In this document: in pieces, positions 1-37,037 of the stretch
How the letters are laid out: each line of letters opens with the position of its first letter
Numbering within the stretch: position 1 is the first letter of the stretch
Virus record (IMG/VR): IMGVR_UViG_2541047915_000010
Coordinates: 1 to 37,037 of that record
Strand: one strand, 5' to 3'
Length of the DNA stretch: 37,037 nt
Source of the DNA: a virus
Taxonomy: Duplodnaviria > Heunggongvirae > Uroviricota > Caudoviricetes
Notes under the pieces: generated by a model
Seen by the model: only the letters and a program-made list of their open reading frames with translations
Database searches by the model: none
What the model was told of the DNA's origin: nothing
Made by a program: the position numbers and the translations under genes

Positions 1-56
1 GGTATCCGTTCTGCTGAAGTGTCATGGCGTTGATTTTACGGTGACTCTTCGACAGT

Positions 57-84
57 GAAAAGAAAAAAGGCCGCAGAGCGGCCA
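57..84 (-). terminator. Rho-independent terminator (read on minus strand) downstream of int and the 138-aa ORF
   Basis: Perfect 6-bp stem ggccgc / gcggcc (69-74 and 78-83) with a 3-nt loop; on the minus strand it is followed by a T-run (complement of gaaaagaaaaaa at 57-68). Confidence 0.5.
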
Positions 85-189
85 TAAACACAAACAAAAA
101 TCAATAAGTTAGATAATTATCAAAGACTTACAGACACACAAAAACACAGCCAACCACAACAAATAACAGGGATGTGGTCACTTTGTGGA

Positions 190-606
190 TCATTCGCTCC
201 CCTCTTTTTCCTTATTTCGTTGAACGCCAATTGCGACACACGTACTAAGCAAATCTTTACATTTCTCTACATCTTCAGACTTACGCAATTTGATGCTTTT
301 TACAGACTGCGGGCTACTGTCCGTAGCACGATACATCGTTATTTCAATATCATTTCGGTCTAAGAGTCCCATAATGGCTTTTGCAACCTCCACACCCTTC
401 TTCGCGAAATCAAAGAACAGAGCAAGTTTATATGGATTTTCGACGGAAAAAACTTCAATTTTGCTAAAACCAACATCGTGTAGAGAAAAATATTGCTCAA
501 CCTCATCTCGAAGTTCTGGATCGCATACAATGTCTATTCTCCAGTACTGACCTAAATGCAAATCGCTATTAACTGTTTTTTCCACAACATCCTCCTTACC
601 CAGCAA
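190..606 (-). CDS. Hypothetical protein, AT-rich ORF between the prophage end and int (possible cargo gene)
   Basis: 138-aa ORF in the track, co-oriented with int and immediately downstream of it; region is visibly AT-rich; no motif recognised. Confidence 0.4.
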   Translation of the reverse strand: MLGKEDVVEKTVNSDLHLGQYWRIDIVCDPELRDEVEQYFSLHDVGFSKIEVFSVENPYKLALFFDFAKKGVEVAKAIMGLLDRNDIEITMYRATDSSPQSVKSIKLRKSEDVEKCKDLLSTCVAIGVQRNKEKEGSE

Positions 607-1570
607 TAGGATTAAATCTCACCGCATCCTGCAAGTAATCCGGCGCAAGATGGGCATAAATCATCGTTGTCTGAATCTTTGCGTGCCCCAGAATTTTCTG
701 GAGCGTCAGAATATTGCCGCCGTTCATCATGAAATGACTGGCGAAGGTGTGGCGCAGCGCATGAACAGCCTGGCCGTCAGGAACATCAGGTGCGACCGTT
801 TTGATGACATCGCGAACCAATGGATAATCCAGCGTCGGAAACACCAGTTTCCCGCCCCGTTTTTTGATCTTTTCAAACAGGCTTTCAGAAATAGGAACGG
901 TACGGTTTTTGCTGTTCTTCGTTTTTGAAAAAGTGATTCGACAATGAAGAACACGGCGCTGCTCCAGTGCCGCTACCTCGCCCCATCGCGCCCCGGTCGA
1001 CAGAAGGATTTCGACAGCCAGCCGTTCATCGGGATTTTCAGCCAGTGCATCCAGCAACTGAACACATTCAGACTTACTCAGATATCCCATTTCGCGCTCG
1101 TTAACCTTCATTCCTTTAAGGCCTTGAACGGGGTTATCGTTAAGAAAATGGCCGGATGAGATGAGTGCGGTAAACATCGCGCTTAACGCCCCAATCTCTC
1201 GATTAATGGTGCTGGGCTGTATCCCCTGCTCTATCCTGGACACACGTAGCTCGGTGAGCATCGTTGTATTAAGTTTATGCACACACGGGTCATCCATTGC
1301 CTCACTCAAGCGCAGCAATTTAAGGCGCGTGTTATGCCCTGACTTCATTAGCTGGCCGTGGTATTTCCACCACAAGTCAATAAGCACCGACAGCGGACGG
1401 CGATCAATGGAGTTTCCTTTCCACTCATTGTTATGCTGTTGCGCCAGCACCCACCGCTCATATAAAACTGCATCCGATTTCGTTTTAAATTTTTTGCGAA
1501 TGCGTTTGCCTTTACGCCCCTCAGGGCGCATGTCAAGAAGATACCCTCCCGGAATTGATTTTATGCTCAT
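596..1570 (-). CDS. int: Tyrosine integrase (P2/186-type)
   Basis: ORF 596-1720 trimmed to the internal Met at 1570 (MSIKSIPGGYLLDMRPEGRKGKRIRKKF, a typical phage integrase N-terminus); C-terminal catalytic region with HALRHTFASH and an LGH...TMIYAHL tyrosine motif; located next to the C repressor as in P2. Confidence 0.85.
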   Translation of the reverse strand: MSIKSIPGGYLLDMRPEGRKGKRIRKKFKTKSDAVLYERWVLAQQHNNEWKGNSIDRRPLSVLIDLWWKYHGQLMKSGHNTRLKLLRLSEAMDDPCVHKLNTTMLTELRVSRIEQGIQPSTINREIGALSAMFTALISSGHFLNDNPVQGLKGMKVNEREMGYLSKSECVQLLDALAENPDERLAVEILLSTGARWGEVAALEQRRVLHCRITFSKTKNSKNRTVPISESLFEKIKKRGGKLVFPTLDYPLVRDVIKTVAPDVPDGQAVHALRHTFASHFMMNGGNILTLQKILGHAKIQTTMIYAHLAPDYLQDAVRFNPIAG

Positions 1571-1619
1571 TCGTGAAACCCCAGCGTTACAAGACCACCA
1601 TGCCCCCAGCGTTCCATGA

Positions 1620-1928
1620 TTAACCGGGCTGTGTACCAGTCTTGCGGGATTTTTGAGAAGACGATGTGTTTTCTGGCCCATCAGGGGAGAGAGAGGGACT
1701 GATCTGCCCAGCAGCCTCATTTGTTTTTCCCGTCATAAGCCAATTCATGTACTTAAAAAAGCGAGGGTGATTAACAATCTTGATAAGCACTTCGCCCCCT
1801 ATGTTTTCAATCCGCCCCGTTTCATAACGACGCAAAGTGCCGATAGGCACATCAATCAGGCCGCAAAATTCTTCGCGCGTTAAATCCTCTGATTCACGAA
1901 TCACTCTAATTTTTTCACCGATAAGCAT
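1620..1928 (-). CDS. C: Immunity repressor C (HTH, XRE-like)
   Basis: 102 aa, MLIGEKIRVIRESEDLTREEFCGLIDVPIGTLRRYETGR helix-turn-helix; P2 C-like size and position, divergent from the early operon and upstream of int. Confidence 0.8.
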   Translation of the reverse strand: MLIGEKIRVIRESEDLTREEFCGLIDVPIGTLRRYETGRIENIGGEVLIKIVNHPRFFKYMNWLMTGKTNEAAGQISPSLSPDGPENTSSSQKSRKTGTQPG

Positions 1929-2024
1929 TGACAGTGTTCCTATAAGTACACTAAGCTTGCGCGCAAGGTGTACTTATAAGTACACCAAGTCACAAACAAC
2001 CACAGATAGCGCAGGTTATCACAC
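1929..2024. promoter_or_regulatory. Immunity switch region: divergent Pc/Pe promoters with repeated operator half-sites
   Basis: Lies between divergent C and the first early gene; tataagtacac occurs at 1941-1951 and 1975-1985, and gtgtacttataagtacac (1968-1985) is an 18-bp palindrome; TTGACA at 1928-1933. Confidence 0.5.
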
Positions 2025-2303
2025 ATGGCAAAAGTCCTGAACACACACGAACAGGCAGACTTTGAGCGTTTAGCAGCGTTCTATCCCTACCGCGATGAGC
2101 ATGGGTTACCAGTACTTGAAGAAAGCCTGAAAGATTACGCAAAGCGTACCAACCAAGCTGTTAACACAGTGAAAAGACAGGCTGACAGAGGTTCAATTCC
2201 CATCAACCAGGATGAAAAGAACTCAAGACGCACAGTAAATCTCTTCGCTCTTTTCCTGAAAACAATCAGGAGCGCAGAAAAATACGTGCAGATGACAAAA
2301 TAA
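2025..2303 (+). CDS. Cox/Apl-like early regulator (first gene of the lytic operon; assigned by position)
   Basis: 92-aa ORF immediately rightward of the operator region, as for P2 cox / 186 apl; sequence itself not recognised with confidence. Confidence 0.4.
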   Translation: MAKVLNTHEQADFERLAAFYPYRDEHGLPVLEESLKDYAKRTNQAVNTVKRQADRGSIPINQDEKNSRRTVNLFALFLKTIRSAEKYVQMTK

Positions 2304-2317
2304 CGAGGTGTCATTTT

Positions 2318-2656
2318 ATGCTGAAGCAACGCCGTAATTTTCGTACCGGAACAGAACGCCACGCTAACCGTTTCACTACCAGTGCATCACGCAGCAACAT
2401 CCGCTACAGCCTGAGTGATACACACGCAACGCCGGATGGCTACCCAGTAAAACAAATCGGCGAGCACGCCTGGCTGATTGAGAAAGCTGGAATCGTGATC
2501 CACAAATGCCCACGCAATCCGTTTACCGGAAACCGCATTTTTGCATTGAGCTGTGGTGACAATCAGTTCGGGCAGGATTTCACATTATACGAAGCACTTC
2601 GCACGGTTGATCGTCTGCTTCGCGGGCAAAGTTTTATTAAACAGGCTGATTTATAA
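2318..2656 (+). CDS. Hypothetical early-operon protein
   Basis: 112-aa ORF with a GAGG RBS a few nt upstream of the ATG at 2318; no motif recognised. Confidence 0.45.
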   Translation: MLKQRRNFRTGTERHANRFTTSASRSNIRYSLSDTHATPDGYPVKQIGEHAWLIEKAGIVIHKCPRNPFTGNRIFALSCGDNQFGQDFTLYEALRTVDRLLRGQSFIKQADL

Positions 2657-2666
2657 CAGGTGCTTT

Positions 2667-2954
2667 ATGACCAAAGACCATGCACAAGGTGTATTTATCC
2701 GTTTTATTGATTTTCGCGGTGAACTGTTATTACGTGCATCCGCTATTGACGGAGTGACTCCGGCGGGTAAAAACGGAGCCGACGAAGCCACTTACGTTTA
2801 TCTGAACGGCACGCGACTGCTTGCGGAACTTCCGTACCAGACCGTACGAGAAATCATTAGCGAAGCTGAAAAGGCACGCCAGGTTAATGGCGATGAACCC
2901 TATATCGAAATTATTTGTATGGATTCAGAAGCTGAAATACAGAAAGCAGATTAA
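2667..2954 (+). CDS. Hypothetical early-operon protein
   Basis: ORF 2553-2954 trimmed to the ATG at 2667, just after the upstream stop; 95 aa. Confidence 0.4.
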   Translation: MTKDHAQGVFIRFIDFRGELLLRASAIDGVTPAGKNGADEATYVYLNGTRLLAELPYQTVREIISEAEKARQVNGDEPYIEIICMDSEAEIQKAD

Positions 2955-2962
2955 AGGGCGTT

Positions 2963-3208
2963 GTGATGGGCAAAGAATATAAAACTCTCATTAACAAAGC
3001 ACTTGAGCGTTTTTATTTTCGCTTAAGTGCATCTGGCGCTCATGCTGAACGTGCGGCCCGTGACTCATTGACCAGAGCAATCCGAAGTCTGTATGACGTG
3101 GCTTTTTACGCTGATGATCTGGATGCACTTAACGAACTTTCCGAGCTGATCTGTGCCGCAGAATGCGGGGAACATATTGAACCGTATAAGCTGGGAAATA
3201 TCGCATGA
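2963..3208 (+). CDS. Hypothetical early-operon protein
   Basis: 81-aa ORF in series with the early genes. Confidence 0.4.
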   Translation: MMGKEYKTLINKALERFYFRLSASGAHAERAARDSLTRAIRSLYDVAFYADDLDALNELSELICAAECGEHIEPYKLGNIA

Positions 3209-3318
3209 GTATATTTATCTCATGGCTTGTTCTGATTATTTCGGTGGTCTGCGCCATTGGGATTATGCGAATTATTAATTCAGTAAAAAAGATTGAACGC
3301 TTTTTCACTGAAGAATAA
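3205..3318 (+). CDS. Small hydrophobic peptide (37 aa, single predicted TM helix)
   Basis: ATG at 3205 overlaps the upstream stop (ATGA); translation MSIFISWLVLIISVVCAIGIMRIINSVKKIERFFTEE; below the ORF-track size cutoff. Confidence 0.3.
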   Translation: MSIFISWLVLIISVVCAIGIMRIINSVKKIERFFTEE

Positions 3319-3404
3319 CCGCGCAAATAAGCCCCCAGGTTAAATAAGAAAATGTGAAAACAATCCGCATTCGCGGAGGTATTCGCACACGCCAAGGAGG
3401 CGTA

Positions 3405-3608
3405 ATGGCAATTAAGCATTTTCCTGTCGTTCGTTTCACCTCCAGAGGACGTGAATACGAAGTTGACGAACGCCTGATTACCACAATCGACAAACACCGT
3501 TCAGAAAAGGATGCACATCACATCTATCTCACTGACGGCACTTACTTCTGCGCCACCAACGTGGTGCAGGTGAATCTTATCAGACAGGTACAGGAGTCAC
3601 GCAGATGA
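3405..3608 (+). CDS. Hypothetical early-operon protein
   Basis: ORF 3354-3608 trimmed to the ATG at 3405, which is preceded by an AAGGAGG RBS; 67 aa. Confidence 0.45.
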   Translation: MAIKHFPVVRFTSRGREYEVDERLITTIDKHRSEKDAHHIYLTDGTYFCATNVVQVNLIRQVQESRR

Positions 3609-3850
3609 CCATTCTGGACTACATCGCTGCCAATCCGGGTTGTAGCGGTGGAGAAATCGCCGCAGCACTGAATACACCAACCACAACCATTAATGCGGAG
3701 CTACGCCGTCTCTGGCGCAGCGGTTCAGTCATAAGAAAAGAGCGCAAAACAGGCGGTCGCTTTTCTTATCAGGTAAACCCGATGCCGTTTGGGTGTAGCA
3801 ACCCACTAACCCAGATGTTCAACCAGCTACTGAGGGAAATCAGAGCATGA
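3605..3850 (+). CDS. Putative winged-helix DNA-binding protein
   Basis: 81 aa; start overlaps the upstream stop; GCSGGEIAAALNTPTTTINAELRRLWRSGSVIRKERKTGGRFSYQ resembles a wHTH fold. Confidence 0.45.
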   Translation: MTILDYIAANPGCSGGEIAAALNTPTTTINAELRRLWRSGSVIRKERKTGGRFSYQVNPMPFGCSNPLTQMFNQLLREIRA

Positions 3851-3991
3851 GCACCTCCAACTGCCGGAAACCACGTCGGGCTTCAGCAGCTCATCCGGCA
3901 GCAAAACAAACTCCATTAATTCCTGTTCCGGGCCTTTCCTGCACCTTGTGGCGGGAGGCCTTCGCACATCTGTAACAAGAGGATTGCCGCA

Positions 3992-4357
3992 ATGATTCTC
4001 GCCAACGACTTTCTTGAATACCTGCTCAACACAGAGCGTGATCTTGCCGTTCGCGTGCGTGAACGTTATGACATGTACCTGAAATCCCTGCCTGTACCGC
4101 AGCTCGCTGACGGAAAGATTGTTATTGATGGTCGCTACATGATTGACAGCCACGAGGGAAATTACAGGCTTTACCGCATTGAAGGTGGCACCCCGTCCGT
4201 TATTGGCATTTACCAGCGCCCATCCTCTGCAATCGTCGATGTGATTGCCGACAGCATCCGCATCACACATCGCCATGCCGACACAGAAGACACCGTGCTG
4301 GAAATTCAGCGGCTGGCTACAGTCTGCCGCGACACCCTGAATGGCATGACGAAGTAA
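3992..4357 (+). CDS. Hypothetical early-operon protein
   Basis: 121-aa ORF with an AAGAGGA RBS upstream; no motif recognised. Confidence 0.45.
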   Translation: MILANDFLEYLLNTERDLAVRVRERYDMYLKSLPVPQLADGKIVIDGRYMIDSHEGNYRLYRIEGGTPSVIGIYQRPSSAIVDVIADSIRITHRHADTEDTVLEIQRLATVCRDTLNGMTK

Positions 4358-4363
4358 ATCACT

Positions 4364-7186
4364 ATGACGGCAGAGTACATCAGGGACTGGCAACAACCGC
4401 GCCACGCAGTGGGGCGTGAAGGAACGGGGATCCCCGCTCCTGAATCCGCGCTTTCCTCCTGGCTGGATGCCTACCGGGCAGAGAACGAGCACCGCCAGGA
4501 AATGGCTGATGCGGCGTTCTCCGCCACGCCGCTGGGCAACCTGATTAATAAAAGCCTGGACGCACAGGAAAAACAGGACAAAACCATCACACTGGCAGGA
4601 GACGCCAGAAAACAGGCACGCGGCGCGGTGGATGAAGCCATGGCCTCGCTGCGCCTGCTGCCGTCCTATCTGCGCGATCCGCTTATTCGCCACCTCTCCT
4701 TCCTGCGCAAAAAACAGGAAGCCGATCGTCAGAAAGGAAAAAACGCCAGGCAGGCAGAACGCTATGCGCGTGGGACCCTGCGCAAAATATTCGAACGTCT
4801 GGAGCGCACCGATCACCGCTGGCTGACACCGGGTTATCGCTCCCTTGCCGGACGCGAACGCCTGGACGATTTGCTTTACCTGCCGCAGCTCAACAAACAC
4901 CAGATAAAGACGCTGGCAACCATGACGGCGGCGATGTTCAGCAGCACCTTCGAAAAACTCTGCGATGGCTTTGGCGCGACCGATGGCGAGCTGACCATGG
5001 ATGTAACCCTGAAGGCGTATCAGATGCTGGCCCGCATGGCGTTACACCTGCACGCCATGCCTCCACATTATGACGCACTGACAACAGACAAAGACCGGAG
5101 GAACGAACCGGACACGGAGCTGCTGCCGGGCGCAATCCTTCGCCTGACCTGTGCGGAATGGTGGAAACGCAAACTGTGGCTGTTACGTTGCGAGTGGAGA
5201 GAAGAACAACTCCGCGCCGCCTGTCTGGTTTCCAGAAAAACATCGCCCTATCTGAGCCAGGACGCGTTAAGCGAGTTTCGCGCACAGCGCGAGAAAACAC
5301 GCGATTTCCTGAAAAGTTTCATGCTGGAAAACGAAGACGGGTTCACGATTGATCTCGAGACAGTGTATTACGCGGGAGTAAGTAACCCGGTTCACCGTAA
5401 GGCAGAAATGATGGCCACCATGAAGGGACTGGAACTTCTGGCCGAAGCCCGTGGCGACAGAGCGGTGTTTCTGACTGTCACCTGCCCGTCAAAATACCAC
5501 GCAACAACGGAGAACGGTCATCCGAACCCCAAATGGAACGGGGCCACCATGCGCGACTCCAGCGATTACCTGGTTAACACGTTTTTTGCGGCGGTCCGCA
5601 AAAAACTGAACCGCGACGGCCTGCGCTGGTATGGCATCCGCACGGTGGAGCCTCACCATGACGGCACCGTGCACTGGCATATGATGGTCTTTGCTCATCC
5701 GGAAGAAATCGACAGCATCGTGACCATCACCCGCGATATTGCCATTCAGGAAGACCGCCACGAGCTGGGCAATGATATTACTCCGCGCTTTAAGGTGGAG
5801 TACGTCGACGGCACCAAAGGCACGCCAACCAGCTACATCGCCACCTACATCGGAAAAAACCTGGACAGCCGCGCCGTGGATGGCATCGACCCGAAAACGG
5901 GCAAACCACGCGTTGACCACGAAACCGGAAAATCAATGGCCGAGAGCGTGGAGCGCGCCATCGGTTGGGCACGCCTTCACCGGGTCCGCCAGTTCCAGTT
6001 CTTTGGCATCCCCTCCCGTCAGGTGTGGCGTGAACTCCGCCGCCTTGCCAGCCAGATGGCACGCAACCCGGAAGGCCCGCAACGGCTGAAGGATGACGCA
6101 ATGGATGCGGTACTCGCTGCCGCTGATGCCGGATGTTTTGCCACCTACATAGAGAAACAGGGCGGCGTACTTGTTCCACGCAAAGACTACCTGATTCGCA
6201 CCGCCTACGACCTCGCCGATGAGCTGAACGATTACGGCGAACAGAGTGTACAGATTTACGGGATCTGGTCACCACTCATCGGGGAATCCTCCCGTGTGTG
6301 CACGCACCCGGATAACTGGAAGCTGGTAAGACGTAAACCGGAACAGGAAGGCAGCGCCCACGAAAATGGTTTTGACCTTCAGGGCGGCCCTGCCGCCCCT
6401 TGGACTCGTGGCAATAACTGTCCCCGTGTACAGGAAACGGACAACAACGGGACAGAACAGCCGGAAGAACGGCCAGCACCGTGGCCGCAGCTCCCTGACA
6501 GCGTTGAAGTGAACGAATGGATGCGCTCACTAAAACGGCACGAACGCCGGGCGCTGATGCGTTCGCTTCGTGACAAACAGGCAAAAAACAGCAGTGATGA
6601 AATGCAGAGCTGGACACAGAGCCGCAAACAGCAGCGGCCTTTGCCTGATAACCACGAATTACTCGCTAAAGAATGGCGGGAGTCTGCTGAATCTCTCGGC
6701 CTGCATATCGGTGAACAGCAGATGCAGCACCTGTTACGGGGCGGCAGTCTGTACGTTGACGGCAGCATCATTGCACCGCAGGGATTTGAAATTGTACGCA
6801 AACCGGATACCCGCCCGGACAGCCGAATCACGCAGCTCTGGCAGCGCCTGAGCCGTAACCACGGCGTAAGCAGTACGGAGATCCGCCATAACCCGGTCGC
6901 CAGCTATCTGGAACAGCTGGGGACATTAGACCCCGAAGCCGCCGCACGCCTGGCATCCACACTTCAGCAAGACCAGAACACCATGAAAACACCCGTTACC
7001 GTGCTTTCTGACATGCTGCGCGCCATCCGCGACGCAGAGCACGCACAGAGAATCAGTGAAACCACTGAACGCGCCCGCCGCAAAGCAGACCTGCTGCGGG
7101 GTGGCCTGACCAGTGGAAACAAAAAACAGACAGAAACGGGATTCACAAATCCCGTAAATGAGCAAAAAACGCGCCGCGATATATGA
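4364..7186 (+). CDS. A: Rolling-circle replication initiator / nicking endonuclease (P2 gpA family)
   Basis: 940 aa; HUH motif region GTVHWHMMVF and tyrosine pair in TSYIATYIGKNLD, as in P2 A; position after the early genes. About 180 aa longer at the C-terminus than P2 A as I recall it. Confidence 0.85.
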   Translation: MTAEYIRDWQQPRHAVGREGTGIPAPESALSSWLDAYRAENEHRQEMADAAFSATPLGNLINKSLDAQEKQDKTITLAGDARKQARGAVDEAMASLRLLPSYLRDPLIRHLSFLRKKQEADRQKGKNARQAERYARGTLRKIFERLERTDHRWLTPGYRSLAGRERLDDLLYLPQLNKHQIKTLATMTAAMFSSTFEKLCDGFGATDGELTMDVTLKAYQMLARMALHLHAMPPHYDALTTDKDRRNEPDTELLPGAILRLTCAEWWKRKLWLLRCEWREEQLRAACLVSRKTSPYLSQDALSEFRAQREKTRDFLKSFMLENEDGFTIDLETVYYAGVSNPVHRKAEMMATMKGLELLAEARGDRAVFLTVTCPSKYHATTENGHPNPKWNGATMRDSSDYLVNTFFAAVRKKLNRDGLRWYGIRTVEPHHDGTVHWHMMVFAHPEEIDSIVTITRDIAIQEDRHELGNDITPRFKVEYVDGTKGTPTSYIATYIGKNLDSRAVDGIDPKTGKPRVDHETGKSMAESVERAIGWARLHRVRQFQFFGIPSRQVWRELRRLASQMARNPEGPQRLKDDAMDAVLAAADAGCFATYIEKQGGVLVPRKDYLIRTAYDLADELNDYGEQSVQIYGIWSPLIGESSRVCTHPDNWKLVRRKPEQEGSAHENGFDLQGGPAAPWTRGNNCPRVQETDNNGTEQPEERPAPWPQLPDSVEVNEWMRSLKRHERRALMRSLRDKQAKNSSDEMQSWTQSRKQQRPLPDNHELLAKEWRESAESLGLHIGEQQMQHLLRGGSLYVDGSIIAPQGFEIVRKPDTRPDSRITQLWQRLSRNHGVSSTEIRHNPVASYLEQLGTLDPEAAARLASTLQQDQNTMKTPVTVLSDMLRAIRDAEHAQRISETTERARRKADLLRGGLTSGNKKQTETGFTNPVNEQKTRRDI

Positions 7187-7232
7187 AGCGCGCATAAAAC
7201 AGGCAAAAACGGGATTTCAGAATCCCGTAAAC
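7135..7232. promoter_or_regulatory. Two copies of a 20-bp palindrome upstream of parM (candidate parC centromere/operator)
   Basis: acgggattcacaaatcccgt (7137-7155) and acgggatttcagaatcccgt (7211-7230), each within a repeated caaaaacgggatt...atcccgtaaa context, flanking an AT-rich stretch (atatat at 7179-7184). Confidence 0.4.
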
Positions 7233-7262
7233 GATTAATTAATCAACATAAGGAAAAGCGAC

Positions 7263-8222
7263 ATGAAAATTTGTATCGACGACGGCTCCACCAACATCAA
7301 GCTGGCATGGACTGAGAACGGCGAACGCCGCAACGCCATCAGCCCGAACAGCTTCAAGTCGGAATGGTCTGCGCCGTTCGGTGGCACGCAGCCCGCGAAC
7401 TACATGCTTGATGGCGTGCGCTATGGTTTTGATCCGGTCAGCGATCGCTTTGTCCAGACGACCGACACGCAATACCAGTACAGCGATGTGAATGTCATTG
7501 CCATTCATCACGCGCTGGTCAAATCAGGCATCACACCACAGGAGGTGGATGTGGTTGTCACCCTGCCACTGAGCGAGTATTTCGACACAAACGCACAGCC
7601 GGACATGGCCAACATCAACCGCAAAAAAGCGAACGTTATGCGCCCGGTGGAGTACCAGAACGGCGAGGCATTCACTATCCGTAACGTGCGGGTTATGCCT
7701 GAGTCCATTCCGGCTGGCTTTAAGGCACTGGCTGACATGAGTCCGTTTGAATCCCTGCTGATTGTGGATTTGGGCGGAACCACGCTGGATGTGGCAAAGG
7801 TTCAGGGGCAACTGGCAGGTATCAGCCAGGTGTTTTGCGATCCACACGTAGGCGTTTCTCTGATGGCCGATGCCGTACTGTCAGTGATGGCCACTAACGG
7901 TATGCGCACCAGTCACCACATCGCCAATACCATTATCGAACATCGCCATGATGAAGCCTGGCTGCGCCAGCACATCCACAATGACGCGCATTACGCCAGC
8001 CTGATGGCGGTTATTCGTGAAAAGGAAGAAACACTGAAACAACGCGTGATCCGCGCGCTGGCGGTTTTTTCGGGTTACGGGCGGGTGATGGTTGTCGGTG
8101 GAGGGGCGGAGATTGTGGCACCCGCTATCCGCGAAGCCTGCGGAGTTAATGCGACTTTCATCGCGGACGGGGTGCCACAGTTTGCTCTGGTTAATGGGCT
8201 GTACGCAATGGACAAGGAGTAA
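7263..8222 (+). CDS. parM: Actin-like segregation ATPase ParM/StbA (type II partition)
   Basis: 319 aa; N-terminal phosphate-1 motif MKICIDDGSTNIKLAW and DLGGTTLD, VGGGAE motifs; strong collinear similarity to plasmid R1 ParM as I recall it; RBS AAGGAAA upstream. Confidence 0.85.
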   Translation: MKICIDDGSTNIKLAWTENGERRNAISPNSFKSEWSAPFGGTQPANYMLDGVRYGFDPVSDRFVQTTDTQYQYSDVNVIAIHHALVKSGITPQEVDVVVTLPLSEYFDTNAQPDMANINRKKANVMRPVEYQNGEAFTIRNVRVMPESIPAGFKALADMSPFESLLIVDLGGTTLDVAKVQGQLAGISQVFCDPHVGVSLMADAVLSVMATNGMRTSHHIANTIIEHRHDEAWLRQHIHNDAHYASLMAVIREKEETLKQRVIRALAVFSGYGRVMVVGGGAEIVAPAIREACGVNATFIADGVPQFALVNGLYAMDKE

Positions 8223-8226
8223 ACCA

Positions 8227-8538
8227 ATGACGACACCAACCAGACGGATAAGTTTCTATCTGAAGCCTGCGGCCGTCAAGAACGAAAGCGAAGCATGCGC
8301 CTGGCTGGACAGCCTTACACCAGAAGCCCGCAAAAGCGGCCAACGCGTGGCTTTTCTGGCCGGGCTGGCACTTCTGAAAATGAATCCAGCAGAGGCTTAC
8401 CGACTGGCTGCATGGGCTGACGATGAGGCGTTATCAGTGACACAAACCAGGACAGAATGCCCCGCGTCACAGCCAGTATCAACCGCACAGATAACCAGTC
8501 AGATGGCCGGAAATATCCGGGCGTTATTTCCCGAATAA
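8227..8538 (+). CDS. parR: ParR/StbB-like centromere-binding adaptor
   Basis: ORF 8092-8538 trimmed to the ATG at 8227 (AAGGAG RBS 8 nt upstream); 103 aa; RRISFYLKPAAVKNESEACAWLDSLTPEARKSGQRVAFLAGLAL parallels the R1 ParR N-terminal RHH region; directly downstream of parM. Confidence 0.75.
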   Translation: MTTPTRRISFYLKPAAVKNESEACAWLDSLTPEARKSGQRVAFLAGLALLKMNPAEAYRLAAWADDEALSVTQTRTECPASQPVSTAQITSQMAGNIRALFPE

Positions 8539-8544
8539 CACAAC

Positions 8545-8566
8545 ATCAGGGCGCATCCGCCCTGAT
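8545..8566 (+). terminator. Hairpin after parR (possible terminator)
   Basis: Perfect 9-bp stem atcagggcg / cgccctgat with a 4-nt loop; the downstream T-tract is weak. Confidence 0.35.
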
Positions 8567-8636
8567 GACTTTAATCCGGGAACATAAACAAGGGGGACAC
8601 AATGCAACACATTGACAGAGAAAAAGGAAAAAAAGC

Positions 8637-9044
8637 ATGAACAGAAAACAGAAACAAGAGTTGAAATACTTCTTACGTAAAGAAATTGCCAGGCTTGAAG
8701 ATGCAGAGTCACAATCATCAGAAATTCCGTTCGGAATGGATATCAACGACGCCCGTATGCTTCAGGCATACCGTATAGCTCAGGCTGCACTACAGACAAA
8801 ACCGTTAAATAACATACATGAAAAGTATGATTATTTTACGGATACCGCTTGCTTGCTGACATCTGAAGAACAAAAGATAGCCCAACTTTTAGGCGACGCA
8901 TGGAACCTGTATTTAACATTGCCAGTTGAGCATCCAATGGGTAGAGATGAATTTTGCCGGGCAATTCATCATTGCCAAAATATGGTGTTGGCACGCCCGG
9001 CCATCAGGGCGTTGGCCAGGAAGGGGCAAGGCTATAAAAGATAA
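8637..9044 (+). CDS. Hypothetical protein (cargo of the A-to-cos variable region)
   Basis: 135-aa ORF with an AAAGGA RBS, followed by a strong terminator; no motif recognised. Confidence 0.5.
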   Translation: MNRKQKQELKYFLRKEIARLEDAESQSSEIPFGMDINDARMLQAYRIAQAALQTKPLNNIHEKYDYFTDTACLLTSEEQKIAQLLGDAWNLYLTLPVEHPMGRDEFCRAIHHCQNMVLARPAIRALARKGQGYKR

Positions 9045-9046
9045 GT

Positions 9047-9078
9047 AAAACGCCCTCCTCCAGGGCGTTTATTTCAAT
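9047..9078 (+). terminator. Rho-independent terminator
   Basis: Stem aaacgccct / agggcgttt with loop cctcc, followed by atttc T-rich tail. Confidence 0.6.
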
Positions 9079-9104
9079 GCACAATAGTGCACAAATTTGC
9101 ACAA
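9078..9104. repeat. Three phased TGCACAA direct repeats (10-bp spacing), putative protein-binding iterons
   Basis: tgcacaa at 9078-9084, 9088-9094 and 9098-9104, with another copy near 9169-9175; in the non-coding region upstream of the portal gene where cos is expected. Confidence 0.4.
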
Positions 9105-9477
9105 TTTTTTTGAACGACTTTTTACCCTTCCGGCCCGCATGGCGGCTGGATCCGTCAAGGATCCGTGCGTGCACAAAAAAACGCGTTTTTTCTGCGCGCA
9201 GGTGACGGGGGAACAGCCCGCGTTTCAGGGGGTAAATAGCATTCCCTGAGCGATGTCGCAGCGACACAACAGAATGGCCATATTTCTCACGCTGAGCGTG
9301 AAAAAGATGTGAGGGCTTTTGATTTGATAGGGTGAAAGGTAAGGCCGTCAAAATCGCACTGAGGCGGCGAGAAAATACAGTCAACGCGGTGGGATTGCGT
9401 AAGAGTCTGACCGTCGATGGTGGCGATATACTGGAAGGCGTCGTGAAATTATCTGATTGATACAGGAGCTGGAGAGT

Positions 9478-9502
9478 CGGGGCATAAATTTTTTATGCCC
9501 CG
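9478..9502 (-). terminator. Perfect hairpin immediately downstream of Q (possible terminator)
   Basis: 11-bp stem cggggcataaa / tttatgccccg with a ttt loop; no clear U-run on either strand. Confidence 0.35.
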
Positions 9503-9528
9503 GCGAAGCAGCAGACAAGCGAAGCGCG

Positions 9529-10575
9529 TCAGGATGTGGGCTGGGTATCTAACAGTGCGTAAGGGTTAAAGCGGATCACCTCTTCGCCAAGCCAGTCATT
9601 GATGTGCTTCATGGCCTCCATGACGGGCATCAGCTCGTTAATTGCGTAAACCCGCGCGGCCTTCTCCACATCACCAAACGCACTTTTTTCGCCCGGCATC
9701 GCCCCCATCAGTTGCGGCGGAACGCGGTGCGCAGCCAGCACATCATCACGGGATGCCGCCTTAACATTCATGAACTCATCCTTTGCAGTGATCTGCTGGA
9801 ACGGCAAAATTTGCACACCTTCTTTGCCCCCGTTGGGCGCATGGATGAGCACGTTTTTAAACGCACCACCGCCACGCGCGCCCTGTAACGTTTCTTTCAG
9901 GGAGTCCATGCTTTCGCGGTTTACCTGCGCTGCACCGATGTAGATGATGCACCCGGCGTGGGATCCGTTGTCGTAGTACAGTTTTCTGAACATGTCCGCC
10001 GAATGAGAAAGGCTGGCCGAGAGTAATGCGCCAAGATATTCCGGCATGCCGTAGATTTCCTGGTTAATATCCGGATTCATCAGGTGGCACACTTTGCCAG
10101 GGCGAAACTGGAACGCGTCCTTGCCATCCTGCACATACCACCATGATTCAAGATCGCTTCCGCGTCGCATGTATTTCGCCAGTGCGTGCCGTAATTTAAG
10201 CGGTTCGCCGAGCATATTGCTTCGAAGCTCAAGGAATGCGTTACCGAACACAAACCAGTCCAGCGCCAGCGCCGAGAAATCCTGCCGGGAAAGCAGCGGG
10301 TGCGGGATGTAGCAACCGAGTAATACATTGCGCTTAAAGTAAAGCGCAGACTGATGCCAGGACGTTTGCCGGGCTGCTCTTGCCAGACCGTACCAGTCCA
10401 CCGGGGTTTCATACCACCGCCCGTTATCAGCACAGTACATATTGTCCAGCAGGTCATGCCCGGTCAGGCGATAAGGACCATCAAATGTGAATGCACTGAG
10501 CGATGATTCTTTCCTGAGCGCATCAGCGAGATCAATGCGTGAACTCATGCGCACCTTTTTATTTTTTCTGCTCAT
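9529..10575 (-). CDS. Q: Portal (capsid portal vertex) protein
   Basis: 348 aa, size and position as P2 gpQ; adjacent to and co-oriented with the large terminase. Confidence 0.85.
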   Translation of the reverse strand: MSRKNKKVRMSSRIDLADALRKESSLSAFTFDGPYRLTGHDLLDNMYCADNGRWYETPVDWYGLARAARQTSWHQSALYFKRNVLLGCYIPHPLLSRQDFSALALDWFVFGNAFLELRSNMLGEPLKLRHALAKYMRRGSDLESWWYVQDGKDAFQFRPGKVCHLMNPDINQEIYGMPEYLGALLSASLSHSADMFRKLYYDNGSHAGCIIYIGAAQVNRESMDSLKETLQGARGGGAFKNVLIHAPNGGKEGVQILPFQQITAKDEFMNVKAASRDDVLAAHRVPPQLMGAMPGEKSAFGDVEKAARVYAINELMPVMEAMKHINDWLGEEVIRFNPYALLDTQPTS

Positions 10576-12326
10576 CAGAACTCCATAACCGTGAAACGCT
10601 CGTTTTCTCCTTCGCCGCCAATCGGTTCGTTAATGACAGCAAGCATGGTTGCCCACGCAAGGTCGCCGTGGCTGATCCCCCTCGCGCGGTCCGTTTCGTA
10701 AGTGATAAAGCCGCCCGGTGTTTTCACCTTACGCACGGCGTTAAAGGCCGCGACCAGCTCGCGTTCGGCGCGATCGTATTCCCACCGCCCGGCACGCATT
10801 ATTTGCAGCATTTTCAGTACCAGCGACCGTTTTGATGACAGCGTGAAGGTGTACGGAATAGCAGCAGGGAAAAACCGTTTCACTATCTGATAAACAGCCT
10901 CCCCGTTCCCGCCCGTCACATCAATGCCGATGTGTTCCACGTTGTAGCGATACGTGAACTCTTCAATGACTCTGGCCTGTTCTTCAAACTCCAGCCCCTG
11001 AACGCGTCTCGTCTCCACCGTTCGAAAACGGCCACCAGGAACAGCCGGAGGAACCACCACGGACACAGCGCCGCTGTCGCCGTTGCCACTGCTGCCGTTT
11101 GCGTCATACCCAATCCATACCGGACGATTCCCCATCGGGCGGGGAGCAAAAGGTTTCCAGTCTTTCCAGTCGTCGTATCCGTCAACACCGCAGCCAATCA
11201 GGATATTCAGGTTAAATGCCGATTCCCCTTCGCGGACAAACTCACACATATAGAGATTGAGGAACTCGTCTTCGGTGTTTTCATCACGAATTTCGTCGAT
11301 ATCGGTGTGTTTCCAGCCGTGATTAACCACATCTTCCAGCGTGACAATTTGCCGCCACGTCCGGTCAGGGCAGATAAGCCCGTTATGCAGCGTTTTCCAG
11401 TCCACAGAAAAACGCTGGCGTTTATGCGAGGCCTTTTTCTCGTTCCAGCGGTCGCCGTTCCAGTAGGCGTATGCCTCGTGCGTTTCGGTGGATGGCGTGG
11501 AGAAGTAGGTGCGCCGCAGTCCGCTGAGGGTTGCCATAGCGCCAGCCACCTTGCGCAGTTCAGCAAAGCGACTGACCCAGAAAAATTCATCAAAATAAAA
11601 ATTGCCCGTATAGGACTGTGCCGACGCAGCAGAAGTGCCGAGAAAATGCAGCTCTGCGCCGTTGGAGAGGATGATTTTATCGCCCCCTTTCAGCTCCACA
11701 TCAACTTCAGCCGCGGCCTTCTGAATAATGCTTTTAAACTGGAACGCCTGACGACGCGACGCAGACAAAAAAATCTGGTTACGCTGGTAAGGTTGCGCCA
11801 CATCGTCACGCAGCGCCATCAGCAGAGCTTCCTGTGCAAAATACCAGGTCGCCCCAATCTGTCGGGATTTCAGGATCATCCTGTTACGTATCCCGGCTTC
11901 CCTGCAAAGGGTCAGGGAGTCAAACCAGCCCCGCTGATGCCACTCCAGCCTGCTGATGATTTTTTCCCGCAGTGCGGAAATCTGTTCCGGCGTGAAATGA
12001 TTTTTGAGTTTTTTCGCCCGGCCTTTCTTTCCTGCGGCCATCACATCCGGCTGGCCATCATGCAGCTTTTTAAGCTGCCGGGTCAGCAGGTCTATTTCCT
12101 TAAAGTCACCGCCTGTTTTATTCTGTTTTTCAGTAAGCTGGATGAGACGCGCATCGATGGACTGCGTGACACGCTGCACGGGTGGCGTTTCATCCCACTG
12201 GTCGCGTTTTTTCCACGCATAAATCGTGTTCGGGTTTATTCCCATCAGACGTGATATTTCTGCGGGCGGATAACCCTGCCAGTAAAGTTGCCGCGCACGC
12301 TGGCGCACAAAAGCGTCCTGAATCAT
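10575..12326 (-). CDS. P: Terminase large (ATPase) subunit
   Basis: 583 aa, size as P2 gpP (about 590 aa); N-terminus MIQDAFVRQRARQLYWQGYPPAEISRLMGINPNTIYAWKKRDQWDE is a small HTH; divergent from O as in P2. Confidence 0.85.
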   Translation of the reverse strand: MIQDAFVRQRARQLYWQGYPPAEISRLMGINPNTIYAWKKRDQWDETPPVQRVTQSIDARLIQLTEKQNKTGGDFKEIDLLTRQLKKLHDGQPDVMAAGKKGRAKKLKNHFTPEQISALREKIISRLEWHQRGWFDSLTLCREAGIRNRMILKSRQIGATWYFAQEALLMALRDDVAQPYQRNQIFLSASRRQAFQFKSIIQKAAAEVDVELKGGDKIILSNGAELHFLGTSAASAQSYTGNFYFDEFFWVSRFAELRKVAGAMATLSGLRRTYFSTPSTETHEAYAYWNGDRWNEKKASHKRQRFSVDWKTLHNGLICPDRTWRQIVTLEDVVNHGWKHTDIDEIRDENTEDEFLNLYMCEFVREGESAFNLNILIGCGVDGYDDWKDWKPFAPRPMGNRPVWIGYDANGSSGNGDSGAVSVVVPPAVPGGRFRTVETRRVQGLEFEEQARVIEEFTYRYNVEHIGIDVTGGNGEAVYQIVKRFFPAAIPYTFTLSSKRSLVLKMLQIMRAGRWEYDRAERELVAAFNAVRKVKTPGGFITYETDRARGISHGDLAWATMLAVINEPIGGEGENERFTVMEF

Positions 12327-12480
12327 TGCTCCCCCTGAGTAATTACAGGAAGATTACCCGCGCGCGAAACCGTTCTCCTTAACCCCCTGTTCTGGCCGTT
12401 TTCTTACAACAAAAGTCCTTTGTATCAGCCTGTTACGCTTTGCCATCATGACTGAAGAACCAGTCAGAGGGGCAAAAACT
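12327..12480. promoter_or_regulatory. Divergent late-promoter region between P and O (expected Ogr-dependent promoters)
   Basis: Positional, by analogy with P2 PP/PO; I could not confidently place the TGT-N12-ACA activator element by eye. Confidence 0.35.
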
Positions 12481-13317
12481 ATGGCTAATGAAAAAAAGAC
12501 ATCCCGCAAAAAGTTTCGCGTGGCTGTCTCCGGATCAACTGTTGATGGCCGCGAAATCAGCCCGGTACATCTGCGTGAAGCCGCCGAGAACTTCAACCCG
12601 GATGTTTACGCTGCCCGCGTGAACGTTGAGCACTATCTCTCGCCATGCCCGTCAAGCGAATTTTCCGCAATGGGCGATGTCACCGCGCTGAGTACGGAAG
12701 ATATTACGGAAGGCCCGCTGGCCGGACGTACTGCGCTGTATGCAGAAATCGAACCGACCGAGCGCATGAAGCAGCTTGTCGCTGACGGCAAGAAAATCTA
12801 TTCCAGTATCGAACTGCACCCGCAGTTCTCCGTTAACGGGCGCGCCTATCTGGTCGGGCTGGCGATGACCGACACCCCGGCAAGCCTGGGCACTGAGCGC
12901 CTGAAATTCACGGCACAGCAGCGTCAGGCGGTGATGACGTTCAACAGTATCCAGGGTGAAGCACCGCTTATCTCCGAAGCCATCGAGTCTGAAATCATCG
13001 AAATGGCAGAACAACGCCAGGAAGAAGGCACCCAGTGGTTTAACCGCGTAATGGGGATTATTGGCCGTGGCCGCAAAGCGGATGACGCCAGTTTTTCCCG
13101 TATTCAGGAAGCGGTGGAAGGCGTCGCAACGTCACAGGCCGACATTATCGACCGTTTTAATGTGCTGGAAACCCGCCATCAGCAGGACCGCCAGAAAATT
13201 ACGTCACTGACCACAGAGCTGACAGCACTGAAGGAAAAACTGCGCACGCAGGACGGCGATCCGCAGAACCGGTTCACCGCAACGGGCGCAGCCTCCGACC
13301 AGCTGGCTGACTTCTGA
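12481..13317 (+). CDS. O: Capsid scaffolding protein
   Basis: ORF 12448-13317 trimmed to the ATG at 12481 (RBS cagagggg); MANEKKTSRKKFRVAVSGSTVDGREI and YLVGLAMTDTPASLGTE match the P2 gpO pattern. Confidence 0.85.
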   Translation: MANEKKTSRKKFRVAVSGSTVDGREISPVHLREAAENFNPDVYAARVNVEHYLSPCPSSEFSAMGDVTALSTEDITEGPLAGRTALYAEIEPTERMKQLVADGKKIYSSIELHPQFSVNGRAYLVGLAMTDTPASLGTERLKFTAQQRQAVMTFNSIQGEAPLISEAIESEIIEMAEQRQEEGTQWFNRVMGIIGRGRKADDASFSRIQEAVEGVATSQADIIDRFNVLETRHQQDRQKITSLTTELTALKEKLRTQDGDPQNRFTATGAASDQLADF

Positions 13318-13339
13318 TAAGACAAAGGAGCAAATTTTT

Positions 13340-14392
13340 ATGAATCTGGTGATGTCAGATATTACCCGCAACAAGCTGGGTTGCTATATGGCGCAGCAGG
13401 CGTCGCTTAATAATATCCCGGTTTCTGCGCTGGTATCGCGATTTACCGTAGAACCCTCGGTGCAGCAGCGTTTTGAAAACGCCTCAAAGGAAAGCACCGA
13501 ATTTACAAAAAGAATTAACGTGATCGGCGTGACCGACCAGAAAGGCGAAAAAATCCTCCTGGATACCACAGGACCGATTGCGCGCACGAATACCAGTTAT
13601 GACGGCACAAAACGCCGTAACCCGAATAACGTGGTTGATCTGAAAAACCGCAAATACCAGTGCGAACAGGTGAACTATGACACGTTTATTTCATATCCGC
13701 AGCTTGATGCCTGGGCGGCACATCCTGATTTTCAGTCCCGCATCAGCGCACAGATTGCCCGACAGGTGGCGCTTGACCGCATCATGATCGGTTTCAACGG
13801 CACGTCTCACGCGGATGAGTCCAACTTCAGCACCAACAAGCTGCTTCAGGACGTTAACGTGGGCTGGCTGGAGCACATCAGAACCGACGCCAGCGAGCGC
13901 GTTATGAATGACGTGACGCTGACCTCCCGCAACATGGACAACACCGTGGCGCACGCGGGTAAGTATGCGAACGCTGATGCACTGGTACAGGACGCACGCT
14001 CATCCCTGCTGGATGAATGGCACAAGGAAGCTGACGACCTCGTGGTGATTATGGGGCGCAACCTGTTTAACTCGCTGCGTCTGCCCGTGCTGAACAGCAT
14101 CAGCGGCCAGAATCCCAATGCGGAATTACTTGCCGGGCAGCTCATCCTGTCATCGCGCACCATTGGCGGGCTGGGCGTGTTCCTTGCGCCGTTCTTCCCG
14201 GATGCAACGATGCTGATCACCTCGTTCAACAACCTGTCGATTTACTGGCAGAAAGGTTCAATGCGTCGCCTGATGAAAGACGAACCGGAATACAACCGCA
14301 TCGCCACCTACCAGTCCATCAATGACGCTTATGTCGTTGAAGACTATGGCAAGTGCGCGATGGTCACTGGCCTGAAGTTCGCCGACAGCTAA
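13340..14392 (+). CDS. N: Major capsid protein
   Basis: 350 aa; KFTVEPSV, MIGFNGT, VGWL, YVVEDYG segments are shared with P2 gpN; AAAGGAG RBS. Confidence 0.9.
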   Translation: MNLVMSDITRNKLGCYMAQQASLNNIPVSALVSRFTVEPSVQQRFENASKESTEFTKRINVIGVTDQKGEKILLDTTGPIARTNTSYDGTKRRNPNNVVDLKNRKYQCEQVNYDTFISYPQLDAWAAHPDFQSRISAQIARQVALDRIMIGFNGTSHADESNFSTNKLLQDVNVGWLEHIRTDASERVMNDVTLTSRNMDNTVAHAGKYANADALVQDARSSLLDEWHKEADDLVVIMGRNLFNSLRLPVLNSISGQNPNAELLAGQLILSSRTIGGLGVFLAPFFPDATMLITSFNNLSIYWQKGSMRRLMKDEPEYNRIATYQSINDAYVVEDYGKCAMVTGLKFADS

Positions 14393-14437
14393 TCAACTCA
14401 CGGCGGGCATCATGCCCGCCTGTAACGGAGAGAAAAA

Positions 14438-15238
14438 ATGATTACTCCTGCACAGCAACACTGGCAGAACGTGATGGCACAGCGCGCAGGCCGGGCGAAT
14501 GAAGGCGTGGACCACGCCGCGCGTACCGCGCATGAAGAGGTGCTGTATCGTCTGCGTCTGGCACAGGCCCGGCTTAAGGGCGTACAGGCCAGAAGCGCGA
14601 AAGCCGCCATCAAAAAAGAGTTATTGCCGGACTTTTCCGGCTGGATTGAAGGAACGCTGGAGGCTGACGGCGGGCAGCAGGATGAAGTGATTGCCACGCT
14701 GATGGTGTGGGCGATTGACTGCGGCGATCTTCCACTGGCATTGCGTATTGGTGCGTATGTGGTTCATCACAACCTCATTATGCCGGATAACTTTGGCCGT
14801 ACTGCTGCCACAGTGCTGACCGAAGAAATCTGCAACCCGGTACTGACGCAGGCCGGAACGGATGCCGACGCGGATTTATCCGCCTTTATCGAACCACTGG
14901 ACACCCTCCGGGAGATTGTCACCGACCAGGACATGCCGGACGAAGTGCGCGCCAAATTATGCAAGGCGTGCGCCTTTGCCCGCCGTGGCCTGAGTGATGC
15001 GGACAGCATGGCCCTGTCACTGAAGCTGCTGCGCGAAGCGATGCACCTGAACCCGAACGCAGGTGTGAAACGCGAGATTGCAACCCTTTCCCGCGCCCTG
15101 AAAAAAGCCGATTCCGCAGCCGCACCAGAAGACGCCAGCGCACAGCAGGCGCAGGACGAAAGCAGCAAAAGTAAAAAGACAACGCGGAAGCCTGCAACAC
15201 GAAAAACCACCGCGACGCAGAAGACGAAGCGCGGTTAA
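14438..15238 (+). CDS. M: Terminase small (endonuclease) subunit
   Basis: 266 aa, position after N as P2 gpM; basic C-terminal tail. Confidence 0.75.
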   Translation: MITPAQQHWQNVMAQRAGRANEGVDHAARTAHEEVLYRLRLAQARLKGVQARSAKAAIKKELLPDFSGWIEGTLEADGGQQDEVIATLMVWAIDCGDLPLALRIGAYVVHHNLIMPDNFGRTAATVLTEEICNPVLTQAGTDADADLSAFIEPLDTLREIVTDQDMPDEVRAKLCKACAFARRGLSDADSMALSLKLLREAMHLNPNAGVKREIATLSRALKKADSAAAPEDASAQQAQDESSKSKKTTRKPATRKTTATQKTKRG

Positions 15239-15340
15239 CGACTGACCCCGTCAGCGGGCGGCGTGCTCGGTGTTCCGGTCTGACTCCGTGACCGTTTACA
15301 CCGCGCACCCACCGCCCGATTTTTTTCAGGAGTGAACCCC

Positions 15341-15835
15341 ATGAGTATGGTTGCCAGAACTGAACCAAGACCCGCAGAGGACGACATCACCGATACCGAT
15401 GATGGCGACACTCGCATTTCAGCAGGTGCATTCTGGCCGGATATTGTGCTGCGCGAGCTGCGTCTGGCGGTACGACTGCCGGGCCGCGTGACCACCTCCC
15501 GCCTGCTGCATACTGCCACCGGGGCCGTGGCTCACGTTACCCGCGAGCTGGAAGCATGGCAGCAGGAACAGCAGGCGGCTGGCCATCAGACGCTGGCCGA
15601 TGTTCCGGCACCCGTAATTAACGGAGAAAGCGTCAATCTCTGGCACTGGCGCAATGCTGTTTATACCGCCACACGCGCCCTGATTCTGGAGCGTTACCGC
15701 GATGCGGACACAACGGACAAGGGCGACCGCCGGGCGGACGCACTGGATATACAGACATCGGATTTGTGGCGCGATGTGAGCTGGGCCATCTCTGACATTC
15801 TGTGCCGCCCGCGAATCTTTGCGGAGTTGTGCTGA
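15341..15835 (+). CDS. L: Head completion/stabilisation protein
   Basis: ORF 15332-15835 trimmed to the ATG at 15341 (RBS caggag); size and position as P2 gpL. Confidence 0.75.
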   Translation: MSMVARTEPRPAEDDITDTDDGDTRISAGAFWPDIVLRELRLAVRLPGRVTTSRLLHTATGAVAHVTRELEAWQQEQQAAGHQTLADVPAPVINGESVNLWHWRNAVYTATRALILERYRDADTTDKGDRRADALDIQTSDLWRDVSWAISDILCRPRIFAELC

Positions 15836-16035
15836 TGAAAGTGAAGGCACTGGAAGGCGACACCGTGGATTCGCTCTGTTTCCGGTACTACGGCACGACG
15901 CAGGGCGTCACCGAAAAGGTGCTGGATGCCAACCCCGGACTCTGTCAGCAGGTATTTCTGGACGCCGGGCAGGAAGTGGAGATGCCGGAGCCGGAGAAGA
16001 AGAAACGAGAAATGATTCAGTTGTGGGGGGAGTAG
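15835..16035 (+). CDS. X: Tail protein X (LysM-like)
   Basis: MKVKALEGDTVDSLCFRYYGTTQGVTEKVLDANPGL matches the P2 gpX pattern (MKTFALQGDTLDAICVRYYGRTEGVVETVLAANPGL); 66 aa. Confidence 0.85.
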   Translation: MKVKALEGDTVDSLCFRYYGTTQGVTEKVLDANPGLCQQVFLDAGQEVEMPEPEKKKREMIQLWGE

Positions 16036-16037
16036 CA

Positions 16038-16361
16038 GTGAGCACCATTCAAACAGGGATCACAGAGCAGGTTATTGCATGGCTCTTTGACCACCTGCCA
16101 ACGGTGTATGCAGTAGGCGCGGCGGTCAGCATTTCCGCGCTGATGAGTCTTTATGACGGACGAACACTGGTTCAGACCGTAACGGGATCGCTGGCGTGCG
16201 GCGTTCTTGCCATGGCCGTGGCCGGGTCGTTGCGCTTCTTCGGTTTTCCTGAAGATGCCGTGACGTTTATCGGCGCATCAATCGGTTTTATGGGGGCAGA
16301 GAAAGCACGCGACAAGGTTATTGCGGCCTTTAATCGCAGGGTGAAGGAGAAGGACGAATGA
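16038..16361 (+). CDS. Putative holin
   Basis: GTG start at 16038 preceded by ggggggag; 107 aa with 2-3 hydrophobic helices and a charged C-terminus; directly upstream of the endolysin. Confidence 0.6.
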   Translation: MSTIQTGITEQVIAWLFDHLPTVYAVGAAVSISALMSLYDGRTLVQTVTGSLACGVLAMAVAGSLRFFGFPEDAVTFIGASIGFMGAEKARDKVIAAFNRRVKEKDE

Positions 16362-16750
16362 GCAACACATTTAAATTCAGCAGCCGGAGCGAAAAGAATT
16401 TGCAGGGCGTAAATCCTGATCTGGTGAAAGTGACCCGACGGGCACTGGAAATCTCGGAAGTGGATTTTGGTATCACCGAAGGGTTGCGCAGCCGTTACCG
16501 CCAGAAGCAACTGGTGGCCACGGGTAAGAGCCAGACCATGAACAGCCGCCACCTTACGGGGCATGCCGTGGATGTTGTGGCTTATATCGGCAGCCAGGTG
16601 TCATGGGAATGGTCGCTGTACGAAAAAATCGCAGCAGCATTCAGACAGGCCAGCCGGGAACTGAATATTCCGGTGGAATGGGGCGGCGACTGGAAGACCC
16701 TGAAAGACGGACCGCATTTTCAGTTACCACACGGAGCCTATCCGGCATGA
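16358..16750 (+). CDS. Endolysin, L-alanyl-D-glutamate peptidase (peptidase M15 family)
   Basis: 130 aa; SRHLTGHAVDV and DGPHFQLPH resemble the zinc-ligand motifs of M15 phage endolysins; position in the lysis cassette. Confidence 0.75.
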   Translation: MSNTFKFSSRSEKNLQGVNPDLVKVTRRALEISEVDFGITEGLRSRYRQKQLVATGKSQTMNSRHLTGHAVDVVAYIGSQVSWEWSLYEKIAAAFRQASRELNIPVEWGGDWKTLKDGPHFQLPHGAYPA

Positions 16751-17154
16751 AGCTCTGGCCCACGCTGGGTGTCGCTTTCCTTCTGATTGCCGCATGGGGA
16801 ACATCCATACGTCTGTCGTGGTCGCTGGGCAGGGAGAACGCCAGAAACGAAGCGCAGGCCAGCACCCTGAAAAGTACCGTCGACACCCTGAATATCATCA
16901 GCACCGGGGTACAGGATATGCAGCAGGTGCTGGCGCAACTCCGCGTGGAAAATCAGCAACGCAATCAGGACGGAGAAGCCAGACGTGAACAGCTACGCAA
17001 CGATATTGCAAAAGATGAATGCGCCCACGCTTTGCCTGATGCTCGTTTTACTGACAGGTTGCGCAGGCACGCAGAACGCGCCACGGCCAGCGCCGTCAGT
17101 CCGGCTTATACCGCAGACGCTGACCATACCGGTAACGCCTCCCCCCTTCCCTGA
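16747..17154 (+). CDS. lysB: Inner-membrane spanin component (Rz/LysB-like)
   Basis: ATG at 16747 overlaps the endolysin stop; N-terminal TM helix LWPTLGVAFLLIAAWG followed by a charged coiled-coil-like region. Confidence 0.7.
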   Translation: MKLWPTLGVAFLLIAAWGTSIRLSWSLGRENARNEAQASTLKSTVDTLNIISTGVQDMQQVLAQLRVENQQRNQDGEARREQLRNDIAKDECAHALPDARFTDRLRRHAERATASAVSPAYTADADHTGNASPLP

Positions 17155-17305
17155 CACTCCCACATGGGGAAATCTCGGTATATGGGGCGACCGCCTTCTG
17201 GATGCACTGGAAACCTGTAACGCGGATAAACGGGCCATTGAATTACTGGAACAGCGCAGACTGCAACGACTGAACAACGAGGACAACAACCATGCTGAAA
17301 ACTGA
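17015..17305 (+). CDS. lysC: Outer-membrane lipoprotein spanin component (Rz1/LysC-like), overlapping lysB in another frame
   Basis: Lipobox LLTGC (MLVLLTGCAG) followed by a proline-rich segment; starts inside lysB and extends beyond it, as in P2 lysB/lysC. Confidence 0.65.
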   Translation: MNAPTLCLMLVLLTGCAGTQNAPRPAPSVRLIPQTLTIPVTPPPFPDTPTWGNLGIWGDRLLDALETCNADKRAIELLEQRRLQRLNNEDNNHAEN

Positions 17306-17759
17306 TTCCCTGCGTGAAGCCATGACCCGTTCATGCCGATGGTGTCAGGCCAACCCGGAAAAATTCACCATTTTCGTGGAGAGCGGCAACATTGAAACGA
17401 CCGGAGAAACGCCCTCGTTTGTTTACCGCTATCAGATGGTGATGTTTGTCATGGATTACGCCGGGGAGCTGGACGACCTCACGCTGCCGCTGCTGGCGTG
17501 GTTATCCGAAAATCAGCCACAGTTGTTGCTCAACCCTGAGCGTAATCAGGACATCAAATTTTCCGCCGTTATCAATGACGATGACAGCGCCGATCTCCTG
17601 TTTACGCTCCCCCTGCGGGAACGCGTTCGCATCACGCGCAGCAGTCAGGGCACACCGCAGGCAGAACACCTGCCGGAGCCAAAACCCCGCCTGCCATCTT
17701 CCGAAGGCGACTGGTCGCATGTATTCCAGGATGTGACGTGGGGTGAAAGCGATGGATAA
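17292..17759 (+). CDS. R: Tail completion protein R
   Basis: 155 aa, same length and position as P2 gpR. Confidence 0.75.
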   Translation: MLKTDSLREAMTRSCRWCQANPEKFTIFVESGNIETTGETPSFVYRYQMVMFVMDYAGELDDLTLPLLAWLSENQPQLLLNPERNQDIKFSAVINDDDSADLLFTLPLRERVRITRSSQGTPQAEHLPEPKPRLPSSEGDWSHVFQDVTWGESDG

Positions 17760-18387
17760 GGCATTCACCCGCGTGGATGAAACCTTTGAGGCCATCCGCG
17801 ACAGCCTGAATCAGCAGGCCATCAATAACATCGCCAGAAAGCTGGCACAGGATTTACGCCGCGCCCAGCAGGCGCGTATCCGGTCACAGAAAGCGCCGGA
17901 CGGGACCGCGTGGACACCACGCAGACGCCGCGTAACCCGGATACAGGAACGCATTCGCTTTATCTGGAATAACGAAGCACGCACGCTGAAAAACTGGCAT
18001 CACGACACGGGGAAATACGGGCGAACCATCACCGGGTGGGATGAGGATAAAAACAATATCCGCACGTTTTACCGGGATGACATCGACCGTTTTCTGGAAA
18101 TACGCACCCGGCGCATCAACCAGGACAGCACAAAGCGCGTCCCCATGTTCGTAAAACTGCGCACCGCCCGCTACCTGAAAGCCCGTGCAGATGCTTCCGG
18201 TGTGACGGTGGGTTACAGCGGCGTGGCCGCACGTATTGCCCGCGTTCATCAGTTCGGTGAGCGCGATCAGGTTGCGCCGGGCATTTTCACCGATTACCCG
18301 GTACGTGAGCTGCTGGGTATCAGCCAGGCAGATGAGCGCCTGATTTATAACACGGTGCTGGGCCGGATTGCGGAGGCTGTACGGTGA
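17752..18387 (+). CDS. S: Tail completion protein S
   Basis: ATG at 17752 overlapping the R stop (GTG at 17743 is the alternative start); position as P2 gpS. Confidence 0.7.
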   Translation: MDKAFTRVDETFEAIRDSLNQQAINNIARKLAQDLRRAQQARIRSQKAPDGTAWTPRRRRVTRIQERIRFIWNNEARTLKNWHHDTGKYGRTITGWDEDKNNIRTFYRDDIDRFLEIRTRRINQDSTKRVPMFVKLRTARYLKARADASGVTVGYSGVAARIARVHQFGERDQVAPGIFTDYPVRELLGISQADERLIYNTVLGRIAEAVR

Positions 18388-18965
18388 GCGCAGAACTCAT
18401 GCGACTGCTGAGCAATATCATCCGCACCGGGATCATCTCTGAAGTTGATGAGAAGTCCTGGCGCGTGCGCGTTCGCAGCGGCGAACTGGAAACAGGCTGG
18501 CTGCGCTGGAACACCACGCGCGCGGGAGCCTTCAATGTGTGGCTGCCGCCATCACCAGGCGAACAGGTAGTAATTGCCTGCATTGGCGGCAACCCGGAAA
18601 CCGCCATGATAATTGGCAGCCTGTGGAGTGATGCCAGTCCGGCCCCCGGCAAAAGCCTGAAAGAAATCGTGATCAGCGCGCCGGACGGCGCGGTGTTCCG
18701 CTACGACGCGGACGCAGGCGCACTGAGCGCCAGCGGCATGAAAACGGCCACTTTACAGGCATCCGTCAGCGTGAAACTGGACACGCCCGTCGTGGAATGC
18801 ACAAACCTTCTGAGAACGGCGACGCTTGACGTCACAAAAGGAGGAAAGATGAGCGGCAATATCACGCACAGCGGCGGCAACTTCACCTCAAACGGCATTA
18901 CCGTGCATACGCATAAACACGGTGGCGTGAAAGGCGGCAGCGATTCGACAGGAGGCCCGCAGTGA
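18384..18965 (+). CDS. V: Baseplate assembly / spike protein V
   Basis: GTG start with cggaggc RBS; position and size as P2 gpV. Confidence 0.8.
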   Translation: MSAELMRLLSNIIRTGIISEVDEKSWRVRVRSGELETGWLRWNTTRAGAFNVWLPPSPGEQVVIACIGGNPETAMIIGSLWSDASPAPGKSLKEIVISAPDGAVFRYDADAGALSASGMKTATLQASVSVKLDTPVVECTNLLRTATLDVTKGGKMSGNITHSGGNFTSNGITVHTHKHGGVKGGSDSTGGPQ

Positions 18966-19312
18966 CAACCCGCTACACAGGAATGAATCCGGACGGGACG
19001 GGAAACCTGAACGATATGGAGCACCTGAAACAGTCAGTCAGGGATATCCTGACCACCCCGCTGGCAAGCCGGGTTATGCGACGGGAATATGGCAGCCTTG
19101 TGCCTGATTTGATTGACGAACCCATGAATAACACCACGCGTCTGCAATGCATGAGTGCTGCCGTGATTGCGCTGACACGATGGGAACCCCGCATTGCCCT
19201 GGACGCCATCGACGTTGTCTGGAAGGCAGGAGGCCGCGCCGGGGTGACGCTGTCGGGCACTGTCATGCAGACCATGCAGAATGTTGAATTAACCATCACG
19301 CTGAGAGAGTAA
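18962..19312 (+). CDS. W: Baseplate wedge protein W (gp25-like)
   Basis: 116 aa (P2 gpW about 115 aa); aggagg RBS. Confidence 0.8.
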   Translation: MTTRYTGMNPDGTGNLNDMEHLKQSVRDILTTPLASRVMRREYGSLVPDLIDEPMNNTTRLQCMSAAVIALTRWEPRIALDAIDVVWKAGGRAGVTLSGTVMQTMQNVELTITLRE

Positions 19313-19315
19313 ATC

Positions 19316-20212
19316 ATGCCTGCCGTTGACCTTTCCCAGTTACCGGAACCCGCCATCATCGCGGAGCCTGACTTTGAGGCAATTCTGGCTGACACAAAGG
19401 CCATGATGATTGCGTCCTATCCTGCCGAACAGCGTGAAGCCGTCTCCGCCGCGCTGGAGCTGGAATCGGAACCCCTGAACGTTATCGCTCAAACCATGTC
19501 TTTTCGTGAAATGCTGTTACGCCAGCGGGTTAACGAGGGCGCACGCGCCTGCATGTTAAGCCACGGTTCAGGGACAAACCTGGACAACCTCGCGGGCAAT
19601 ATGAACACAAAGCGCCTGGTTATCACTCCGGCAACGGATACCACCGACGCGGTGATGGAGAGCGACACCTCGCTGAGATTGCGGGCGCAGCGGGCGTACG
19701 ACGGCCTGAGTGTTGCTGGCCCGTCAGGCGCATACGAGTATTTTGCACGCAGCGCCAGCGGTCTGGTGCGTGATGCGCGGGCCATCAGCCCGTCTCCGGC
19801 CTGTGTGACGGTTTCCATCCTGTCCACTGAAGGCGACGGCACAGCAACGGAGGCGTTGCTTAATACCATTCGCGCCGTTCTGAATGCAGAGGATACCCGC
19901 CCGGTGGCCGACCGCCTGACCGTACAGAGCGCCAGAATCGTGACATGGCGGCTGAATGCAAAACTGTACTTTTACCCCGGCCCGGAATCCGAACCTATTC
20001 TGGCCGCGGCTGAATCGTCGTTCAGGAAGTGGCTGGCTGAGCAGGGGCTTATCGGTCAGGACGTGGCGTTGTCCGCCATTGCTGCCGCACTGCATGTGCA
20101 CGGTGTGCAACGCGTGGAGATAATCGAACCCACACAGAATATGGCCATCAGCGACATACAGGCGGCGCGCTGTGAGTCATTCACCATCAGCGAAGGTGGG
20201 CGCAATGAGTAA
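19316..20212 (+). CDS. J: Baseplate protein J
   Basis: 298 aa (P2 gpJ about 302 aa); synteny W-J-I-H. Confidence 0.85.
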   Translation: MPAVDLSQLPEPAIIAEPDFEAILADTKAMMIASYPAEQREAVSAALELESEPLNVIAQTMSFREMLLRQRVNEGARACMLSHGSGTNLDNLAGNMNTKRLVITPATDTTDAVMESDTSLRLRAQRAYDGLSVAGPSGAYEYFARSASGLVRDARAISPSPACVTVSILSTEGDGTATEALLNTIRAVLNAEDTRPVADRLTVQSARIVTWRLNAKLYFYPGPESEPILAAAESSFRKWLAEQGLIGQDVALSAIAAALHVHGVQRVEIIEPTQNMAISDIQAARCESFTISEGGRNE

Positions 20213-20813
20213 TTCGTTGTTACCACCATCAGCCAGCAATTTCATGCGTTGTGCCGAAGCCGTCGGAACACGCATTACAGACATTCCGGTAGACCTCAAC
20301 ACGCTGTGGTCGCCGGACACCTGCCCGGTGCATCTGCTGCCTTATCTCGCCTGGGCGTTTTCCGTTGACCGCTGGGATCGCAACTGGCCGGAAGAGACAA
20401 AGCGACAGGTGATTCGTGATGCATGGCTGATACACCGACACAAAGGGACCATCAGCGCACTGCGAAGAGCCGTGGAGCCTCTCGGTTACCTGATTGAAGT
20501 AAAGGAGTGGTGGCAACTCAACGAGGAGCCGGGAACATTTCGCATTGTTGTCGGAGTACTTGATCAGGGCATCACCGATGAAATGTATCAGGAACTTGAG
20601 CGCCTTATTGCGGATGCAAAACCAGTAAGTCGCCATCTGACGGGGCTGGCGATCAGCCTGAGTGTGAACGGAAAGATTTTCGTTGGTACGGGATGCTATC
20701 ACGGCGATGCCCTGACGGTTTATCCCTACACCCCGGAGTCCATTATTGTCGAAGGGGACTATTTCCCTGCCCCGGCCATTCATTTAATTGATAATCTGAG
20801 AGTAAACGCATGA
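20205..20813 (+). CDS. I: Baseplate protein I
   Basis: ORF 20172-20813 trimmed to the ATG at 20205 (RBS gaaggtggg), overlapping the J stop. Confidence 0.8.
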   Translation: MSNSLLPPSASNFMRCAEAVGTRITDIPVDLNTLWSPDTCPVHLLPYLAWAFSVDRWDRNWPEETKRQVIRDAWLIHRHKGTISALRRAVEPLGYLIEVKEWWQLNEEPGTFRIVVGVLDQGITDEMYQELERLIADAKPVSRHLTGLAISLSVNGKIFVGTGCYHGDALTVYPYTPESIIVEGDYFPAPAIHLIDNLRVNA

Positions 20814-22375
20814 CAGTGAAATACTACGCCATTCTGACTAATCAGGGCGCGGCACGACTGGCTAACGCGACGATGCTCGGCAGTAAGCTGAATCTGACGC
20901 AAATGGCCGTTGGTGATGCAAATGGTGTGTTACCAACACCAGACCCTGCACAAACAAAACTGATTAACCAGAAACGCATTGCACCGCTGAATCTTCTGAG
21001 TGTTGACCCTAACAATCAGAGCCAGATTATTGCGGAGCAAATCATCCCTGAAAACGAGGGAGGATTCTGGATCCGTGAGATTGGTCTTTATGATGATGAA
21101 GGTGTACTCATTGCGGTGGCAAACTGCCCGGAAACGTACAAACCGCAGTTGCAGGAAGGCAGTGGACGCACCCAGACTATCCGCATGATTCTGGTTGTCA
21201 CGAACACCGAAGCCATCACGCTGAAAATCGACCCGTCTGTGGTTCTGGCAACCCGCAAATATGTGGATGATAAAATATCAGAGCACGAACAATCACGACG
21301 TCACCCGGACGCCTCGCTGACCGTAAAAGGTTTTACTCAGTTAAGCAGTGCAATTAACAGTGAATCAGAAACACTGGCCGCAACACCGAAAGCGGTTAAG
21401 GCTGCATATGACCTGGCTAACGGGAAATATACCGCCCAGAACGCCACCACTACACAAAAAGGGATTGTTCAGCTCAGTAGCGCCACGAACAGCACGTCTG
21501 AAACGCTGGCAGCGACACCAAAAGCTGTTAAGGCGGTAATGGATGAAACGAACAAGAAAGCACCATTAAACAGCCCGGCACTGACCGGAACGCCAACAAC
21601 ACCAACAGCGCCACAGGGGACTAATAGTACCCAGATCGCAAGCACGGCTTTCGTTATGGCCGCGATTGCCGCACTTGTAGACTCGTCACCTGATGCACTG
21701 AACACGCTGAACGAACTGGCTGCGGCGCTGGGCAATGACCCGAATTTTGCGACCACCATGACTAACGCGCTTGCGGGTAAGCAACCGAAGGATGCCACCC
21801 TGACGGCGCTGGCGGAGCTTGCTACATCAGCAGATAAACTCCCATATTTTACAGGGGCAGATCGTGCCGCGTTAACCGCGTTGACAAGTGTTGGACGTGC
21901 CATTCTTGGCAAAACCAGCACTCAGGGAGTTCTTGATTACCTTGGTTTGGGGGAAGGCTCTGCACTGCCCGTTGGTGTACCCGTTCCGTGGTCCTCAGCA
22001 ACACCACCAACGGGCTGGCTGAAATGTAACGGTGCAGCATTTTCTTCTGAAATGTATCCCAGACTGGCAAGGGCTTATCCCACCAATAAATTACCGGATT
22101 TACGCGGTGAATTTATCCGTGGCTGGGATGATGGGCGCGGGATTGATGCGGGACGTACCCTGCTTTCAGGGCAGGATGGTACAAGTTTTTCTCATTACGG
22201 AGGTAATTTCGACATTGGGTCTGGTCATTCAATCAATAACTATGACCAAATTGTTTCTAACCAACCAGGCTTTTCCCGTTTTTCATTTGCAGGGCCTTCA
22301 CGAGGCGATGGGGTTAATTATGTAACCATTCGTCCTCGTAATATTGCGTTTAATTACATCGTAAGGGCAGCATGA
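20810..22375 (+). CDS. H: Tail fibre protein H (constant N-terminal part fused in this orientation to variable cassette SvA)
   Basis: 521 aa; internal repeat SETLAATPKAVKA twice; C-terminal region begins at crossover site 1 and ends with the shared TIRPRNIAFNYIVRAA tail. Confidence 0.85.
   Translation: MTVKYYAILTNQGAARLANATMLGSKLNLTQMAVGDANGVLPTPDPAQTKLINQKRIAPLNLLSVDPNNQSQIIAEQIIPENEGGFWIREIGLYDDEGVLIAVANCPETYKPQLQEGSGRTQTIRMILVVTNTEAITLKIDPSVVLATRKYVDDKISEHEQSRRHPDASLTVKGFTQLSSAINSESETLAATPKAVKAAYDLANGKYTAQNATTTQKGIVQLSSATNSTSETLAATPKAVKAVMDETNKKAPLNSPALTGTPTTPTAPQGTNSTQIASTAFVMAAIAALVDSSPDALNTLNELAAALGNDPNFATTMTNALAGKQPKDATLTALAELATSADKLPYFTGADRAALTALTSVGRAILGKTSTQGVLDYLGLGEGSALPVGVPVPWSSATPPTGWLKCNGAAFSSEMYPRLARAYPTNKLPDLRGEFIRGWDDGRGIDAGRTLLSGQDGTSFSHYGGNFDIGSGHSINNYDQIVSNQPGFSRFSFAGPSRGDGVNYVTIRPRNIAFNYIVRAA
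21930..21955 (+). other. DNA-invertase crossover site 1 (hix/gix-like, 12-2-12) inside H
   Basis: ttcttgattacc TT ggtttgggggaa; resembles hixL as I recall it (TTCTTGAAAACC AA GGTTTTTGATAA); marks the constant/variable junction of H. Confidence 0.6.
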
Positions 22376-22394
22376 AAACGTTGGTTTGGGGGAA
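22369..22394 (+). other. DNA-invertase crossover site 2 (same orientation as site 1), overlapping the H stop codon
   Basis: agcatgaaaacg TT ggtttgggggaa; identical right half-site and core to site 1. Confidence 0.55.
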
Positions 22395-22862
22395 GGCTCT
22401 GCGTTGCCCGTTGGTGTGCCCGTTCCATGGCCCTCAGCCACGCCGCCAACGGGGTGGCTGAAATGTAACGGTGCAGCATTTTCTTCTGAAATGTATCCCA
22501 GACTGGCAAAGGCCTACCCCACCAATAAATTACCGGATTTACGCGGTGAATTTATCCGTGGCTGGGATGATGGGCGAGGAATTGATGCGGCACGCGCTTT
22601 ATTGAGCATTCAAAACGGGATGTTGGAAAAACACCGCCATATTGTTGTAGCTAACGATGGATATGACACAAAGGATGAATGGGAGTTGGCCACGATTTTC
22701 AAAAAAACATATACGCAAGGCAGCGGGCTTGATGCCACAAATACAGGAGGGAGTTTGATTCCATCACCAACGCTTCATTCACGAGGAAGTATTGGTAACA
22801 CAGGTGGTAGTGAAACCCGCCCCCGCAATATTGCATTTAACTATATCGTAAGGGCGGCTTAG
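22386..22862 (+). CDS. Promoterless alternative tail-fibre C-terminal cassette SvB
   Basis: Begins inside crossover site 2 in the same frame as H relative to the site (LGEGSALPVGVPVPW...); shares the conserved N- and C-terminal segments with SvA and has a different central region. Confidence 0.6.
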   Translation: MGEGSALPVGVPVPWPSATPPTGWLKCNGAAFSSEMYPRLAKAYPTNKLPDLRGEFIRGWDDGRGIDAARALLSIQNGMLEKHRHIVVANDGYDTKDEWELATIFKKTYTQGSGLDATNTGGSLIPSPTLHSRGSIGNTGGSETRPRNIAFNYIVRAA

Positions 22863-22868
22863 TTATAT

Positions 22869-23480
22869 TCAACTGGCTGCTGCCAGTGGTATTTCCGGCA
22901 AGTTGATATCTGGTGCCATGTTTATATCCATTGCGTTCAGCGCGTCTATATAATCCAGCACGGCATTAAGCCGGGTGGTTTCTGCCTGCGTCAACTTCCG
23001 CCCGGCCTGCAACTTCAACTGAATCAGACTTATGGAAGCCATTGCCGCATCAGCCAGTGACTGACGCTTGGTTTCTGCCGCTTCTACTGCGGCACGATGT
23101 TGTGCCTCAGTATCTGTCACCCATTTTTCACCATCCCATTTATCGTATGGTGTTAACGGGGCGATAGTGGTTGTATTTTTCGGGTAGTCACCCAGCGCCG
23201 TGATTTCTTCGGTGTTTCCCGTGTCAGTGCTATAGACGGTTTCACCACGATGGTCTGGCGCATACTCCCATGAACTTAAATTCTCCGAACGGCGGATAGC
23301 ATAGCCCGCTTTATGTGCGCCCGGGGCATCTAAACAGGAATTTGCCGGAATACCGACACCCACAGCAAGATATTCAGTTGATTCGGAAATATATTCCCGT
23401 GTCTCACCATCATAGTTATAAACGACGATGTTTCCTGCCTGTACGGCAATAAGGTCATCATTTAATATCGCGTTATTCAT
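22869..23480 (-). CDS. Tail fibre assembly chaperone (Tfa; P2 G / Mu U family), copy 1
   Basis: 203 aa; C-terminal ...LTQAETTRLNAVLDYIDALNAMDI...PEIPL is the Tfa signature; co-oriented with and downstream of cassette SvC. Confidence 0.75.
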   Translation of the reverse strand: MNNAILNDDLIAVQAGNIVVYNYDGETREYISESTEYLAVGVGIPANSCLDAPGAHKAGYAIRRSENLSSWEYAPDHRGETVYSTDTGNTEEITALGDYPKNTTTIAPLTPYDKWDGEKWVTDTEAQHRAAVEAAETKRQSLADAAMASISLIQLKLQAGRKLTQAETTRLNAVLDYIDALNAMDINMAPDINLPEIPLAAAS

Positions 23481-23875
23481 TATGCGGTTCTCACAATATA
23501 ATTGAAGGCAATATTGCGTGGGCGGGTTTCATTCCCCTCTGAGGATTCAGTTCTGTATTGACTGGTAAATCTACCGTTAATTGCACCTTGCCGGACGGCG
23601 TTATCTGTCGACAACAGACTATCCCCTCCTTTGTCATTTGGCACCAGCACCGTGTTATCCCACGCATCCCATGACCGAATATTATGATAATGACTTCCTG
23701 TTAACCACCCCTGCATGCTTAAGATGCCCCTTCCGGCATCCACCCCGCGCCCATCATCCCAGCCACGGATAAATTCACCGCGTAAATCCGGTAATTTATT
23801 GGTGGGATAAGCCCTTGCCAGTCTGGGATACATTTCAGAAGAAAATGCTGCACCGTTACATTTCAGCCAGCCCGT
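23480..23875 (-). CDS. Alternative tail-fibre C-terminal cassette SvC (inner, left copy)
   Basis: Minus-strand ORF 23480-23965; from TGWLKCNGAAFSSEMYP onward it is fibre-like, while the part above 23875 is read-through of the complementary arm. Confidence 0.5.
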   Translation of the reverse strand, partial: TGWLKCNGAAFSSEMYPRLARAYPTNKLPDLRGEFIRGWDDGRGVDAGRGILSMQGWLTGSHYHNIRSWDAWDNTVLVPNDKGGDSLLSTDNAVRQGAINGRFTSQYRTESSEGNETRPRNIAFNYIVRTA

Positions 23876-23879
23876 TGGT

Positions 23880-24308
23880 GTGCCCGTTCCATGGCCCTCA
23901 GCCACGCCGCCAACGGGGTGGCTGAAATGTAACGGTGCAGCATTTTCTTCTGAAATGTACCCCAATCTGGCAAAGGCCTACCCCACCAATAAATTACCGG
24001 ATTTACGCGGTGAATTTATCCGTGGCTGGGATGATGGGCGCGGGGTGGATGCCGGAAGGGGCATCTTAAGCATGCAGGGGTGGTTAACAGGAAGTCATTA
24101 TCATAATATTCGGTCATGGGATGCGTGGGATAACACGGTGCTGGTGCCAAATGACAAAGGAGGGGATAGTCTGTTGTCGACAGATAACGCCGTCCGGCAA
24201 GGTGCAATTAACGGTAGATTTACCAGTCAATACAGAACTGAATCCTCAGAGGGGAATGAAACCCGCCCACGCAATATTGCCTTCAATTATATTGTGAGAA
24301 CCGCATAA
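23880..24308 (+). CDS. Alternative tail-fibre C-terminal cassette SvC' (inner, right copy)
   Basis: 142-aa ORF identical to SvC over most of its length; followed by tfa copy 2. Confidence 0.5.
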   Translation: MPVPWPSATPPTGWLKCNGAAFSSEMYPNLAKAYPTNKLPDLRGEFIRGWDDGRGVDAGRGILSMQGWLTGSHYHNIRSWDAWDNTVLVPNDKGGDSLLSTDNAVRQGAINGRFTSQYRTESSEGNETRPRNIAFNYIVRTA

Positions 24309-24919
24309 TGAATAACGCGATATTAAATGATGACCTTATTGCCGTACAGGCAGGAAACATCGTCGTTTATAACTATGATGGTGAGACACGGGAATATATT
24401 TCCGAATCAACTGAATATCTTGCTGTGGGTGTCGGTATTCCGGCAAATTCCTGTTTAGATGCCCCGGGCGCACATAAAGCGGGCTATGCTATCCGCCGTT
24501 CGGAGAATTTAAGTTCATGGGAGTATGCGCCAGACCATCGTGGTGAAACCGTCTATAGCACTGACACGGGAAACACCGAAGAAATCACGGCGCTGGGTGA
24601 CTACCCGAAAAATACAACCACTATCGCCCCGTTAACACCATACGATAAATGGGATGGTGAAAAATGGGTGACAGATACTGAGGCACAACATCGTGCCGCA
24701 GTAGAAGCGGCAGAAACCAAGCGTCAGTCACTGGCTGATGCGGCAATGGCTTCCATAAGTCTGATTCAGTTGAAGTTGCAGGCCGGGCGGAAGTTGACGC
24801 AGGCAGAAACCACCCGGCTTAATGCCGTGCTGGATTATATAGACGCGCTGAACGCAATGGATATAAACATGGCACCAGATATCAACTTGCCGGAAATACC
24901 ACTGGCAGCAGCCAGTTGA
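24308..24919 (+). CDS. Tail fibre assembly chaperone (Tfa), copy 2
   Basis: 203-aa protein 100 percent identical to the minus-strand copy at 22869-23480 (track translations are identical). Confidence 0.75.
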   Translation: MNNAILNDDLIAVQAGNIVVYNYDGETREYISESTEYLAVGVGIPANSCLDAPGAHKAGYAIRRSENLSSWEYAPDHRGETVYSTDTGNTEEITALGDYPKNTTTIAPLTPYDKWDGEKWVTDTEAQHRAAVEAAETKRQSLADAAMASISLIQLKLQAGRKLTQAETTRLNAVLDYIDALNAMDINMAPDINLPEIPLAAAS

Positions 24920-24925
24920 ATATAA

Positions 24926-25405
24926 CTAAGCCGCCCTTACGATATAGTTAAATGCAATATTGCGGGGGCGGGTTTCACTACCACCTGTGTTACCAATACT
25001 TCCTCGTGAATGAAGCGTTGGTGATGGAATCAAACTCCCTCCTGTATTTGTGGCATCAAGCCCGCTGCCTTGCGTATATGTTTTTTTGAAAATCGTGGCC
25101 AACTCCCATTCATCCTTTGTGTCATATCCATCGTTAGCTACAACAATATGGCGGTGTTTTTCCAACATCCCGTTTTGAATGCTCAATAAAGCGCGTGCCG
25201 CATCAATTCCTCGCCCATCATCCCAGCCACGGATAAATTCACCGCGTAAATCCGGTAATTTATTGGTGGGGTAGGCCTTTGCCAGTCTGGGATACATTTC
25301 AGAAGAAAATGCTGCACCGTTACATTTCAGCCACCCCGTTGGCGGCGTGGCTGAGGGCCATGGAACGGGCACACCAACGGGCAGCGCAGAGCCTTCCCCC
25401 AAACC
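24926..25405 (-). CDS. Promoterless alternative tail-fibre C-terminal cassette SvB' (inverted copy of SvB)
   Basis: Minus-strand ORF 24926-25459; identical in protein sequence to SvB from GLGEGSALPVG to the C-terminus; abuts inverted crossover site 5 in frame. Confidence 0.6.
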   Translation of the reverse strand, partial: GLGEGSALPVGVPVPWPSATPPTGWLKCNGAAFSSEMYPRLAKAYPTNKLPDLRGEFIRGWDDGRGIDAARALLSIQNGMLEKHRHIVVANDGYDTKDEWELATIFKKTYTQGSGLDATNTGGSLIPSPTLHSRGSIGNTGGSETRPRNIAFNYIVRAA

Positions 25406-25419
25406 AACGTTTTCGTCTT
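25394..25419 (-). other. DNA-invertase crossover site 5 (inverted relative to sites 1 and 2)
   Basis: Plus strand ttcccccaaacc AA cgttttcgtctt, i.e. reverse complement aagacgaaaacg TT ggtttgggggaa. Confidence 0.6.
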
Positions 25420-25473
25420 TATCCCTACCTATACCAACTATGTATTTTTCACGAAACAAAGAGGATGTTTTTT

Positions 25474-26073
25474 ATGCAAATTGGCTATATTCGTGTGTCA
25501 ACAAATGACCAGAACACGGATTTACAACGCAATGCACTGAACTGCGCAGGATGTGAACTGATTTTTGAAGATAAAATCAGCGGAACGAAATCAGCCAGAC
25601 CGGGATTGAAAAAACTGCTCAGAACGCTATCAGAAGGAGATACGCTGGTTGTCTGGAAGCTGGACAGACTGGGCAGAAGTATGAAACACCTGATCACGCT
25701 TATTGAGGAATTGCGGGAAAAAGGTGTTAATTTCCGTAGCCTGACGGACAGCATTGACACATCAACACCCATGGGGCGTTTCTTTTTTCACGTCATGGGG
25801 GCTTTAGCCGAAATGGAACGTGAATTAATTGTAGAGCGTACACTGGCCGGGCTGGCAGCAGCACGCGCACAAGGACGCATTGGCGGACGTCGCCCGAAGT
25901 TGACAAAAGAACAACACGAGCAAATAGCGAGGCTGATTAAAAACGGTCATGACAGGAAACAACTGGCGATCATTTACGACATCGGCATATCGACGATTTA
26001 TCGTTATCACCCTGTAGGCGATATACAGGCTGAAGAAACAACCAGGCAGACTCAGGAAAATGAAAACCGCTAA
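25474..26073 (+). CDS. Serine DNA invertase (Hin/Gin/Cin/Pin family)
   Basis: ORF 25279-26073 trimmed to the ATG at 25474 (gagga RBS 9 nt upstream); MQIGYIRVSTNDQNTDLQRNAL... with catalytic Ser in RVST and a C-terminal HTH (GISTIYRY); about 199 aa. Confidence 0.9.
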   Translation: MQIGYIRVSTNDQNTDLQRNALNCAGCELIFEDKISGTKSARPGLKKLLRTLSEGDTLVVWKLDRLGRSMKHLITLIEELREKGVNFRSLTDSIDTSTPMGRFFFHVMGALAEMERELIVERTLAGLAAARAQGRIGGRRPKLTKEQHEQIARLIKNGHDRKQLAIIYDIGISTIYRYHPVGDIQAEETTRQTQENENR

Positions 26074-26093
26074 TCTGACCATTAGCGGTTTTG
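26062..26093. terminator. Bidirectional terminator between convergent invertase and U
   Basis: Perfect 12-bp stem aaaaccgctaat / attagcggtttt with loop ctgacc; A-run on one side and T-run on the other. Confidence 0.6.
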
Positions 26094-26099
26094 CGTTAA

Positions 26100-26594
26100 T
26101 CAAAACAGCCCTTTAACGGAGCTGGCCGCGCTGTTAAGGGATGATGTGACCTTATCTTTGAAGCCGGACAGCATATCACTGAACGATGAGGATTGCAGGC
26201 GCTCCCGCAAATCCTCATCACAGCGTTCAAGGGTCAGTGAAAATTCTATCTTTTTCGCCTTACCGTAGCGATCAAACTCGGAGCGGGTCGTATTCGTTTC
26301 AGTCAGTACATACATGCCGTAAATCTGCCCGACACCATCAATCAGAGGCCAGGGGCGTCCTGTATATGCCTGCGTGGTCAGCAACGAAAGCGACACTTCG
26401 CCACCTGTAATTTCAGGATAAAGCACACCAGAAAGAACGATGCGATCATCACCTGCACCGATATACTGCCAGCTTGCTGAACGGTTAACGCGTTCATTTT
26501 TCACATGCCGCCAGCTTTTGTTTTGCTGTAACTGCTGATGCGGCAGCGTGCGCAGCTCAAAAACAAACATGCCGTAGATCATCATCATGGCCAT
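26100..26594 (-). CDS. U: Tail protein U
   Basis: N-terminal MMIYGMFVFELRTLPHQQLQQNKSWRH parallels P2 gpU (MMMLGLFVFRLRTLPYQELQRQRSWRH); the true start is probably one of the Met codons at 26585-26588 given the gaggag RBS. Confidence 0.8.
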   Translation of the reverse strand: MAMMMIYGMFVFELRTLPHQQLQQNKSWRHVKNERVNRSASWQYIGAGDDRIVLSGVLYPEITGGEVSLSLLTTQAYTGRPWPLIDGVGQIYGMYVLTETNTTRSEFDRYGKAKKIEFSLTLERCDEDLRERLQSSSFSDMLSGFKDKVTSSLNSAASSVKGLF

Positions 26595-26600
26595 GACTCC

Positions 26601-29417
26601 TCAATCTTTATCGTAAAAACTGCCACGCCCGGCACGGGCGCGCCGTTCCATTTCTGCCCTGACCATTTCACCGACCAGTTTCGCCAGTTCGCGGGGATTC
26701 TGTGTAACAACGTTATGCAGATGAACATGAATTTCACCGCCAAATCCGGAGGCAACAGGCTCCCGGTTACGGGAAGTTGCAGGAACTGATGCCACTGGCG
26801 ATCGTATGGCCTCTGCCACCGGGCGGGAGCTGGCCGCAACAACAGGGACCAGCGCCGGAGGCAGCGGAGCCGGAACCACAGGTGTGATATTAATTGCGGG
26901 GGCAGGCTTACTGACCTGCGCAATCTTCCGCTCCTGCCACTCCCCACGAACAGCAAGTGCGCGGGGCAGGTTCTTAAAGACAATATCGCCGGGGCCAATA
27001 CGTTTTTTCGTCTCATCAACCAGCTTACCTGTGTTATCAGCAATTTTGCTGAGTCTGCGTAGCGTACCGGTATTGCTGTCTGTGAGCGGTTTGTTGTCTT
27101 TGGGTTTATCACCTCCGGTGCCATTGCCATTTTCCACAGGCTTCGGCGGATTGATTTTCGCCAGGTCCCCCTGAAGCAAGGCAACCTTGTCCTGAAGAAT
27201 GGCCGCACGCTGTGCGTCTTCGATTTTCTTGCGCGCCCTTTCCGCTTCATCCGGAAGCACACCGAGCTTTTCAAGTATCCACGCCAGCGTATCCAGCAAC
27301 ATTTTTGCAGGTGTCAGAACAAGTTGTAACGCACCGCCAAGAACATTACCGAATGTCTCGCCAGCACTGGTACATTTATCCAGCGTTTCCTTGCTGGACT
27401 CCATCGGTGACAGCAGCGATTTAAACCAGTTAAACACCTGGCTGATCCCACTCCCGATTGCGTCAAAAACAGGACCAAACCGTTCAAAGGTTTCGCGCAA
27501 CGGGGTCAGCCTTTCCATAATCCCGCTGAACACCCCGGCAAAAAATGCCCTGATGGGATCCCAGTATTTCCAGATAAGGACGGCAGCTCCGGCAAGCGCA
27601 GCCACGATAAGACCAACCGGACTGAACAGCGCCCCGATAGCGCCTCCCAGTAAAGAAACGGAACCCGTCACCATTCCCCATAGTGCTGGCAGGACCCTGA
27701 CAGCATTCATTGATCCGGTCAGGAGAGAAAAACCAAGACGCAGTTTTGCCAGCGGACCAGCAAGCACACCAATAGCCAGCGACAACGAGCCAACCGTTGC
27801 AGTCATTGCCAGCAACGCACCGCCTGCTATCAGTAGCTGGCGCGTCAGTGCCGGATGGGCCTGCGCCAGCGCCGTCACCCTTGATACCACCCGCGTGAGC
27901 CACTGCGTGACAGAACGCAGCGGACCGTCAATCAGATCTGCAATGCGGATGCGCAACCCTTCCCATGCACTGCCGAGTGATTTCAGATCGCCGTCAAGGT
28001 TGTTGGCCATGACCTTTGCTGTGCGTTCAGCCTCACCGCGCGCGCCTTCAAGTTCTTTTCTCAGTTTAGGTAAGGAACCGTCACCCGCTGCATCAACGAG
28101 CGCCATAAACGATGTGAAAGCCTCTTCTCCGGCAATGTCCTTAAAGAACGATACCCGGTCAACTTCCCCGTATTTGCGGGTGGCTTTATAAAGGTCGGCC
28201 AGCACATCCTCCATCGGGCGCATTTTGCCGTTCGCGTCAGAGACTGCCACACCAAGCTCTTTCAGCGCCTCTGCTGCTGCCTTTGGCGGTGATGCCAGAC
28301 GAGCCAGGCTGGCACGCATTGCCGTCCCGGCATCACTCCCTCTGATACCCATATTCGCCAGCACACCCGCCATCGCTGCGGCCTGCTCCAGCGATATTCC
28401 CAGCTTACCCGCCACCGGACCTGCATATTTCATGGTTTCGCCCAGTGCGCGAAGGTCAGTGTTGGTACGGGTAAATGCTGCGGTGAGCGTGTCGCCAACC
28501 CGGTCCATCTGGTCAGCAGAAAGGCCGAACTGCGTCAGGATATTTGAGCCAATATCCGCCGTCTCGCCGAGATCCATGCCGCCAGCCGTTGCCATGCTCA
28601 GCACGCCCGGAAGCGCAGCCTGAATGGCCTGCGGAGTGAAGCCAGCCATTGCAAGAAATGCCTGCCCACTGGCGGCATCGCCTGCGGTGAACTGCGTTTC
28701 AGAGCCAAGTTTTAACGCCTGCTCACGCAGCGCCTTAAACTGCGGGCTGTTCTGGTCGATTCGCGTCAGTGCCTGAACGCGGGACATCTCTTTGCCGAAC
28801 CCGATCGCAGGCTGCAAAAAACGCCCGGCAGCATAGCCGCCAGCCGCTGCCGCACCAATTGCCAGCGCACCACCTGTTTTCAGTTTTCCCGCGGTTTCCC
28901 GCACGCGCGAATACCGCTCACGCGCCCGCGTTACACGCGCAAGCGCCTGCCGTTCGCGTTCAAGCTGGTTGTTGTACTGTTCGGTGCGTCTGATGGCCTG
29001 CTGGATGGTGTTATCGCTGCCTGTCAGGGAAATGCCGTGGCGTTTCAGCTCTCCGCCAAGCTCCCGCATTTTCTGAATTTCCCGTGTGCGCAATTCATTC
29101 AGGCGTTCAAGCCGGGTGCTTAACTGCTGCATCAGCTTTTGTTGTTTTTCGCTGAGCACTGTACCCGTGCGTTGTAACTGATTAAGGGCGTTAAGCTGGC
29201 GTCGCGCTTTCACGATACCCGCATCCGCTTTACTGACAGCGTCGCGGGCGCGCTCAAATGAACGCGCCTGACGCTCGAGATTTTTGATCGCCCCCTGCGT
29301 TCGCTGGATGGAGTCACCAAACTGCCCCATCAGGCGGCGGGCGTTTTCGGCAGGTCGGGTCAGCCTGTCAACGGCGCTGAAAGCGACCCGGATATCAAGA
29401 GTCTTCATTGTCTGCAT
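26601..29417 (-). CDS. T: Tail tape measure protein T
   Basis: ORF 26601-29444, about 940 aa, coiled-coil N-terminal half and Gly/Ala-rich hydrophobic segments; start set at an internal Met (29417 or 29408) downstream of the E' stop; start uncertain. Confidence 0.8.
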   Translation of the reverse strand: MQTMKTLDIRVAFSAVDRLTRPAENARRLMGQFGDSIQRTQGAIKNLERQARSFERARDAVSKADAGIVKARRQLNALNQLQRTGTVLSEKQQKLMQQLSTRLERLNELRTREIQKMRELGGELKRHGISLTGSDNTIQQAIRRTEQYNNQLERERQALARVTRARERYSRVRETAGKLKTGGALAIGAAAAGGYAAGRFLQPAIGFGKEMSRVQALTRIDQNSPQFKALREQALKLGSETQFTAGDAASGQAFLAMAGFTPQAIQAALPGVLSMATAGGMDLGETADIGSNILTQFGLSADQMDRVGDTLTAAFTRTNTDLRALGETMKYAGPVAGKLGISLEQAAAMAGVLANMGIRGSDAGTAMRASLARLASPPKAAAEALKELGVAVSDANGKMRPMEDVLADLYKATRKYGEVDRVSFFKDIAGEEAFTSFMALVDAAGDGSLPKLRKELEGARGEAERTAKVMANNLDGDLKSLGSAWEGLRIRIADLIDGPLRSVTQWLTRVVSRVTALAQAHPALTRQLLIAGGALLAMTATVGSLSLAIGVLAGPLAKLRLGFSLLTGSMNAVRVLPALWGMVTGSVSLLGGAIGALFSPVGLIVAALAGAAVLIWKYWDPIRAFFAGVFSGIMERLTPLRETFERFGPVFDAIGSGISQVFNWFKSLLSPMESSKETLDKCTSAGETFGNVLGGALQLVLTPAKMLLDTLAWILEKLGVLPDEAERARKKIEDAQRAAILQDKVALLQGDLAKINPPKPVENGNGTGGDKPKDNKPLTDSNTGTLRRLSKIADNTGKLVDETKKRIGPGDIVFKNLPRALAVRGEWQERKIAQVSKPAPAINITPVVPAPLPPALVPVVAASSRPVAEAIRSPVASVPATSRNREPVASGFGGEIHVHLHNVVTQNPRELAKLVGEMVRAEMERRARAGRGSFYDKD

Positions 29418-29924
29418 TCCCGCTGCGAAGTGCCGCCCGCTCACGCCAGCTAACCACTTCGCCGGGCGTCATCATGAAGATTTCGGCGGGCGACCAGTTA
29501 AAAATAACGGCAATATCTGCCACAAAGTCTTCTATGTGCTCAAAGCACACAACCGTGATCAGGCTTCCGTCACCTGTTCGTTCTTCCCGCCAGAGTCCGC
29601 ACCGCTCAAAAAATTTACGGCAACCACACATAACTGAATAAAGTCACGGGATGCCATTTTTTTGATCGTCACTTCATCCAGTCGCGGTGATGTCACGCGT
29701 GACAGCAGCGTAAACATGGATTCCGCTTTCAGATTCAGCACATCAGACAGCGACAAATCTCGCAGAGATCCAGCCTGCTCAATAGCCCCGGTGATCTCCA
29801 CATACGTGATTTTTTCGCCGCCTCGCTCAATGGGTTGGGTAAGTTTTACGCCACGCTCACTGGTTTCTTTCACAGTGTCAGCAACTACCGTGTTTTCGGT
29901 ATCGATGTTTTTCGTCTCTTTCAT
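29395..29924 (-). CDS. E+E' frameshift fusion product (programmed -1 frameshift)
   Basis: The -1 frame ORF 29395-29631 overlaps the 3' end of E; slippery heptamer TTTTTTG on the coding strand at 29607-29613, as in P2 E/E' and other tail chaperone pairs. Confidence 0.6.
29559..29924 (-). CDS. E: Tail assembly chaperone E
   Basis: 121-aa ORF between FII and T, as P2 gpE. Confidence 0.75.
   Translation of the reverse strand: MKETKNIDTENTVVADTVKETSERGVKLTQPIERGGEKITYVEITGAIEQAGSLRDLSLSDVLNLKAESMFTLLSRVTSPRLDEVTIKKMASRDFIQLCVVAVNFLSGADSGGKNEQVTEA
29607..29613 (-). promoter_or_regulatory. Slippery heptamer T-TTT-TTG for the E/E' -1 ribosomal frameshift
   Basis: Plus strand caaaaaa = minus strand ttttttg; in E frame ..aat ttt ttg.., E' frame ..aaa ttt ttt gag.. 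Confidence 0.6.
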
Positions 29925-29978
29925 CAGGAAACTCCTTTCAGTCAGAGGCGACGCACTGCGCCGCCTGCATATTACTTA

Positions 29979-30491
29979 TCAGCCAAGCCCAAGCGCGGAA
30001 CGGATGCGATCGGGCACAATGTCCTTGCCGTCCTTCCGGTAAATGAAGTTCAGCAGGTCAATCTCCCACAACGGACGATCGTTAACACTCAGCTTGTAGT
30101 AGGTGTTTTTAATGGCGTAAGTGTGTGATGTGGCTTCGCCCTGTTTGGCTTCCCCCATATCAATTTCCGTCACACGTCCGCGCATTTCGACTTCATACAG
30201 GTCGCTTTCTGCATCGGTGTAGTATTCACCCGCAAAACGCAGCAGCGTGCCGTCAATCGTGCCGCCATACTTAAGGAACAGCTCACGAACTGCGCCCCCC
30301 ATGACAAAGCTCGCATCAAGCGCGGAGTCGTCCAGACCGAGATCAATACTTACCGCCCCCATCATGCCACCACCCCGGTAGCTGTCGGTTTTGCGCGTCA
30401 GCTTAGGCAAAGTGACGGACGTCACCTTACCCACTTCGTTTTCACCATCCACAAACAGCGTAAAAAAGCGAAGATGTTTTGGCACAGCCAT
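29979..30491 (-). CDS. FII: Tail tube protein FII
   Basis: 170 aa (P2 FII about 172 aa); immediately downstream of the sheath gene. Confidence 0.85.
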   Translation of the reverse strand: MAVPKHLRFFTLFVDGENEVGKVTSVTLPKLTRKTDSYRGGGMMGAVSIDLGLDDSALDASFVMGGAVRELFLKYGGTIDGTLLRFAGEYYTDAESDLYEVEMRGRVTEIDMGEAKQGEATSHTYAIKNTYYKLSVNDRPLWEIDLLNFIYRKDGKDIVPDRIRSALGLG

Positions 30492-31675
30492 CAGGCACCT
30501 CCCAGCACCGCAAATGCGGGTTCAAAGTATTCATCAGTAAACGTCTGGTAAAGCTCCATGTCTTCCAGTGGCGGAACGGGCGTATATTTGTAGCGAATAC
30601 GCACACGCCCCTGACGTAAATCCGTGGTGCTGTTATCCACCACGTCATACCAGCACTCCGCGCCAATCAGTTTCCCGGCAGTCACCAGTGAATCCAGTTT
30701 TGCCCTGATGGCACTGATAACATCCTTCACGTTCGCAGGCGTCAGTGGACTGTCGATGGTTTCAAACTGCGCTTCCGCAATTGAATCAGCCAGCACCTGT
30801 GCGGTTCGGGTATACACCTCAAAGATGTAGGCGTTCGTTTCCGGTGTGCGGTTGCCCCAGAAGCGGAACCCGTTGCGACGAATAATGGTCGTGATTTCTT
30901 TGTTGTTGAGGCTGTTGGCATCGCTGTCTTCGGCCTGCAACGACCAGAACACATGCCTCGACATCCCCAGCACATTTTTAACCGGAACGTTGGACAGTGA
31001 TTTGTGCCATCCCTGCTCATGGTCAATGTACGCACGAAGGCCGCACGCATAGGCAGGCGCGGGGAACGTTTCGTTTTTGCCACTTTTCGGGTTGTAGGCG
31101 ATGAAGTCCGGCCATAAGAGCATCACCTCACGTTCGTTGAATTTCTGGCGGTAGGTAATCGCCTCAGCCATCGTGTTACAGCCGTGACATGAGGCATACA
31201 CAAACGCGCGCAGTTTACCTGCAATCACGCACAGGGATTTTGTTACAGCCTCCGTGTCCAACTCCGGCGCGGCCAGAATACGCGGACGGTATCCGATGCT
31301 TTCATCCTGCTCTGCAACAAGCAGCGCATACATCCCCGTATAGCTGCCGTCATCCTCAGAACCACCGATAACCAGTTGATCCTGCGTCTTTCCGCCTTCT
31401 TCTTTGTGTTCAGCCACGCGAACGACGATCACCTTTGTGCTCACCTGGTCTGCGATGGCCTTAAGCGCACGATAAAGCGTCCCCGTTGTCCCGCATTTTC
31501 CCAGCACGTCATTGACGCGGGTCAGCAGTGTGGGCTTGTTCAGCGGGAACAGCTTCGCGTCCGCATCATCCGCCGTTGCCACGATACCGATAACGCTGGA
31601 ATCAACATCGTTAATCGCTGTTACCAGGTCGGTATTTTCCGTAACACGGGCACCATGAAAACGAGTTTCACTCAT
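30491..31675 (-). CDS. FI: Tail sheath protein FI
   Basis: 394 aa; LRAFVYASCHGCNTMAEAITYRQKF, EQGWHKSLSNV, RRNGFRFWGNRT, YKYTPVPPLE align with P2 FI as I recall it. Confidence 0.9.
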   Translation of the reverse strand: MSETRFHGARVTENTDLVTAINDVDSSVIGIVATADDADAKLFPLNKPTLLTRVNDVLGKCGTTGTLYRALKAIADQVSTKVIVVRVAEHKEEGGKTQDQLVIGGSEDDGSYTGMYALLVAEQDESIGYRPRILAAPELDTEAVTKSLCVIAGKLRAFVYASCHGCNTMAEAITYRQKFNEREVMLLWPDFIAYNPKSGKNETFPAPAYACGLRAYIDHEQGWHKSLSNVPVKNVLGMSRHVFWSLQAEDSDANSLNNKEITTIIRRNGFRFWGNRTPETNAYIFEVYTRTAQVLADSIAEAQFETIDSPLTPANVKDVISAIRAKLDSLVTAGKLIGAECWYDVVDNSTTDLRQGRVRIRYKYTPVPPLEDMELYQTFTDEYFEPAFAVLGGA

Positions 31676-31832
31676 AGCTTCAGCCCCTTGTATCCGTTAA
31701 ATGATTCGGCAACAATCATCACCCACCACGCGCGTAATCTCACCCCTGCGCCATTCTCCCGCCACGGCGACAACAAAAAGCAGTAACCCCCTCCGCACGC
31801 ACATGCGACCATGCCATACAGGGAGGGAACAG
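31676..31832. promoter_or_regulatory. Divergent intergenic region between FI (minus) and D (plus); expected late promoters
   Basis: Positional only; 157 bp between divergent start codons. Confidence 0.3.
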
Positions 31833-32942
31833 ATGACCGACACCACCATGCAATTGCTCAGTCAGGGCACAGACCCCGTGAAAATGCCGGATTTTGATAT
31901 TCTCGCGGAGGGTAAAACGCTGTCAGGCATGGCAGAGCGCCTGATGAGCCTGTCACTGACCGACAACCGGGGATTTGAGGCGGACCAGCTCACCATCACG
32001 CTGGATGATGCGGATGGTCAGTTGCAGCTACCGCCACGGGGCGCGCGCCTGACGGTTCTCATTGGCTGGAAAGGAGAACCGCTGACAGAAAAAGGCACTT
32101 ACATTGTTGATGAAATTGCTCATGAAGGACCGCCCGACAGACTGACCATTTCAGCCAGAAGCGCAGATTTTCGGGATGAATTTAACGTCAAGCGCGAAGT
32201 ATCTTGGCATGATGTGACCGTTGAACGCGTGGTGTCTGCAATTGCTCACCGATACGGCCTGAAACCGCAAATCAGCGAAATGCTGATGGATATTGAAATC
32301 GACCACGCTGACCAGACCGAAGAAAGCGACATGTCCTTCCTTACGCGCATGGCGGAAATGCTGGGCGCAATCACCACGGTAAAAAGCGGCAATCTGTTAT
32401 TCATCATGCCAGGTGGTGGCGTGAACGCACAGGGGCAGCCGTTGCCCTCGTTCGCCATTACACGCAGCAGCGGCGATCGCCATCAGTTCCGCATTGCTGA
32501 CCGCGAGGCGTATACGGGGGTACGCGCCTACTGGCTTGATCTTAATTACGGGAAAAAGAAAAAAGTCAGCGTGAAACGCCGCAAACCGCCAAAACCCAAA
32601 AAGGAGAAAAGCAGCAGTCGGGAAGGCGACTATATGGAAGGTGCGGAAGGCAACGTGTTTGTGTTACGCAAGACTTATCAGAACGAGCAGGCAGCAAGAC
32701 GCGCAGCGGCGGCAAAGTGGCAGCAGCTACAACGCGGAGCCGCATCATTCTCCATCACGCTGGCGCGTGGTCGTGCAGAACTCTATCCCGAAATGCATGG
32801 CACAGTGACAGGCTTTAAAAGCGAGATTGATTATCAGGACTGGATTATTGCAAAAGCCGAGCACACCATTGATAACAGCGGCTTTACCACGCAGCTTGAA
32901 CTTGAAGCAAAAATCCCGGAATGGATAGCAGAAACAGAATAA
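31833..32942 (+). CDS. D: Tail protein D (late gene D, gpD family)
   Basis: ORF 31701-32942 trimmed to the ATG at 31833 (RBS gggaggg); MPDFDILAEGK...LSLTDNRGFEADQL...ISARSADFR, basic KKKK..KPKKEK stretch and FTTQLELE end, as in P2 gpD. Confidence 0.9.
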   Translation: MTDTTMQLLSQGTDPVKMPDFDILAEGKTLSGMAERLMSLSLTDNRGFEADQLTITLDDADGQLQLPPRGARLTVLIGWKGEPLTEKGTYIVDEIAHEGPPDRLTISARSADFRDEFNVKREVSWHDVTVERVVSAIAHRYGLKPQISEMLMDIEIDHADQTEESDMSFLTRMAEMLGAITTVKSGNLLFIMPGGGVNAQGQPLPSFAITRSSGDRHQFRIADREAYTGVRAYWLDLNYGKKKKVSVKRRKPPKPKKEKSSSREGDYMEGAEGNVFVLRKTYQNEQAARRAAAAKWQQLQRGAASFSITLARGRAELYPEMHGTVTGFKSEIDYQDWIIAKAEHTIDNSGFTTQLELEAKIPEWIAETE

Positions 32943-33069
32943 ATCTCTTAAAAATATTATTTTTGAGATGTGCTTCTACACTGACAGTAAGAACAAAAGA
33001 TAATGTATCAGCCCACTAGATGTCAGAGGTTGGGGCATCAACCAGATGCTAACAATAATACGGATGTTT

Positions 33070-33106
33070 TTCCCACATGACAGAGGAAGTCAAGTATAAT
33101 CTTCAC
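33070..33106 (+). promoter_or_regulatory. Putative sigma-70 promoter for the 1039-aa ORF
   Basis: Perfect -10 hexamer TATAAT at 33095-33100; -35 is weak; about 90 bp upstream of the ATG at 33191. Confidence 0.3.
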
Positions 33107-33190
33107 AGTCCATCCCGTCCAAGGGAATATGACTCAATAGTAAAAGTTCCAGTTTAGTTAGTAGACCCACACTTTATAGAAGAGTAATTC

Positions 33191-36100
33191 ATGATTGGAC
33201 AATTTTTAAGTGCAACAGAGATTTTAGCAAAGAACTATGTTCGTAATAAAATGGTTAAAAATCCATTTTATTCGAATTTAAAATGGAATTTTATTGAAAA
33301 AAACATCATAAGATTAACATCCTCACCGGTTAAATCAGTACTTTGCATATCAGCTTTTTCATTTGTACTACTTTATGTTGGATATTTAAACGAATTATTT
33401 ATAAAAAATAATCTTTTACATTATTTCCCGTTTAGGCATTCATTAACCGAATGGCAAACAACCATTTTAAGTGGCCAATTGACAATTATTGGTATTGTAT
33501 ACCCCCTTGTTATAGGTTTAGTAAGTGTCTTATTCCAAAAAAAGGCAGATAGAAAAATAGCCCAAACTGCTTATCAGCGTTACTCAGGATTCATGCTTGC
33601 TGGACTCAGCGGGCTTTTCTTATCAGGATTTATACTTCTCAGTGTACTAATTAAAACTGTCTTTGGAAGTTATCTTTATGGTATAGCTTGTCTAATCAGC
33701 ATATTATGGCTTTTGATAAACATAGTTCTTTCTATTTGGTTCTTTATCGTGAGTCTTGAAATTCTTGATGATGTAAAACGGCAAATAATTATAAAGCGAT
33801 ACATTGCCTTCGAAATAGTAATGCCCCATATTTGTAACAAAATCTCAGCCAAGCTTAGGTTATACCCTATCTATCAAAAACATAACTATTCAAATTTAGA
33901 AATCAAGCAAGCCGATTACAAAGGAGAATACATATCTGTGGCTAGCGGTTATTCTAAGGAAGATGAGTTAAGTTTATATCACCGTCCTTTTCAACTTACT
34001 CTTAATCTTATTAATTGCCAACTAAAAAAGAAGAATCATTTTGCGTCATTTGTCATTGGTGATAATCGTGCAAAAGAAACAGAATCCACGGGTAAGATAC
34101 TTTTTAGCGTTAAAAATATCAAACCAGACAGCTTATTAATAAAAATACTTAAGCAATGTTTTTATAGGGCTCCGATTAAAGGAGGAGATTTTTCCGTAAG
34201 TCTTACAATGCAGGCTATAACAGCAGATACGTATATGTATCTGCGGGATTCTGATCTCATTAGTTTTGACGATGCTATCTCTGCATTAATTAATAACTTT
34301 AATAATCTCTGCGATTTGTATTTTTTTCAAGATGATAATACCAACAATAACTTCTTACTGATCACTACAGAATTATTTGAACGGAGTTTTCAATATGAGT
34401 TTTCAGATGAAGTTTATAAAATATCAAATAATTCCATGGATAAAATTAATCTTTCTGAAAGATTTTTTGAATTATGTCTTTGGAGCGGAGTGCGTATTAT
34501 CAATAATAGAAAACATCTTATCAGCAATGAACTTTGTATCTATATGGGAATTACTCGTTCACAATGGTCAATATTAACAGAATGGTTCCGAAACAACCAA
34601 TCACTCTTAAATGCCTCGCTTCGTTCACGTTATAATCGTATATTAAGAACCTATACCACTGTTTGGGAGCAATATCAAGAAAGCATAAACTTTCGTTTCT
34701 GCAATACAGAGAATTCAGATTTATTTGAATTATTTTGCAAAACGCAACTACAAGAACTTCCATCGATGATTATTGATGCAACACAGACTCGCGATCCTTC
34801 TACTATTGATACAGCCGTCGATCTTATTAACCGATGGCAGCACTCAATGAATATTGACAGCCATTCGGTAGAAAAATACAGTTACAAAGGCCAGCTTTTT
34901 AACCCGGGTTTTTTCATATCCAAAAAACTAAACTTCAATTCAGACAGAGAGTGGTTCAATATTGCCATCATAAATGCGTTGACTGACATGCGTATATGCA
35001 CATGTCTTTATCTGACATCAAGAATCAATACTTCTGACAAACTAATGACACATTACATTAAACTTATTTTAGAGGGTAAACTTATTGACCAAACCGGTGG
35101 ATATGAAACTCCCACTGAAGAAATTGATAATGCAAGCCAACTAATCAAGATATTAATTAGAATCTGCCTGTGGACATGGTCTGAAAATATGGAGCATAAT
35201 GGGTGGATGAATAGTTTAGCAAGGCGTTTACGTGACTATGATAAAACAGACATGGTGATGGGCAGAGTTTACAGTAATGTTTTTGACTGTGGATTTATTG
35301 ATATGGAACAATCATGGGTTCAGCTATTATTAATTTTTTCTAACAAGAACGATAGCGTATCAAAAGAAATAAAAGAAGCAATAGAAAACAACTATATAAC
35401 ATATCGTGAGAAGCAACGACTCATTGGAGTATTATCAAAAATTTGTAACTCCATCGAATACACTAAAATCAAGCTGACTTTAACATTGGACGATCTCCAA
35501 ACAAAAAAAGAAAACTTAAGAAAGTTGCTTCAAGAGCATATTAACATGCTAAAGAAAGATCTTGATATGAGACTTCAGGATGCTGCCATAGATGTACATC
35601 GACTAGATAGCACTGCACGTAAAACATCAGAACATCTTCGTAAACGCATCAAGAAAACGCTCCCTCTTTCACTTTTCAAATCTATTGATTTTAAGCAGGC
35701 TAGCGATTGTTTCACAAAACATAAGATATCTATTAAGATAGATAAAGAACCGTATGCCGAAGGAATAGAATCCATCCCTTATATCAATGAAGGTGATATT
35801 CAAGCAGACTTAATTCTCAAGGACATCCAGAGAATAATACTTTCAAATTTATTTAGCACTGGCTGTTCGCAACATACCGTAATAGAAGATTTCAATATGT
35901 TGATTGATCACATAAAATCATCTGCTGACTTGGCTGGCAAACTGGTTCTTGTGATGAGTAAAGAGATCTTTCAGCAATATAATCGTATGCTTTTCGATAA
36001 TCCCAACCTCAGAGAACTAATGAGAAAAAATGATGATGGCTCTATGAACATAACTACTGAATCCGGTACCTGTAAGGTTTACTTCTTACCATTTGTTAAT

Positions 36101-36310
36101 CAACCATTTTCTCTTGTGGTAAAGGATAACTACTTCACTAAATTAATTATTAGAGAATATGATAATAATAAGTTAGTAAATGTCACTTCAGAGAATATCA
36201 AAAGTGACTCAGATAAATTCAAGCTAACTCTTAACTATGAGTTGAATATAGTATTTGAAGGAAACGCTGATTTAAAAATAGCTCACTCGCAAAGAGTGAC
36301 ATCAGAATAA
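33191..36310 (+). CDS. Large uncharacterised membrane-anchored protein (N-terminal 4 predicted TM helices plus a soluble domain of about 850 aa); cargo gene between D and ogr
   Basis: Uninterrupted 1039-codon ORF in a strongly AT-rich segment (Lys/Asn/Ile-rich); hydrophobic helices at roughly aa 50-66, 91-116, 132-154 and 162-192; no catalytic motif recognised by eye. Confidence 0.8.
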   Translation: MIGQFLSATEILAKNYVRNKMVKNPFYSNLKWNFIEKNIIRLTSSPVKSVLCISAFSFVLLYVGYLNELFIKNNLLHYFPFRHSLTEWQTTILSGQLTIIGIVYPLVIGLVSVLFQKKADRKIAQTAYQRYSGFMLAGLSGLFLSGFILLSVLIKTVFGSYLYGIACLISILWLLINIVLSIWFFIVSLEILDDVKRQIIIKRYIAFEIVMPHICNKISAKLRLYPIYQKHNYSNLEIKQADYKGEYISVASGYSKEDELSLYHRPFQLTLNLINCQLKKKNHFASFVIGDNRAKETESTGKILFSVKNIKPDSLLIKILKQCFYRAPIKGGDFSVSLTMQAITADTYMYLRDSDLISFDDAISALINNFNNLCDLYFFQDDNTNNNFLLITTELFERSFQYEFSDEVYKISNNSMDKINLSERFFELCLWSGVRIINNRKHLISNELCIYMGITRSQWSILTEWFRNNQSLLNASLRSRYNRILRTYTTVWEQYQESINFRFCNTENSDLFELFCKTQLQELPSMIIDATQTRDPSTIDTAVDLINRWQHSMNIDSHSVEKYSYKGQLFNPGFFISKKLNFNSDREWFNIAIINALTDMRICTCLYLTSRINTSDKLMTHYIKLILEGKLIDQTGGYETPTEEIDNASQLIKILIRICLWTWSENMEHNGWMNSLARRLRDYDKTDMVMGRVYSNVFDCGFIDMEQSWVQLLLIFSNKNDSVSKEIKEAIENNYITYREKQRLIGVLSKICNSIEYTKIKLTLTLDDLQTKKENLRKLLQEHINMLKKDLDMRLQDAAIDVHRLDSTARKTSEHLRKRIKKTLPLSLFKSIDFKQASDCFTKHKISIKIDKEPYAEGIESIPYINEGDIQADLILKDIQRIILSNLFSTGCSQHTVIEDFNMLIDHIKSSADLAGKLVLVMSKEIFQQYNRMLFDNPNLRELMRKNDDGSMNITTESGTCKVYFLPFVNQPFSLVVKDNYFTKLIIREYDNNKLVNVTSENIKSDSDKFKLTLNYELNIVFEGNADLKIAHSQRVTSE

Positions 36311-36318
36311 TATCTTTG

Positions 36319-36349
36319 ACGGCGCTCCTTAGAGTGCCGTTCGTTTATT
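36319..36349 (+). terminator. Putative rho-independent terminator after the 1039-aa ORF
   Basis: Imperfect stem acggcgctc / gagtgccgt with loop ctta, followed by tcgtttatt. Confidence 0.45.
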
Positions 36350-36445
36350 AACTAATGCTAAAAATCATTATATAGAGAAAGTCATGTTTAAATCTTAGAG
36401 AATACAACCTAGAATAGTGCAAGCACTACAATAAGAGAGGTCGCT

Positions 36446-36706
36446 ATGTTCCGTTGTCCGCTTTGTGGCGCATCTGCCCGTATCCGCACCAGTCGTCCGG
36501 AAAATGATTCAAACACCGTGAGACAAAAGTATTATCAGTGTAACAATCTAGAATGCGGCGTATGTTTCTCAACACTGGAAGCCTTCCACAAATTCACTTC
36601 AAAGCACGTCTCCCCCATTCACTCATCAGAGGGCATCCCGTGGCATGAACTGCCAACTTCACACAGAGGAAACAATCAGATGAGTTTGCCCTTACCTCAG
36701 AATTAA
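36446..36706 (+). CDS. ogr: Late gene activator Ogr (zinc-finger, Ogr/Delta family)
   Basis: MFRCPLCGASARIRTSRPENDSNTVRQKYYQCNNLECGVCF has the CxxC...CxxC arrangement and parallels P2 Ogr (MFHCPLCQHAAHARTSRY...YHQCQNVNCSATF); agagagg RBS. Confidence 0.85.
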   Translation: MFRCPLCGASARIRTSRPENDSNTVRQKYYQCNNLECGVCFSTLEAFHKFTSKHVSPIHSSEGIPWHELPTSHRGNNQMSLPLPQN

Positions 36707-36896
36707 CGAGCAGAATTGCCGGAGTAACAAAAAAGCGATAGATTACGCGCGGGTGCCTTTCGGCTGATGGTCGGAGGGAATACCTGAAGGCCAGATGTGG
36801 AAAGGCCCCGGAAAACATTTTTGTTTAACCGAGGCCCTAACCGTCTACCCTAAGCAAGTGATAGGTTAGCGCCTCCCCGAAAAAGGAGCAAGCGCT

Positions 36897-37037
36897 ATGT
36901 CGCAAAAATCGCTTACGGCCATCACGTTCTGCGTGACGGCAATCCTCATCATCTGGATGCTGCACGGTTCGCTGTGCGAAATACGGATGAGCTTCTGGGG
37001 AGCGGAGTTTGCGGCGTTCTTACAGTGTAAGCAGTAA
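36897..37037 (+). CDS. Hok/Gef-family type I toxin-like small membrane protein
   Basis: 46 aa: MSQKSLTAITFCVTAILIIWMLHGSLCEIRMSFWGAEFAAFLQCKQ; N-terminal TM helix and SLCEIR...AAF, as in Hok (..KSLCEIRYRDGHREVAAF..); AAGGAG RBS 8 nt upstream; the stop codon is the last 3 nt of the window. Confidence 0.55.
   Translation: MSQKSLTAITFCVTAILIIWMLHGSLCEIRMSFWGAEFAAFLQCKQ

Follow-up and report, generated by a model that had tools for sequence, protein, structure and literature searches.

An AT-rich accessory gene in the slot between int and attL of a P2-like Escherichia coli prophage

The DNA analysed here (the window) is a viral stretch of 37,037 nucleotides, IMG/VR record IMGVR_UViG_2541047915_000010. 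Judging from sequence comparison, the element is a P2-like prophage inserted between ihfA and btuC in E. coli. E. coli O127:H6 E2348/69 matches the window at 100% identity over the first 2.4 kb and at 92.9-98.9% over the remainder, where some cargo differs; the window thus derives from a lysogen related to this strain. At this end of the prophage a small gene, called gene X below, lies between the integrase gene int and attL. The features of the region, in window coordinates, are the following.

59-83, no strand: att core AAAGAAAAAAGGCCGCAGAGCGGCC, 25 bp, the attL copy; on the minus strand its GC hairpin (83-69) and T-run are the ihfA intrinsic terminator
84-189, no strand: phage att arm, from the core to the stop codon of gene X; 33% GC; left conserved flank of the slot
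190-585, minus strand: coding sequence of gene X (GTG at 585-583, TGA at 192-190; 131 aa), cargo protein WP_000416304.1, PHROG 14142
586-598, minus strand: int-X junction, as read from the sequence, with the int stop codon TAA (598-596), the Shine-Dalgarno sequence AAGGAGG (597-591) and a 5-nt spacer (590-586)
596-1570, minus strand: int, tyrosine integrase, 324 aa (Pfam Int_N 1.5e-28, Phage_integrase 7.9e-20); right conserved flank of the slot
1620-1928, minus strand: P2 C-type repressor, 102 aa, with a helix-turn-helix (HTH; Pfam HTH_3/HTH_31, PHROG 147); presumed first gene of a C-int-X transcript
2025-2303, divergent from the C-type repressor: Cox-like gene, from Pfam and PHROG searches

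The boundary between host and prophage is sharply defined. The btuC end lies just left of window position 1, and each of the 5426 complete E. coli genomes aligns with the window from position 1 to 83 and diverges thereafter. In E2348/69 a second copy of the 25-mer of the att core follows the ihfA stop codon immediately, at the opposite end of the prophage. With attL mapped to 59-83, the ORF of gene X, which lies 106 bp inside the prophage, is therefore prophage DNA, and the worry of the first-pass annotation that it might be a host gene outside the prophage falls away. The same annotation had seen a minus-strand terminator (57-84) behind the ORF. The hairpin is real: in a terminator scan its stem occupies 83-69 and is followed by TTTTTTCTTT, with the T-run reaching to about 59. 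However, it belongs to the att core and to the host's ihfA terminator rather than to gene X itself, and this host terminator is duplicated at attL and attR. It is nevertheless correctly placed to stop any int-X transcript.

Between the att core and gene X the att arm carries two direct repeats, TGTGGTCA (173-180) and TGTGGATCA (184-192), which are 11 bp apart, the second overlapping the stop codon of gene X. A similar pair, TGTGGAC/CGTGGAA, is found in the opposite arm (33040-33058 of locus L002). We take these repeats to be candidate Int arm-type sites, by analogy with the P2 consensus; the frequency of the repeat motif alone within the window is statistically not unusual. The ihfA-btuC att site is not mentioned in Nilsson et al. 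2011. BtuC permease has been listed as an auxiliary metabolic gene of P2-like viruses in a 2026 survey (PMC13100340), a call that may be a prophage-boundary artefact, because btuC here is a host gene abutting attL. An Rfam scan of positions 1-2100 gave sub-threshold matches only. One of these, on the minus strand at 1-124, scores 22.5 bits for the enterobacterial sRNA STnc540, whose gathering score is 38, and covers the host ihfA-btuC intergenic remnant together with the att core.

Gene X was first proposed as an ORF at 190-606 on the minus strand, starting with TTG and encoding 138 aa. This ORF is present in the ORF list, but its start at 606 does not hold, as the true start is almost certainly the GTG at 585, judging from four observations. 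First, the minus strand reads GCT GGG TAA GGAGG ATGTT GTG GAA across the junction, so that a consensus Shine-Dalgarno sequence overlaps the int stop codon and stands 5 nt upstream of the GTG. Second, positions 1-128 of the 128-position PHROG 14142 profile align to residues 8-135 of the long ORF. Third, the Salmonella orthologues have an ATG at exactly the codon of this GTG. Finally, RefSeq annotates 190-585 as WP_000416304.1, a 'hypothetical protein'. The 10-nt gap between int and gene X is also seen in the Salmonella loci L004 and L027, and the position int-X-attL-btuC is kept in the orthologues from E. coli GF60 (77% identical at the nucleotide level) and Salmonella (about 61% at the amino-acid level).

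Pairwise comparisons with the E. coli GF60 and Salmonella orthologues gave dN/dS values of 0.17-0.24 at dS of about 1.0-1.4. On this measure gene X is a real gene under purifying selection. That it would be an ORF arisen by chance in the AT-rich DNA of the att arm, or the remnant of a gene in decay, is hardly credible: its product has no known domain and truncated copies of the family occur in other prophages (loci L037-L039; proteins P0004, P0006 and P0007), but against this stand the low dN/dS at dS of about 1, the conservation of a full-length protein with a preserved start from E. coli to Salmonella, the strong Shine-Dalgarno sequence, and the confident fold predicted for the protein. A second copy of the gene was not found within the window. 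The AT-richness remarked on in the first-pass annotation is borne out by a GC content of 39.4% (GC3 35%), compared with 49.4% for int (GC3 54%) and 51.4% for the window; this places gene X at about the 10th percentile of 396-nt windows. The protein had also been called acidic, which it is only mildly (pI 5.15, 24 D+E against 19 K+R).

The protein X, of 131 aa and 15.0 kDa, is soluble and has no signal peptide, transmembrane segment or conserved catalytic motif. In the alignment of the family, residues F33, A61, A68, I71, M72, G73, L74 and E81 are invariant, and H10, I17, C21, P23, L25, F58, R77, D79, I80, I82, T88 and L112 are nearly so. The best-conserved element consists of helix α2 and the following strand β4, with the motif A..IMGLL.R.DIEIE. 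Conserved residues fall mainly in the hydrophobic core, and a recognisable catalytic constellation is absent. An AlphaFold2 model built from a 12-sequence alignment is confident and compact (pLDDT 78.2, pTM 0.72), with the elements β1(14-21) α1(23-35) β2(40-43) β3(52-59) α2(60-75) β4(80-87) β5(95-100) α3(106-113) β6(116-123). The predicted fold is a ferredoxin-like βαββαβ core with a β-α-β extension. Foldseek searches of the model against PDB and BFVD returned no match at E<=1e-3.

The ferredoxin-like βαββαβ core is shared with ACT, PII-like and CutA domains, a generic likeness of fold only. Protein X differs from these domains in having just 6-12% identity, no profile match, an additional C-terminal β-α-β and none of the ligand-binding motifs. 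We rejected membership in the PII-like, ACT or CutA families; there was no Pfam or NCBIfam hit, and a PDB sequence profile search with X gave nothing below E=1.8. There is likewise next to no chance that X is a PD-(D/E)XK nuclease, a name that one GenBank submitter gave ('PDDEXK family nuclease') to a Citrobacter freundii member of the family (P0033). The conserved acidic strand D79-I-E81 would fit such a label, which however stands on one record only, and X fails the conserved D...(D/E)xK motif on an αβββαβ core. Since the invariant residues are those of a hydrophobic core, profile searches gave no hits to known domains and the fold is of a generic ACT/PII/CutA-like kind, there is no enzyme signature, and protein X probably acts by binding rather than by catalysis.

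The family is already catalogued as PHROG 14142, which carries no annotation. Protein X matches this profile over its whole length (E=8.6e-70, 233.6 bits), as do 12 of the 12 aligned family members; PHROG 14142 is X's own family, and membership is uninformative on function. The first-pass annotation did not recognise the protein, and profile searches agree, giving this one match. Pfam, NCBIfam and PADLOC produced no match for X or any member scanned, and in PADLOC-DB v2 no defence family matches X at E<=10; together with the PDB search, these searches also returned no clear homology to a housekeeping protein. The accession WP_000416304.1 is mentioned in no paper.

A word-indexed search of 5.8 billion proteins yielded 11 clusters, all from E. 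coli or Salmonella, and an exhaustive profile search of 1.84 billion representatives at 50% identity yielded about 11 genuine clusters. Four long hits of the profile search (P0020-P0023, E of about 1e-4 to 1e-5), with 3-12 short matching stretches each, were discounted because they probably reflect repeats or low complexity; P0023, the only one of the four whose sequence was read, is a tandem repeat. A scan of genome contigs added a single locus, from Symbiopectobacterium. Distant members (29-39% identity) come from Salmonella and Citrobacter (the P0014 type, in at least 1000 contigs), Symbiopectobacterium and metagenomes. As far as these sequence searches reach, the family is thus tiny and restricted to Enterobacterales prophages. 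No match was found when X, P0013 and P0014 were compared by tblastn with 50,697 INPHARED records, and because it is absent from these isolated phages the family is known only from prophage predictions.

The comparison of related prophages places gene X in a slot with very precise borders. Homology between prophages and the window covers positions 1 to 191/197 and resumes at 602/609, leaving a variable slot from about 192/198 to 601/608. The variable interval is therefore exactly gene X with its Shine-Dalgarno sequence. Prophages that carry other cargo (L003, L042-L045) keep its flanks, int and the attL arm, at an identity of 98% or more. The alternative cassettes in the int-attL slot lie at the following positions.

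Locus L003, 3209-4005: alternative cassette
Locus L042, 2186-2982: alternative cassette
Locus L043, 1944-2982: alternative cassette
Locus L045, 2312-2987: alternative cassette

This alternative cargo is one two-gene module in three diverged versions. One gene encodes a CxxC...CxxC zinc-ribbon-like protein of 120, 166 or 127 aa, and its partner a coiled-coil protein (145, 145 or 99 aa) whose transmembrane anchor is C-terminal; one of the three versions bears the annotation DUF1640. Pfam and PADLOC gave no convincing match for the module, which could be an uncharacterised two-component system, and no homology was found between it and X. An int gene of at least 95% identity is present in about 293 of the 5426 complete E. 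coli genomes, with 299 matching in total. Across the same genomes gene X occupies the slot in 159 and the alternative cassettes in 86, 39 and 19. These counts add up to 303, close to the number of int carriers, and the slot is therefore seemingly never empty.

That gene X is accessory, a moron in the words of the first-pass annotation, which had also proposed looking for its presence and absence among related prophages, is directly borne out by this census: the same int and attL arm carry other cargo in the exact slot. The label fits in that the gene is accessory, replaceable and of foreign GC content; no promoter of its own was found, and the terminator is that of the att core. Lambdoid morons in the definition of Hendrix and Juhala likewise show foreign composition, presence or absence among close relatives and a terminator on the 3' side, whereas gene X has no detected promoter of its own and seems to ride on the C-int transcript. 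Because no such promoter was found, gene X does not look like a textbook moron made up of promoter, gene and terminator. It is very likely that gene X is horizontally acquired accessory cargo, probably expressed in the lysogen.

How gene X would be expressed follows from the arrangement of its neighbours. It had been described as co-oriented with int and directly downstream of it, and this is what we see: int runs from 596 to 1570 on the minus strand and gene X stands on the same strand, immediately 3' of it. No sigma-70-like site was found upstream of gene X in a consensus scan, which a weak or non-consensus promoter could escape. A relaxed scan of the C-cox region, which contains the operator-like 11-mers TATAAGTACAC at 1941 and 1975, did not reveal a promoter for gene X either, and the minus strand between C and X showed nothing resembling a promoter or a terminator. 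The sole minus-strand terminator in the scan is that of the att core. The P2 promoter Pc drives both C and int. By analogy, gene X is probably co-transcribed with C and int as the distal gene of the operon, and expressed in the lysogen. It would be the last gene of a C-int-X message read from the repressor promoter, would be translated from its own strong Shine-Dalgarno sequence, and its transcript would end at the hairpin of the att core. The int-X pair is combined with at least three different C/cox immunity types, so that its movement is independent of the immunity region.

Such tight coupling to int (the 10-nt gap, with the Shine-Dalgarno sequence over the int stop codon), and the position of every family member directly beside att and its TGTGG repeats, could also mean that X is an accessory factor of site-specific recombination, modulating the activity, stability or directionality of Int at att. 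We consider this very improbable. Unrelated genes take the place of X in prophages whose int is 99% identical and whose att arms are the same. A Cox-like excisionase is already there, and in the integrated state of distant relatives att comes to lie between X and int.

These relatives, with 30-47% identity, are not found beside int. They are the outermost gene at the far end of the prophage and converge with ogr: loci L040 and L041 have the layout fabF | att | X → ← ogr ← D, and L028-L031 likewise have X at att and convergent with ogr. In the HP1/P2-like prophage of L036 the relative lies just inside att, downstream of bamD and raiA. On a circular phage genome every position of the family maps between ogr and int, the interval that contains attP; X is always oriented like int, and what differs is the side of attP. 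Where a relative stands on the ogr side, its start codon is preceded, at a distance of only about 20-70 nt, by a hairpin terminator (L036 5960-6000; L040 1330-1400). The neighbours are mixed: the relative in L032 adjoins the PADLOC defence candidate HEC-04 (E=3e-204), that in L034 has a small secreted protein next to it, and in L035 and L036 no annotated gene stands beside it. X thus stands alone, at the border of a variable region. In other E. coli P2-like prophages, truncated copies that retain just the C-terminal half are found between hok and ogr (L037 1096-1386; L038 378-551; L039 911-1078); the family once held the ogr side of att in this E. coli lineage of P2-like prophages too.

The window contains further variable features. 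At the classic cargo position of P2, flanked by gpD (31701-32942) and ogr (36446-36706), lies a plus-strand ORF of 1039 aa (33191-36310) with no Pfam or PADLOC hit; E2348/69 has a 221-aa hypothetical protein at the gpD-ogr position instead. A plus-strand ORF of the Hok/Gef toxin family (36898-37037), annotated as Hok/Gef in E2348/69, closes the window, between ogr and the attR side. The A-to-portal hotspot is nearly empty here (8564-9071, about 0.5 kb), and in E2348/69 it holds a 3.7-kb AAA-ATPase and S8-peptidase pair (L002 5137-8825). Gene A, for the replication endonuclease, is followed downstream by ParM/ParR-like plasmid partition genes at about 7260-8540 (L002 3841-5116). The tail-fibre segment at 23870-25414 is inverted relative to E2348/69, with 98% identity on the opposite strand. 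Repeats of about 215 nt, around 21.9-25.4 kb, flank it, and a recombinase gene adjoins. These three observations make it probably an invertible host-range segment.

The closest precedents for the cargo of the slot are the P2 genes old, tin and fun(Z) (PMC9122126, Rousset et al. 2022; PMC13586616), which like gene X are AT-rich, non-essential and vary among near-identical P2-like phages. We propose the same functional class for X, while those three genes each have a mechanism of their own. Of the defence hotspots of P2-like phages, the slot of gene X is the int-att one, listed as minor (PMC13586616), and not A-Q or D/ogr-att; the cargo that PICI satellites carry between int and att (cited in PMC13586616) belongs to a different type of element and consists of different genes. 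About 3% of the recognised defence systems of P2-like prophages are located between int and att (PMC13586616). When genes of unknown function at the defence loci of eight randomly chosen P4 satellites were tested, the loci of six protected against phages (PMC13586616), a rate of success at the P4 hotspot that need not carry over to P2 or to the int-att slot.

The reading we prefer is that X is cargo, co-transcribed with C and int in the lysogen, and a binding protein in conflicts between phages; taken as a whole, we put this statement at not far short of an even chance. Instead of catalysing a reaction, protein X would bind another protein or a small ligand and thereby protect the lysogen against other phages or satellites, through superinfection exclusion or defence. 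The role in defence or superinfection exclusion, taken separately, is a possible one that we hold tentatively. Several points speak against it: no experiment or homology links X to defence, PADLOC was blank, and X has no sequence or HMM similarity to catalogued defence proteins; int-att is a minor location for defence systems; expression in the lysogen is assumed from the analogy with P2, as the scans found no promoter; a terminator lies directly upstream of the gene in the ogr-side relatives; no INPHARED isolate carries a family member; and a lone small protein in which neither sensor nor effector can be recognised is not typical of known defence systems. A more specific version, in which X would be a new single-protein anti-phage or anti-satellite factor that lacks an enzyme domain and binds a phage protein or a small signalling ligand through its ACT/PII-like fold, the zinc-ribbon and coiled-coil pair a second such system, and the int-att interval a never-empty immunity slot with two states, seems to us unlikely.

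Two other functions were weighed against this defence reading. X might be a counter-defence protein, made together with Int upon infection or establishment and neutralising a host immune component or signalling molecule. This is quite improbable, as X stands downstream of the lysogenic C-int unit and not in the early lytic operon, and anti-defence genes are rare in P2-like prophages (28 P2 elements with any; PMC13586616); the structural likeness is generic as well, with the Foldseek searches in PDB and BFVD as blank as described above. X might instead be a moron for host fitness or virulence that changes the physiology of the lysogen, for example via a host regulator, and has nothing to do with phage conflict. 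A position presumably expressed in the lysogen would suit this role, and many carriers belong to EPEC, STEC and EAEC lineages (O127:H6, O111:H8, O104:H4, O55:H7). This pathotype bias probably reflects the choice of genomes for sequencing, however, and the family also occurs in prophages of Salmonella, Citrobacter and Symbiopectobacterium; X has no secretion signal or effector-like domain, and we give this role a small chance.

The value of gene X lies in its well-defined and convenient slot, not in a surprising mechanism. The slot is convenient for experiments since its borders, the int stop codon and the att arm, are precise to the gene, and its four cargo states offer natural isogenic comparisons. 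Were gene X to have no phenotype, it would be one more prophage ORFan, already filed as PHROG 14142. If it does protect lysogens, a very small effector with no known domain would be added to the prophage-borne immunity genes. The int-att interval, so far known as a third cargo hotspot of P2-like phages from bioinformatic surveys only, would then gain experimental support.

Follow-up and report, generated by a model that had tools for sequence, protein, structure and literature searches.

Twin palindromes in phased A-tract DNA upstream of parM: a candidate parC-like site in a P88-like prophage

Type II partition is textbook plasmid machinery, and its centromeres are usually described as iteron arrays wrapped around an autoregulated promoter. 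The cis site of plasmid R1, parC, spans 159 bp, has a set of five direct 11-bp iterons on each side of a 39-bp core that holds the autoregulated promoter, and is strongly curved (PMC2241845). We found no paper on parC or ParR of P88 or Xuanwuvirus. In the prophage described here, the sole candidate centromere of the ParM/ParR pair has a different layout, with twin palindromes that lack a promoter and overlap a replication gene.

The window (the whole stretch of DNA that was analysed, 37,037 nucleotides) is a P88-like prophage (Xuanwuvirus, P2-like) with the gene order A, parM, parR:

4364-7186, + strand: replication gene A, 940 aa, whose 3' tail covers palindrome 1
7263-8222, + strand: parM, actin-like segregation ATPase, 319 aa (Pfam StbA_N, 1.8e-82; ParM C-terminal domain, 6.3e-69)
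8227-8538, + strand: parR, adaptor/centromere-binding protein, 103 aa (Pfam Plasmid_stab_B, 1.7e-24)

The first-pass annotation had called parM and parR, and both calls were right, as judged by the Pfam matches and by the match of the parM product to R1 ParM structures (1mwk, E 8e-93). On their sequences, the two genes are a type II (ParMRC) pair, consisting of a ParM ATPase and a small adaptor ParR encoded directly downstream. The resemblance to parMRC (stbAB) of plasmid R1/NR1 extends to the order of the putative cis site, parM, and parR, to ParM (about 47% identity between the R1-type and phage proteins), and to ParR, which belongs to the same Pfam family and has a similar N-terminal strand and C-terminal tail. 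The conserved parts of ParR are the N-terminal MTTPTRRISFYLKP and the C-terminal NIxxLFPE, with a hypervariable linker between them; plasmid ParRs likewise conserve the N-terminus and a C-terminal N..LFP motif. The beta-strand region RRISFYLKP was invariant in alleles that were 42-97% identical. The ParR sequence had no match in the PDB, and an unreliable AlphaFold2 monomer model (pLDDT 58) placed helices at residues 20-29, 32-52, and 86-100 (C-terminal), an arrangement compatible with a ribbon-helix-helix (RHH) fold.

The region upstream of parM contains the following features:

7116-7245, no strand: candidate parC-like region, with A-tracts phased at about 10-10.75 bp, enclosing both palindromes
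7120-7161, + strand: direct-repeat unit 1, 42 nt, comprising the A-tract leader CAAAAAACAGACAGAA, palindrome 1, and TAAATGA
7136-7155, no strand: palindrome 1, perfect (8+4+8), ACGGGATT-CACA-AATCCCGT, within the last codons of gene A
7163-7192, no strand: central spacer, CAAAAAACGCGCCGCGATATATGAAGCGCG, with CGCGC/GCGCG blocks around ATATAT, polymorphic among natural variants and without a convincing promoter
7193-7234, + strand: direct-repeat unit 2, 42 nt, 81% identical to unit 1 and 73 bp downstream of it
7209-7228, no strand: palindrome 2, perfect (8+4+8), ACGGGATT-TCAG-AATCCCGT, intergenic

The two copies that had been noted upstream of parM were thus present and perfect, sharing the 20-bp form ACGGGATT-N4-AATCCCGT, and the first did overlap the 3' end of gene A, whose stop codon lies at 7184-7186. 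Their spacing, previously given as 74 bp, is 73 bp from start to start, with a gap of 53 bp between the palindromes. The bracketed stretch had been described as AT-rich; it has a GC content of 43% against 51% for the window, but the GC blocks CGCGCCGCG and GCGCGC flank ATATAT, and the description holds only in part. The repeated context reported around the palindromes exists in the form of the 42-nt repeats, but copy 1 reads cagaaacggg, not caaaaacggg. The parM start codon (ATG, 7263) lies 34 nt past the end of palindrome 2 and 28 nt beyond the last nucleotide of the two repeats (7120-7234).

The palindrome had been proposed as a query for further copies, and with as many as 3 mismatches tolerated, a pattern search returned these two sites and no third in the 37-kb window (0.18 expected). 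Perfect palindromes with 8-bp arms were frequent in the window, with about 12 distinct ones (21 including nested ones, versus 4.3 in shuffled sequences), and the pair at 7136 and 7209 was the only one among them with arm sequences in common. The repeats at 7120-7234 were the sole repeat array found adjoining the par genes. Beyond the two palindromes, that is, four half-sites, the region has loosely similar AAAC units and no clear direct iterons; plasmid relatives have clear direct iterons upstream of parM.

The phasing of A-tracts at about 10.5 bp was the strongest in the 37-kb window: when 1476 sub-windows of 147 nt were ranked, the top four all started at 7076-7151. A comparable phasing signal was observed upstream of parM in R1-like and IncL/M regions, as was a repeat-to-repeat spacing of 72-73 bp. 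Like the R1/NR1 site, the prophage region is A-tract rich, bipartite, and phased at about 10.5 bp, and GGG/CCC-plus-A-tract units occur in both. Unlike R1, it has two 20-bp palindromes separated by 53 bp in place of about ten direct iterons, overlaps the end of the upstream gene, and lacks a sigma-70-like promoter. When 7090-7262 was scanned for the consensus and scored with a simple matrix, the best score was 3.1 and no site had at least 9 of 12 consensus matches, whereas the eight non-phage relatives scored gave 7.8-12.3. The palindromes had been presented as a candidate operator around the module's own promoter; because no sigma-70-like site lies between or after them, this half of the claim is unsupported. 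The missing promoter-like site at the A-parM junction also implies that parMR is probably co-transcribed with gene A.

The architecture was found again in a Hafnia relative (ParR 75% identical), which preserves the A-tract leaders, the GGGATT-N4-AATCCC cores, and the distance of 73 bp between copies. Since the stop codon of the Hafnia A gene lies inside palindrome 1 while the architecture is retained, the element is constrained as DNA and not as A coding sequence. In 70 distinct natural variants, the GG/CC core of the palindromes was invariant. The half-site substitutions A1>G and G3>A recurred in different half-sites and on different strands, and no compensatory change occurred within either local hairpin. 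Such a pattern is more in line with degenerate half-sites for a protein than with an RNA hairpin specific to one strand. The nucleotide diversity of the region, 0.04-0.065, was not below that of the neighbouring A coding sequence; this comparison is a weak one, and because the loci were the best ParM matches, the diversity of parM is biased downward. The same palindrome was absent upstream of other parM genes in 50 non-P88-type GTDB species-representative loci and five plasmid loci.

We give about an even chance to the reading that 7116-7245 serves a phage type II ParMRC module as its parC-like centromere, the cis site to which ParR binds. The candidate proposed in the first-pass annotation is placed where type II systems keep parC, although its promoter/operator part is unsupported and its architecture is unlike that of R1-type sites. 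The evidence for a centromere-like role is circumstantial and consists of the sole array beside the par genes, the strongest phasing, and the conservation in Hafnia. The reading is supported by the position directly upstream of a bona fide parM-parR pair, by the uniqueness of the palindrome in the window, by the likeness of the phasing and of the repeat spacing to those in R1-like and IncL/M regions, and by the invariance of RRISFYLKP in ParR, which fits a conserved site. Against it stand the presence of only four half-sites and the lack of a promoter, both unlike canonical R1-type parC, and a nucleotide diversity no lower than that of A. In addition, ParR alleles and palindrome variants assorted freely, with both main N-terminal types occurring with several palindrome variants and no covariation detected; this test was without power because the putative DNA-reading strand of ParR is invariant. 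Serratia-type ParR has a near-identical strand, RKISFYLKP, yet the GGGATT palindromes are missing there, and the beta-strand might read something other than the palindrome as such.

RHH proteins accept inverted as well as direct repeats, as is known from the operators of the repressors Arc and Mnt of phage P22 and from the omega heptads, which are direct or inverted. The phage palindromes resemble the Arc/Mnt operators in forming a dyad of about 20 bp whose subsites are separated by about one helical turn, a layout that would suit two RHH dimers. Unlike Arc, Mnt, and omega, which are transcriptional repressors acting at promoters, ParR is a partition adaptor at a site with no evident promoter, and its RHH fold is putative (AlphaFold monomer model, pLDDT 58). 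On the parC-like reading, each 20-bp palindrome would bind two RHH dimers of ParR head-to-head at GGATT/AATCC subsites that, as in operators of the Arc/Mnt type, are separated by about 10 bp. The 73-bp spacing, about seven helical turns, would bring both palindromes to the same face of curved, A-tract-phased DNA, with possible cooperative spreading of ParR to the weaker AAAC-type units that flank them. Through its conserved C-terminal helix, ParR would then capture the ends of ParM filaments, and this capture would move circular phage DNA, either excised or replicating. Probably transcribed with A from the early promoter, parMR would be expressed when immunity is lifted and would not be autoregulated.

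On either strand, the palindromes could also form hairpins of about -10 to -11 kcal/mol. The first-pass annotation had named a role solely as a terminator for A as one outcome that would overturn its claim. This is not the case: a Rho-independent terminator on the + strand was rejected, as the sequences after the stems, AAATGAGC and AAACGATT, have no U-run, and a terminator scan flagged the palindromes on the - strand only. Tandem Rho-independent terminators on the - strand, which would shield the replication/early operon from antisense transcription through parMR or terminate a short antisense RNA starting near the parM start, are improbable in our judgement. The 8-bp GC-containing stems (-10.2 kcal/mol) are indeed followed directly by the T-rich tails TTTTTGCCTGTTTT and TTCTGTCTGTTTTTT, kept in Hafnia, and a weak - strand promoter-like site (score 4.67) occurs at 7294-7266. 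However, the - strand has neither a gene nor a convincing promoter upstream of them, two hairpins of the terminator type in better positions are already present on this strand at 9070-9048 and 8567-8544, and Serratia-type relatives have no such hairpins. The substitutions 7209 A>G (35/70 variants) and 7226 C>T (16/70) would create C.A mismatches in hairpin 2 of a - strand RNA, and the T-run is equally well explained as the A-tract of parC-like DNA. On the + strand, every substitution in palindrome 2 is compatible with G.U pairing, and with a promoter-less junction both hairpins would lie within one early mRNA, where stem-loops between A and parM could affect stability, processing, or relative expression, either as two local hairpins or through long-range pairing of palindromes 1 and 2. 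The + strand fold of 7120-7262 reached -36.8 kcal/mol (z = -6.4), and three possible long-range compensatory changes were noted (7155C/7209G, 7150C/7214G, and 7138A/7226T). Nevertheless, a low fold energy follows automatically from two identical palindromes, the long-range compensations represent only about three lineages, and palindrome 1 carries changes that break + strand pairs (7142 T>C in 18/70 variants, and others at 7155 and 7138). Since the G.U-compatible changes of one palindrome favour one strand and those of the other palindrome the opposite strand, the variants give no consistent RNA signal. No Rfam family matched at the gathering threshold, and the only match at E<=5 was a spurious one to a plant miRNA. 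We consider an RNA function quite improbable.

Of much the same low probability is a further role for the palindromes, in which they would be bound by some protein besides ParR, be it a host factor, a phage regulator, or A itself through its C-terminal domain, or would assist replication as an accessory element, for example, a lagging-strand initiation hairpin on displaced ssDNA. This idea draws on the position of palindrome 1 within gene A, in which the P2-family origin is also located. The homolog of the P2 nick site is, however, a separate feature:

6384-6421, + strand: P2 ori nick-site homolog inside gene A, identified by alignment to the P2 rep_origin (P2 position 29892), with the conserved positions GCGGC..CGCCGC.CCT.GGA.TC.TG.CAATAACTGT

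With about 740 bp between this homolog and the palindromes downstream, the identification of the latter as the replication nick site was rejected. No enrichment of the half-site was seen in other parts of the prophage, the immunity region among them, and the palindrome is not known to match a host operator consensus. The linkage of A and parMR in every close relative, with no P88-type A gene lacking parMR in the phage collection, is also in keeping with a function related to A, and because of this linkage the element is not assignable to A or to par by co-occurrence. A recent local duplication without function of its own would account for units that form a simple direct repeat and for a diversity similar to that of the flanking coding DNA. 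It is very improbable given that the architecture and spacing are kept between E. coli and Hafnia despite diverged flanks, that the GG/CC cores are invariant in the 70 variants, and that the helical phasing is extreme for the window.

The par loci of Serratia-type P2-like phages (L096 and L149-L151) provide a further comparison. Like the P88-like locus, they combine a phage-borne parM-parR pair with phased A-tracts, the AAAAACGGGA motif, inverted repeats, and a weak or absent promoter. Unlike it, they have no GGGATT-N4-AATCCC and instead carry the long inverted repeat GGGAACGAnAnAGAAAAA ... TTTTTCTnTTTC, and parM follows a gene for a Dam-like methyltransferase, not A. The A-tract+CGGGA motif is common to these loci and the P88-like one, and because the upstream gene in the Serratia-type phages differs from A, the motif is tied to the par module, a point in favour of the parC-like reading.

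If ParR binds the palindromes, the known parC architecture would be widened, and the question would arise of which DNA an integrated prophage must segregate, the replicating circles formed after induction or an episomal carrier state. If it does not, the palindromes would be an ordinary hairpin pair, and the true centromere would have to be sought elsewhere. We tentatively propose, as a somewhat unlikely but specific model, that a promoter-less pair of Arc-like ParR palindromes on curved DNA is the centromere of a working prophage segregation machine that is co-expressed with the replication genes. In this model, ParMRC would not serve plasmid maintenance but would act on excised replicating phage circles, positioning or partitioning them, or would sustain a transient carrier state like that of a plasmid. 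The carrier, unlike that of R1/NR1, is an integrated prophage and not a plasmid. The prophage was carried by 1303 of 5426 complete E. coli genomes, about a quarter, and its copies occupied 1440 chromosomal places versus two on plasmids; from this near-exclusively chromosomal distribution, the need for partition is not obvious. One circular record of the P88-like phage type, 34.5 kb in length, exists.

The window was identified as a P88-like (Xuanwuvirus, P2-family) prophage, whose positions 6900-8600 were 94-98% identical to Escherichia phage P88, PhiR44_2, and Citrobacter phage phiSM. Reading of positions 6700-7700 and a repeat search revealed two perfect palindromes, in agreement with the two copies reported in the first-pass annotation.

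Features of the par region and its surroundings
4364-7186, replication gene A (Phage_GPA)
7136-7155, palindrome 1, perfect, ACGGGATT-CACA-AATCCCGT
7209-7228, palindrome 2, perfect, ACGGGATT-TCAG-AATCCCGT
7263-8222, parM (StbA_N and ParM C-terminal domain matches)
8227-8538, parR (Plasmid_stab_B, 1.7e-24)
8544-8567, strong hairpin after parR, CATCAGGGCG-CATC-CGCCCTGATG, terminator-like on the - strand in the scan
8637-9044, unassigned ORF
9048-9070, strong hairpin after the ORF at 8637-9044, AAACGCCCT-CCTCC-AGGGCGTTT, terminator-like on the - strand in the scan
on the - strand, portal and terminase genes

The product of parM matched R1 ParM structures (E 8e-93) and was approximately 47% identical to R1-type ParM. 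The ParR sequence gave no match in PDB, and its AlphaFold model had a pLDDT of 58; its ribbon-helix-helix (RHH) fold is putative. The proteins place the locus in the type II ParMRC family. A literature search found no paper on the cis site of the P88-type par module. Of 5426 complete E. coli genomes, 1303 contained the 171-bp region, which occurred at 1440 places on chromosomes and 2 on plasmids.

The palindromes are each enclosed in one of two 42-nt direct repeats (7120-7161 and 7193-7234; 81% identity), and their starts are 73 bp apart, instead of the 74 bp first proposed. The search for further copies suggested in the first-pass annotation was run across the 37-kb window with up to 3 mismatches and recovered only the 2 known sites, versus 0.18 expected. 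Roughly twelve more perfect palindromes with arms of 8 bp occur in the window, and no other pair has its arms in common. The description of the bracketed 53-bp stretch as AT-rich held in part: it has 43% GC and contains ATATAT, yet CGCGCCGCG and GCGCGC blocks flank this element. Palindrome 1 does lie inside A, more exactly 10-17 codons ahead of the stop codon (7184-7186).

The 159-bp parC of R1 has ten direct 11-bp iterons, five on each side of a 39-bp core in which the autoregulated promoter sits; it is strongly curved, and one ParR dimer is bound per iteron (PMC2241845). The regions upstream of parM at R1-like, IncL/M, IncF, Apirhabdus, and Klebsiella chromosomal loci contained 10-11-bp direct A- or T-tract repeats surrounding a central promoter-like stretch. 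Like plasmid parC regions, the phage region is bipartite, and its repeats are spaced by 73 bp, compared to 72-73 bp at the IncL/M and R1-like loci. Its A-tract phasing (10-10.75 bp) was the strongest in the window, with the top 4 of 1476 test windows starting at 7076-7151. Unlike in R1 parC, the clear half-sites of the phage site number only four, in the form of two palindromes, and two features that define R1-type parC are missing: clusters of direct iterons and an internal promoter. The second-strongest A/T-tract phasing was observed at 33176-33290, which also contains two neighboring palindromes (33247 and 33263; 8-bp arms) and promoter-like sites, and may have a regulatory role or contain an attachment site.

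Promoter scoring did not bear out the proposal that the palindromes form an operator around the module's own promoter. In the phage region upstream of parM, the best matrix score was 3.1 and a consensus scan found no site with 9/12 matches, whereas the same simple matrix gave scores of 7.8-12.3 in eight non-phage relatives. Far upstream of parMR, a promoter-like site, TTGACA-18-TAAGCT at 1928-1957, scored strongly (11.6). Given this early-promoter-like site, and since no + strand terminator was found between A and parM, parMR is most simply read as part of an early operon. A perfect palindrome, GGTGTACT-TATA-AGTACACC at 1967-1986, follows the promoter-like site, and 1928-1986 is probably an early promoter with an immunity operator.

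We give about an even chance to the reading that the palindrome region is a non-canonical parC-like candidate site for ParR. Each 20-bp dyad would suit a pair of RHH dimers on subsites approximately 10 bp apart, as in Arc and Mnt. The dyads would be separated by seven helical turns on curved DNA, and the site would have no promoter of its own. Comparison of 70 distinct natural variants of the region revealed no change in the GG/CC cores, and a complete lack of function seems very improbable. The common single substitutions were 7142 T>C, 7209 A>G, and 7226 C>T (18, 35, and 16 variants, respectively), and none of the 70 carried a compensatory change inside either local hairpin. The half-site substitutions A1>G and G3>A recurred in both left and right arms, and thus the G.U-compatible strand differs between the palindromes. 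This pattern argues against selection on a one-strand RNA hairpin and fits degenerate double-stranded half-sites. A role as + strand mRNA stem-loops is rated as improbable. Because their arms are identical, the palindromes can also pair with each other, and the + strand fold of 7120-7262 (-36.8 kcal/mol, z = -6.4) has a value that follows from this construction. Co-occurring changes matching long-range pairing or a dyad-symmetric complex were 7155C/7209G, 7150C/7214G (in the related locus L227), and 7138A/7226T, covering only about three lineages.

In the terminator scan, the palindromes were terminator-like on the - strand only. Both elements have the shape of intrinsic terminators on that strand, each combining a stem of -10.2 kcal/mol with a T-rich tail. 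No gene or convincing promoter on the - strand leads into them, and another two hairpins of that strand are located farther downstream on the + map. We regard - strand termination as unlikely. A terminator for A was rejected because AAATGAGC and AAACGATT follow the stems on the + strand, with no U-run. No known RNA family was found at the region. We likewise consider it improbable that the palindromes bind a different protein or serve as an accessory element in replication. The palindromes were rejected as the replication nick site: the sequence surrounding the annotated nick site of P2 (record position 29892) has a clear homolog in A at approximately 6384-6421, about 740 bp upstream, with the conserved pattern GCGGC..CGCCGC.CCT.GGA.TC.TG.CAATAACTGT, and this is likely the replication origin of the prophage. 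The A coding region also contains a perfect 24-nt palindrome, TTTTTTGCGG-CGGT-CCGCAAAAAA, at 5582-5605. The four rival readings that were not rejected (- strand terminators, + strand stem-loops, another protein or an accessory element, and no function) are not mutually exclusive.

The ParR alleles of the prophage family ranged from 97% down to 42% identity, all in the A-parM-parR context. The N-terminal MTTPTRRISFYLKP was invariant and the C-terminal NIxxLFPE was conserved; variation was limited to the linker, which was hypervariable in otherwise near-identical prophages. The 3' half of parR (8263-8538) had a nucleotide diversity of 0.16-0.36, compared to 0.005-0.042 in parM, and diversifying selection or a frequent exchange of alleles may underlie the linker variability. 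The palindromes were retained alongside every allele, which is compatible with recognition by ParR; ParR types and palindrome variants assorted freely, yielding no covariation test.

In a Hafnia relative (ParR 75% and ParM 95% identical), the GGGATT-N4-AATCCC cores and the A-tract leaders are retained, as are the 73-bp spacing and an identical 22-nt block, AAAACAGGCAAAAACGGGATTT. Its A gene stops within palindrome 1, so it is the DNA element that is constrained and not the tail of A. Serratia-type P2-like phages (ParM 58% identical) have a Dam-like methyltransferase gene instead of A upstream of parM. They share phased A-tracts and the AAAAACGGGA motif with the window, whereas the GGGATT palindromes are replaced by a long inverted repeat, GGGAACGAnAnAGAAAAA / TTTTTCTnTTTC. 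Mainly because their ParR strand, RKISFYLKP, nearly matches that of the window while these palindromes are missing, ParR may read a unit other than the palindrome as such; the A-tract and CGGGA half-site common to both may be that unit.

The PLSDB record NZ_CP148288.1, a circular "plasmid" of 34,461 bp that is classed as non-mobilizable and came from a feline E. coli isolate, has 45 annotated features and an A-parM-parR segment 98.9% identical to that of the window, and appears to be an entire P88-like phage genome recovered in episomal form. A 226-kb contig of a genome labeled Vagococcus (Firmicutes), Vagococcus sp. WN89Y (L094), carries this enterobacterial prophage segment (ParM 98% and portal 99.7% identical), which seems likely to be contamination or a mislabelled assembly. 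The cargo located between parR and the gene for the portal protein varied among the otherwise similar prophages L086, L088, and L092, comprising a 167-aa ORF together with an Ogr/Delta-like gene, genes for products of 280 aa and 165 aa (DUF4760) on the - strand, or fragments of IS elements, and this interval looks like a hotspot of moron insertion.

Follow-up and report, generated by a model that had tools for sequence, protein, structure and literature searches.

A ParM/ParR cassette adjoins the replication gene of a P88-type (P2-like) Escherichia coli prophage and may act on circular phage DNA

In the type II partition systems of plasmids R1/NR1 and pB171 (ParMRC, parA/stb), the partition site, parM and parR follow each other in that order, and parC of R1 consists of ten iterons. 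Plasmid-type partition genes are also carried by the temperate phages P1 (ParAB), N15 (SopAB) and D6 (StbA/ParM), which are kept as plasmids with plasmid-type replicons. In Corynebacterium glutamicum, AlpC and AlpA of the integrated prophage CGP3 are induced early and are needed for efficient phage DNA replication (PMC4446434, PMC5539076). Pfeifer et al. (2021) discussed the partition genes of Escherichia phage P88, included P88 among phage-plasmid candidates and proposed a dual lifestyle (PMC7969092), an idea that is therefore already in print. In the other papers found on ParM and P2-like phages, ParM appears only in reference lists or in connection with plasmids.

The DNA analysed here (the window, 37,037 nt in full) is a P88-type (P2-like) E. 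coli prophage in which a ParM/ParR cassette adjoins the replication gene. An earlier note, made from the sequence alone, had placed a parM and a parR open reading frame at 7263-8538, in the segment between A and cos of a P2-like prophage with an integrase. The coordinates of both reading frames are exact, profile searches identify the products as genuine ParM and ParR homologues, and the genomic setting, with gpA on one side and portal/cos on the other, is confirmed. The relevant features are:

596-1720, minus strand: tyrosine integrase, intact
4364-7186, plus strand: gpA, rolling-circle replication endonuclease, 940 aa (Phage_GPA, 8.3e-131), upstream neighbour of parMR
7120-7161, plus strand: distal 42-nt direct repeat inside the last gpA codons, candidate parC half
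7136-7155: distal dyad ACGGGATT-CACA-AATCCCGT, core GGG-N10-CCC at 7138-7153
7193-7234, plus strand: proximal 42-nt repeat, 81% identical to the distal repeat and 73 bp downstream of it, candidate parC half
7209-7228: proximal dyad ACGGGATT-TCAG-AATCCCGT, core at 7211-7226
7263-8222, plus strand: parM, actin-like partition ATPase, 319 aa (Pfam StbA_N and ParM C-terminal domain; R1 ParM structures)
8227-8538, plus strand: parR (stbB family), adaptor, 103 aa (Plasmid_stab_B), its ATG four nt after the parM stop
8544-8567: hairpin with a perfect 10-bp stem just 3' of parR, right edge of the conserved module
9529-10575, minus strand: portal, downstream neighbour of parMR; the large terminase also lies downstream

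The window and P88 are essentially the same element. The P88 genome (NC_026014) matches positions 2354-20648, 25480-32938 and 36406-37037 at 92-97% nucleotide identity, which places the window in Xuanwuvirus (Peduoviridae). The window's ParM or gpA tail occurs in 14 records, all of P88-type phages; those with a classification belong to Xuanwuvirus. ParM and ParR of P88 are 99.7% and 95% identical to the proteins of the window, and RefSeq labels them, in the same position, 'plasmid segregation protein ParM' and 'partition protein'. The two elements differ in the immunity/integrase module (window 1-2353 is unmatched in P88), in the cargo after parR and in a 3.4-kb AT-rich insert between gpD and ogr. 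Similarity to many relatives stops at or shortly before the hairpin at 8544-8567 (query positions 1352-1374 of 7187-8560). No good T-tract was found at this hairpin on the plus strand.

Both Pfam StbA_N (E=1.8e-82) and the ParM C-terminal domain (6.3e-69) are recognised in the parM product, which also matches PHROG 691 'partition protein'. Crystallised R1 ParM (1MWK) aligns with it over its full length (residues 2-316, E=8.3e-93). The motifs IDDGSTNIKL, VMPESIPAG, DLGGTTLD and GGGAE of R1 ParM are all kept, so the protein is a ParM/StbA-family ATPase of the type II (ParMRC) kind with intact nucleotide-binding motifs. Identity to plasmid ParMs is approximately 47-52%, with R1-type proteins at about 47%. 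Even the closest plasmid ParM shares just 52% identity, so the association between phage and cassette is old.

Directly 3' of parM, where a type II system carries its adaptor gene, lies a ParR of the StbB/Plasmid_stab_B family (PF10784, residues 6-76, E=1.7e-24; PHROG 2515, 1.5e-57), the Pfam family of the plasmid ParRs. A PDB search with the single ParR sequence returned nothing; only a profile of 28 phage ParRs reached pB171 ParR (2JD3, E=0.008). Identity to plasmid ParRs is 23-28%, the linker is much shorter (the whole protein has 103 aa, vs 116-147), and a tblastn search of plasmids found only phage-borne copies and no true plasmid ParR. The close resemblance to R1 that had been claimed for both proteins thus holds for ParM, end to end, and fails for ParR.

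In ParR a conserved N-terminal region (about residues 1-65), predicted to bind DNA, is joined through a variable linker of about residues 66-92 to a conserved tail, NIRALFPE. At their very C-terminus phage ParRs carry N-[IA]-x-x-L-F-P with little or no variation, a motif that aligns with the C-terminal N-x-x-x-L-[FI] tails of plasmid ParRs. Residues of the RHH region and the C-terminal motif are kept across phage and plasmid ParRs, with free variation in the linker. Allele variation in ParR was considered as a sign of diversifying specificity, which was rejected since the variation is confined to the linker. An AlphaFold2 model of the ParR monomer has a mean pLDDT of 57.7, with helices at 20-29, 32-52 and 54-61 and the N-terminal strand unformed. 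The RHH fold requires a dimer. Foldseek comparison of this low-confidence monomer model with the PDB gave no meaningful match.

The strict dyad GGGATT-N4-AATCCC occurs in the 37-kb window only at the two places upstream of parM, vs 0.16 occurrences expected. The looser GGG-N10-CCC core forms a single pair 70-75 bp apart at each locus with the pattern. It was followed in four lineages whose flanks barely align, namely the window, Hafnia, Plesiomonas and a second Hafnia lineage. In all four the cores are 72-73 bp apart, at 51-59 and 124-131 nt 5' of the parM ATG; the distance to parM is kept and the distance to the upstream gene varies. In the alignment the proximal repeat is followed by an invariant ATTAAT, 10-17 nt after the dyad, and then by the parM ribosome-binding site. 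Two lineages with another upstream repeat also have a different ParR N-terminus (NRK, not TRR). These patterns point to the dyad pair as a candidate centromere that travels with parM. The assignment is tentative, as R1 has ten iterons and the window only two dyads. Plasmid ParMRC sites are arrays of direct 10-11-bp iterons around the par promoter, and such arrays were seen in the plasmid comparators, whereas the window has two dyads of 16-20 bp; no direct-repeat array of the parC type was found upstream of parM, and no promoter is recognisable between the repeat blocks, unlike in the plasmid systems. The order of candidate site, parM and parR is that of the plasmid systems. Two repeat blocks lie 5' of parM in the window, and their 73-bp spacing is like that of the blocks in parC of pCTXM360.

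The cassette was found in 1307 of 5426 complete E. coli genomes (24%). It occupies approximately 94% of the E. coli sites with this gpA (1455 vs 1548 places) and directly follows gpA in 14/14 phage records that share the gpA of the window. The order gpA-parM-parR-cargo-portal recurs in E. coli, E. albertii, Citrobacter, Cronobacter, Hafnia, Plesiomonas, Serratia and Enterobacter, and the Plesiomonas, Serratia, Enterobacter and Hafnia prophages that have the cassette at this position are distant P2-like elements. The earlier note had regarded the locus as a site of variable cargo of the tin/old type and had proposed a comparison with P2-like relatives; that comparison shows parMR to be fixed after gpA, and it is the cargo downstream of parR that varies. 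Nor is parMR unusual on a phage with an integrase, as had been suggested, given its frequency in E. coli, the ParM annotation in RefSeq and the published discussion of P88 (PMC7969092). The cassette is common in this phage group and already annotated, and its presence adds nothing new. The group comprises the commonest P2-like prophages of E. coli, among them those of EPEC E2348/69, O157:H7 and ST131.

Selection on the cassette was estimated from dN/dS, which is 0.02-0.09 for ParM (dS up to 0.61), 0.20-0.37 for ParR and 0.18-0.26 for gpA. Both reading frames are intact in all aligned relatives. Judged from these sequences, the cassette looks functional. Within the P88 lineage ParM is conserved to the same degree as portal, terminase and capsid; the proposal that it exceeds every gene there was rejected, as these three equal it, with gpA as the outlier. 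In comparisons with remote P2-like prophages, ParM is the most conserved of five genes (54-62% vs 29-47% for portal). The phages carry a complete predicted actin-type segregation machine, and the capsid genes are no more tightly conserved than its ParM.

The explanation we favour, still tentatively, is that this type II cassette, under purifying selection and fixed in the early replication block, acts on circular phage DNA. Of the roles raised in the earlier note it corresponds to stabilising or positioning a replicating intermediate. ParR dimers would bind the two dyads just 5' of parM, whose 73-bp separation is about seven helical turns, and the C-terminal tail of ParR would capture the ends of ParM filaments. 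ATP-driven polymerisation of ParM between two ParR-bound DNA molecules would then push the DNAs apart. Upon derepression, at infection or induction, parMR would be read through from the early operon and expressed with the replication genes. The targets would be extrachromosomal circular phage genomes, which would be dispersed or partitioned for replication, packaging or inheritance by both daughters; maintenance of a plasmid prophage would not be the role. Here we infer the binding of ParR to the dyads, the co-transcription with gpA and the stage of action. All open reading frames in the stretch that runs from the cox side through parR lie on the plus strand, and simple scans between gpA and parM (a simple consensus in the case of promoters) found no promoter-like or plus-strand terminator-like site. 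Because parMR follows gpA on the same strand with no recognisable promoter or terminator between them, the genes are probably co-transcribed with gpA. A par system is absent from P2, 186 and most other P2-type phages, which replicate well all the same, so any benefit of par must be inessential to this mode of replication. If the cassette does position or partition phage circles, it would define an unusually small centromere.

CGP3 AlpAC is the best functional analogue. Its AlpC/AlpA/alpS system likewise belongs to an integrated prophage and pairs the gene for an actin-like filament protein with that for a DNA-binding adaptor. alpA and alpC are co-transcribed, the adaptor sites lie upstream of the operon, and it is the excised circular phage DNA whose efficient replication needs the system. 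The likeness is one of architecture only, with parMR of the window ending a co-directional early block. The host phylum and the phage type are different, and the order is alpA then alpC rather than motor then adaptor. If the favoured explanation is true, the idea from AlpAC that phages organise their DNA through bacterial actin homologues would reach a genetically tractable E. coli phage.

Low-copy plasmids are where type II par systems typically occur, and the phage could instead be a facultative phage-plasmid that exists as a low-copy, ParMR-partitioned circular episome besides integrating. P88 was listed as such a candidate by Pfeifer et al. (PMC7969092), and the true phage-plasmid D6 has a ParM 48% identical to that of the window. 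A 34.4-kb circular 'plasmid' record, NZ_CP148288.1 (34,461 bp), contains a whole P88-like genome including the integrase, and it stands against the favoured explanation as well. We nevertheless consider this alternative rather unlikely. In complete E. coli genomes 1453/1455 copies are chromosomal, and NZ_CP148288.1 is the one stand-alone circular copy among 72,556 PLSDB records; it could be DNA from spontaneous induction. The second small record, a 26.8-kb Shigella 'plasmid', is a linear fragment disrupted by many IS1 copies, and the remainder are very large replicons. The integrase is intact, and phages with the same int module are integrated in 308 genomes. Rolling-circle gpA is the sole replication gene seen, and in a lysogen it would be repressed. 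The window family, more than 99% integrated through a tyrosine integrase, differs in this from P1, N15 and D6, and as found it is not an autonomous extrachromosomal replicon of lysogens; the episomal maintenance suggested in the earlier note thus finds little support in the distribution. Two further records with CP accessions, 'phages' 520873 and 503458, were considered as episomes and rejected. Both are linear, and 520873 includes yecA from the host flank, which marks it as an excised prophage region. Slightly more doubtful is a genuine second lifestyle of this large clade as integrative phage-plasmids, with a ParMR-partitioned low-copy circular episome and a minimal two-dyad centromere. Such an episome would be used before integration, where attB is not available or in prolonged carrier states, and if it is real the border between integrating phages and phage-plasmids would be blurred.

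The other alternatives concern what the dyads and the cassette are for. The dyads might be mRNA hairpins for processing or stability at the gpA-parM junction, or sites of another protein, with the real ParR site elsewhere or absent. In E. coli-type sequences each dyad has a stem of 8 bp and a loop of 4 nt, RNA folding of the region gives z = -5.2, the loops vary while the arms are kept, and on the minus strand the dyads resemble terminators. The dyads show neither compensatory nor independent changes and may serve another purpose, and plasmid parC is an iteron array rather than two dyads. Yet no minus-strand gene is transcribed across them, variants in P88 and Cronobacter bring mismatches without compensation, and the spacing and the distance to parM are preserved where the distance to the upstream gene is not. 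The dyads of Plesiomonas and the second Hafnia lineage are reduced to GGG...CCC with a constant span of 16 bp, and the inner bases are unpaired; that those of Plesiomonas are not self-complementary argues for a protein site over an RNA hairpin. Rfam gave no match anywhere in the window. We regard this explanation of the dyads as unlikely, though one to be taken seriously. It is somewhat less probable that ParR and ParM are expressed in lysogens and exclude related phages, cause incompatibility with plasmids of similar centromere or act on the host chromosome through the dyads. P2-type phages are known to carry lysogen-expressed exclusion genes in the A-to-Q interval (tin and old in P2). Since relatives have almost the same ParR N-terminal domain and dyads, ParR made by a resident prophage could bind the DNA of a superinfecting phage. 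The cassette is also retained in the P2-like prophages of O157:H7, which we take to be CP-933T of the EDL933 annotation. CP-933T has been called cryptic in one paper, and with regard to its expression neither ParM nor ParR is reported in the proteome and ciprofloxacin papers examined. The invariant ATTAAT could be a promoter of the cassette's own, although no consensus promoter was found; as a ParR-regulated promoter active in lysogens it would speak against the early-operon view. PADLOC found no defence-family match for ParM, ParR or the neighbouring reading frame, which leaves the exclusion function proposed in the earlier note without support. Moreover, the cassette is invariant while the true cargo adjoining it turns over, and all ParM ATPase motifs and the ParR tail are strongly constrained, which interference by ParR alone would not need. 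Finally, the cassette might be a decaying, functionless leftover of plasmid capture. Its odd location and nothing else suggests this, and we consider it very improbable: the cassette is present in 1307 genomes with its reading frames intact in all aligned relatives, and the low dN/dS of ParM at appreciable dS refutes decay.

Two adjacent plus strand genes, together called parMR, occupy the interval that the earlier note had assigned to a plasmid R1-like partition module. They and their neighbours are:

596-1720, tyrosine integrase, at the left end of the window, where an HTH repressor is also encoded
4364-7186, plus strand, gpA, P2-type replication endonuclease (Phage_GPA, 8.3e-131), directly upstream of parM
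7263-8222, plus strand, parM, 319 aa with DDGSTNIKL and DLGGTTLD motifs (Pfam StbA_N, E=1.8e-82; ParM C-terminal domain, 6.3e-69)
8227-8538, plus strand, parR, 103 aa (Pfam Plasmid_stab_B (StbB/ParR), E=1.7e-24; PHROG 2515, 1.5e-57)
downstream of parR, opposite strand, portal and large terminase

Profile searches with Pfam and PHROG agree with the proposed homology of both proteins, and ParM also matches PHROG 691 'partition protein'. Crystallised R1 ParM (1MWK and others) aligns with the whole length of the window ParM (E=8.3e-93), and the two proteins share identical phosphate-binding, catalytic PES and adenosine GGGAE motifs. Four bases separate the parM stop from the parR ATG at 8227. Because the motifs, profile matches, R1 ParM alignment and neighbours all fit, the observation was correct: the ParM and ParR genes are real and were correctly identified.

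By nucleotide sequence the phage is P88-like (genus Xuanwuvirus, family Peduoviridae), with 92-97% identity to phage P88 (NC_026014) across most of its length. The top match of the gpA segment is the EPEC E2348/69 prophage (99.9%). In the P88 RefSeq record the same two genes are annotated 'plasmid segregation protein ParM' and 'partition protein'. A phage collection searched by megablast and tblastn contained ParM in 14 P88-type records and, 48% identical, in the P1-like phage-plasmid D6. The feature was thought unusual in the earlier note; it is ordinary for this phage group and already annotated. The 940-aa gpA has a long C-terminal extension, its last about 260 codons, which is common to exactly the P88-type records having ParM (14/14).

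The locus had also been regarded as one of variable cargo. Comparison with related P2-like genomes, which the earlier note proposed, places parMR at the same locus in Hafnia, Cronobacter, E. albertii, Plesiomonas, Serratia and Enterobacter. Loci encoding ParR relatives in Hafnia, Cronobacter and E. albertii have the order gpA, parM, parR, variable genes, portal. In Plesiomonas, Serratia, Enterobacter and a second Hafnia lineage, ParM is 54-62% identical and holds the same place in P2-type prophages, followed after parR by HicAB, KAP NTPase and ogr-like genes. Of five genes compared with these remote phages, ParM is conserved best (portal 29-47%, terminase 40-46%, gpA 34-54%). Among true plasmid ParMs the highest identity is 52%, and nothing falls between 60% and 99%. 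ParMR has therefore long been associated with P2-type phages and was not captured recently. parMR is core and not cargo; its place after gpA is fixed, and turnover is seen downstream of parR. The variable slot between parR and portal spans 8568-9528 in the window; among relatives it also holds a membrane protein gene. Here it contains:

8637-9044, plus strand, ORF of 135 aa; PHROG 13916 (labelled 'DNA ligase') matches its C-terminal half only, and Pfam gave no match

Selection was estimated as dN/dS by the Nei-Gojobori method against six relatives. Values were 0.02-0.09 for ParM (dS up to 0.61), 0.20-0.37 for ParR and 0.18-0.26 for gpA, and those for ParM rule out a decaying remnant. Within the P88 lineage ParM amino acid identity is 95-97.5%, equal to portal, terminase and capsid, while gpA falls to 63-87%. 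gpA diverges far more quickly than the genes beside it, with 63% identity to the Hafnia relative against 95% for ParM and 98% for portal.

Among E. coli ParR alleles, identity runs from 97% down to 42%, with all variation limited to a linker about 25 residues long. The first 65 residues are near-invariant (M1, R6, R7, I8, F10, Y11, L12, K13, P14 and others), as is the C-terminal NI(R/Q)ALFPE. The latter lines up with the very last residues of plasmid ParRs, ETRKNIKNLFPDDE in IncF/IncL-M types and KKNAMKLIN in the R1 type; in R1 the C-terminal ParR tail is the part that binds ParM. The phage ParR profile matches the DNA-binding domain of pB171 ParR (2JD3, E=0.008). A ribbon-helix-helix fold is putative for the phage ParR, the monomer AlphaFold model being too uncertain to support it.

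A candidate centromere lies just upstream of parM:

7120-7161, distal 42-nt direct repeat
7193-7234, proximal 42-nt direct repeat, 81% identical to the distal one and 73 bp apart

At the centre of each repeat is a 20-bp dyad, ACGGGATT-N4-AATCCCGT, whose GGGATT-N4-AATCCC core is found nowhere else in the 37-kb window (two sites, 0.16 expected). The distal dyad overlaps the last gpA codons. Both dyads are present in P88, 569R5, 503458, Citrobacter phiSM, Hafnia, Cronobacter and E. albertii, with arms kept and loops varying. Plesiomonas and the second Hafnia lineage, whose flanks hardly align, still have a GGG-N10-CCC pair 72-73 bp apart, located 51-59 and 124-131 nt upstream of the parM ATG. Each locus having the pattern has only one such pair at 70-75 bp spacing. 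The pair keeps its position relative to parM, whereas the upstream gene end shifts between -45 and -114; it is therefore an element of parMR, not of gpA. The inner ten bases of the Plesiomonas dyad lack self-complementarity, so a site where a protein contacts two half-sites is favoured over an RNA hairpin. Upstream of parM in Serratia and Enterobacter lies another inverted repeat, ATAGAAAAAT ... ATTTTTCTAT, and their ParRs have NRK at the N-terminus in place of TRR; this covariation in a few lineages is suggestive. ParR would be the protein binding the dyads. Plasmid parC sites are arrays of 10-11-bp iterons, whereas the window has two dyads, so the site is not a parC in the strict sense.

The parMR segment was found in 1307/5426 complete E. 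coli genomes at 1455 places, and matching gpA in 1383 at 1548 places; from these counts parMR follows about 94% of such gpA sites. Carriage as a circular episome, a phage-plasmid, is unlikely. It draws on analogy and on NZ_CP148288.1, a circular 34,461-bp record from a cat E. coli isolate that holds a complete P88-like genome including integrase. Against it, 1453 of the 1455 E. coli places are chromosomal and two are on plasmids, the integrase is intact and a plasmid-type replicon is absent. PLSDB (72,556 plasmids) gave seven matching records, namely five very large replicons, a linear Shigella fragment disrupted by IS1, and NZ_CP148288.1, the sole stand-alone circular copy among the matches found. 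'Phage 520873' was rejected as an episome since host yecA lies inside the record, marking an excised prophage region. An exclusion or incompatibility role expressed in the lysogen is likewise improbable: it has no positive support, PADLOC gave no defence-family match for ParM, ParR or the neighbouring ORF, and such a role leaves constraint on the whole ParM machinery unexplained.

Gene layout points instead to expression during replication. Most long ORFs from the cox side (about 2025) via gpA, parM and parR to the ORF at 8637-9044, and every ORF with a family match in that stretch, are on the plus strand. Sequence scans found no sigma-70-like promoter and no plus strand terminator between gpA and parM. 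Because of this arrangement parMR would be read through from the early operon, and its products would appear while free phage circles are replicating rather than during repression in the prophage. By eye, the first convincing plus strand hairpin with a following T-rich stretch is at 9048-9070, after the early block and before portal; the scan scored it for the minus strand only. A weak, ParR-controlled promoter could be provided by an invariant ATTAAT located 10-17 nt downstream of the proximal dyad. In functional terms the nearest parallel is AlpC/AlpA of CGP3, a prophage integrated in Corynebacterium. This actin-like protein and its adaptor are induced early and bind sites ahead of their operon, and the excised phage DNA needs them to replicate efficiently (PMC4446434, PMC5539076).

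A possible meaning of the annotated genes has already been raised in print, as P88 was flagged by a phage-plasmid screen (Pfeifer et al. 2021, PMC7969092). The P88 paper does not mention parM/parR, and our literature search found no experimental study of these genes. Added here are the prevalence figures, deep conservation at a fixed locus across P2-type prophages, selection estimates, ParR domain logic and the conserved two-dyad centromere candidate. The function of parMR is putative, and some interest remains.

Elsewhere in the window, 1-2353 (integrase, repressor, cox module) has no nucleotide match in P88 or the comparison replicon pZ1323PEC0009-2, the remainder being 92-97% identical; this looks like exchange of an immunity/integration module inside the genus. 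Mostly without a match in P88 is 20649-25479, which contains two 203-aa ORFs (22869-23480, minus strand; 24308-24919, plus strand) that match tail-fibre assembly proteins (Caudo_TAP) with identical Pfam scores. The pair may mark an invertible tail-fibre segment like the one beside P88's annotated DNA invertase. An AT-rich insert at 32943-36404 (GC about 33%, backbone about 55%), between gpD and the ogr/hok end, is absent in P88 and pZ1323PEC0009-2 and contains:

33191-36310, plus strand, ORF of 1039 aa

This ORF had no match in Pfam, NCBIfam, PHROGs, PADLOC or PDB. Homologues about 1040-1069 aa long make up a family that spans Enterobacterales; their annotations read 'hypothetical' or, implausibly, 'MFS transporter', and plasmid-sized contigs carry many of them. 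We regard the ORF as a candidate for an orphan gene of cargo or defence type.

Follow-up and report, generated by a model that had tools for sequence, protein, structure and literature searches.

The window analysed here, a stretch of 37,037 nucleotides (37 kb), comprises a whole Escherichia coli prophage of the P2 family, from the integrase gene through ogr. Its tail-fibre module is of the P2-family (Peduovirus-like) type, with the gene order gpV-W-J-I-H, a tail-collar fibre domain at the N-terminus of H and a Caudo_TAP chaperone, and lies near genes for P2 gpU, the tape-measure protein, gpE, and the tail tube and sheath. As assembled, H is an ORF (20810-22375) with the Pfam Phage_tail_fib N-terminal domain, fibre repeats and a Collar domain, and it is collinear with its relatives. 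Within and beyond this ORF lie three types of fibre-tip cassette (SvA, SvB and SvC), the tail-fibre assembly chaperone gene tfa, three crossover sites, a serine invertase gene and a large palindrome (Table 1).

Table 1 Features of the tail-fibre inversion region (window coordinates)
Feature	Position	Strand	Remarks
H constant part, aa 1-378	20810-21943	+	ends at the crossover core
Cassette SvA	21944-22375	+	now fused to H; stop codon 22373-22375
Cassette SvB, left copy	22383-22862	+	Collar domain
tfa (tail-fibre assembly chaperone), left copy	22869-23480	-	downstream of SvC'
Cassette SvC', left copy	23480-23878	-	truncated within the conserved N-terminal block; without crossover site
Cassette SvC, right copy	23871-24308	+	complete from PVGVPVPW on; without upstream crossover site
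tfa, right copy	24308-24919	+	Pfam Caudo_TAP; left copy identical
Cassette SvB', right copy	24926-25405	-	
Matches of 20-mer AACGTTGGTTTGGGGGAAGG	21938-21957, 22377-22396, 25392-25411	+, +, -	
Site s1	21930-21955	+	TTCTTGATTACC TT GGTTTGGGGGAA; within H
Site s2	22369-22394	+	AGCATGAAAACG TT GGTTTGGGGGAA; overlaps the H stop codon
Site s3	25394-25419	-	AAGACGAAAACG TT GGTTTGGGGGAA on the minus strand; adjoins the invertase gene
Gin/Cin/Pin/Hin-type serine DNA invertase, 199 aa	25474-26073	+	outside the invertible segment; ORF intact
Presumed Fis-dependent recombinational enhancer	25492-25563	+	nt 19-90 of the invertase gene
Near-perfect palindrome, 3041 bp	22374-25414		arms 22374-23878 and 23910-25414
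Palindrome centre	23871-23917		natural 8-bp inverted repeat CCCGTTGG (23871-23878) / CCAACGGG (23910-23917)

The cassettes share a common layout, in which about 77 conserved aa at the N-terminus are followed by 50-70 variable aa and by 14 conserved aa at the end. This pattern had been recognized in the first-pass annotation, which put the central block somewhat too high, at about 75 aa. The conserved cassette N-termini form inverted repeats of about 215 bp that are 92% identical, and the inner 75 nt of the left copy, SvC', represent an SvA-like allele. The same annotation held that the sites join the H constant region to the cassettes in frame, and the frames indeed read through: H runs ...DYLGLGEGSALPVG, SvB and SvB' go on as GLGEGSALPVG, and an in silico join of the H constant part to SvB gives a single open frame. 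As assembled, H can gain SvA or SvB only, because SvC lacks a crossover site.

An initial mismatch-tolerant 12-mer search for the sites was uninformative (4 matches against 3.25 expected), and a 20-mer, AACGTTGGTTTGGGGGAAGG, was used instead. With up to three mismatches, it has exactly 3 matches in the 37 kb, against a chance expectation of 0.01, which confirms the three sites originally proposed. All three have the 12-2-12 architecture (26 bp) with the core TT. Two are in forward and one in reverse orientation, so that, as in Hin/Gin/Cin/Pin systems, oppositely oriented sites bound a segment. The site core, AAACGTTGGTTTGGGGGAA, and the repeat AAACCTTGGTTTGGGAGAA, which is given for the e14 locus and the Mu prophage of E2348/69 (PMC4272514, Table S1), have 2 mismatches in 19 positions.

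The product of the gene next to s3 combines Pfam Resolvase (E = 1.5e-51) and HTH_7 domains, the catalytic plus HTH architecture of Fis-dependent serine invertases, and matches Mu Gin (PDB 4m6f) with E = 3e-91, in agreement with its initial assignment to the Hin/Gin family. A mutated catalytic serine, alongside a lack of orientation heterogeneity, had been named as an observation that would speak against switching; Ser9 (in RVSTNDQ), the counterpart in the alignment of the residue altered in PDB 3uj3 (S9A), is in fact kept. The 5' part of the gene, where an enhancer had been suggested, contains a stretch that aligns gaplessly to the annotated P1 cin enhancer (AF234173.1, cin nt 19-90; 57/72 identical) and is 53/72 identical to Mu gin, with the blocks TCAACAAATGA and GCAGGATGTGA invariant in the window, P1 cin and Mu gin. 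By this homology, the stretch is presumed to act as an enhancer and to depend on Fis.

Between s2 and s3, the assembled sequence folds back on itself as a 1505-nt inverted repeat, with arms that are 99% complementary, around a 31-nt loop (23879-23909); SvB, the chaperone gene and SvC are therefore each present twice. The arms differ at 8 positions, 7 of which are clustered beside the centre, and the natural inverted repeat at the centre is predicted to fold into a hairpin of -24 kcal/mol (z-score -6). The palindrome has its outer ends at s2 and s3 and represents the small s2-s3 invertible segment twice, once per orientation. The window is collinear with one orientation over 20000-23878 (related loci L006 and L012) and with the opposite one over 23870-27000 (L001), and over 1545 nt, the right arm shows 100% identity with the reverse-complemented sequence of the normal locus L012. 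The assembly contains SvB in both of its adjacencies, s2-SvB and SvB-s3. The left SvB copy carries an SvC-type base at 22404 and is of SvB type thereafter, and the left-arm SvC allele (PRLARAY) occurs naturally in the related locus L010. Neither the 1505-nt inverted repeat nor the site-less SvC copies appear in the first-pass annotation.

We searched for the central junction of the palindrome in public records. A 301-nt junction query had no true spanning match in 5426 complete E. coli genomes, the only place with 99% coverage consisting of three pieces across 1.1 kb of a plasmid. No match was obtained in exact 30-mer junction scans of IMG/VR and the GTDB representative genomes, or in a degenerate 32-mer junction scan of GTDB genomes and JGI metagenomes. 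The source draft scaffold (GCA_000460795.1, KE702029.1) is the sole contig with the junction-specific ORF of 161 aa, and among public records, the central junction is known only from this scaffold, which contains no gap or N at the palindrome.

Across the region, the homologous prophage locus of EPEC E2348/69 shows 98.7-98.9% identity, and its sites occupy equivalent positions. Paired-end mapping and PCR have characterized this locus as a three-repeat, four-variant "shufflon", in which four variants with three alternative C-termini co-exist, all four validated by PCR (PMC4272514). In E2348/69 (NC_011601.1), the large inversion begins on the left at the counterpart of s1 (position 1891695) and the small one at that of s2 (position 1892127), and both end on the right at the counterpart of s3 (position 1893703); the published coordinates of the inversion ends also match sites in the related locus L005. 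The large inversion (1891695-1893703) was found to be 90% forward and the small one (1892127-1893703) 49 +/- 37% forward (PMC4272514). The two loci belong to the same prophage lineage and share the three sites, the SvA, SvB and tfa/SvC cassettes and the position of the invertase. However, E2348/69 has a single SvB-tfa-SvC module, in which SvC possesses its own site beside the invertase, whereas in the window this module is doubled into a palindrome, with both SvC copies site-less.

In 19 related E. coli loci, the same cassettes are permuted by inversions between oppositely oriented sites, with the B-tfa-C module and a D cassette in all orientation combinations. The relatives provide a clean catalogue of how identical parts are permuted naturally in a system with 3 to 5 sites. 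Every cassette has its own co-oriented site in all 19 loci, and the window is the exception. L006 and L001, with 0 mismatches in the 2.5-kb left and 2-kb right flanks, differ by the inversion of the whole s2-s3 segment, such that only the outer half-sites stay put. Across related genomes, each of SvA, SvB and SvC is found fused to the H constant part, including direct H-SvB fusions in three complete genomes and an H-SvC fusion in D72.

The inversion region is the already described tail-fibre tip switch of a P2-type E. coli prophage. The Gin-like invertase, with a presumed Fis-type enhancer in the first 90 nt of its gene, would recombine s1 or s2 with s3, and each inversion would set a different promoterless cassette, SvA, SvB or SvC with its chaperone, in frame behind the H constant part. 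A lysogenic culture would then contain phages, or phage-tail particles, that differ in their receptor-binding tips, and the tip exchange would presumably affect the host range. Mu-, P1- and P2-type phages vary the receptor-binding tip in this manner, a well-understood bet-hedging device, and the biology of the region is ordinary and already known from the measurements at this locus in EPEC E2348/69. The flipping in E2348/69, the clean inversions between isogenic loci and the two SvB adjacencies jointly provide strong, if indirect, support for the segment being invertible in this isolate too. We hold with good confidence that an invertase-driven tip switch combined with an artefactual palindrome is the best explanation of the locus as a whole.

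In principle, the rearrangements among the relatives could stem from RecA-dependent homologous recombination at the inverted repeats of about 215 bp (92% identical), rather than from the invertase. The repeats are long enough, and hybrid N-terminal alleles, such as the SvC of L010 and of the left arm, which begins like SvA, require an exchange inside the repeat and not at the core. However, the exchange points that can be mapped fall in short intervals containing the 26-bp site (31 nt for the right junction of the window compared to L012, and 71 nt for L006 compared to L001), sites and cassettes are always co-oriented, and an intact Gin-like invertase with a putative enhancer adjoins every locus. 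Given also that flipping in E2348/69 reaches tens of percent per colony, far above the rates of homologous recombination, such an origin appears exceedingly improbable. It is likewise very unlikely that the locus is a frozen relic in this strain, with an invertase or sites that no longer work and a fixed arrangement. The prophage may be defective, but the invertase is full length, retains Ser9 and recurs as an unchanged protein on at least 1000 contigs, the sites do not differ from those of the active E2348/69 locus, and the assembly of both s2-SvB and SvB-s3 points to both orientations in the culture.

The sole oddity at the switch locus is the 3-kb mirror-image duplication, which is most likely an assembly error from a partly flipped culture. 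The palindrome is probably a chimeric assembly of a mixed-orientation culture, with the true locus most likely being about 1.5 kb shorter than the assembly and having an ordinary three-site arrangement, H-SvA / SvB / tfa(-) SvC(-) / invertase. In such a case, short-read assembly would have extended the two flanks in opposite orientations of the segment and then joined these extensions within the SvC coding sequence, at its natural 8-bp hairpin. The position of the outer ends at s2 and s3 fits this origin because the same segment is inverted in about a 50:50 ratio in E2348/69 cultures, and the SvC-type base in the left SvB copy fits mis-phasing of two read populations. The weak link is the join itself: with an overlap of only 8-10 nt, a bridging molecule or a gap-closing step is needed.

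Alternatively, the palindrome could be real, a fold-back duplication that arose by recombination, or by template switching of a replication fork, between molecules of opposite orientation, via CCCGTTGG/CCAACGGG in SvC, such that SvB-tfa-SvC was mirrored and the SvC crossover site was lost. The centre falls exactly on the natural hairpin, as snap-back template switching would predict, the scaffold is continuous here, and the arms are not identical; with the left-arm SvC allele found elsewhere in nature (L010), they could be two real, slightly diverged copies. Nevertheless, we consider a real palindrome unlikely, given that a single draft scaffold in all the collections searched has this structure, and that one site per cassette is kept in all 19 related loci. 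Furthermore, the SbcCD nuclease of E. coli acts on long palindromes (PMC4787754), and arms of 1.5 kb with a 31-nt spacer should be attacked. Since the palindrome ends at crossover sites, both orientation states must have taken part in any case. Were the palindrome real, the switch would toggle SvA and SvB only, with SvC locked out; a mixed-orientation invertible locus could then seed large inverted duplications, stripping a cassette of its crossover site, and these would be tolerated in wild E. coli despite SbcCD.

Several other origins of the palindrome were rejected. Collapse of the k-mer graph alone is incompatible with strands that share only 8-10 nt at the join, and homologous recombination in the conserved N-terminal blocks with plus strands that share only the 8-nt inverted repeat. 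The loss of a fourth cassette (SvD), modelled on L006/L001, is unneeded, because L012 and E2348/69 have a three-site form, the inverted segment of which matches the right arm at 100%. As an assembly error, the palindrome would illustrate how the rapid flipping of a segment can leave a palindromic mis-assembly in a draft genome deposit, and this error would have created the spurious RefSeq proteins WP_024235758.1 and WP_050576103.1. If the structure were accepted as it stands, annotation would be misled, and so would hunts for 'novel' palindromes or duplicated fibre modules.

The system belongs to the Gin/Cin/Pin/Min class. With the Mu G/Gin and P1 C/Cin systems, the window shares a serine invertase (about 78% identical to Gin by our count from the alignment) outside the segment, 26-bp sites where the constant part of the fibre gene meets its variable part, alternative C-termini with a Caudo_TAP chaperone and, as presumed from homology, an enhancer at the 5' end of the invertase gene. 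Unlike Mu and P1, which have two sites, two states and one chaperone per tip, the window has two forward sites and one reverse site, at least three tips and only one chaperone gene, which goes with SvC. In this respect, it resembles the Min system of p15B and P1-like phage-plasmids, in which several sites in both orientations shuffle several fibre-tip cassettes. The Min multiple-inversion system was reportedly described by Sandmeier, Iida, Arber and colleagues in about 1990-92; p15B, a P1-type replicon, has six sites and more cassettes. Compared to the described p15B system, the window system is smaller and resides in a P2-family prophage. Min-type systems have more than two sites and more than two cassettes, with a site for each; the window has three sites and three cassette types, with SvC site-less in the assembly. 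The multiple-inversion class proposed in the first-pass annotation is supported by the E2348/69 homologue and by the fusions in related genomes. Its label "shufflon", also used for the E2348/69 locus, does not apply in the strict sense of R64 (Rci/sfx/pilV). There, too, several inverted sites shuffle the C-terminal cassettes of one gene, but R64 employs the tyrosine recombinase Rci, 19-bp sfx sites and a pilus adhesin as the target, whereas the sole recombinase at the window locus is of the serine (Resolvase) type. Cassettes related to those of the window, with 88.6% identity, are also present in the P1-like phage vB_EcoM-673R5.

A complete E. coli prophage of the P2 family makes up the window, together with a small host flank; annotation by proxy, with close relatives as the source, has the prophage extend from the integrase at the left to ogr at the right. 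The gene order at the locus is gpV, gpW, gpJ, gpI, the tail-fibre gene H, the cassette block, the recombinase, gpU and the tape-measure gene. The inversion system at this locus is already known. By sequencing E2348/69 cultures grown from single colonies, Goldberg et al. 2014 (PMC4272514) identified a pair of overlapping inversions within a P2-like prophage, at NC_011601.1 1891695-1893703 (90 +/- 3% forward) and 1892127-1893703 (49 +/- 37% forward). The authors reported three repeats of 215 bp (92% identity), validated by PCR four variants with three alternative C-termini, and named the system a shufflon. The published inversion coordinates are those of the three crossover sites (s1, s2, s3) of the E2348/69 locus L005, the sequence published as the left repeat is that of the window's s1 region, and the two prophages are 98.7-98.9% identical; thus, the finding had already been made at this very locus. 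In the window, the locus holds nothing else unusual besides a palindrome that is probably an artefact.

Coordinates of the features discussed in the text
Feature	Coordinates	Strand	Sequence or remark
H	20810-22375	plus	
s1 (12-2-12)	21930-21955	plus	TTCTTGATTACC TT GGTTTGGGGGAA
s2 (12-2-12)	22369-22394	plus	AGCATGAAAACG TT GGTTTGGGGGAA
s3 (12-2-12)	25394-25419	minus	AAGACGAAAACG TT GGTTTGGGGGAA
Palindrome, left arm	22374-23878		
Palindrome, right arm	23910-25414		
Chaperone gene, first copy	22869-23480	minus	
Chaperone gene, second copy	24308-24919	plus	
ORF across the palindrome centre	23480-23965	minus	begins with MGYISEENAAPLHFSHPVGGVAEGHGTGTP
SvA-like stretch in SvC	23807-23878		
Central short repeat, left	23871-23878		CCCGTTGG
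Central short repeat, right	23910-23917		CCAACGGG
Recombinase (invertase)	25474-26073	plus	
Enhancer-like sequence	25492-25563		
gpU and tape-measure gene	beyond recombinase	minus	
Weak site-like match	30150-30175	minus	GTGTGACGGAAA TT GATATGGGGGAA
P2 gpD	31701-32942		
1039-aa ORF	33191-36310	plus	G+C 33%
ogr	36446-36706		

The three crossover sites proposed in the first-pass annotation are present: the 20-mer AACGTTGGTTTGGGGGAAGG, with up to three mismatches, occurs three times in the window, at 21938 (+), 22377 (+) and 25392 (-), with 0.01 occurrences expected by chance. A fourth, weak site-like match, with two mismatches in the half-site, lies among the tail genes and is kept in E2348/69 (L005 12887-12912, in the tail-tube gene there). 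It is most likely due to chance because no cassette-like sequence follows it.

The proposed in-frame joining holds as well. The GLGEGSALPVG frame runs through s1 in H and on into SvB and its second copy SvB', and synthetic joining of the constant part of H to SvB, one of the alternative fibre-tip cassettes (SvA, SvB, SvC), yields one open frame. The cassettes share a conserved N-terminal block of approximately 77 aa (the Pfam Collar domain) and a conserved 14-aa end, TRPRNIAFNYIVRAA, in agreement with the earlier description; the variable block between them spans 50-70 aa rather than the roughly 75 aa originally assigned. Across the related loci L001-L026, the gene for the Caudo_TAP tail-fibre assembly chaperone (tfa) is found once per locus, always directly downstream of SvC; the window carries two copies. 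SvA, SvB, SvD and SvE have no same-strand chaperone, so that the chaperone gene is wrongly oriented whenever H is joined to SvA, the common state. Some SvC copies, namely that of L010 (GCA_026009695.1 contig BRRO01001154.1) and one in the window, have an SvA-like stretch in the conserved N-terminal block, with PRLARAY in place of PNLAKAY, which means that exchange or gene conversion takes place within the 215-bp repeats besides site-specific crossover. The cassettes of the P1-like phage vB_EcoM-673R5 (L014, ON470615.2 61139-70846) are 88.6% identical to those of the window prophage, which shows that fibre-tip cassettes are common to P1-type and P2-type elements. In the same record, the invertase gene is split as 'Hin1' and 'Hin2', and many tail genes are fragmented, with sequencing frameshifts the probable cause.

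The invertase is intact and Gin-like, as the Hin/Gin-type assignment had it. Its 199-aa product consists of the Pfam Resolvase and HTH_7 domains, aligns with Mu Gin (PDB 4m6f) over 185 residues (E = 3e-91) and has Ser9 opposite the S9A substitution in PDB 3uj3; the identical protein is encoded on at least 1000 contigs. The enhancer anticipated in the 5' part of the gene has a candidate counterpart there. In the P1 record AF234173.1, the Cin-inversion enhancer is annotated at cin nt 19-90, and the matching part of the window gene aligns without gaps (57/72 positions identical to P1, 53/72 to Mu gin); two blocks, TCAACAAATGA and GCAGGATGTGA, are invariant across all three genes. By homology, this segment may function as an enhancer. 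The invertase, with Fis at the enhancer, would pair s3 with s1 or s2, with strand exchange presumably at the TT core; the late H transcript would yield one tip per state, and the tips would differ in receptor specificity. Flipping within colonies has been shown at the homologous E2348/69 locus (PMC4272514).

Similar sequence is present in about 3000 of the 5426 complete E. coli genomes, but in none of them does a single place account for 80% of the region. After retrieval of close relatives, we compared 19 related loci. The three-site loci of E2348/69 (L003, L005), L012 and L018 have the layout H-SvA, SvB, tfa(-) SvC(-), invertase, and D72 (L004) has H-SvC tfa, SvB(-), invertase. The four-site forms with an extra cassette D (L001, L006, L017, L019, L022, L025) show the module in both orientations with D in either position, all four combinations being represented, and in the five-site forms with cassette E, the B-tfa-C module lies either way round (L020, L021, L024 versus L023). 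In the cleanest case, L006 versus L001, there are no mismatches in 2.5 kb of the left flank and 2 kb of the right flank, and the 2065-bp s2-s3 segment is inverted, with the outer half-sites alone unmoved. The mappable exchange points are confined to 31 nt in one comparison and 71 nt in another, the 26-bp site lying within both stretches. All three tips are fused to the same constant part among the relatives, with direct H-SvB fusions in the complete genomes CP026723.1, CP122588.1 and CP172145.1 (a single 830-nt alignment each) and in the draft contig L010, and an H-SvC fusion in D72. The sites, the frames, the intact Gin-like invertase, the enhancer-like sequence and natural permutations breaking at the sites are all seen directly. 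The first-pass observation is confirmed and its interpretation is supported.

All 19 related loci contain a co-oriented site for each cassette and a single B-tfa-C module; the window is the sole exception. Overlooked in the first pass was an inverted repeat with 1505-nt arms, 99% complementary and separated by a 31-nt spacer, which gives the assembled layout H-SvA, s2, SvB(+) tfa(-) SvC'(-), centre, SvC(+) tfa(+) SvB'(-), s3, invertase. At the centre, the SvC coding sequence naturally has a short inverted repeat, and the central hairpin has a fold of -24 kcal/mol. Neither SvC copy in the window has a crossover site, and the s3-GGCTCTGCGTTG-SvC junction is absent from the window. In the assembled arrangement, inversion between s2 and s3 would be nearly silent, and SvA and SvB would be the only tips joinable to H. 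The ORF across the centre, deposited as 'tail fiber protein' (RefSeq WP_024235758.1 / WP_050576103.1), starts with a cassette N-terminus read antisense and is probably not a real protein.

The palindrome, the sole unusual feature of the locus, is most likely an assembly artefact; specifically, we consider it probable that it is a chimeric assembly from a culture of mixed orientation. Positions 20000-23878 are collinear with the L006/L012 orientation and 23870-27000 with the opposite, L001 orientation; taken together with the spacer (23870-25414), the right arm matches the normal locus L012, read as its reverse complement, with 100% identity over 1545 nt. The outer ends of the palindrome are s2 and s3, and it therefore comprises exactly the segment of the published small inversion, once in each orientation. 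In E2348/69 cultures, this segment is near 50:50, with large colony-to-colony variance (PMC4272514). The arms differ at 8 positions, one of them at 22404/25384; the left SvB copy first shows an SvC-type base at 22404 and goes on as SvB type 92 nt later, as two mis-phased read populations would give. The sequence comes from draft scaffold KE702029.1 (GCA_000460795.1), the only contig with the junction-specific 161-aa ORF (WP_024235758.1) in a collection of 15 billion proteins, and the junction string was not found in complete E. coli genomes, IMG/VR, GTDB representatives or JGI metagenomes.

The artefact reading is weakest at the central join. With only 8-10 nt common to the two strands, a k-mer graph would not produce this join by itself; it would take either gap closing or a fold-back chimera formed at the hairpin in the library. 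A genuine fold-back recombinant of the two orientation states seems unlikely; it is favoured a little by the non-identity of the arms, the other seven differences lying within 65 nt of the centre with the SvA-like allele in the left copy, and by the natural occurrence of this left-arm allele in L010. In E. coli, SbcCD acts on long palindromes (PMC4787754). If the assembly is chimeric here, the locus in truth has the ordinary three-site form, and the mis-assembly itself indirectly indicates flipping of the segment in the culture that was sequenced.

Elsewhere in the prophage, the 1039-aa ORF, with a low G+C content (51% in the window) and about four hydrophobic segments at the N-terminus, occupies the P2-type prophage cargo slot between gpD and ogr. 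Neither Pfam-A nor PADLOC gave it a match at E <= 0.01, its homologue in CP136025.1 is labelled 'MFS transporter' by PGAP, and it is possibly an uncharacterised cargo or defence gene. For positions 25420-37037, coverage of at least 80% is reached in only 5 of the 5426 complete E. coli genomes. At ~7000-10100, comparison with NC_011601.1 1866578-1890553 shows that the left part of the E2348/69 prophage has ~3 kb that are absent from the window, annotated as an S8 family peptidase and an AAA family ATPase. Relatives have ParM-like, partition and hypothetical genes annotated there, and this region looks like another variable cargo slot.

Follow-up and report, generated by a model that had tools for sequence, protein, structure and literature searches.

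The DNA analysed here (the window, 37,037 nt) carries what appears, from its sequence, to be the tail-fibre inversion switch of a P2-like E. coli prophage, a three-site system of the Gin family in which the segment between crossover sites s2 and s3 (SvB, tfa, and SvC) forms a near-perfect palindrome. This segment was probably duplicated in mirror image, via a fold-back or microhomology strand switch or an unequal exchange at a short inverted repeat. The palindrome is probably an incidental, short-lived rearrangement rather than a working part of the switch. No new recombination mechanism is revealed; the duplication is probably an accident of DNA copying inside a known switch.

Cassettes and palindrome arms

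The fibre gene H (20810-22375, plus strand; 521 aa) in its present state consists of the constant part Hc fused to SvA, shows the Pfam domains Phage_tail_fib, Phage_fiber_2, and Collar, and is collinear with the H gene of the E2348/69 P2-like prophage (98.8%). The SvB cassette, which has a Collar domain and carries s2, was found at 22386-22862 (plus strand). Next to it lies the left copy of tfa, which encodes a tail fibre assembly chaperone (22869-23480, minus strand; Pfam Caudo_TAP) and is situated downstream of the left SvC copy (23480-23880, minus strand, by alignment). The product of the left tfa is identical to WP_001057723.1, annotated likewise in relatives. The second set comprises the right SvC copy, SvC' (23880-24308, plus strand; by ORF, Pfam, and alignment), a tfa' identical to the left copy (24308-24919, plus strand), and SvB', which carries s3 (24926-25405, minus strand); the latter two were assigned by ORF and mirroring. 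The gene at 25474-26073 (plus strand) encodes a 199-aa serine DNA invertase of the Gin/Hin family with Pfam domains Resolvase (1.5e-51) and HTH_7, and its residues 1-185 match the Mu Gin structures 3UJ3 and 4M6F with E values of about 1e-90. Apart from the prophage integrase (596-1720), the window encodes no tyrosine recombinase. This cassette anatomy agrees with a preliminary description of the DNA, which had also correctly reported an identical, inverted tfa pair. The SvB pair, likewise described there as identical, is so at the protein level, while its DNA differs by one synonymous mismatch (22404/25384).

A repeat search detected one inverted repeat, with arms at 22374-23878 and 23910-25414 of 1505 nt each that are 99% complementary and are separated by a 31-nt spacer (23879-23909). 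A 1.5-kb inverted repeat is far above chance expectation, and all mirror sub-blocks of the ca. 3-kb near-perfect palindrome in the preliminary description fell within these arms. When the arms were mirrored base by base, eight mismatches were found. Besides the synonymous one in SvB, six cluster at 23807-23828 (mirror positions 23960-23981), and the remaining one is at 23870/23918. The mirror is perfect over 22405-23806 (1402 nt), and this zero divergence appears to indicate a very recent event.

The two SvC copies lack a crossover site and differ in their conserved segments. The left SvC does not start until the second short-inverted-repeat arm, and the alignment showed its conserved 5' segment to be SvA-type. 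The right SvC' is complete from the first repeat arm (23871) on, from which point it is 99.3% identical to EC9682; missing are its crossover site and the 14 nt that would separate the site from this arm. Its conserved segment, of a type different from that of the left SvC, is 100% identical in SvB of D72 and EC9682. At the protein level, two residues distinguish the copies (PRLARAYP versus PNLAKAYP). These differing conserved segments provide evidence that the two arms may well be physically distinct copies.

Crossover sites and output of the switch

Exact crossover cores (TTGGTTTGGGGGAAGG) were present only at 21942 (plus), 22381 (plus), and 25392 (minus), and none was present at the palindrome centre, as the preliminary description had stated for its three canonical sites; the chance expectation for such cores was 0.28 at up to three mismatches. 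The two plus-strand sites and the single minus-strand site are 26 bp long with a 2-bp core. Site s1 (TTCTTGATTACC TT GGTTTGGGGGAA; 21930-21955, plus strand) lies inside H at the Hc/SvA boundary, s2 (AGCATGAAAACG TT GGTTTGGGGGAA; 22369-22394, plus strand) overlaps the SvA stop codon at the outer edge of the left arm, and s3 (AAGACGAAAACG TT GGTTTGGGGGAA; 25394-25419, minus strand) is inverted relative to s1 and s2 and lies just upstream of the invertase gene. All three have the exact core, align with 14 sites from five relatives, and match the EC958 Phi2 sites.

The locus was compared with that of E2348/69, for which four isomers and three fibre C-termini have been demonstrated by PCR and sequencing, all four isomers coexisting in populations (Goldberg et al. 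2014, PMC4272514). Over H-SvA-s2-SvB-tfa-SvC, the two loci are 98.8% identical at the nucleotide level, with the same sites, invertase, and flanking gpI and gpU/tape-measure genes in both. However, the order in E2348/69 is Hc-SvA-s2-SvB> <tfa <SvC-s3-invertase, with each part in single copy and SvC having its own site. The distance from s2 to s3 is 3026 nt in the window as against about 1562 nt in E2348/69, which corresponds to twice the segment minus about 98 nt. The unduplicated parental arrangement is present in E2348/69, its EPEC1 derivative, and D72, in which Hc and SvC are fused and followed by tfa. The comparison of cassette order with related prophages, proposed in the preliminary description, thus revealed relatives that carry the s2-s3 segment once; it is single-copy in E2348/69 and all other relatives examined, with the number of sites equal to the number of cassettes in each. 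In the window, a site precedes SvA, SvB, and SvB', but neither SvC copy. This departure from the one site per cassette of the relatives argues that the locus is a damaged member of the Gin/Cin/Pin/Min-type inversion systems and not a separate family. Among genomes more than 99% identical to the right flank of the window, VG38-53E1, the one inspected, has a different, non-invertible fibre module and was set aside as a candidate for the closest relative.

Inversions were simulated for both arrangements. The single-copy E2348/69 locus gave four isomers with three C-termini, in agreement with the PCR-verified result (PMC4272514), whereas the window gave four isomers with only two fibre tips, SvA and SvB. 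SvC and its tfa are, as computed, locked out of the switch, which bears out the earlier statement that SvC cannot be fused to H, and inversion between s2 and s3 only flips the near-symmetric block. In all four simulated isomers of the window, one tfa copy was sense-oriented downstream of H, as compared to two of the four in E2348/69. This difference raises the possibility that the palindrome is a selected architecture, either providing sense tfa in every inversion state or representing a nascent mirror-image cassette pair. However, the SvB state and one SvA state of E2348/69 have tfa antisense, so these tips are evidently independent of a co-transcribed tfa. Besides, tfa follows only SvC in all relatives, and the rearrangement eliminates SvC, the one tip accompanied by tfa. 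With the structure found in one genome only and with zero divergence over 1402 nt suggesting a very recent event, selection for this architecture is extremely improbable.

The central junction and the origin of the duplication

The centre of the palindrome is a single 47-nt element, CCCGTTGGTG-N27-CGCCAACGGG (23871-23917, plus strand; by motif scan and alignment), which is common to both SvC copies and identical to the element of SvB at 22407-22453. Each conserved segment contains one copy of the motif pair CCCGTTGGYG...CRCCAACGGG (at 21968, 22407, 23871, and 25335), and none is expected by chance. The short inverted repeat consists of CCCGTTGG (Pro-Val-Gly), 31 nt, and CCAACGGG (Pro-Thr-Gly), and is carried by every cassette because of its coding sequence. 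The bottom strand at the centre was computed to fold into a hairpin (dG -19.6 kcal/mol, z -3.2). An ORF at 23480-23965 spans the junction and equals WP_024235758.1.

Alignment with E2348/69 resolved the locus into collinear parts: window positions 20800-23873 are collinear with E2348/69 positions 1-3073, and 23870-25414 are the reverse complement of 1575-3119. The window is thus E2348/69[1-3073] plus the reverse complement of [1575-3119] plus the rest, and the copies overlap only in the 47-nt element. At the novel junction, the joined parts have only GCCCGTTGGTG (11 nt) in common. Since both copies overlap in this single element, the junction is best read as the mark of a strand switch by fold-back or microhomology and not of an invertase crossover.

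The preliminary description had offered three explanations for the centre. A cryptic crossover site was rejected; the centre agrees with the site consensus at 11 of 26 positions and contains neither the A-tract nor GGGGGAA. Recombination via the short motif cccgttggtg/caccaacggg holds in so far as the motif is the junction, but the motif appears to have served as a substrate (hairpin or microhomology) for an illegitimate strand switch and not as a regular crossover site. The third explanation, a rearrangement product, is supported by the finding that the locus equals the E2348/69 arrangement plus an inverse duplicate of the s2-s3 segment.

The invertase itself might have joined two quasi-sites (CCCG TT GGTG) on sister molecules in opposite inversion states. 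The motif has CGTTGGT and the central TT in common with the true sites, P1 Cin reportedly uses quasi-sites with the same central dinucleotide (Iida and Hiestand-Nauer 1987), and the product of such a join would be identical to the observed structure. However, quasi-sites would be required in both partners, and with 11 of 26 consensus positions the A-tract and GGGGGAA half-site ends are absent on both sides. The reaction would also be intermolecular, and intermolecular reactions are strongly disfavoured by Gin-type invertases with Fis/enhancer. Moreover, although thousands of prophages have the motif in each of their cassettes, the searches revealed no further junction of this kind. An invertase join is therefore considered very unlikely. 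Two further schemes were rejected. If the invertase had exchanged sister molecules at canonical sites, whole-arm palindromes or cointegrates that keep the sites would be expected. For a two-step route, in which a site-centred perfect palindrome is followed by a central deletion between motif copies, no plausible first step was identified.

Based on these results, the mirror-image duplication of the s2-s3 segment would have arisen by a join at the short inverted repeat common to all cassettes, within the conserved 5' portion of SvC. Two routes may be envisaged. In the first, a 3' end, nascent or resected, that stopped at the first repeat arm would fold back onto the second; the segment would then be copied backwards out to the SvB conserved segment and its site, and synthesis would return to the original template via about 200 nt of homology at s2. 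In the second, two sister copies with opposite inversion states would undergo an unequal exchange, using the same 10-11 nt of microhomology. Either route would yield the structure precisely as observed, in which the 47-nt element stands once at the centre and each outer edge has a natural site. These edges fall on s2, s3, and the conserved segments of roughly 200 nt, and their sole mark is the mismatch at 22404/25384; a homology-guided return to the template leaves no scar. An additional step, whether gene conversion or more template switching, has to be assumed for the seven mismatches beside the centre, which may represent a later gene-conversion patch from SvA. Events of this kind have precedents. 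Tandem inversion duplications have reportedly been observed in Salmonella. For E. coli, Darmon et al. 2010 (PMC3315005) document inverted duplications of the DSB-hairpin and fold-back type at palindromes that are short or interrupted, and Lin et al. 2001, as it is cited in that paper, describes inverted duplications of the fold-back/DSB-hairpin kind.

Occurrence of the junction and relation to known systems

The junction 30-mer TTTCAGCCAGCCCGTTGGTGTGCCCGTTCC and a degenerate version of it gave no match in IMG/VR, GTDB species genomes, or JGI metagenomes, while the normal site-plus-motif pattern, used as a positive control, gave 45 matches in 25 viral stretches. A 211-nt centre query gave no spanning match in 5,426 complete E. 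coli genomes and 50,697 phage records, and its alignments start exactly at 23870. The best partial match, COL60J, is a differently scrambled locus with six sites and no palindrome at the motif, and was rejected as a second instance. Among 15 billion proteins, the chimeric ORF (WP_024235758.1) was present on one contig only. A protein search with the chimeric N-terminus, which as a search of 90% cluster representatives is a weak negative, returned only normal cassettes over the conserved half. No literature was found on the assembly, scaffold, or protein accessions. The junction thus appears to be unique to one strain, represented by a draft scaffold of assembly GCA_000460795.1.

Short inverted repeats seed in-vitro fold-back chimeras, the arms are perfectly identical over 1402 nt, and the structure is known from one draft assembly only. 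These facts are also compatible with an assembly or library artefact, in which a normal single-copy segment in mixed orientations gives a palindromic contig through fold-back chimeras or a mis-join. Populations of the near-identical E2348/69 contain four isomers simultaneously (PMC4272514), and the merging of alternative-allele contigs makes artefactual duplications in such regions (Forde et al. 2014, PMC4134206). However, such a merge would retain the crossover sites, whereas here the sites and the adjoining 14 nt are absent. An artefactual join would be expected at a repeat of assembler length or at a contig end or gap, with identical arms; the overlap was 11 nt, the arms carry eight mismatches, and the region is located 1.5 Mb into a scaffold of 2.56 Mb, with no N in the window. 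With only 11 nt in common at the join, too short an overlap, a k-mer or overlap assembler could not create the junction without reads spanning it. Seven of the arm differences fall within about 70 nt of the centre, and together with the unlike SvC conserved segments they would be unexpected from one physical copy. Fold-back chimeras are, in addition, normally rare reads and not the consensus. The short overlap and the differing inner arm sequences thus argue that the junction exists in the reads, and an artefact, although it deserves consideration, is unlikely.

The window shares with Gin (Mu G), Cin (P1 C), Pin (e14), Min (p15B), and EC958 Phi2 (PMC4134206) a Gin-like serine invertase, 26-bp sites with a 2-bp core, a constant fibre 5' part, exchangeable Collar 3' cassettes, and a conserved repeat of roughly 200 bp per site. 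The mirror-image Sv-U units of Mu and P1 are diverged and each has a site, whereas the mirror copies in the window are nearly identical and the inner pair is without a site. Goldberg et al. (PMC4272514) call the E2348/69 locus a shufflon, and in R64-type shufflons too, invertible cassettes give one protein alternative C-termini. Unlike the R64 type, which uses the Rci tyrosine recombinase and sfx repeats, the window has Gin-type sites and a recombinase with a Resolvase domain, that is, of the serine type, and identity with an R64-type shufflon was ruled out. In its junction, the window resembles fold-back/DSB-hairpin duplications, Salmonella tandem inversion duplications, and yeast ODIRA (PMC4689423), which likewise have a pre-existing short inverted repeat at the centre, a spacer retained once, and microhomology at the junction. 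It differs from them in lying inside a programmed inversion system and in that the second junction would have relied on ca. 200 nt of inverted homology already in place (site and conserved segment), which would explain a clean two-copy palindrome in place of a triplication or whole-arm duplication.

Laboratory work predicts that such palindromes are cleaved by SbcCD at every replication, and the persistence of this one in a wild isolate is somewhat unexpected. If physically real, this near-perfect, kilobase-scale, short-spacer palindrome is a rare natural case in the chromosome of a wild E. coli, and its origin is cleanly readable, at a short coding inverted repeat. It would also be a case in which a programmed inversion system loses repertoire by ordinary replication error, one of three tips becoming unreachable. 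That the hairpin motif CCCGTTGG-N31-CCAACGGG is a recurrent hotspot seeding mirror-image cassette duplications, with this locus as a first step toward Sv-tfa units like those of Mu G and P1 C and toward multi-cassette arrays, before the copies diverge and regain sites, seems doubtful, and we regard it as a speculative idea. For annotation, the chimeric 'tail fiber protein' WP_024235758.1 is half antisense sequence, and cassette counts in such loci should not be equated with the number of usable fibre variants.

The switch locus and its relatives

The window encodes the integrase, gpA, portal, terminase, P2-type capsid, baseplate V/W/J/I, sheath, gpU, tape measure and gpD of a P2-like prophage. 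Gene H (20810-22375) matched Phage_tail_fib, Phage_fiber_2 and a C-terminal Collar domain; Collar domains were also found in the loose cassettes, the alternative 3' ends (SvA, SvB and SvC) that encode the fibre tips. Two 203-aa ORFs, the tfa genes (22869-23480 and 24308-24919), encode Caudo_TAP chaperones, and an ORF at 25474-26073 encodes a serine recombinase (Resolvase and HTH_7) that matched Mu Gin structures at E about 1e-90. Exact copies of the crossover core TTGGTTTGGGGGAAGG occur at only three positions, 21942(+), 22381(+) and 25392(-) (s1, s2 and s3); together with 12 nt on its other side, the core forms the 26-bp site NNNNNGAAAACG-TT-GGTTTGGGGGAA, which is the same in the relatives. 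Sites of this type were tabulated for the EC958 prophage Phi2 (PMC4134206). With its serine invertase, 26-bp sites and Collar-domain cassettes, the locus belongs to the Gin/Cin/Pin/Min class, and an R64-type shufflon in the strict sense was ruled out since the locus has no tyrosine recombinase.

In the chromosome of E2348/69 (EPEC O127:H6) and the EPEC1 derivative (98.8% identity), the order was Hc-s1-SvA-s2-SvB> <tfa <SvC-s3-invertase, where Hc is the constant part of H; each element is single-copy and the third site is carried by SvC. Sequencing and PCR of the E2348/69 locus revealed four coexisting variants with three alternative C-termini (Goldberg et al. 2014, PMC4272514). Our in-silico inversions agreed with that study, giving four isomers with tips of 521, 537 and 531 aa, and tfa lay directly downstream of the SvC fusion only. 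The switch itself is thus already known, having been experimentally verified in a 98.8%-identical prophage. D72 carries an Hc-SvC fusion followed by tfa and an inverted SvB, while EC9682 and N31 have four and five cassettes, respectively. The number of sites equalled that of cassettes in E2348/69/EPEC1, D72, EC9682 and N31 (3, 2, 4 and 5); the window has three sites against five cassette copies.

In every relative examined (E2348/69, D72, EC9682 and N31), the tail-fibre assembly gene follows SvC only. Since no such gene comes after SvA, SvB or the extra cassettes in EC9682 and N31, the Collar-domain tips they encode apparently need no co-transcribed chaperone to fold. Escherichia coli COL60J (NZ_CP092244.1; locus positions 2400-5700) has a prophage of the same family in which six crossover sites are present, tfa is not annotated and several truncated pieces of cassettes are labelled as pseudogenes. 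This further, strongly rearranged form of the switch shows that such loci are prone to scrambling.

Geometry and centre of the palindrome

A repeat finder returned one long inverted repeat in the window, with 1505-nt arms (22374-23878 and 23910-25414) that are 99% complementary and separated by a 31-nt spacer. The preliminary description, which had placed a palindrome with duplicated cassettes and tfa at 22383-25405, was therefore right in coordinates and gene content, the arms being slightly wider. Base-by-base mirroring of the sequence located eight arm mismatches, one at 22404/25384, six in 23807-23828 (mirror 23960-23981) and one at 23870/23918, and the mirror was perfect over 22405-23806 (1402 nt). 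The two tfa ORFs are identical and the SvB pair encodes the same protein; the SvC pair differs at two residues.

In pairwise comparison, window positions 20800-23873 were collinear with 1-3073 of the E2348/69 locus, 23870-25414 was the reverse complement of 1575-3119, and 25200-26100 picked up again at 2937. From these three blocks, the two copies of the s2-s3 segment overlap by E2348/69 interval 3073-3119, a 47-nt element CCCGTTGGTG-N27-CGCCAACGGG. One such element lies in the conserved 5' part of each cassette (21968, 22407 and 25335), and the centre, where the two SvC copies meet head to head, holds a single element (23871-23917) in plus orientation, identical to the SvB copy. In an alignment of all conserved segments, the right-arm copy, SvC', was complete starting with the first repeat arm, the left SvC started at the second, and only GCCCGTTGGTG (an 11-nt overlap) was common to the two joined sequences. 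Both SvC copies lack a site and the 14 nt separating site from first arm. The bottom strand of the centre gave the expected hairpin (dG -19.6 kcal/mol, z -3.2). The short inverted repeat in SvC of E2348/69 is degenerate (CCAGCAGG) and therefore could not form the hairpin.

For this siteless centre, a cryptic site and a rearrangement had both been proposed. No cryptic canonical site was found there: 11 of the 26 consensus positions match, CGTTGGT being shared and the A-tract and GGGGGAA absent, so that the former proposal is not supported. An invertase event at a quasi-site is highly improbable. The latter proposal was supported, as the window corresponds to the E2348/69 arrangement with s2-s3 copies overlapping by the 47-nt element.

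The left SvC conserved segment is SvA-type from the repeat arm through to the cassette-specific part, and that of SvC' is of a type found at 100% identity in SvB of D72 and EC9682. The ca. 190-nt conserved segments by the crossover sites (21956-22160, 22395-22600, 23700-23880 and 23871-24080 in the alignment of 5' segments) are mosaics shuffled between cassettes and strains, which indicates that gene conversion among cassettes is probably frequent; judging from the sequences, it is evidently this process that shuffles them. A single gene-conversion patch later than the duplication, or additional template switching while it took place, may account for the seven inner mismatches.

Origin of the mirror duplication

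NCBI scaffold KE702029.1 (2.56 Mb; assembly GCA_000460795.1) contains a stretch identical to the window; the palindrome region lies 1.5 Mb from the scaffold start, and the N count of the window is 0. Among about 15 billion proteins, the junction-spanning ORF (WP_024235758.1) occurred in one contig and normal 152-aa SvC ORFs in hundreds. No centre-spanning match was obtained in the complete E. coli genomes or phage records searched, and exact and degenerate junction patterns were not found in three contig collections, in which the normal arrangement gave 45 matches. Being unique is compatible with a recent accident as well as with an artefact. Caution is called for, as a palindrome with ca. 1.5-kb arms and a 31-nt spacer would be expected to serve as a substrate of SbcCD at each replication (PMC3315005). 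Against an artefact, the join overlap is only 11 nt, so that reads containing the join must exist; in the ca. 70 nt next to the centre, the conserved segments of the two SvC copies differ, and the join sits exactly where a biological fold-back would put it. Forde et al. warn of artefacts from merging alternative orientations (PMC4134206), but such a merge would retain the sites, which the window join lacks. We consider a real rearrangement probable and an artefact rather unlikely. In the public annotation of the source assembly, WP_024235758.1 is a 161-aa 'tail fiber protein' (23480-23965, -); it is an annotation artefact of the palindrome, since its first ca. 28 residues are an antisense translation of the other SvC copy.

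We infer two routes to the rearrangement, each giving exactly the product in the window. In a fold-back, the parent would be in the SvC> tfa> <SvB orientation, and a 3' end, extended leftward through SvC or exposed by break resection, would terminate in CACCAACGGG and snap back onto CCCGTTGG, 31 nt behind. With its own strand as template, it would then be extended across SvC, tfa and SvB as far as the SvB conserved segment and site, where homology of ca. 200 nt to s2 and the conserved segment of s2 would permit return to the original template. In an unequal exchange, the same 10-11 nt of microhomology would serve for recombination between sister copies in opposite inversion states, which are found together in cultures (E2348/69 locus, PMC4272514). 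By either route, the centre would retain a single spacer and the outer edges would carry natural sites, as found in the window sequence.

In E. coli, short or interrupted palindromes have been shown to lie at the centre of inverted duplications that form via hairpins once DNA has been degraded from a break (Darmon et al. 2010, PMC3315005); ODIRA in yeast is a related process (PMC4689423). The window duplication would belong to this documented class. Lin et al. 2001, cited by Darmon et al. 2010, reportedly described inverted duplications of the same class in E. coli, and Kugelberg et al. 2010 are said to have described tandem inversion duplications in Salmonella, a related process. The novelty lies in a mirror duplication specific to this strain, ascribed to a known class of replication/repair error, that would cripple part of the switch. 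It is a tidy natural case of a palindrome seeded by a short repeat and a warning for annotators, and raises no new question. It is doubtful that the hairpin motif in the coding sequence repeatedly seeds mirror-image duplication of cassettes and has in this way given rise to Mu G/P1 C-type architectures.

Consequences for the fibre and other features of the prophage

Simulation of all possible inversions between oppositely oriented sites in the window gave four isomers and two H proteins only, Hc-SvA (521 aa) and Hc-SvB (537 aa); the s2 x s3 inversion only flips a nearly symmetric block. The earlier claim that SvC cannot be joined to H held, as an Hc-SvC fusion appeared in no isomer, and the rearrangement would thus take away one of three host-range variants. 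One tfa copy was sense-oriented in every isomer. This is unlikely to be of use to the phage, since the SvB state of E2348/69 has antisense tfa and tfa lies downstream of SvC only in all relatives; a selected design is hardly credible.

A gene for a ParM/StbA-type actin-like segregation ATPase (7263-8222, +) lies directly 3' of replication gene A. The tail operon (sheath, tube, E, tape measure and gpU; 26100-31675, -) is on the opposite strand to the baseplate/fibre genes and gpD (31701-32942, +), a layout from which the P2 gene order differs. It is a family trait unconnected with the palindrome, because the relatives share it.

At the prophage end, gpD/ogr/hok are followed by a 33% GC island (33000-36310; prophage about 54% GC) in a variable cargo slot that holds GmrSD or DUF2971 genes in other strains. 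The 1039-aa ORF in the island (33191-36310, +) matched no Pfam, PADLOC or NCBIfam model, and its sole PDB match was marginal (E 0.15; metal-binding region of PDE4D, residues 484-537). The ORF is a candidate for an undescribed anti-phage cargo gene. A 4.1-kb stretch here was present in five of 5,426 complete E. coli genomes.

Follow-up and report, generated by a model that had tools for sequence, protein, structure and literature searches.

A leftward tail block between rightward genes

The window, by which we mean the whole 37,037-nt stretch of viral DNA analysed here, carries a P88-like (Xuanwuvirus-type) P2-family prophage. Homologues of FI, FII, E/E', T, U and D occur together in it (recognised by Pfam for U, T, FII, FI and D), which makes up the contractile-tail late module of P2-like phages (Peduoviridae), and an Ogr/Delta-type activator is encoded near D, as expected of such a module. 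According to the open reading frame (ORF) list and Pfam, U, T, E/E', FII and FI all lie on the minus strand between 26100 and 31675, flanked by a plus-strand invertase gene on one side and by plus-strand D and ogr on the other (Table 1). H is also on the plus strand, like D and ogr, and the canonical P2 order, in which FI-FII-E-T-U-D share a strand with H/G and ogr, is not found here. The ORF strands, the Pfam identities and the gene order of P2 together confirm the inversion of FI–U relative to P2 that a sequence-only reading of this DNA had claimed.

Table 1 Features of the inverted block, its flanks and the predicted late promoters
Feature	Position	Strand	Basis and remarks
Din-family serine DNA invertase	25474–26073	+	Pfam Resolvase and HTH_7; start agrees with RefSeq annotation of an identical copy
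Convergent-gene hairpin	26063–26092	both	AAAACCGCTAAT-CTGACC-ATTAGCGGTTTT; terminator scan; 12-bp stem
U, gpU tail protein	26100–26594	-	Pfam Phage_P2_GpU, E 5.5e-39; last gene of leftward F operon
T, gpT tape measure protein	26601–29408/29444	-	Pfam PhageMin_Tail, E 2.3e-58; P88 annotation
E' overlapping frame	29395–29631	-	ORF list
E, gpE	29559–29924	-	ORF list; P88/RefSeq annotation 'phage tail protein E', 'GpE family phage tail protein'
FII, gpFII tail tube protein	29979–30491	-	Pfam Phage_tube, E 7.5e-47
FI, gpFI tail sheath protein	30491–31675	-	Pfam sheath domains; first gene of leftward F operon
Predicted -10 of leftward pF	31715–31720	-	GATGAT on minus strand; from conservation
Predicted shared Ogr-type activator site	31755–31772		TCT-N12-ACA(ACAAAAA), centre 31763.5; most conserved spacer block
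Predicted extended -10 of rightward pD	31804–31812	+	TGc GACCAT; from conservation
D, gpD baseplate hub / late control D	31833–32942	+	Pfam Phage_GPD
ogr-type zinc-finger late activator	36446–36706	+	Pfam Ogr_Delta, E 5.3e-14
P/O -10-like hexamer	12351–12356	-	TAATCT, 43 nt from P/O site centre
Predicted second activator site, divergent P/O spacer	12391–12408		TCT-N12-ACAACAAAAG; second-best weight-matrix match in the window
P/O -10-like hexamer	12441–12449		TGc CATCAT, 44 nt from P/O site centre

By tblastn against P2 and Fels-2, all proteins of the tail module, E included, are 31–53% identical to their counterparts: gpFI 45–48% and gpD 49–53% to the proteins of both phages, gpU 46% to U of both (99% to that of P88 and PhiR44_2), and gpE 32% to P2 E. 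Homology to P88 places the likely start of gpT at the ATG at 29408, and E and E' are a predicted tail chaperone pair by analogy with P2, where the counterpart is made via a frameshift. D, detached from U in this arrangement, keeps the same start across relatives and has its own Shine-Dalgarno sequence, AGGGAGGG, ahead of position 31833. A 3.5-kb cargo island separates D from ogr, which directly follows D in most relatives; the 1039-aa cargo protein had no match in Pfam, PADLOC, NCBIfam or PDB sequence searches.

At the other end of the block, the invertase gene converges on U, with 26 bp between the invertase stop codon (26071–26073) and that of U (26100–26102), exactly the gap reported earlier. 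The hairpin in this gap overlaps the invertase stop codon; its folding energy is -16.9 kcal/mol on one strand (z -4.9) and -15.6 kcal/mol on the other (z -3.8). It is likely to be the bidirectional intrinsic terminator that had been proposed, although its T-tracts are short, with 4 T on each side. It is also present after U in close relatives, including PhiR44_2, which has no invertase here and matches the window from 26015 onward, hence across the hairpin. Of 90 unique sequences that follow U in relatives, 18 pass a strict hairpin-plus-T-tail rule, and we make no claim of a clade-wide terminator after U. By eye, many of the remaining sequences show a strong hairpin.

Distribution of the inverted order

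The order seen in the window recurs in P88 and, without an invertase at this position, in PhiR44_2 and SEN4; PhiSM is collinear with the window across the block. P88 and PhiSM are active, plaque-forming phages (PMC6456863). Among 5426 complete Escherichia coli genomes, the FI/D junction is contiguous in 1357, at 95–99% identity, and the invertase/U junction in 621, while an artificial canonical U-to-D junction built for this lineage is contiguous in none of the 1415 E. coli genomes carrying these sequences. Across more than 20 genera of Enterobacterales, 41 of 46 loci read U- T- E- FII- FI- D+ ogr+, the other five being truncated or disrupted and none of them canonical. The informative loci of IMG/VR divide by similarity of D, all 71 with a D identity of 60% or more being inverted and all seven at 49–54% being canonical.

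FI on the minus strand diverging from D on the plus strand, together with a minus-strand U facing the tail-fibre end, is the mark of the P88-like clade, and the window carries it. The canonical order is found in P2, Fels-2, 4LV2017, phiCTX and Mannheimia phage 1152AP, and the inverted FI–U order is therefore, very probably, a fixed and old derived marker of the P88/SEN4 clade. The FI–U proteins are 31–48% identical to those of P2/Fels-2 and the other structural proteins 33–61%, about equally far. The sequence-only reading had offered a lineage feature, a large and possibly invertase-mediated inversion and a mis-assembly as possible origins; the shared orientation in P88, SEN4, the 41 loci and all 71 IMG/VR loci bears out the lineage feature, and the synteny comparison that it had proposed, with P2 canonical and P88-like relatives inverted, makes the arrangement simply lineage-typical.

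The finding is thus ordinary: about a quarter of complete E. coli genomes carry this abundant P2-like lineage, and the inverted arrangement is its standard gene order. The arrangement is already known in the sense of being visible in deposited annotated genomes, those of the reference phages P88 and SEN4 among them; the P88 and SEN4 papers contain no inversion, orientation or gene-order term, a literature search on inverted orientation of P2-like FII returned nothing, and we found no printed discussion in the literature searched. In practice, the divergence of FI from D is a clean synteny marker by which the clade, with a D identity of 60% or more, can be told apart from phages of the canonical P2, 186 and Fels-2 type, and it is not to be taken for a mis-assembly.

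A candidate shared late promoter between FI and D

FI (start at 31675) and D (start at 31833) diverge across 157 bp. In P2 the tail gene D is essential; here it is cut off by a terminator and by 5.6 kb of antisense DNA, and so needs a local promoter. The earlier suggestion that the spacer must hold promoters in both directions is supported by a conserved shared-site architecture. An alignment of 39 unique spacers from relatives picked out as conserved a TGT/TCT-N12-ACAAC block and, to either side, a -10-like hexamer at 43 nt from the centre of that block. An exact TGT-N12-ACA is present in 18 of the 39, and 19 depart from it by one mismatch, the half-site proximal to FI being TCT rather than TGT in the window. 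The leftward hexamer, assigned to pF, keeps its 43-nt distance in 38 of 39 unique spacers, with A2, A5 and T6 invariant; the rightward hexamer, assigned to a promoter that we call pD, does so in 36 of 39, with A2 and T6 invariant in all 39 and with the extended -10 conserved upstream (T in 38/39, G in 39/39). From these positions, transcription is predicted to start near 31708 leftward and near 31819 rightward.

A position weight matrix built from 37 relatives scored 22.7 bits at the F/D site and 18.7 bits in the P/O spacer, and at most 9.4 bits elsewhere in the window (shuffle maximum, 12.5 bits), so that the F/D and P/O spacers are the only ones found, with no third site. There is also no intergenic gap ahead of V, and hence no place for a P2-like pV. 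An exact TGT-N12-ACA search of the window gave 5 matches where chance alone predicts 8.8, and none of them fell within a late spacer; it missed both sites because each reads TCT-N12-ACA, which is recognisable only through the alignment of relatives. A sigma-70 consensus scan detected no promoter in the FI/D spacer (8 matches in the window, 6.7 expected by chance). Its one minus-strand match there, at 31926–31899 inside D, was judged to be due to chance.

In relatives, the FI start codon most commonly lies 82.5 nt from the centre of the site (range 78.5–89.5), as it does at P2 pF, and the polarity of the site also agrees with P2 pF, the TTGT half being distal to FI. As at the divergent P2 promoters pP/pO, a single TGT-N12-ACA-type dyad (TCT-N12-ACA in the window) lies between divergent late genes, and both predicted starts fall about 55 nt from its centre, compared with ±55.5 nt annotated in P2. 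The 157-bp spacer appears to be a copy of the node that pP and pO share in P2, and conservation together with this analogy to P2 suggests a promoter model in which both starts would depend on Ogr through one shared site.

Origin of the arrangement and comparison with known systems

Most probably, the F operon (FI-FII-E/E'-T-U) underwent a single inversion in an ancient shared ancestor and was then fixed, being neither switchable nor recent. Together with FI, the inverted segment would have moved pF and the Ogr-type activator site of that promoter, so that a dyad-like site, now in the middle of the FI/D spacer, probably serves two mirror-image late promoters: a leftward pF, driving FI to U and ending at the hairpin shared with the invertase gene, and a new rightward pD, driving D, which would now be transcribed separately and has a ribosome-binding site to itself, and possibly reading on towards ogr. 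Late genes would then run from two bidirectional Ogr-dependent nodes, P/O and F/D. We consider it moderately probable that the ancestral inversion brought the Ogr site of pF beside D to create a second P/O-style bidirectional late promoter, leaving the clade with just two shared-site nodes and no separate pV, and making D, the cargo slot and ogr a new Ogr-driven unit.

Two readings would deny the arrangement its age or its reality. Din-family enzymes invert DNA between inverted sites, and the invertase gene ends only 26 bp from U, so the block might have been flipped recently, or might still be flipped reversibly, through a secondary crossover site. However, with up to 3 mismatches allowed, the only copies of the 21-bp crossover core TTCCCCCAAACCAACGTTTTC are those at 21935–21955, 22374–22394 and 25394–25414, neither it nor the generic Din core AAACCNNGGTTT lies near the block junctions, and no inverted repeat of at least 14 nt joins 26074–26099 with 31676–31832; a search of 20800–33200 returned only tail-fibre repeats and short chance matches. 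Crossover-like sequences and inverted repeats, for which the sequence-only reading had suggested looking at the junctions, are thus missing there at these thresholds, and the 8-bp inverted match that it had called likely chance (26112–26119 and 31694–31701) is indeed at chance level, with about 0.2 expected for regions of such size by a rough estimate. The block consequently lacks the inverted bounding crossover sites of a Din-family (Gin/Cin/Pin/Hin) invertible segment, and genomes do not show both orientations, FI diverging from D in 1357 against U joined to D in none of 1415. PhiR44_2, SEN4 and most other loci keep the orientation without an invertase at this position. A recent or reversible flip is therefore effectively refuted, its probability being negligible, and the invertase serves the tail-fibre segment, not the FI–U block. 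That the orientation is an assembly error in the window draws some support from the adjoining tail-fibre region, which seems mis-assembled or uniquely rearranged: it contains a 1505-nt, 99% palindrome whose centre was found in no other complete E. coli genome. Both block junctions nevertheless recur in the complete E. coli genomes counted above, and the same order is present in independently sequenced phages and in prophages of many genera, which makes such an error vanishingly improbable.

An old inversion in place has a closer competitor in module exchange. Phage genomes are mosaic, and the clade ancestor might have swapped its F operon for a foreign FI–U cassette integrated in reverse; the sequence comparison used gives the same picture for in-place inversion and for ancient reverse re-insertion, and T and E are the most divergent proteins (31–33% identity to P2). 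T and E are, however, also the fastest-evolving within the clade; FI, FII and U have diverged from P2/Fels-2 (44–48% identity) to the same degree as Q, P, N, J and D (43–54%), and FI/FII/U identities follow those of D within the clade. Moreover, the spacing from the pF site to FI and the polarity of the site agree with P2 pF, and we regard such an exchange as quite unlikely. It is also unlikely, if somewhat less strikingly so, that the FI/D spacer is not a bidirectional late promoter with a shared site, with D expressed instead from a promoter that does not need Ogr, or from some other element so far unrecognised, and with a different role for the conserved right-hand block. The rightward hexamer of the window, GACCAT, is a weak -10, and to our knowledge the late promoters described for P2 all belong to the canonical arrangement. 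On the other hand, at least 36 of the 39 diverse spacers place the two hexamers as mirror images about a single site centre, each at a distance of 43 nt; A2 and T6 never vary, and the D side also has TGn; the F/D geometry is identical to that of P2 pP/pO, the window's own P/O spacer has the same site at the same spacing, and the plus strand of the FI/D spacer contains no sigma-70-like promoter.

If the second Ogr-dependent bidirectional promoter predicted under ancestral inversion is real, re-use of a symmetric activator site would make inversion of an operon tolerable. The variable D–ogr cargo slot would be placed inside a probable late transcription unit, where cargo could be expressed late and with auto-amplification.

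Among known systems, the Mu G/Gin, P1 C/Cin and e14 P/Pin segments resemble this locus in that a homologous invertase adjoins the FI–U block and that the tail-fibre region immediately upstream (21935–25414) is a real invertible segment, complete with crossover sites. Unlike those segments, the FI–U block has no flanking crossover sites, and its other orientation was never found.

The closest relatives are P88 (Peduoviridae, Xuanwuvirus), PhiSM, PhiR44_2, 500465-2, 520873 and P884B11, which are collinear with window positions 26015–32938 at 94–96% DNA identity and have the same order, invertase+ / U- T- E'- E- FII- FI- / D+ (PhiR44_2 without the invertase). They differ from the window in their tail-fibre cassettes, and the low-GC cargo island between D and ogr belongs to the window and is absent in P88. 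P88 covers 75% of window positions 1–25000 at 96.3% identity and matches 65% of 20800–33200 at 94.9%, giving a product of about 0.62–0.72, which falls at the borderline set by the ICTV genus convention of about 70% nucleotide similarity over the genome. Salmonella phage SEN4 (Senquatrovirus) shows the same inverted FI–U diverging from D, although its D is only 63% identical, its tail fibres are different and it has no invertase here; because SEN4 belongs to another genus, the arrangement spans more than one.

The P2 F operon (pF: FI FII E E' T U D, then ogr), which lies on one strand, has the same gene content and internal FI–U order as the window; an Ogr-type activator is also common to the two, as is a site of the TGT-N12-ACA type that precedes FI by about 82.5 nt. 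In the window, by contrast, FI–U is on the strand opposite to H/G, D and ogr, and D is detached, whereas U and D abut in P2; protein identity is 31–49%. At P2 pP/pO, one activator site serves both promoters, whose annotated starts (3016 and 3127) are separated by 111 bp and lie 55.5 nt to either side of the centre; the F/D spacer likewise has one dyad-like site midway between divergent late genes, with predicted starts 111 bp apart, and -10 elements about 44–49 nt from the site centre on both sides are common to the two. The window would thus contain the pP/pO-type architecture twice, at P/O and, as predicted, at F/D.

Gene order and variable regions of the prophage

By open reading frame and Pfam analysis, the window is a P2-family prophage with the succession integrase, A, Q/P, O-to-H, tail-fibre inversion region, invertase, tail block, D, cargo island and ogr. 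Whereas P2 carries FI-FII-E-T-U-D-ogr on one strand, here FI to U lie opposite to D and ogr, and the strands of the Pfam-assigned genes thus confirm the inversion claimed by the sequence-only reading. Its junctions were also exact: the invertase and U stop codons are 26 bp apart, with a hairpin (26063-26092, 12-bp stem) between these genes that folds well on either strand, and the FI and D start codons are separated by 157 bp.

Coordinates of genes and predicted promoter elements in the window
Feature	Position	Strand	Basis or remark
Integrase	596-1720	minus	ORF list
Serine invertase	25474-26073	plus	Pfam
U	26100-26594	minus	Pfam
T	26601-29444	minus	Pfam
E and overlapping E' frame	29559-29924 (E)	minus	homology; annotation of near-identical phages
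FII	29979-30491	minus	Pfam
FI	30491-31675	minus	Pfam
Predicted transcription starts	near 31708 and 31819		111 bp apart
FI-side -10-like hexamer	31715-31720	minus	spacer alignment
Predicted activator site	31755-31772, centre 31763.5		spacer alignment
D-side -10-like hexamer	31807-31812	plus	spacer alignment
D	31833-32942	plus	Pfam
Cargo ORF	33191-36310	plus	1039-aa protein
ogr	36446-36706	plus	Pfam

The tail-fibre region contains a near-perfect palindrome (22374-25414, centre 23879-23909) of two 1505-nt arms, 99% complementary and 31 nt apart, which carries mirror-image duplicates of a tail-fibre assembly gene (203 aa) and of two C-terminal fibre cassettes; its inversion would scarcely alter the sequence. 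Not one of 5426 complete E. coli genomes contained the palindrome centre (23600-24190) as a contiguous stretch. The palindrome is likely to have been created during assembly from a population mixed in its inversion state; otherwise it is a unique rearrangement, and probably an unstable one.

Between D and ogr lies a 3.5-kb island (32943-36445, about 33% GC). Only 5 of the 5426 E. coli genomes have it at this site, and in these PGAP names its gene 'MFS transporter' or 'hypothetical protein'. The N-terminal part of the cargo protein has several hydrophobic segments, and the protein also has a large soluble domain; searches of Pfam, PADLOC and NCBIfam gave no hit, and no PDB sequence matched significantly. 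Other genomes hold different cargo in the same slot, for example a DUF3800 protein or a 340-aa hypothetical protein. In most relatives ogr directly follows D. The slot resembles a hotspot for variable cargo or defence-type genes. Additionally, a 319-aa ORF (7263-8222) and the next small ORF (together 7263-8538) are ParM-like partition genes, named 'plasmid segregation protein ParM' and 'plasmid partitioning/stability family protein' by RefSeq in a closely related prophage copy (strain 14EC047, L005). Plasmid-type partition genes are unusual inside a P2-like prophage.

Origin and distribution of the inverted block

Three explanations had been offered for the inversion: mis-assembly, a large inversion, possibly mediated by the invertase, and a lineage feature. 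The layout of phage P88 (Xuanwuvirus) is identical to that of the window, invertase included, and PhiR44_2 has the same layout without the invertase; PhiSM, 500465-2, 520873, P884B11 and Chuche align collinearly, with 94-96% identity, throughout the block and across its two junctions. P88 is an active phage, chemically inducible and lytic, and PhiSM is active and forms plaques (PMC6456863), so the inverted arrangement is functional. Of the 5426 complete E. coli genomes, 1357 contain an uninterrupted FI/D junction and 621 an uninterrupted invertase/U junction, a recurrence that, together with the isolated phages, excludes mis-assembly. An artificial canonical junction, in which the U 3' end of the window's lineage was fused to its own D 5' end, was contiguous in 0 of 1415 E. 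coli genomes containing these sequences, excluding an actively switching segment.

The invertase that adjoins U in the window is missing in most clade members. Its crossover site, TTCCCCCAAACCAACGTTTTC, occurs in three copies with at most three mismatches (21935-21955, 22374-22394 and 25394-25414), all inside the tail-fibre region; the same search of the window found none near 26074-26099 or 31676-31832, and no inverted repeat of at least 14 nt joins the two block junctions. The 8-bp inverted match between them is at chance level, as had been suspected, and we reject inversion by this enzyme. In PhiR44_2 (L002, about 3835-4087), similarity to the window begins at 26015 despite the absent invertase gene, taking in the last ~58 bp of the invertase frame and the shared hairpin (26015-26099). 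This points either to a deletion of the invertase in that phage or to an older terminator region of the F operon that the invertase 3' end overlaps.

The lineage explanation held. A D-protein scan of one genome per species gave 46 loci in more than 20 Enterobacterales genera (D 65-98% identical), including Salmonella, Edwardsiella, Serratia, Erwinia, Pantoea, Klebsiella, Kosakonia, Brenneria, Pectobacterium and Symbiopectobacterium. The order U, T, E, FII and FI on the minus strand, then D and ogr on the plus strand, was present in 41 loci and the canonical order in none, the remaining five being truncated or disrupted; the invertase adjoins U in only about seven. When IMG/VR was scanned with a D alignment covering both inverted and canonical phages, the split was clean: at 60% D identity or more, every one of the 71 informative loci was inverted, whereas at 49-54% all 7 had U directly upstream of D. 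Synteny with named phages agrees: SEN4 (Senquatrovirus), whose D is 63% identical, shares the inverted order of P88 and PhiR44_2, whereas 4LV2017 (Elveevirus), P2, Fels-2, phiCTX and a Mannheimia Baylorvirus are canonical. Together these results show the inversion to be a derived character common to a multi-genus clade. FI-U proteins are 31-48% identical to those of P2/Fels-2 and other virion-module proteins 33-61%, an equal divergence that fits an old in-place inversion better than recent import. Contigs of Vagococcus sp. WN89Y (L008, with the full inverted block) and Planococcaceae MAG UBA3378 (L049) contain this enterobacterial prophage with proteins 95-99% identical; these copies in Firmicutes-labelled assemblies are probably contamination.

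Predicted late promoters

In P2 the tail gene D is essential. Here 5.6 kb of antisense sequence and a hairpin resembling a terminator lie before it, and it therefore needs its own promoter within the 157-bp spacer. The suggestion that this spacer needs promoters in both directions is thus borne out for D by the layout, and conserved hexamers on both sides are consistent with it. Alignment of 39 unique FI/D spacers of the clade revealed three conserved blocks in otherwise variable sequence. The central one is a GACAACAAAAA block whose ACA is preceded exactly 12 nt upstream by TGT or TCT. The published consensus of P2 late promoters (PMC3931495) is TGT-N12-ACA, which 18 spacers match exactly and 19 with one mismatch. 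On the minus strand, the FI-side -10-like hexamer reads GATTAT, GAATAT or GATGAT (A2, A5 and T6 invariant), and the D-side -10-like hexamer, TGn-extended, reads (A/G)AnnAT (A2 and T6 invariant). The distance from the site centre to the start of the hexamer is exactly 43 nt in 38/39 spacers on the FI side and in 36/39 on the D side.

A position weight matrix built from the sites of 37 relatives, window excluded, was run over both strands of the 37-kb window. Its top match was the F/D spacer (22.7 bits) and its second the spacer between divergent P and O (12387-12416, 18.7 bits; site 12391-12408), which has the same hexamer spacing; all others reached at most 9.4 bits, against a shuffled-sequence maximum of 12.5. 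S and V overlap (18384-18399), leaving no intergenic room for a P2-like pV. With only these two strong sites, the phage appears to use two bidirectional Ogr-dependent nodes, and the O operon may run uninterrupted from O to the tail-fibre genes. Exact TGT-N12-ACA matches also occur upstream of the invertase gene, 16 nt from its start codon (25441-25458), and between D and the cargo ORF (32969-32986 and 33065-33082). If the invertase or the cargo gene were also under Ogr control, these positions would be of consequence; the matches may be meaningless, since the window total is below chance expectation.

P88-like and SEN4-like Peduoviridae normally have the inverted block, which is already present in annotated reference genomes and is not a new kind of feature; the P88, SEN4 and PhiSM papers do not describe it, nor did a targeted literature search find a description. 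In the P2 annotation, one activator-binding site (centre 3071.5) serves divergent pP and pO, with transcription starts at 3016 and 3127, each 55.5 nt from the centre, and the predicted window starts have the same separation. By analogy, a single Ogr-type site in the F/D spacer would serve a leftward FI promoter and a rightward D promoter. The distance from site centre to FI start codon, most often 82.5 nt in the clade, equals that of P2 pF, and in both cases the half farther from FI is the strong one, TTGT; this suggests that pF moved with the block. The sole modestly new point is this predicted shared-site bidirectional late promoter, a variation on P2 pP/pO.

Follow-up and report, generated by a model that had tools for sequence, protein, structure and literature searches.

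Single-protein and transmembrane (TM)-effector abortive-infection systems are carried in P2/P4 and other mobile-element hotspots (Rousset et al. 2022, PMC9122126), and the same class of hotspot-borne systems has been described more recently (Moura de Sousa et al. 2026, 10.64898/2026.02.27.708500). The cargo gene analyzed here, located in a 37,037-nucleotide tailed-phage record (IMGVR_UViG_2541047915_000010; hereafter, the window), resembles these systems in that it is low-GC cargo bounded by core genes and swapped between otherwise near-identical prophages, encodes a predicted membrane module, apparently has its own promoter, and is accompanied by defense-like neighbors and alternative cargo. 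It differs from them in lying at the D-ogr junction, not at the classical old/tin (A-Q) or Z/fun hotspots, and in matching no PADLOC, Pfam or PHROG model. Its product is most likely a stand-alone inner-membrane anti-phage protein of the abortive-infection or exclusion type, and probably represents a novel type of anti-phage protein, because its relatives sit among anti-phage genes.

The cassette between D and ogr comprises 3,503 bp (Table 1). Where the junction is empty in related prophages, the spacer between D and ogr is 42 bp, so that the window carries about 3.46 kb of additional DNA, in agreement with the insert of roughly 3.5 kb noted in the initial annotation. The striking AT-richness reported there was equally evident: GC content is 0.333 in the cassette, compared with 0.533 in the rest of the window, and 0.329 in the cargo coding sequence (CDS; GC3, 0.297), with values of 0.30-0.36 across positions 33,001-36,500 versus 0.48-0.61 in the flanking phage genes. 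Among 5426 complete E. coli genomes, 1202 contain the D and ogr backbone at 90-95% identity and five carry the 1039-amino acid (aa) protein gene. Most junctions are empty, and others hold unrelated single genes: 36 of the 52 sampled were empty, and the remaining 16 contained one of at least eight other cargo types, with GC contents of 0.335-0.425. The gene is thus accessory, as had been proposed, and occupancy of the junction in related phages is variable, not invariant as for a core gene. P88-like prophages possess a genuine hotspot for single-gene cassettes at the D-ogr junction, where the ends of the cassettes are conserved. The island, which shows both the variable occupancy and the deviant composition of phage-hotspot cargo ("morons"), is one such cassette, acquired horizontally by a P88-like (P2-family) prophage. 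Location of the closest alleles (71% and 54% identity) at other P2-like D-ogr junctions was ruled out; both reside in other islands.

The cassette contains a single uninterrupted open reading frame (ORF) of 1039 codons, with exactly the boundaries given initially, and all homologs align from its first methionine. Given the base composition of the island, the probability of a stop is 0.0757 per codon, so that the chance of 1039 stop-free codons is about 10^-35.5, which bears out the earlier argument that so long a frame is very unlikely to be non-coding; ORFs in the remaining five frames reach 72 aa at most. The expression signals fared less well. The TATAAT hexamer proposed as the promoter of the cargo gene is real, but its -35 element matches the consensus at only 3 of 6 positions, and a consensus promoter scan did not pick it up. 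Similarly, a hairpin (36318-36341) with a T tail was found at the proposed terminator, but the tail is weak and such sites occur in the region in near chance number (3 found versus 2.6 expected), so the hairpin is not statistically distinguished. A promoter and a terminator specific to the cargo gene are accordingly plausible, both being weak, putative calls.

Table 1. Features of the D-ogr cassette and its boundaries (window coordinates)
Feature	Position	Strand	Residues (aa)	Basis or remark
Gene D (late control D / tail protein), left hotspot boundary	31833..32942	+		1110-nt CDS in NZ_CP134716
AT-rich cargo cassette	32943..36445	+		GC contrast; 42-bp empty junction in relatives; rare in E. 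coli
Candidate -10 element, TATAAT	33095..33100	+		Read directly; weak -35 CCCACA at 33072-33077
CDS of membrane protein, ATG start	33191..36310	+	1-1039	Identical proteins named "MFS transporter" or "hypothetical"
Four predicted TM helices	33335..33751	+	49-67, 93-115, 132-152, 163-187	Hydropathy, positive-inside, AF2 model
TM2-4 block, proposed effector/core	33455..33781	+	89-197	Most conserved module
Small alpha/beta domain (predicted)	33896..34360	+	236-390	AF2 secondary structure
All-alpha solenoid-like domain (predicted)	34388..35650	+	400-820	Predicted structure
C-terminal HK97-like (capsid/encapsulin-fold) domain (predicted)	35666..36295	+	~826-1035	AlphaFold models
Terminator-like hairpin	36318..36351	+		10-bp stem, 6 GC pairs, weak T tail; 8 nt past stop codon
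Right cassette end, sigma-70-like ogr promoter	36387..36415	+		TTTAAA-17-TAGAAT
ogr (Ogr/Delta zinc-finger late activator), right hotspot boundary	36446..36706	+		ATG at 36446

The RefSeq/PGAP product name of some identical proteins implies that the cargo is a transporter of the MFS family, a reading that we consider effectively refuted and to which we attach virtually no credence. No MFS or other Pfam or NCBIfam profile matches the query at E<=10, and no MFS match was found among 45 diverse family members; the protein has four TM helices, not the 12 (2x6) of the transport domain; 80% of it is cytoplasmic, with predicted solenoid and capsid folds; and the same protein is "hypothetical" in other records. 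Pfam, NCBIfam, PHROGs and PADLOC profiles gave no usable match to the query, for which PADLOC-DB v2.0.0 returned 0 families at E<=10; in the 45 members, PADLOC yielded a single marginal PD-T7-3 match (E=0.005). No Pfam NTPase profile matched the query or the 45 members, and the full-length protein had no match among PDB sequence profiles. Marginal matches to NEMO, SdpI, Dynactin, PD-T7-3 and MOC1 were dismissed as noise. Profile searches, suggested at the outset as a check for a characterized non-defense family, thus assign none. Searches of open-access papers and bioRxiv for the accessions, for HK97-fold defense proteins and for capsid mimics yielded no earlier account of the family.

Hydropathy analysis and the AF2 model uphold the N-terminal block of about four TM helices that had been recognized initially, all of them within aa 49-187. 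The K/R-rich N-terminus, the loop at aa 116-131 and the segment following TM4 point to an N-in/C-in topology, in which the large soluble part, also anticipated, is predicted to be cytoplasmic and to comprise about 850 aa, or some 80% of the protein. The TM2-4 block is 63% identical between clades, as against 16-27% elsewhere in the protein; Q96, P105, G138, S140, W173, N177 and F184 are conserved family-wide, and invariant polar residues lie within the helices. The predicted alpha/beta domain is shorter in some distant family members and yielded no match. Conserved residues of the solenoid include W492, E493, W549, N595, D599, R692 and Y694, and it contains an invariant, poorly modeled "GRxY" loop (aa 686-700). 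The earlier motif scan stood with respect to Walker A, which is absent from the protein, and occurrences of Rx4-6H are unconserved; no catalytic or pore motif was identifiable in the 1039 aa. Domain shuffling of the TM module was considered and discarded, the short or two-stretch matches being fragments or proteins of the same architecture.

The C-terminal domain is predicted to adopt the HK97 fold (hairpin/E-loop, spine helix and P-/A-domain core) in AlphaFold models for which the underlying alignments were shallow, at 26 and 15 sequences. A Foldseek search of the full-length model against the PDB returned nothing below E=1e-3. Comparison of the domain with gpN of the same prophage by hhalign gave a probability of 3%, and sequence homology to gpN was rejected, the alignment of segments in equivalent regions being non-evidential. 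A PDB sequence-profile search with the domain gave no capsid match, and Phage_capsid, P2-type capsid and Linocin_M18 profiles matched neither the query (Pfam, PHROG) nor the 45 members (Pfam). The variability of the domain exceeds that of the other soluble domains by no more than a modest margin. The initial view that the function could not be read from the sequence is partly overtaken, since the predicted HK97 fold and alpha-solenoid suggest a specific, testable mechanism.

HK97-fold shell proteins are free subunits of about 260-400 aa, whereas the domain described here would form the C-terminal portion of an integral membrane protein of 1039 aa, is 5-12% identical to phage major capsid proteins and encapsulins with no sequence-profile relationship, and is not accompanied by neighboring genes for a portal, protease, scaffold or cargo. 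Encapsulins combine a free shell with a neighboring cargo enzyme that carries a targeting peptide; here, the domain is fused to a membrane protein and no neighbor is conserved in more than 20 contexts. The same fold could nevertheless belong to a self-assembling, membrane-tethered shell or scaffold unrelated to defense, in which pentamers or hexamers of the capsid-fold domain would organize 20-24 TM helices into a channel serving element maintenance or addiction, membrane homeostasis or transport. We regard this as unlikely, given that there is no conserved cargo or partner gene such as encapsulins have, that the distribution is patchy, low-GC and hotspot- or plasmid-borne with frequent decay, and that the gene is repeatedly co-located with defense genes and is embedded in a restriction-modification (R-M) operon.

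Another capsid-fold protein, Ccm of SaPIbov5 (PDB 7rwz chain A), is the size-redirecting protein of a phage satellite and redirects helper capsid assembly. By analogy, the cargo protein might poison or tether capsid assembly without cell death, acting as a dominant-negative subunit that sequesters capsomers at the membrane and blocks procapsids, with the membrane part serving for localization only. As a soluble capsid-protein homolog that stands alone and makes small capsids to the benefit of the satellite, Ccm differs from the protein analyzed here, which is membrane-anchored, combines a solenoid with a conserved TM module, and is unlinked to packaging genes. The poison or tether reading, too, appears improbable. 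A passive anchor is hard to reconcile with TM2-4 being the most conserved part of the protein and with the invariant polar residues in its helices, and the solenoid of about 420 aa would be left unexplained.

At 50% identity, the family resolves into about 500 clusters; it is absent from Pfam and is found in Gammaproteobacteria and in one Desulfobacterota genome. Its members are always about 1030-1150 aa long, with one shared architecture, and the gene is always standalone, with a GC content below that of its flanks. No partner gene or operon is conserved family-wide in more than 20 contexts, in line with the single-gene cargo originally claimed. Several candidate partners were rejected: a downstream pair encoding 247 and 323 aa is common only to two related alleles, an upstream integrase remnant of 200 aa is confined to a Pectobacterium/Pantoea clade, and flanking hsdM/S/R genes represent the type I R-M operon of one lineage, not a multi-gene system. 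The family gene occurs on IncF plasmids and in P4-like and other islands; clinical E. coli and Klebsiella carry one paralog on conjugative IncF plasmids, and the IncF-plasmid clade includes WP_013362823.1. Its neighbors include TIR, KAP NTPase, AAA_15/21, RES, HEPN and DUF3800 genes. Some Acinetobacter members lie in ordinary chromosomal surroundings, with carboxylase and CLC channel genes, and decay is apparent from split ORFs at two loci (L020 and L024) and from an IS903B-disrupted copy.

PrrC and RloC are "second-line" defense genes carried in type I R-M operons. At three loci (L018, L025 and L036), the family gene is similarly flanked by hsdS and hsdR, the ORFs overlapping or abutting one another; the HsdM proteins of these operons are 74-80% identical and thus represent a single R-M lineage, not three independent events. 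Unlike PrrC and RloC, the family has no anticodon-nuclease or ATPase domains, and the window and most other loci lack the type I R-M embedding. Guilt by association, that is, the defense-island neighbors, the R-M embedding and the mobile-element hotspots, suggests a defense function, and we consider some anti-phage or anti-mobile genetic element (MGE) role reasonably likely.

Such a role could also consist in superinfection exclusion, in which the TM module would engage an entry factor and block DNA injection at the inner membrane and the cytoplasmic part would be regulatory or bind ejected phage proteins. A prophage-encoded inner-membrane protein with moron-like expression and a conserved core formed by the TM module would fit this possibility. 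Known superinfection exclusion (Sie) proteins are small, however, and an injection block requires no 850-aa cytoplasmic region with a capsid-fold domain; furthermore, the common occurrence on plasmids, in islands and in an R-M operon indicates that the family is not prophage-specific. We therefore rate superinfection exclusion as quite unlikely.

Defense proteins that sense phage capsids include CapRel-SJ46, Lit/Gol and PifA. Avs8 is another capsid-sensing defense protein (PMC12236752). Like these sensors, the cargo protein would be triggered by HK97-fold head proteins and would couple a sensor to an effector, and Avs proteins likewise use helical-repeat sensor domains. None of these sensors is itself capsid-fold, however; Avs requires a STAND NTPase, whereas the protein described here contains no Walker A motif or NTPase domain; and its effector would be a membrane module in place of a nuclease, toxin or protease.

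In the reading that we prefer, a sensor or decoy with the capsid fold would be coupled to a membrane effector, and both the ligand and the effector activity are putative. The variable HK97-fold C-terminal domain would act in the cytoplasm as a capsid mimic that recognizes or co-assembles with head-assembly intermediates of the infecting phage; candidate ligands are capsomers of the major capsid protein or the scaffold, portal and protease partners. Engagement or clustering of the mimic could then be relayed by the alpha-solenoid to the near-invariant TM2-4 module, which would oligomerize or open, compromising the membrane and stopping phage production. As a whole, the chain from capsid-mimic sensor through solenoid to membrane effector is a tentative proposal. 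Against a capsid sensor, it can be argued that the prophage would have to avoid self-triggering on induction. The broader notion that a widespread immune family has exapted the HK97 fold as a sensor, with the tethered mimic opening a four-helix membrane module, is more speculative still and somewhat doubtful.

Mammalian Fv1 is a capsid-derived restriction factor, and the capsid-mimic reading would make the family its prokaryotic counterpart. If true, it would represent a new principle of immunity, in which a domesticated capsid fold senses or poisons head assembly and is wired to a membrane effector. Since all tailed phages share the HK97 fold, such a sensor could be difficult for them to evade, and the variable surface of the capsid-fold domain could set specificity. 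Next to virions and encapsulins, it would also give the HK97 fold a third use, broadening the known range (virions, GTAs, satellite capsids and encapsulins) to include a domain within an integral membrane protein, and would assign a function to the roughly 500 clusters of a family that RefSeq mis-names "MFS transporter".

Whatever the function of this particular gene, the D-ogr hotspot is a ready source of further candidates. At the right cassette end, other cassettes carry TTGGAG-17-TAGAAT at the position homologous to the ogr promoter of the window.

The window is a prophage of the P2 family and the P88/Xuanwuvirus type, a group in which D is divergent from the tail genes FI-FII-E-T-U; it is integrated beside ihfA and contains the usual Q-P-O-N-M-L set of head genes. 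As first described, the junction between D and ogr holds an AT-rich island with one long, uninterrupted open reading frame (ORF). GC content is 0.30-0.36 over 33001-36500 compared to 0.48-0.61 in the flanking phage genes, and 0.329 in the coding sequence (GC3 0.297) compared to 0.533 in the rest of the window. Given the base composition of the island, one codon in ~13 should be a stop (P = 0.0757), so that 1039 open codons would occur by chance with a probability of ~10^-35.5; the other five frames reach 72 aa at most. Relatives whose junction is empty have 42 bp between D and ogr, and therefore the window carries ~3.46 kb extra. The promoter and terminator proposed in the initial annotation are plausible but unproven: the TATAAT is present, but its -35 element matches at only 3/6 positions and the hexamer was not among the sites listed by a consensus scan, and the hairpin is terminator-like, with a weak T tail and a site frequency not above that of shuffled sequence.

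Features of the window and of the 1039-aa protein
Feature	Position	Remark
Replication gene	nt 4364-7186	
ParM/StbA-type ATPase	nt 7263-8222	StbA_N 1.8e-82, ParM_N 6.3e-69 (Pfam)
AT-richer ORF	nt 8637-9044	
AT-richer ORF	nt 9004-9384	minus strand
Invertible tail-fibre module	nt 22869-26073	
Serine resolvase/invertase	nt 25279-26073	
Gene D, left bound of island	stop at nt 32942	
Left cassette end	nt 32943-32970	resembles GCAACTTAAATGTATTAACTCAG
Candidate TATAAT	nt 33095-33100	
1039-aa ORF	nt 33191..36310 (+)	ATG start
Terminator-like hairpin	nt 36318-36341	
Right cassette end	nt 36380-36445	GTTGGAnTnnGAGC...ACAACTTAGAATAGCG
TTTAAA-17-TAGAAT	nt 36387-36415	
ogr, right bound of island	nt 36446..36706	
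sok-like RNA	nt 36751-36910	46 bits, E=3e-8
Hok/Gef toxin gene	nt 36897-37037	
Transmembrane helices	aa 49-67, 93-115, 132-152, 163-187	hydropathy
Helical membrane bundle	aa 1-224	AlphaFold2
Small alpha/beta domain	aa 236-390	AlphaFold2
Large all-alpha region	aa 400-820	AlphaFold2; predicted alpha-solenoid
'GRxY' loop	aa 686-700 (nt 35246-35290)	pLDDT 36-54
C-terminal alpha/beta domain	aa 831-1032	AlphaFold2

The D-ogr junction is a cassette hotspot, and the 1039-aa gene is one of its rare cargoes. A search of 5426 complete E. coli genomes with a query made up of the 3' part of D, the island, and ogr gave matches to D and ogr in 1202 genomes (90-95% identity) and to the island itself in only five (at least 99% identity). 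Among 52 evenly spaced matches, 36 junctions were empty (span ~900 bp), the form also found in the sequenced phages P88, P884B11, and Chuche, and 16 were occupied by other single genes in either orientation; the 1039-aa gene is accessory. The alternative cargo, with a GC content of 0.335-0.425, encodes a DUF2971 protein matching the PADLOC candidate PDC-S31, a 500-aa PIN_4 protein, a SEC-C/YecA-family protein, a protein with a weak HEPN_RiboL-PSP match, a DUF3800 protein, and three proteins without any match. Unrelated cassettes (the window and database loci L011, L012, and L043-L045) have conserved ends in common, the right one continuing into the ogr ribosome-binding site and including TTGGAG-17-TAGAAT, replaced by TTTAAA-17-TAGAAT in the window, which looks like an ogr promoter. 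On both sides, the insert is bordered by a short CAACTTA-like repeat. For P2-like phages, old/tin and Z/fun have been published as hotspots (PMC9122126); we found no published description of the D-ogr site as a hotspot in its own right.

The identical protein is recorded in E. coli and Shigella under the names 'MFS transporter' or 'hypothetical'. A word-indexed search yielded 184 relatives, and an exhaustive profile search yielded 508 clusters at 50% identity (157 of them at E<=1e-30), nearly all 1030-1150 aa in length and alignable end to end; apparent short forms were rejected as fragments. The family extends over Enterobacterales, Acinetobacter, Psychrobacter, Shewanella, Vibrio, Pseudoalteromonas, Alteromonas, Kangiella/Aliikangiella, Bermanella, and a Desulforhopalus. 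No Pfam, NCBIfam, PHROG, or PADLOC model matched the query at permissive thresholds, no Pfam or PADLOC model matched 45 diverse members, and a profile search of PDB sequences gave no match; the protein is claimed by no known family and is outside every catalogued defence system. A search of open-access papers and preprints found no publication on the family, its accessions, or an HK97-fold domain in any defence or membrane protein. The database name notwithstanding, an MFS transporter is hardly conceivable, there being no MFS profile match and four transmembrane (TM) helices rather than 12.

These four helices agree with the number initially estimated, and the K/R-rich segments at the N-terminus, in the 116-131 loop, and after TM4 indicate an inner-membrane topology in which both ends and the C-terminal region of ~850 aa are cytoplasmic. 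An AlphaFold2 model based on 26 sequences of the family (mean pLDDT 80.2, pTM 0.63) consists of four parts, the last of which appears to resemble the HK97 capsid fold in the order of its elements: a hairpin, a 21-residue helix, a beta/alpha/beta/alpha/alpha core, and long terminal strands. The likeness is structural only and comes from predicted structures: identity to HK97-fold proteins is 5-12%, capsid sequence profiles matched neither the protein nor its family, and hhalign comparison with gpN, the capsid protein of the prophage itself, was insignificant. The predicted fold would be common to this domain and to capsid and encapsulin proteins, whereas the sequence families, free-subunit architecture, and gene neighbourhoods of the latter are not. 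The family-invariant 'GRxY' loop, the least confident segment of the model, is conserved but structurally undefined and is a candidate interaction or gating loop.

Conservation is concentrated in the membrane. Between the window clade and the 1069-aa clade of IncF plasmids, identity is 63% in the TM2-4 block (aa 89-197) compared to 16-27% in all other segments, with the minimum of 16% in the capsid-fold domain and TM1, and the ranking is unchanged within clades. Among 45-108 divergent members, Q96, P105, G138, S140, W173, N177, and F184 in the TM helices and W492, E493, W549, N595, D599, R692, Y694, P825, and F829 in the soluble region are invariant or nearly so. Because the TM block, with its invariant polar residues, is constrained far above the rest, it is unlike a passive anchor. 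To judge from the alignments, the pattern fits a membrane functional core, either effector or channel, joined to cytoplasmic recognition domains that are freer to evolve. As an unlikely alternative, the protein might self-assemble into a scaffold or channel tethered to the membrane and have no part in defence; the genomic distribution of the family is rather that expected, by guilt by association, of a mobile, often exchanged defence-type gene.

In all contexts, the family gene is solitary, with no neighbour kept across clades, and its GC content is below that of the flanks in 10/10 loci. On conjugative IncF plasmids of E. coli and Klebsiella (40 PLSDB records), the neighbours encode an AAA_23/AAA_21 ATPase, a RES toxin, DUF3800, HEPN pEK499_p136, VapBC, and a YobI-type ATPase, and on P4-like islands, an AAA_15/AAA_21 ATPase, FRG, HNH, and DUF3800. 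One element pairs the gene with a CAP12-PCTIR TIR protein; a Serratia chromosomal islet consists of DUF3800, HNH_2, the family gene, an unknown ORF, and TIR_2; Pectobacterium loci include a KAP NTPase or Mrr together with transposase remnants. The gene is also found on a Pantoea plasmid, in integrative elements with CbtA/CbeA and RadC genes, and, in Acinetobacter, among housekeeping genes. In Aliikangiella, Kangiella, and an IMG/VR contig, it is embedded in a type I restriction-modification operon, with hsdM-hsdS on one side, hsdR on the other, and abutting ORFs. HsdM is 74-80% identical among these operons and the embedded gene only 35-57%; the operons form one lineage and therefore represent one long-retained association, not three. 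Some copies are decayed: the ORF is split in Psychrobacter and Vibrio, truncated in Alteromonas, and interrupted by IS903B on a Klebsiella plasmid.

DUF3800 genes (L011, L008, L009, and L051) occur near family members in four unrelated contexts, among them plasmid, P4-like island, and Serratia islet, and one is also an alternative cargo at the D-ogr hotspot; their products did not match PADLOC, and DUF3800 could be one more uncharacterised gene of defence islands. Two different genomic settings in the Pantoea/Pectobacterium clade have a 200-aa integrase-like ORF (7122-7724 in both L037 and L054) at an identical distance, 277 bp, upstream of the family gene, which suggests that the two move jointly as a small mobile unit.

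The original interpretation as candidate defence or exclusion cargo is partly supported and considerably sharpened. The window protein probably has a role against phages or other mobile genetic elements, and we propose that its mode is that of hotspot-borne single-gene defence cargo, with a sensor-effector layout. A bolder reading is that a capsid fold was exapted as an immune sensor. Under the full mechanism, which we advance tentatively, the capsid-fold domain would use mimicry to engage the machinery that assembles the heads of an infecting phage, and would either bind capsomers of the capsid protein or their partners or become incorporated among them; the solenoid would relay this engagement or clustering to the TM module, which would then compromise the membrane, causing abortive infection. 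Bacterial immunity is commonly triggered by major capsid proteins, as in the case of Avs8 (PMC12236752), and membrane proteins recur as suicide effectors (PMC9122126), making such sensor-effector logic plausible. The nearest conceptual precedent is SaPIbov5 Ccm, an interference protein with the capsid fold that a mobile element encodes; unlike the window protein, it is soluble, and its role is in packaging of the satellite. Poisoning or tethering of assembly in the manner of Ccm, with no cell death, is considerably less probable than membrane-mediated abortive infection, and superinfection exclusion by blocked injection is less probable still. The family stands out for its unexpected architecture and for its large size combined with a lack of annotation, and the hypothesis is directly testable by standard phage-defence assays.

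The Hok/Gef gene, which carries this annotation in identical prophages, follows a sok-like RNA match scoring below the Rfam gathering score of 59, and the two constitute a type I toxin-antitoxin module located after ogr, towards the end of the prophage beside ihfA. At the classical old/tin position, between the replication and portal genes, there is a ParM/StbA-type actin-like plasmid-segregation ATPase, an unusual cargo in a P2-like prophage, followed by two AT-richer ORFs without Pfam matches. The tail-fibre module, similar to the Mu G segment, comprises two opposed sets of tail-fibre C-terminal (Collar) and assembly (Caudo_TAP) genes, adjoined by the invertase; the two 203-aa assembly proteins have equal scores. 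Finally, RefSeq annotation of gene D differs between near-identical prophages (L001, 5147-6000; L002, 4891-6000), one form being a full 1110-nt 'late control D' CDS and the other an 801-nt 'VgrG/Pvc8 family' CDS with a small overlapping pseudogene on the opposite strand.
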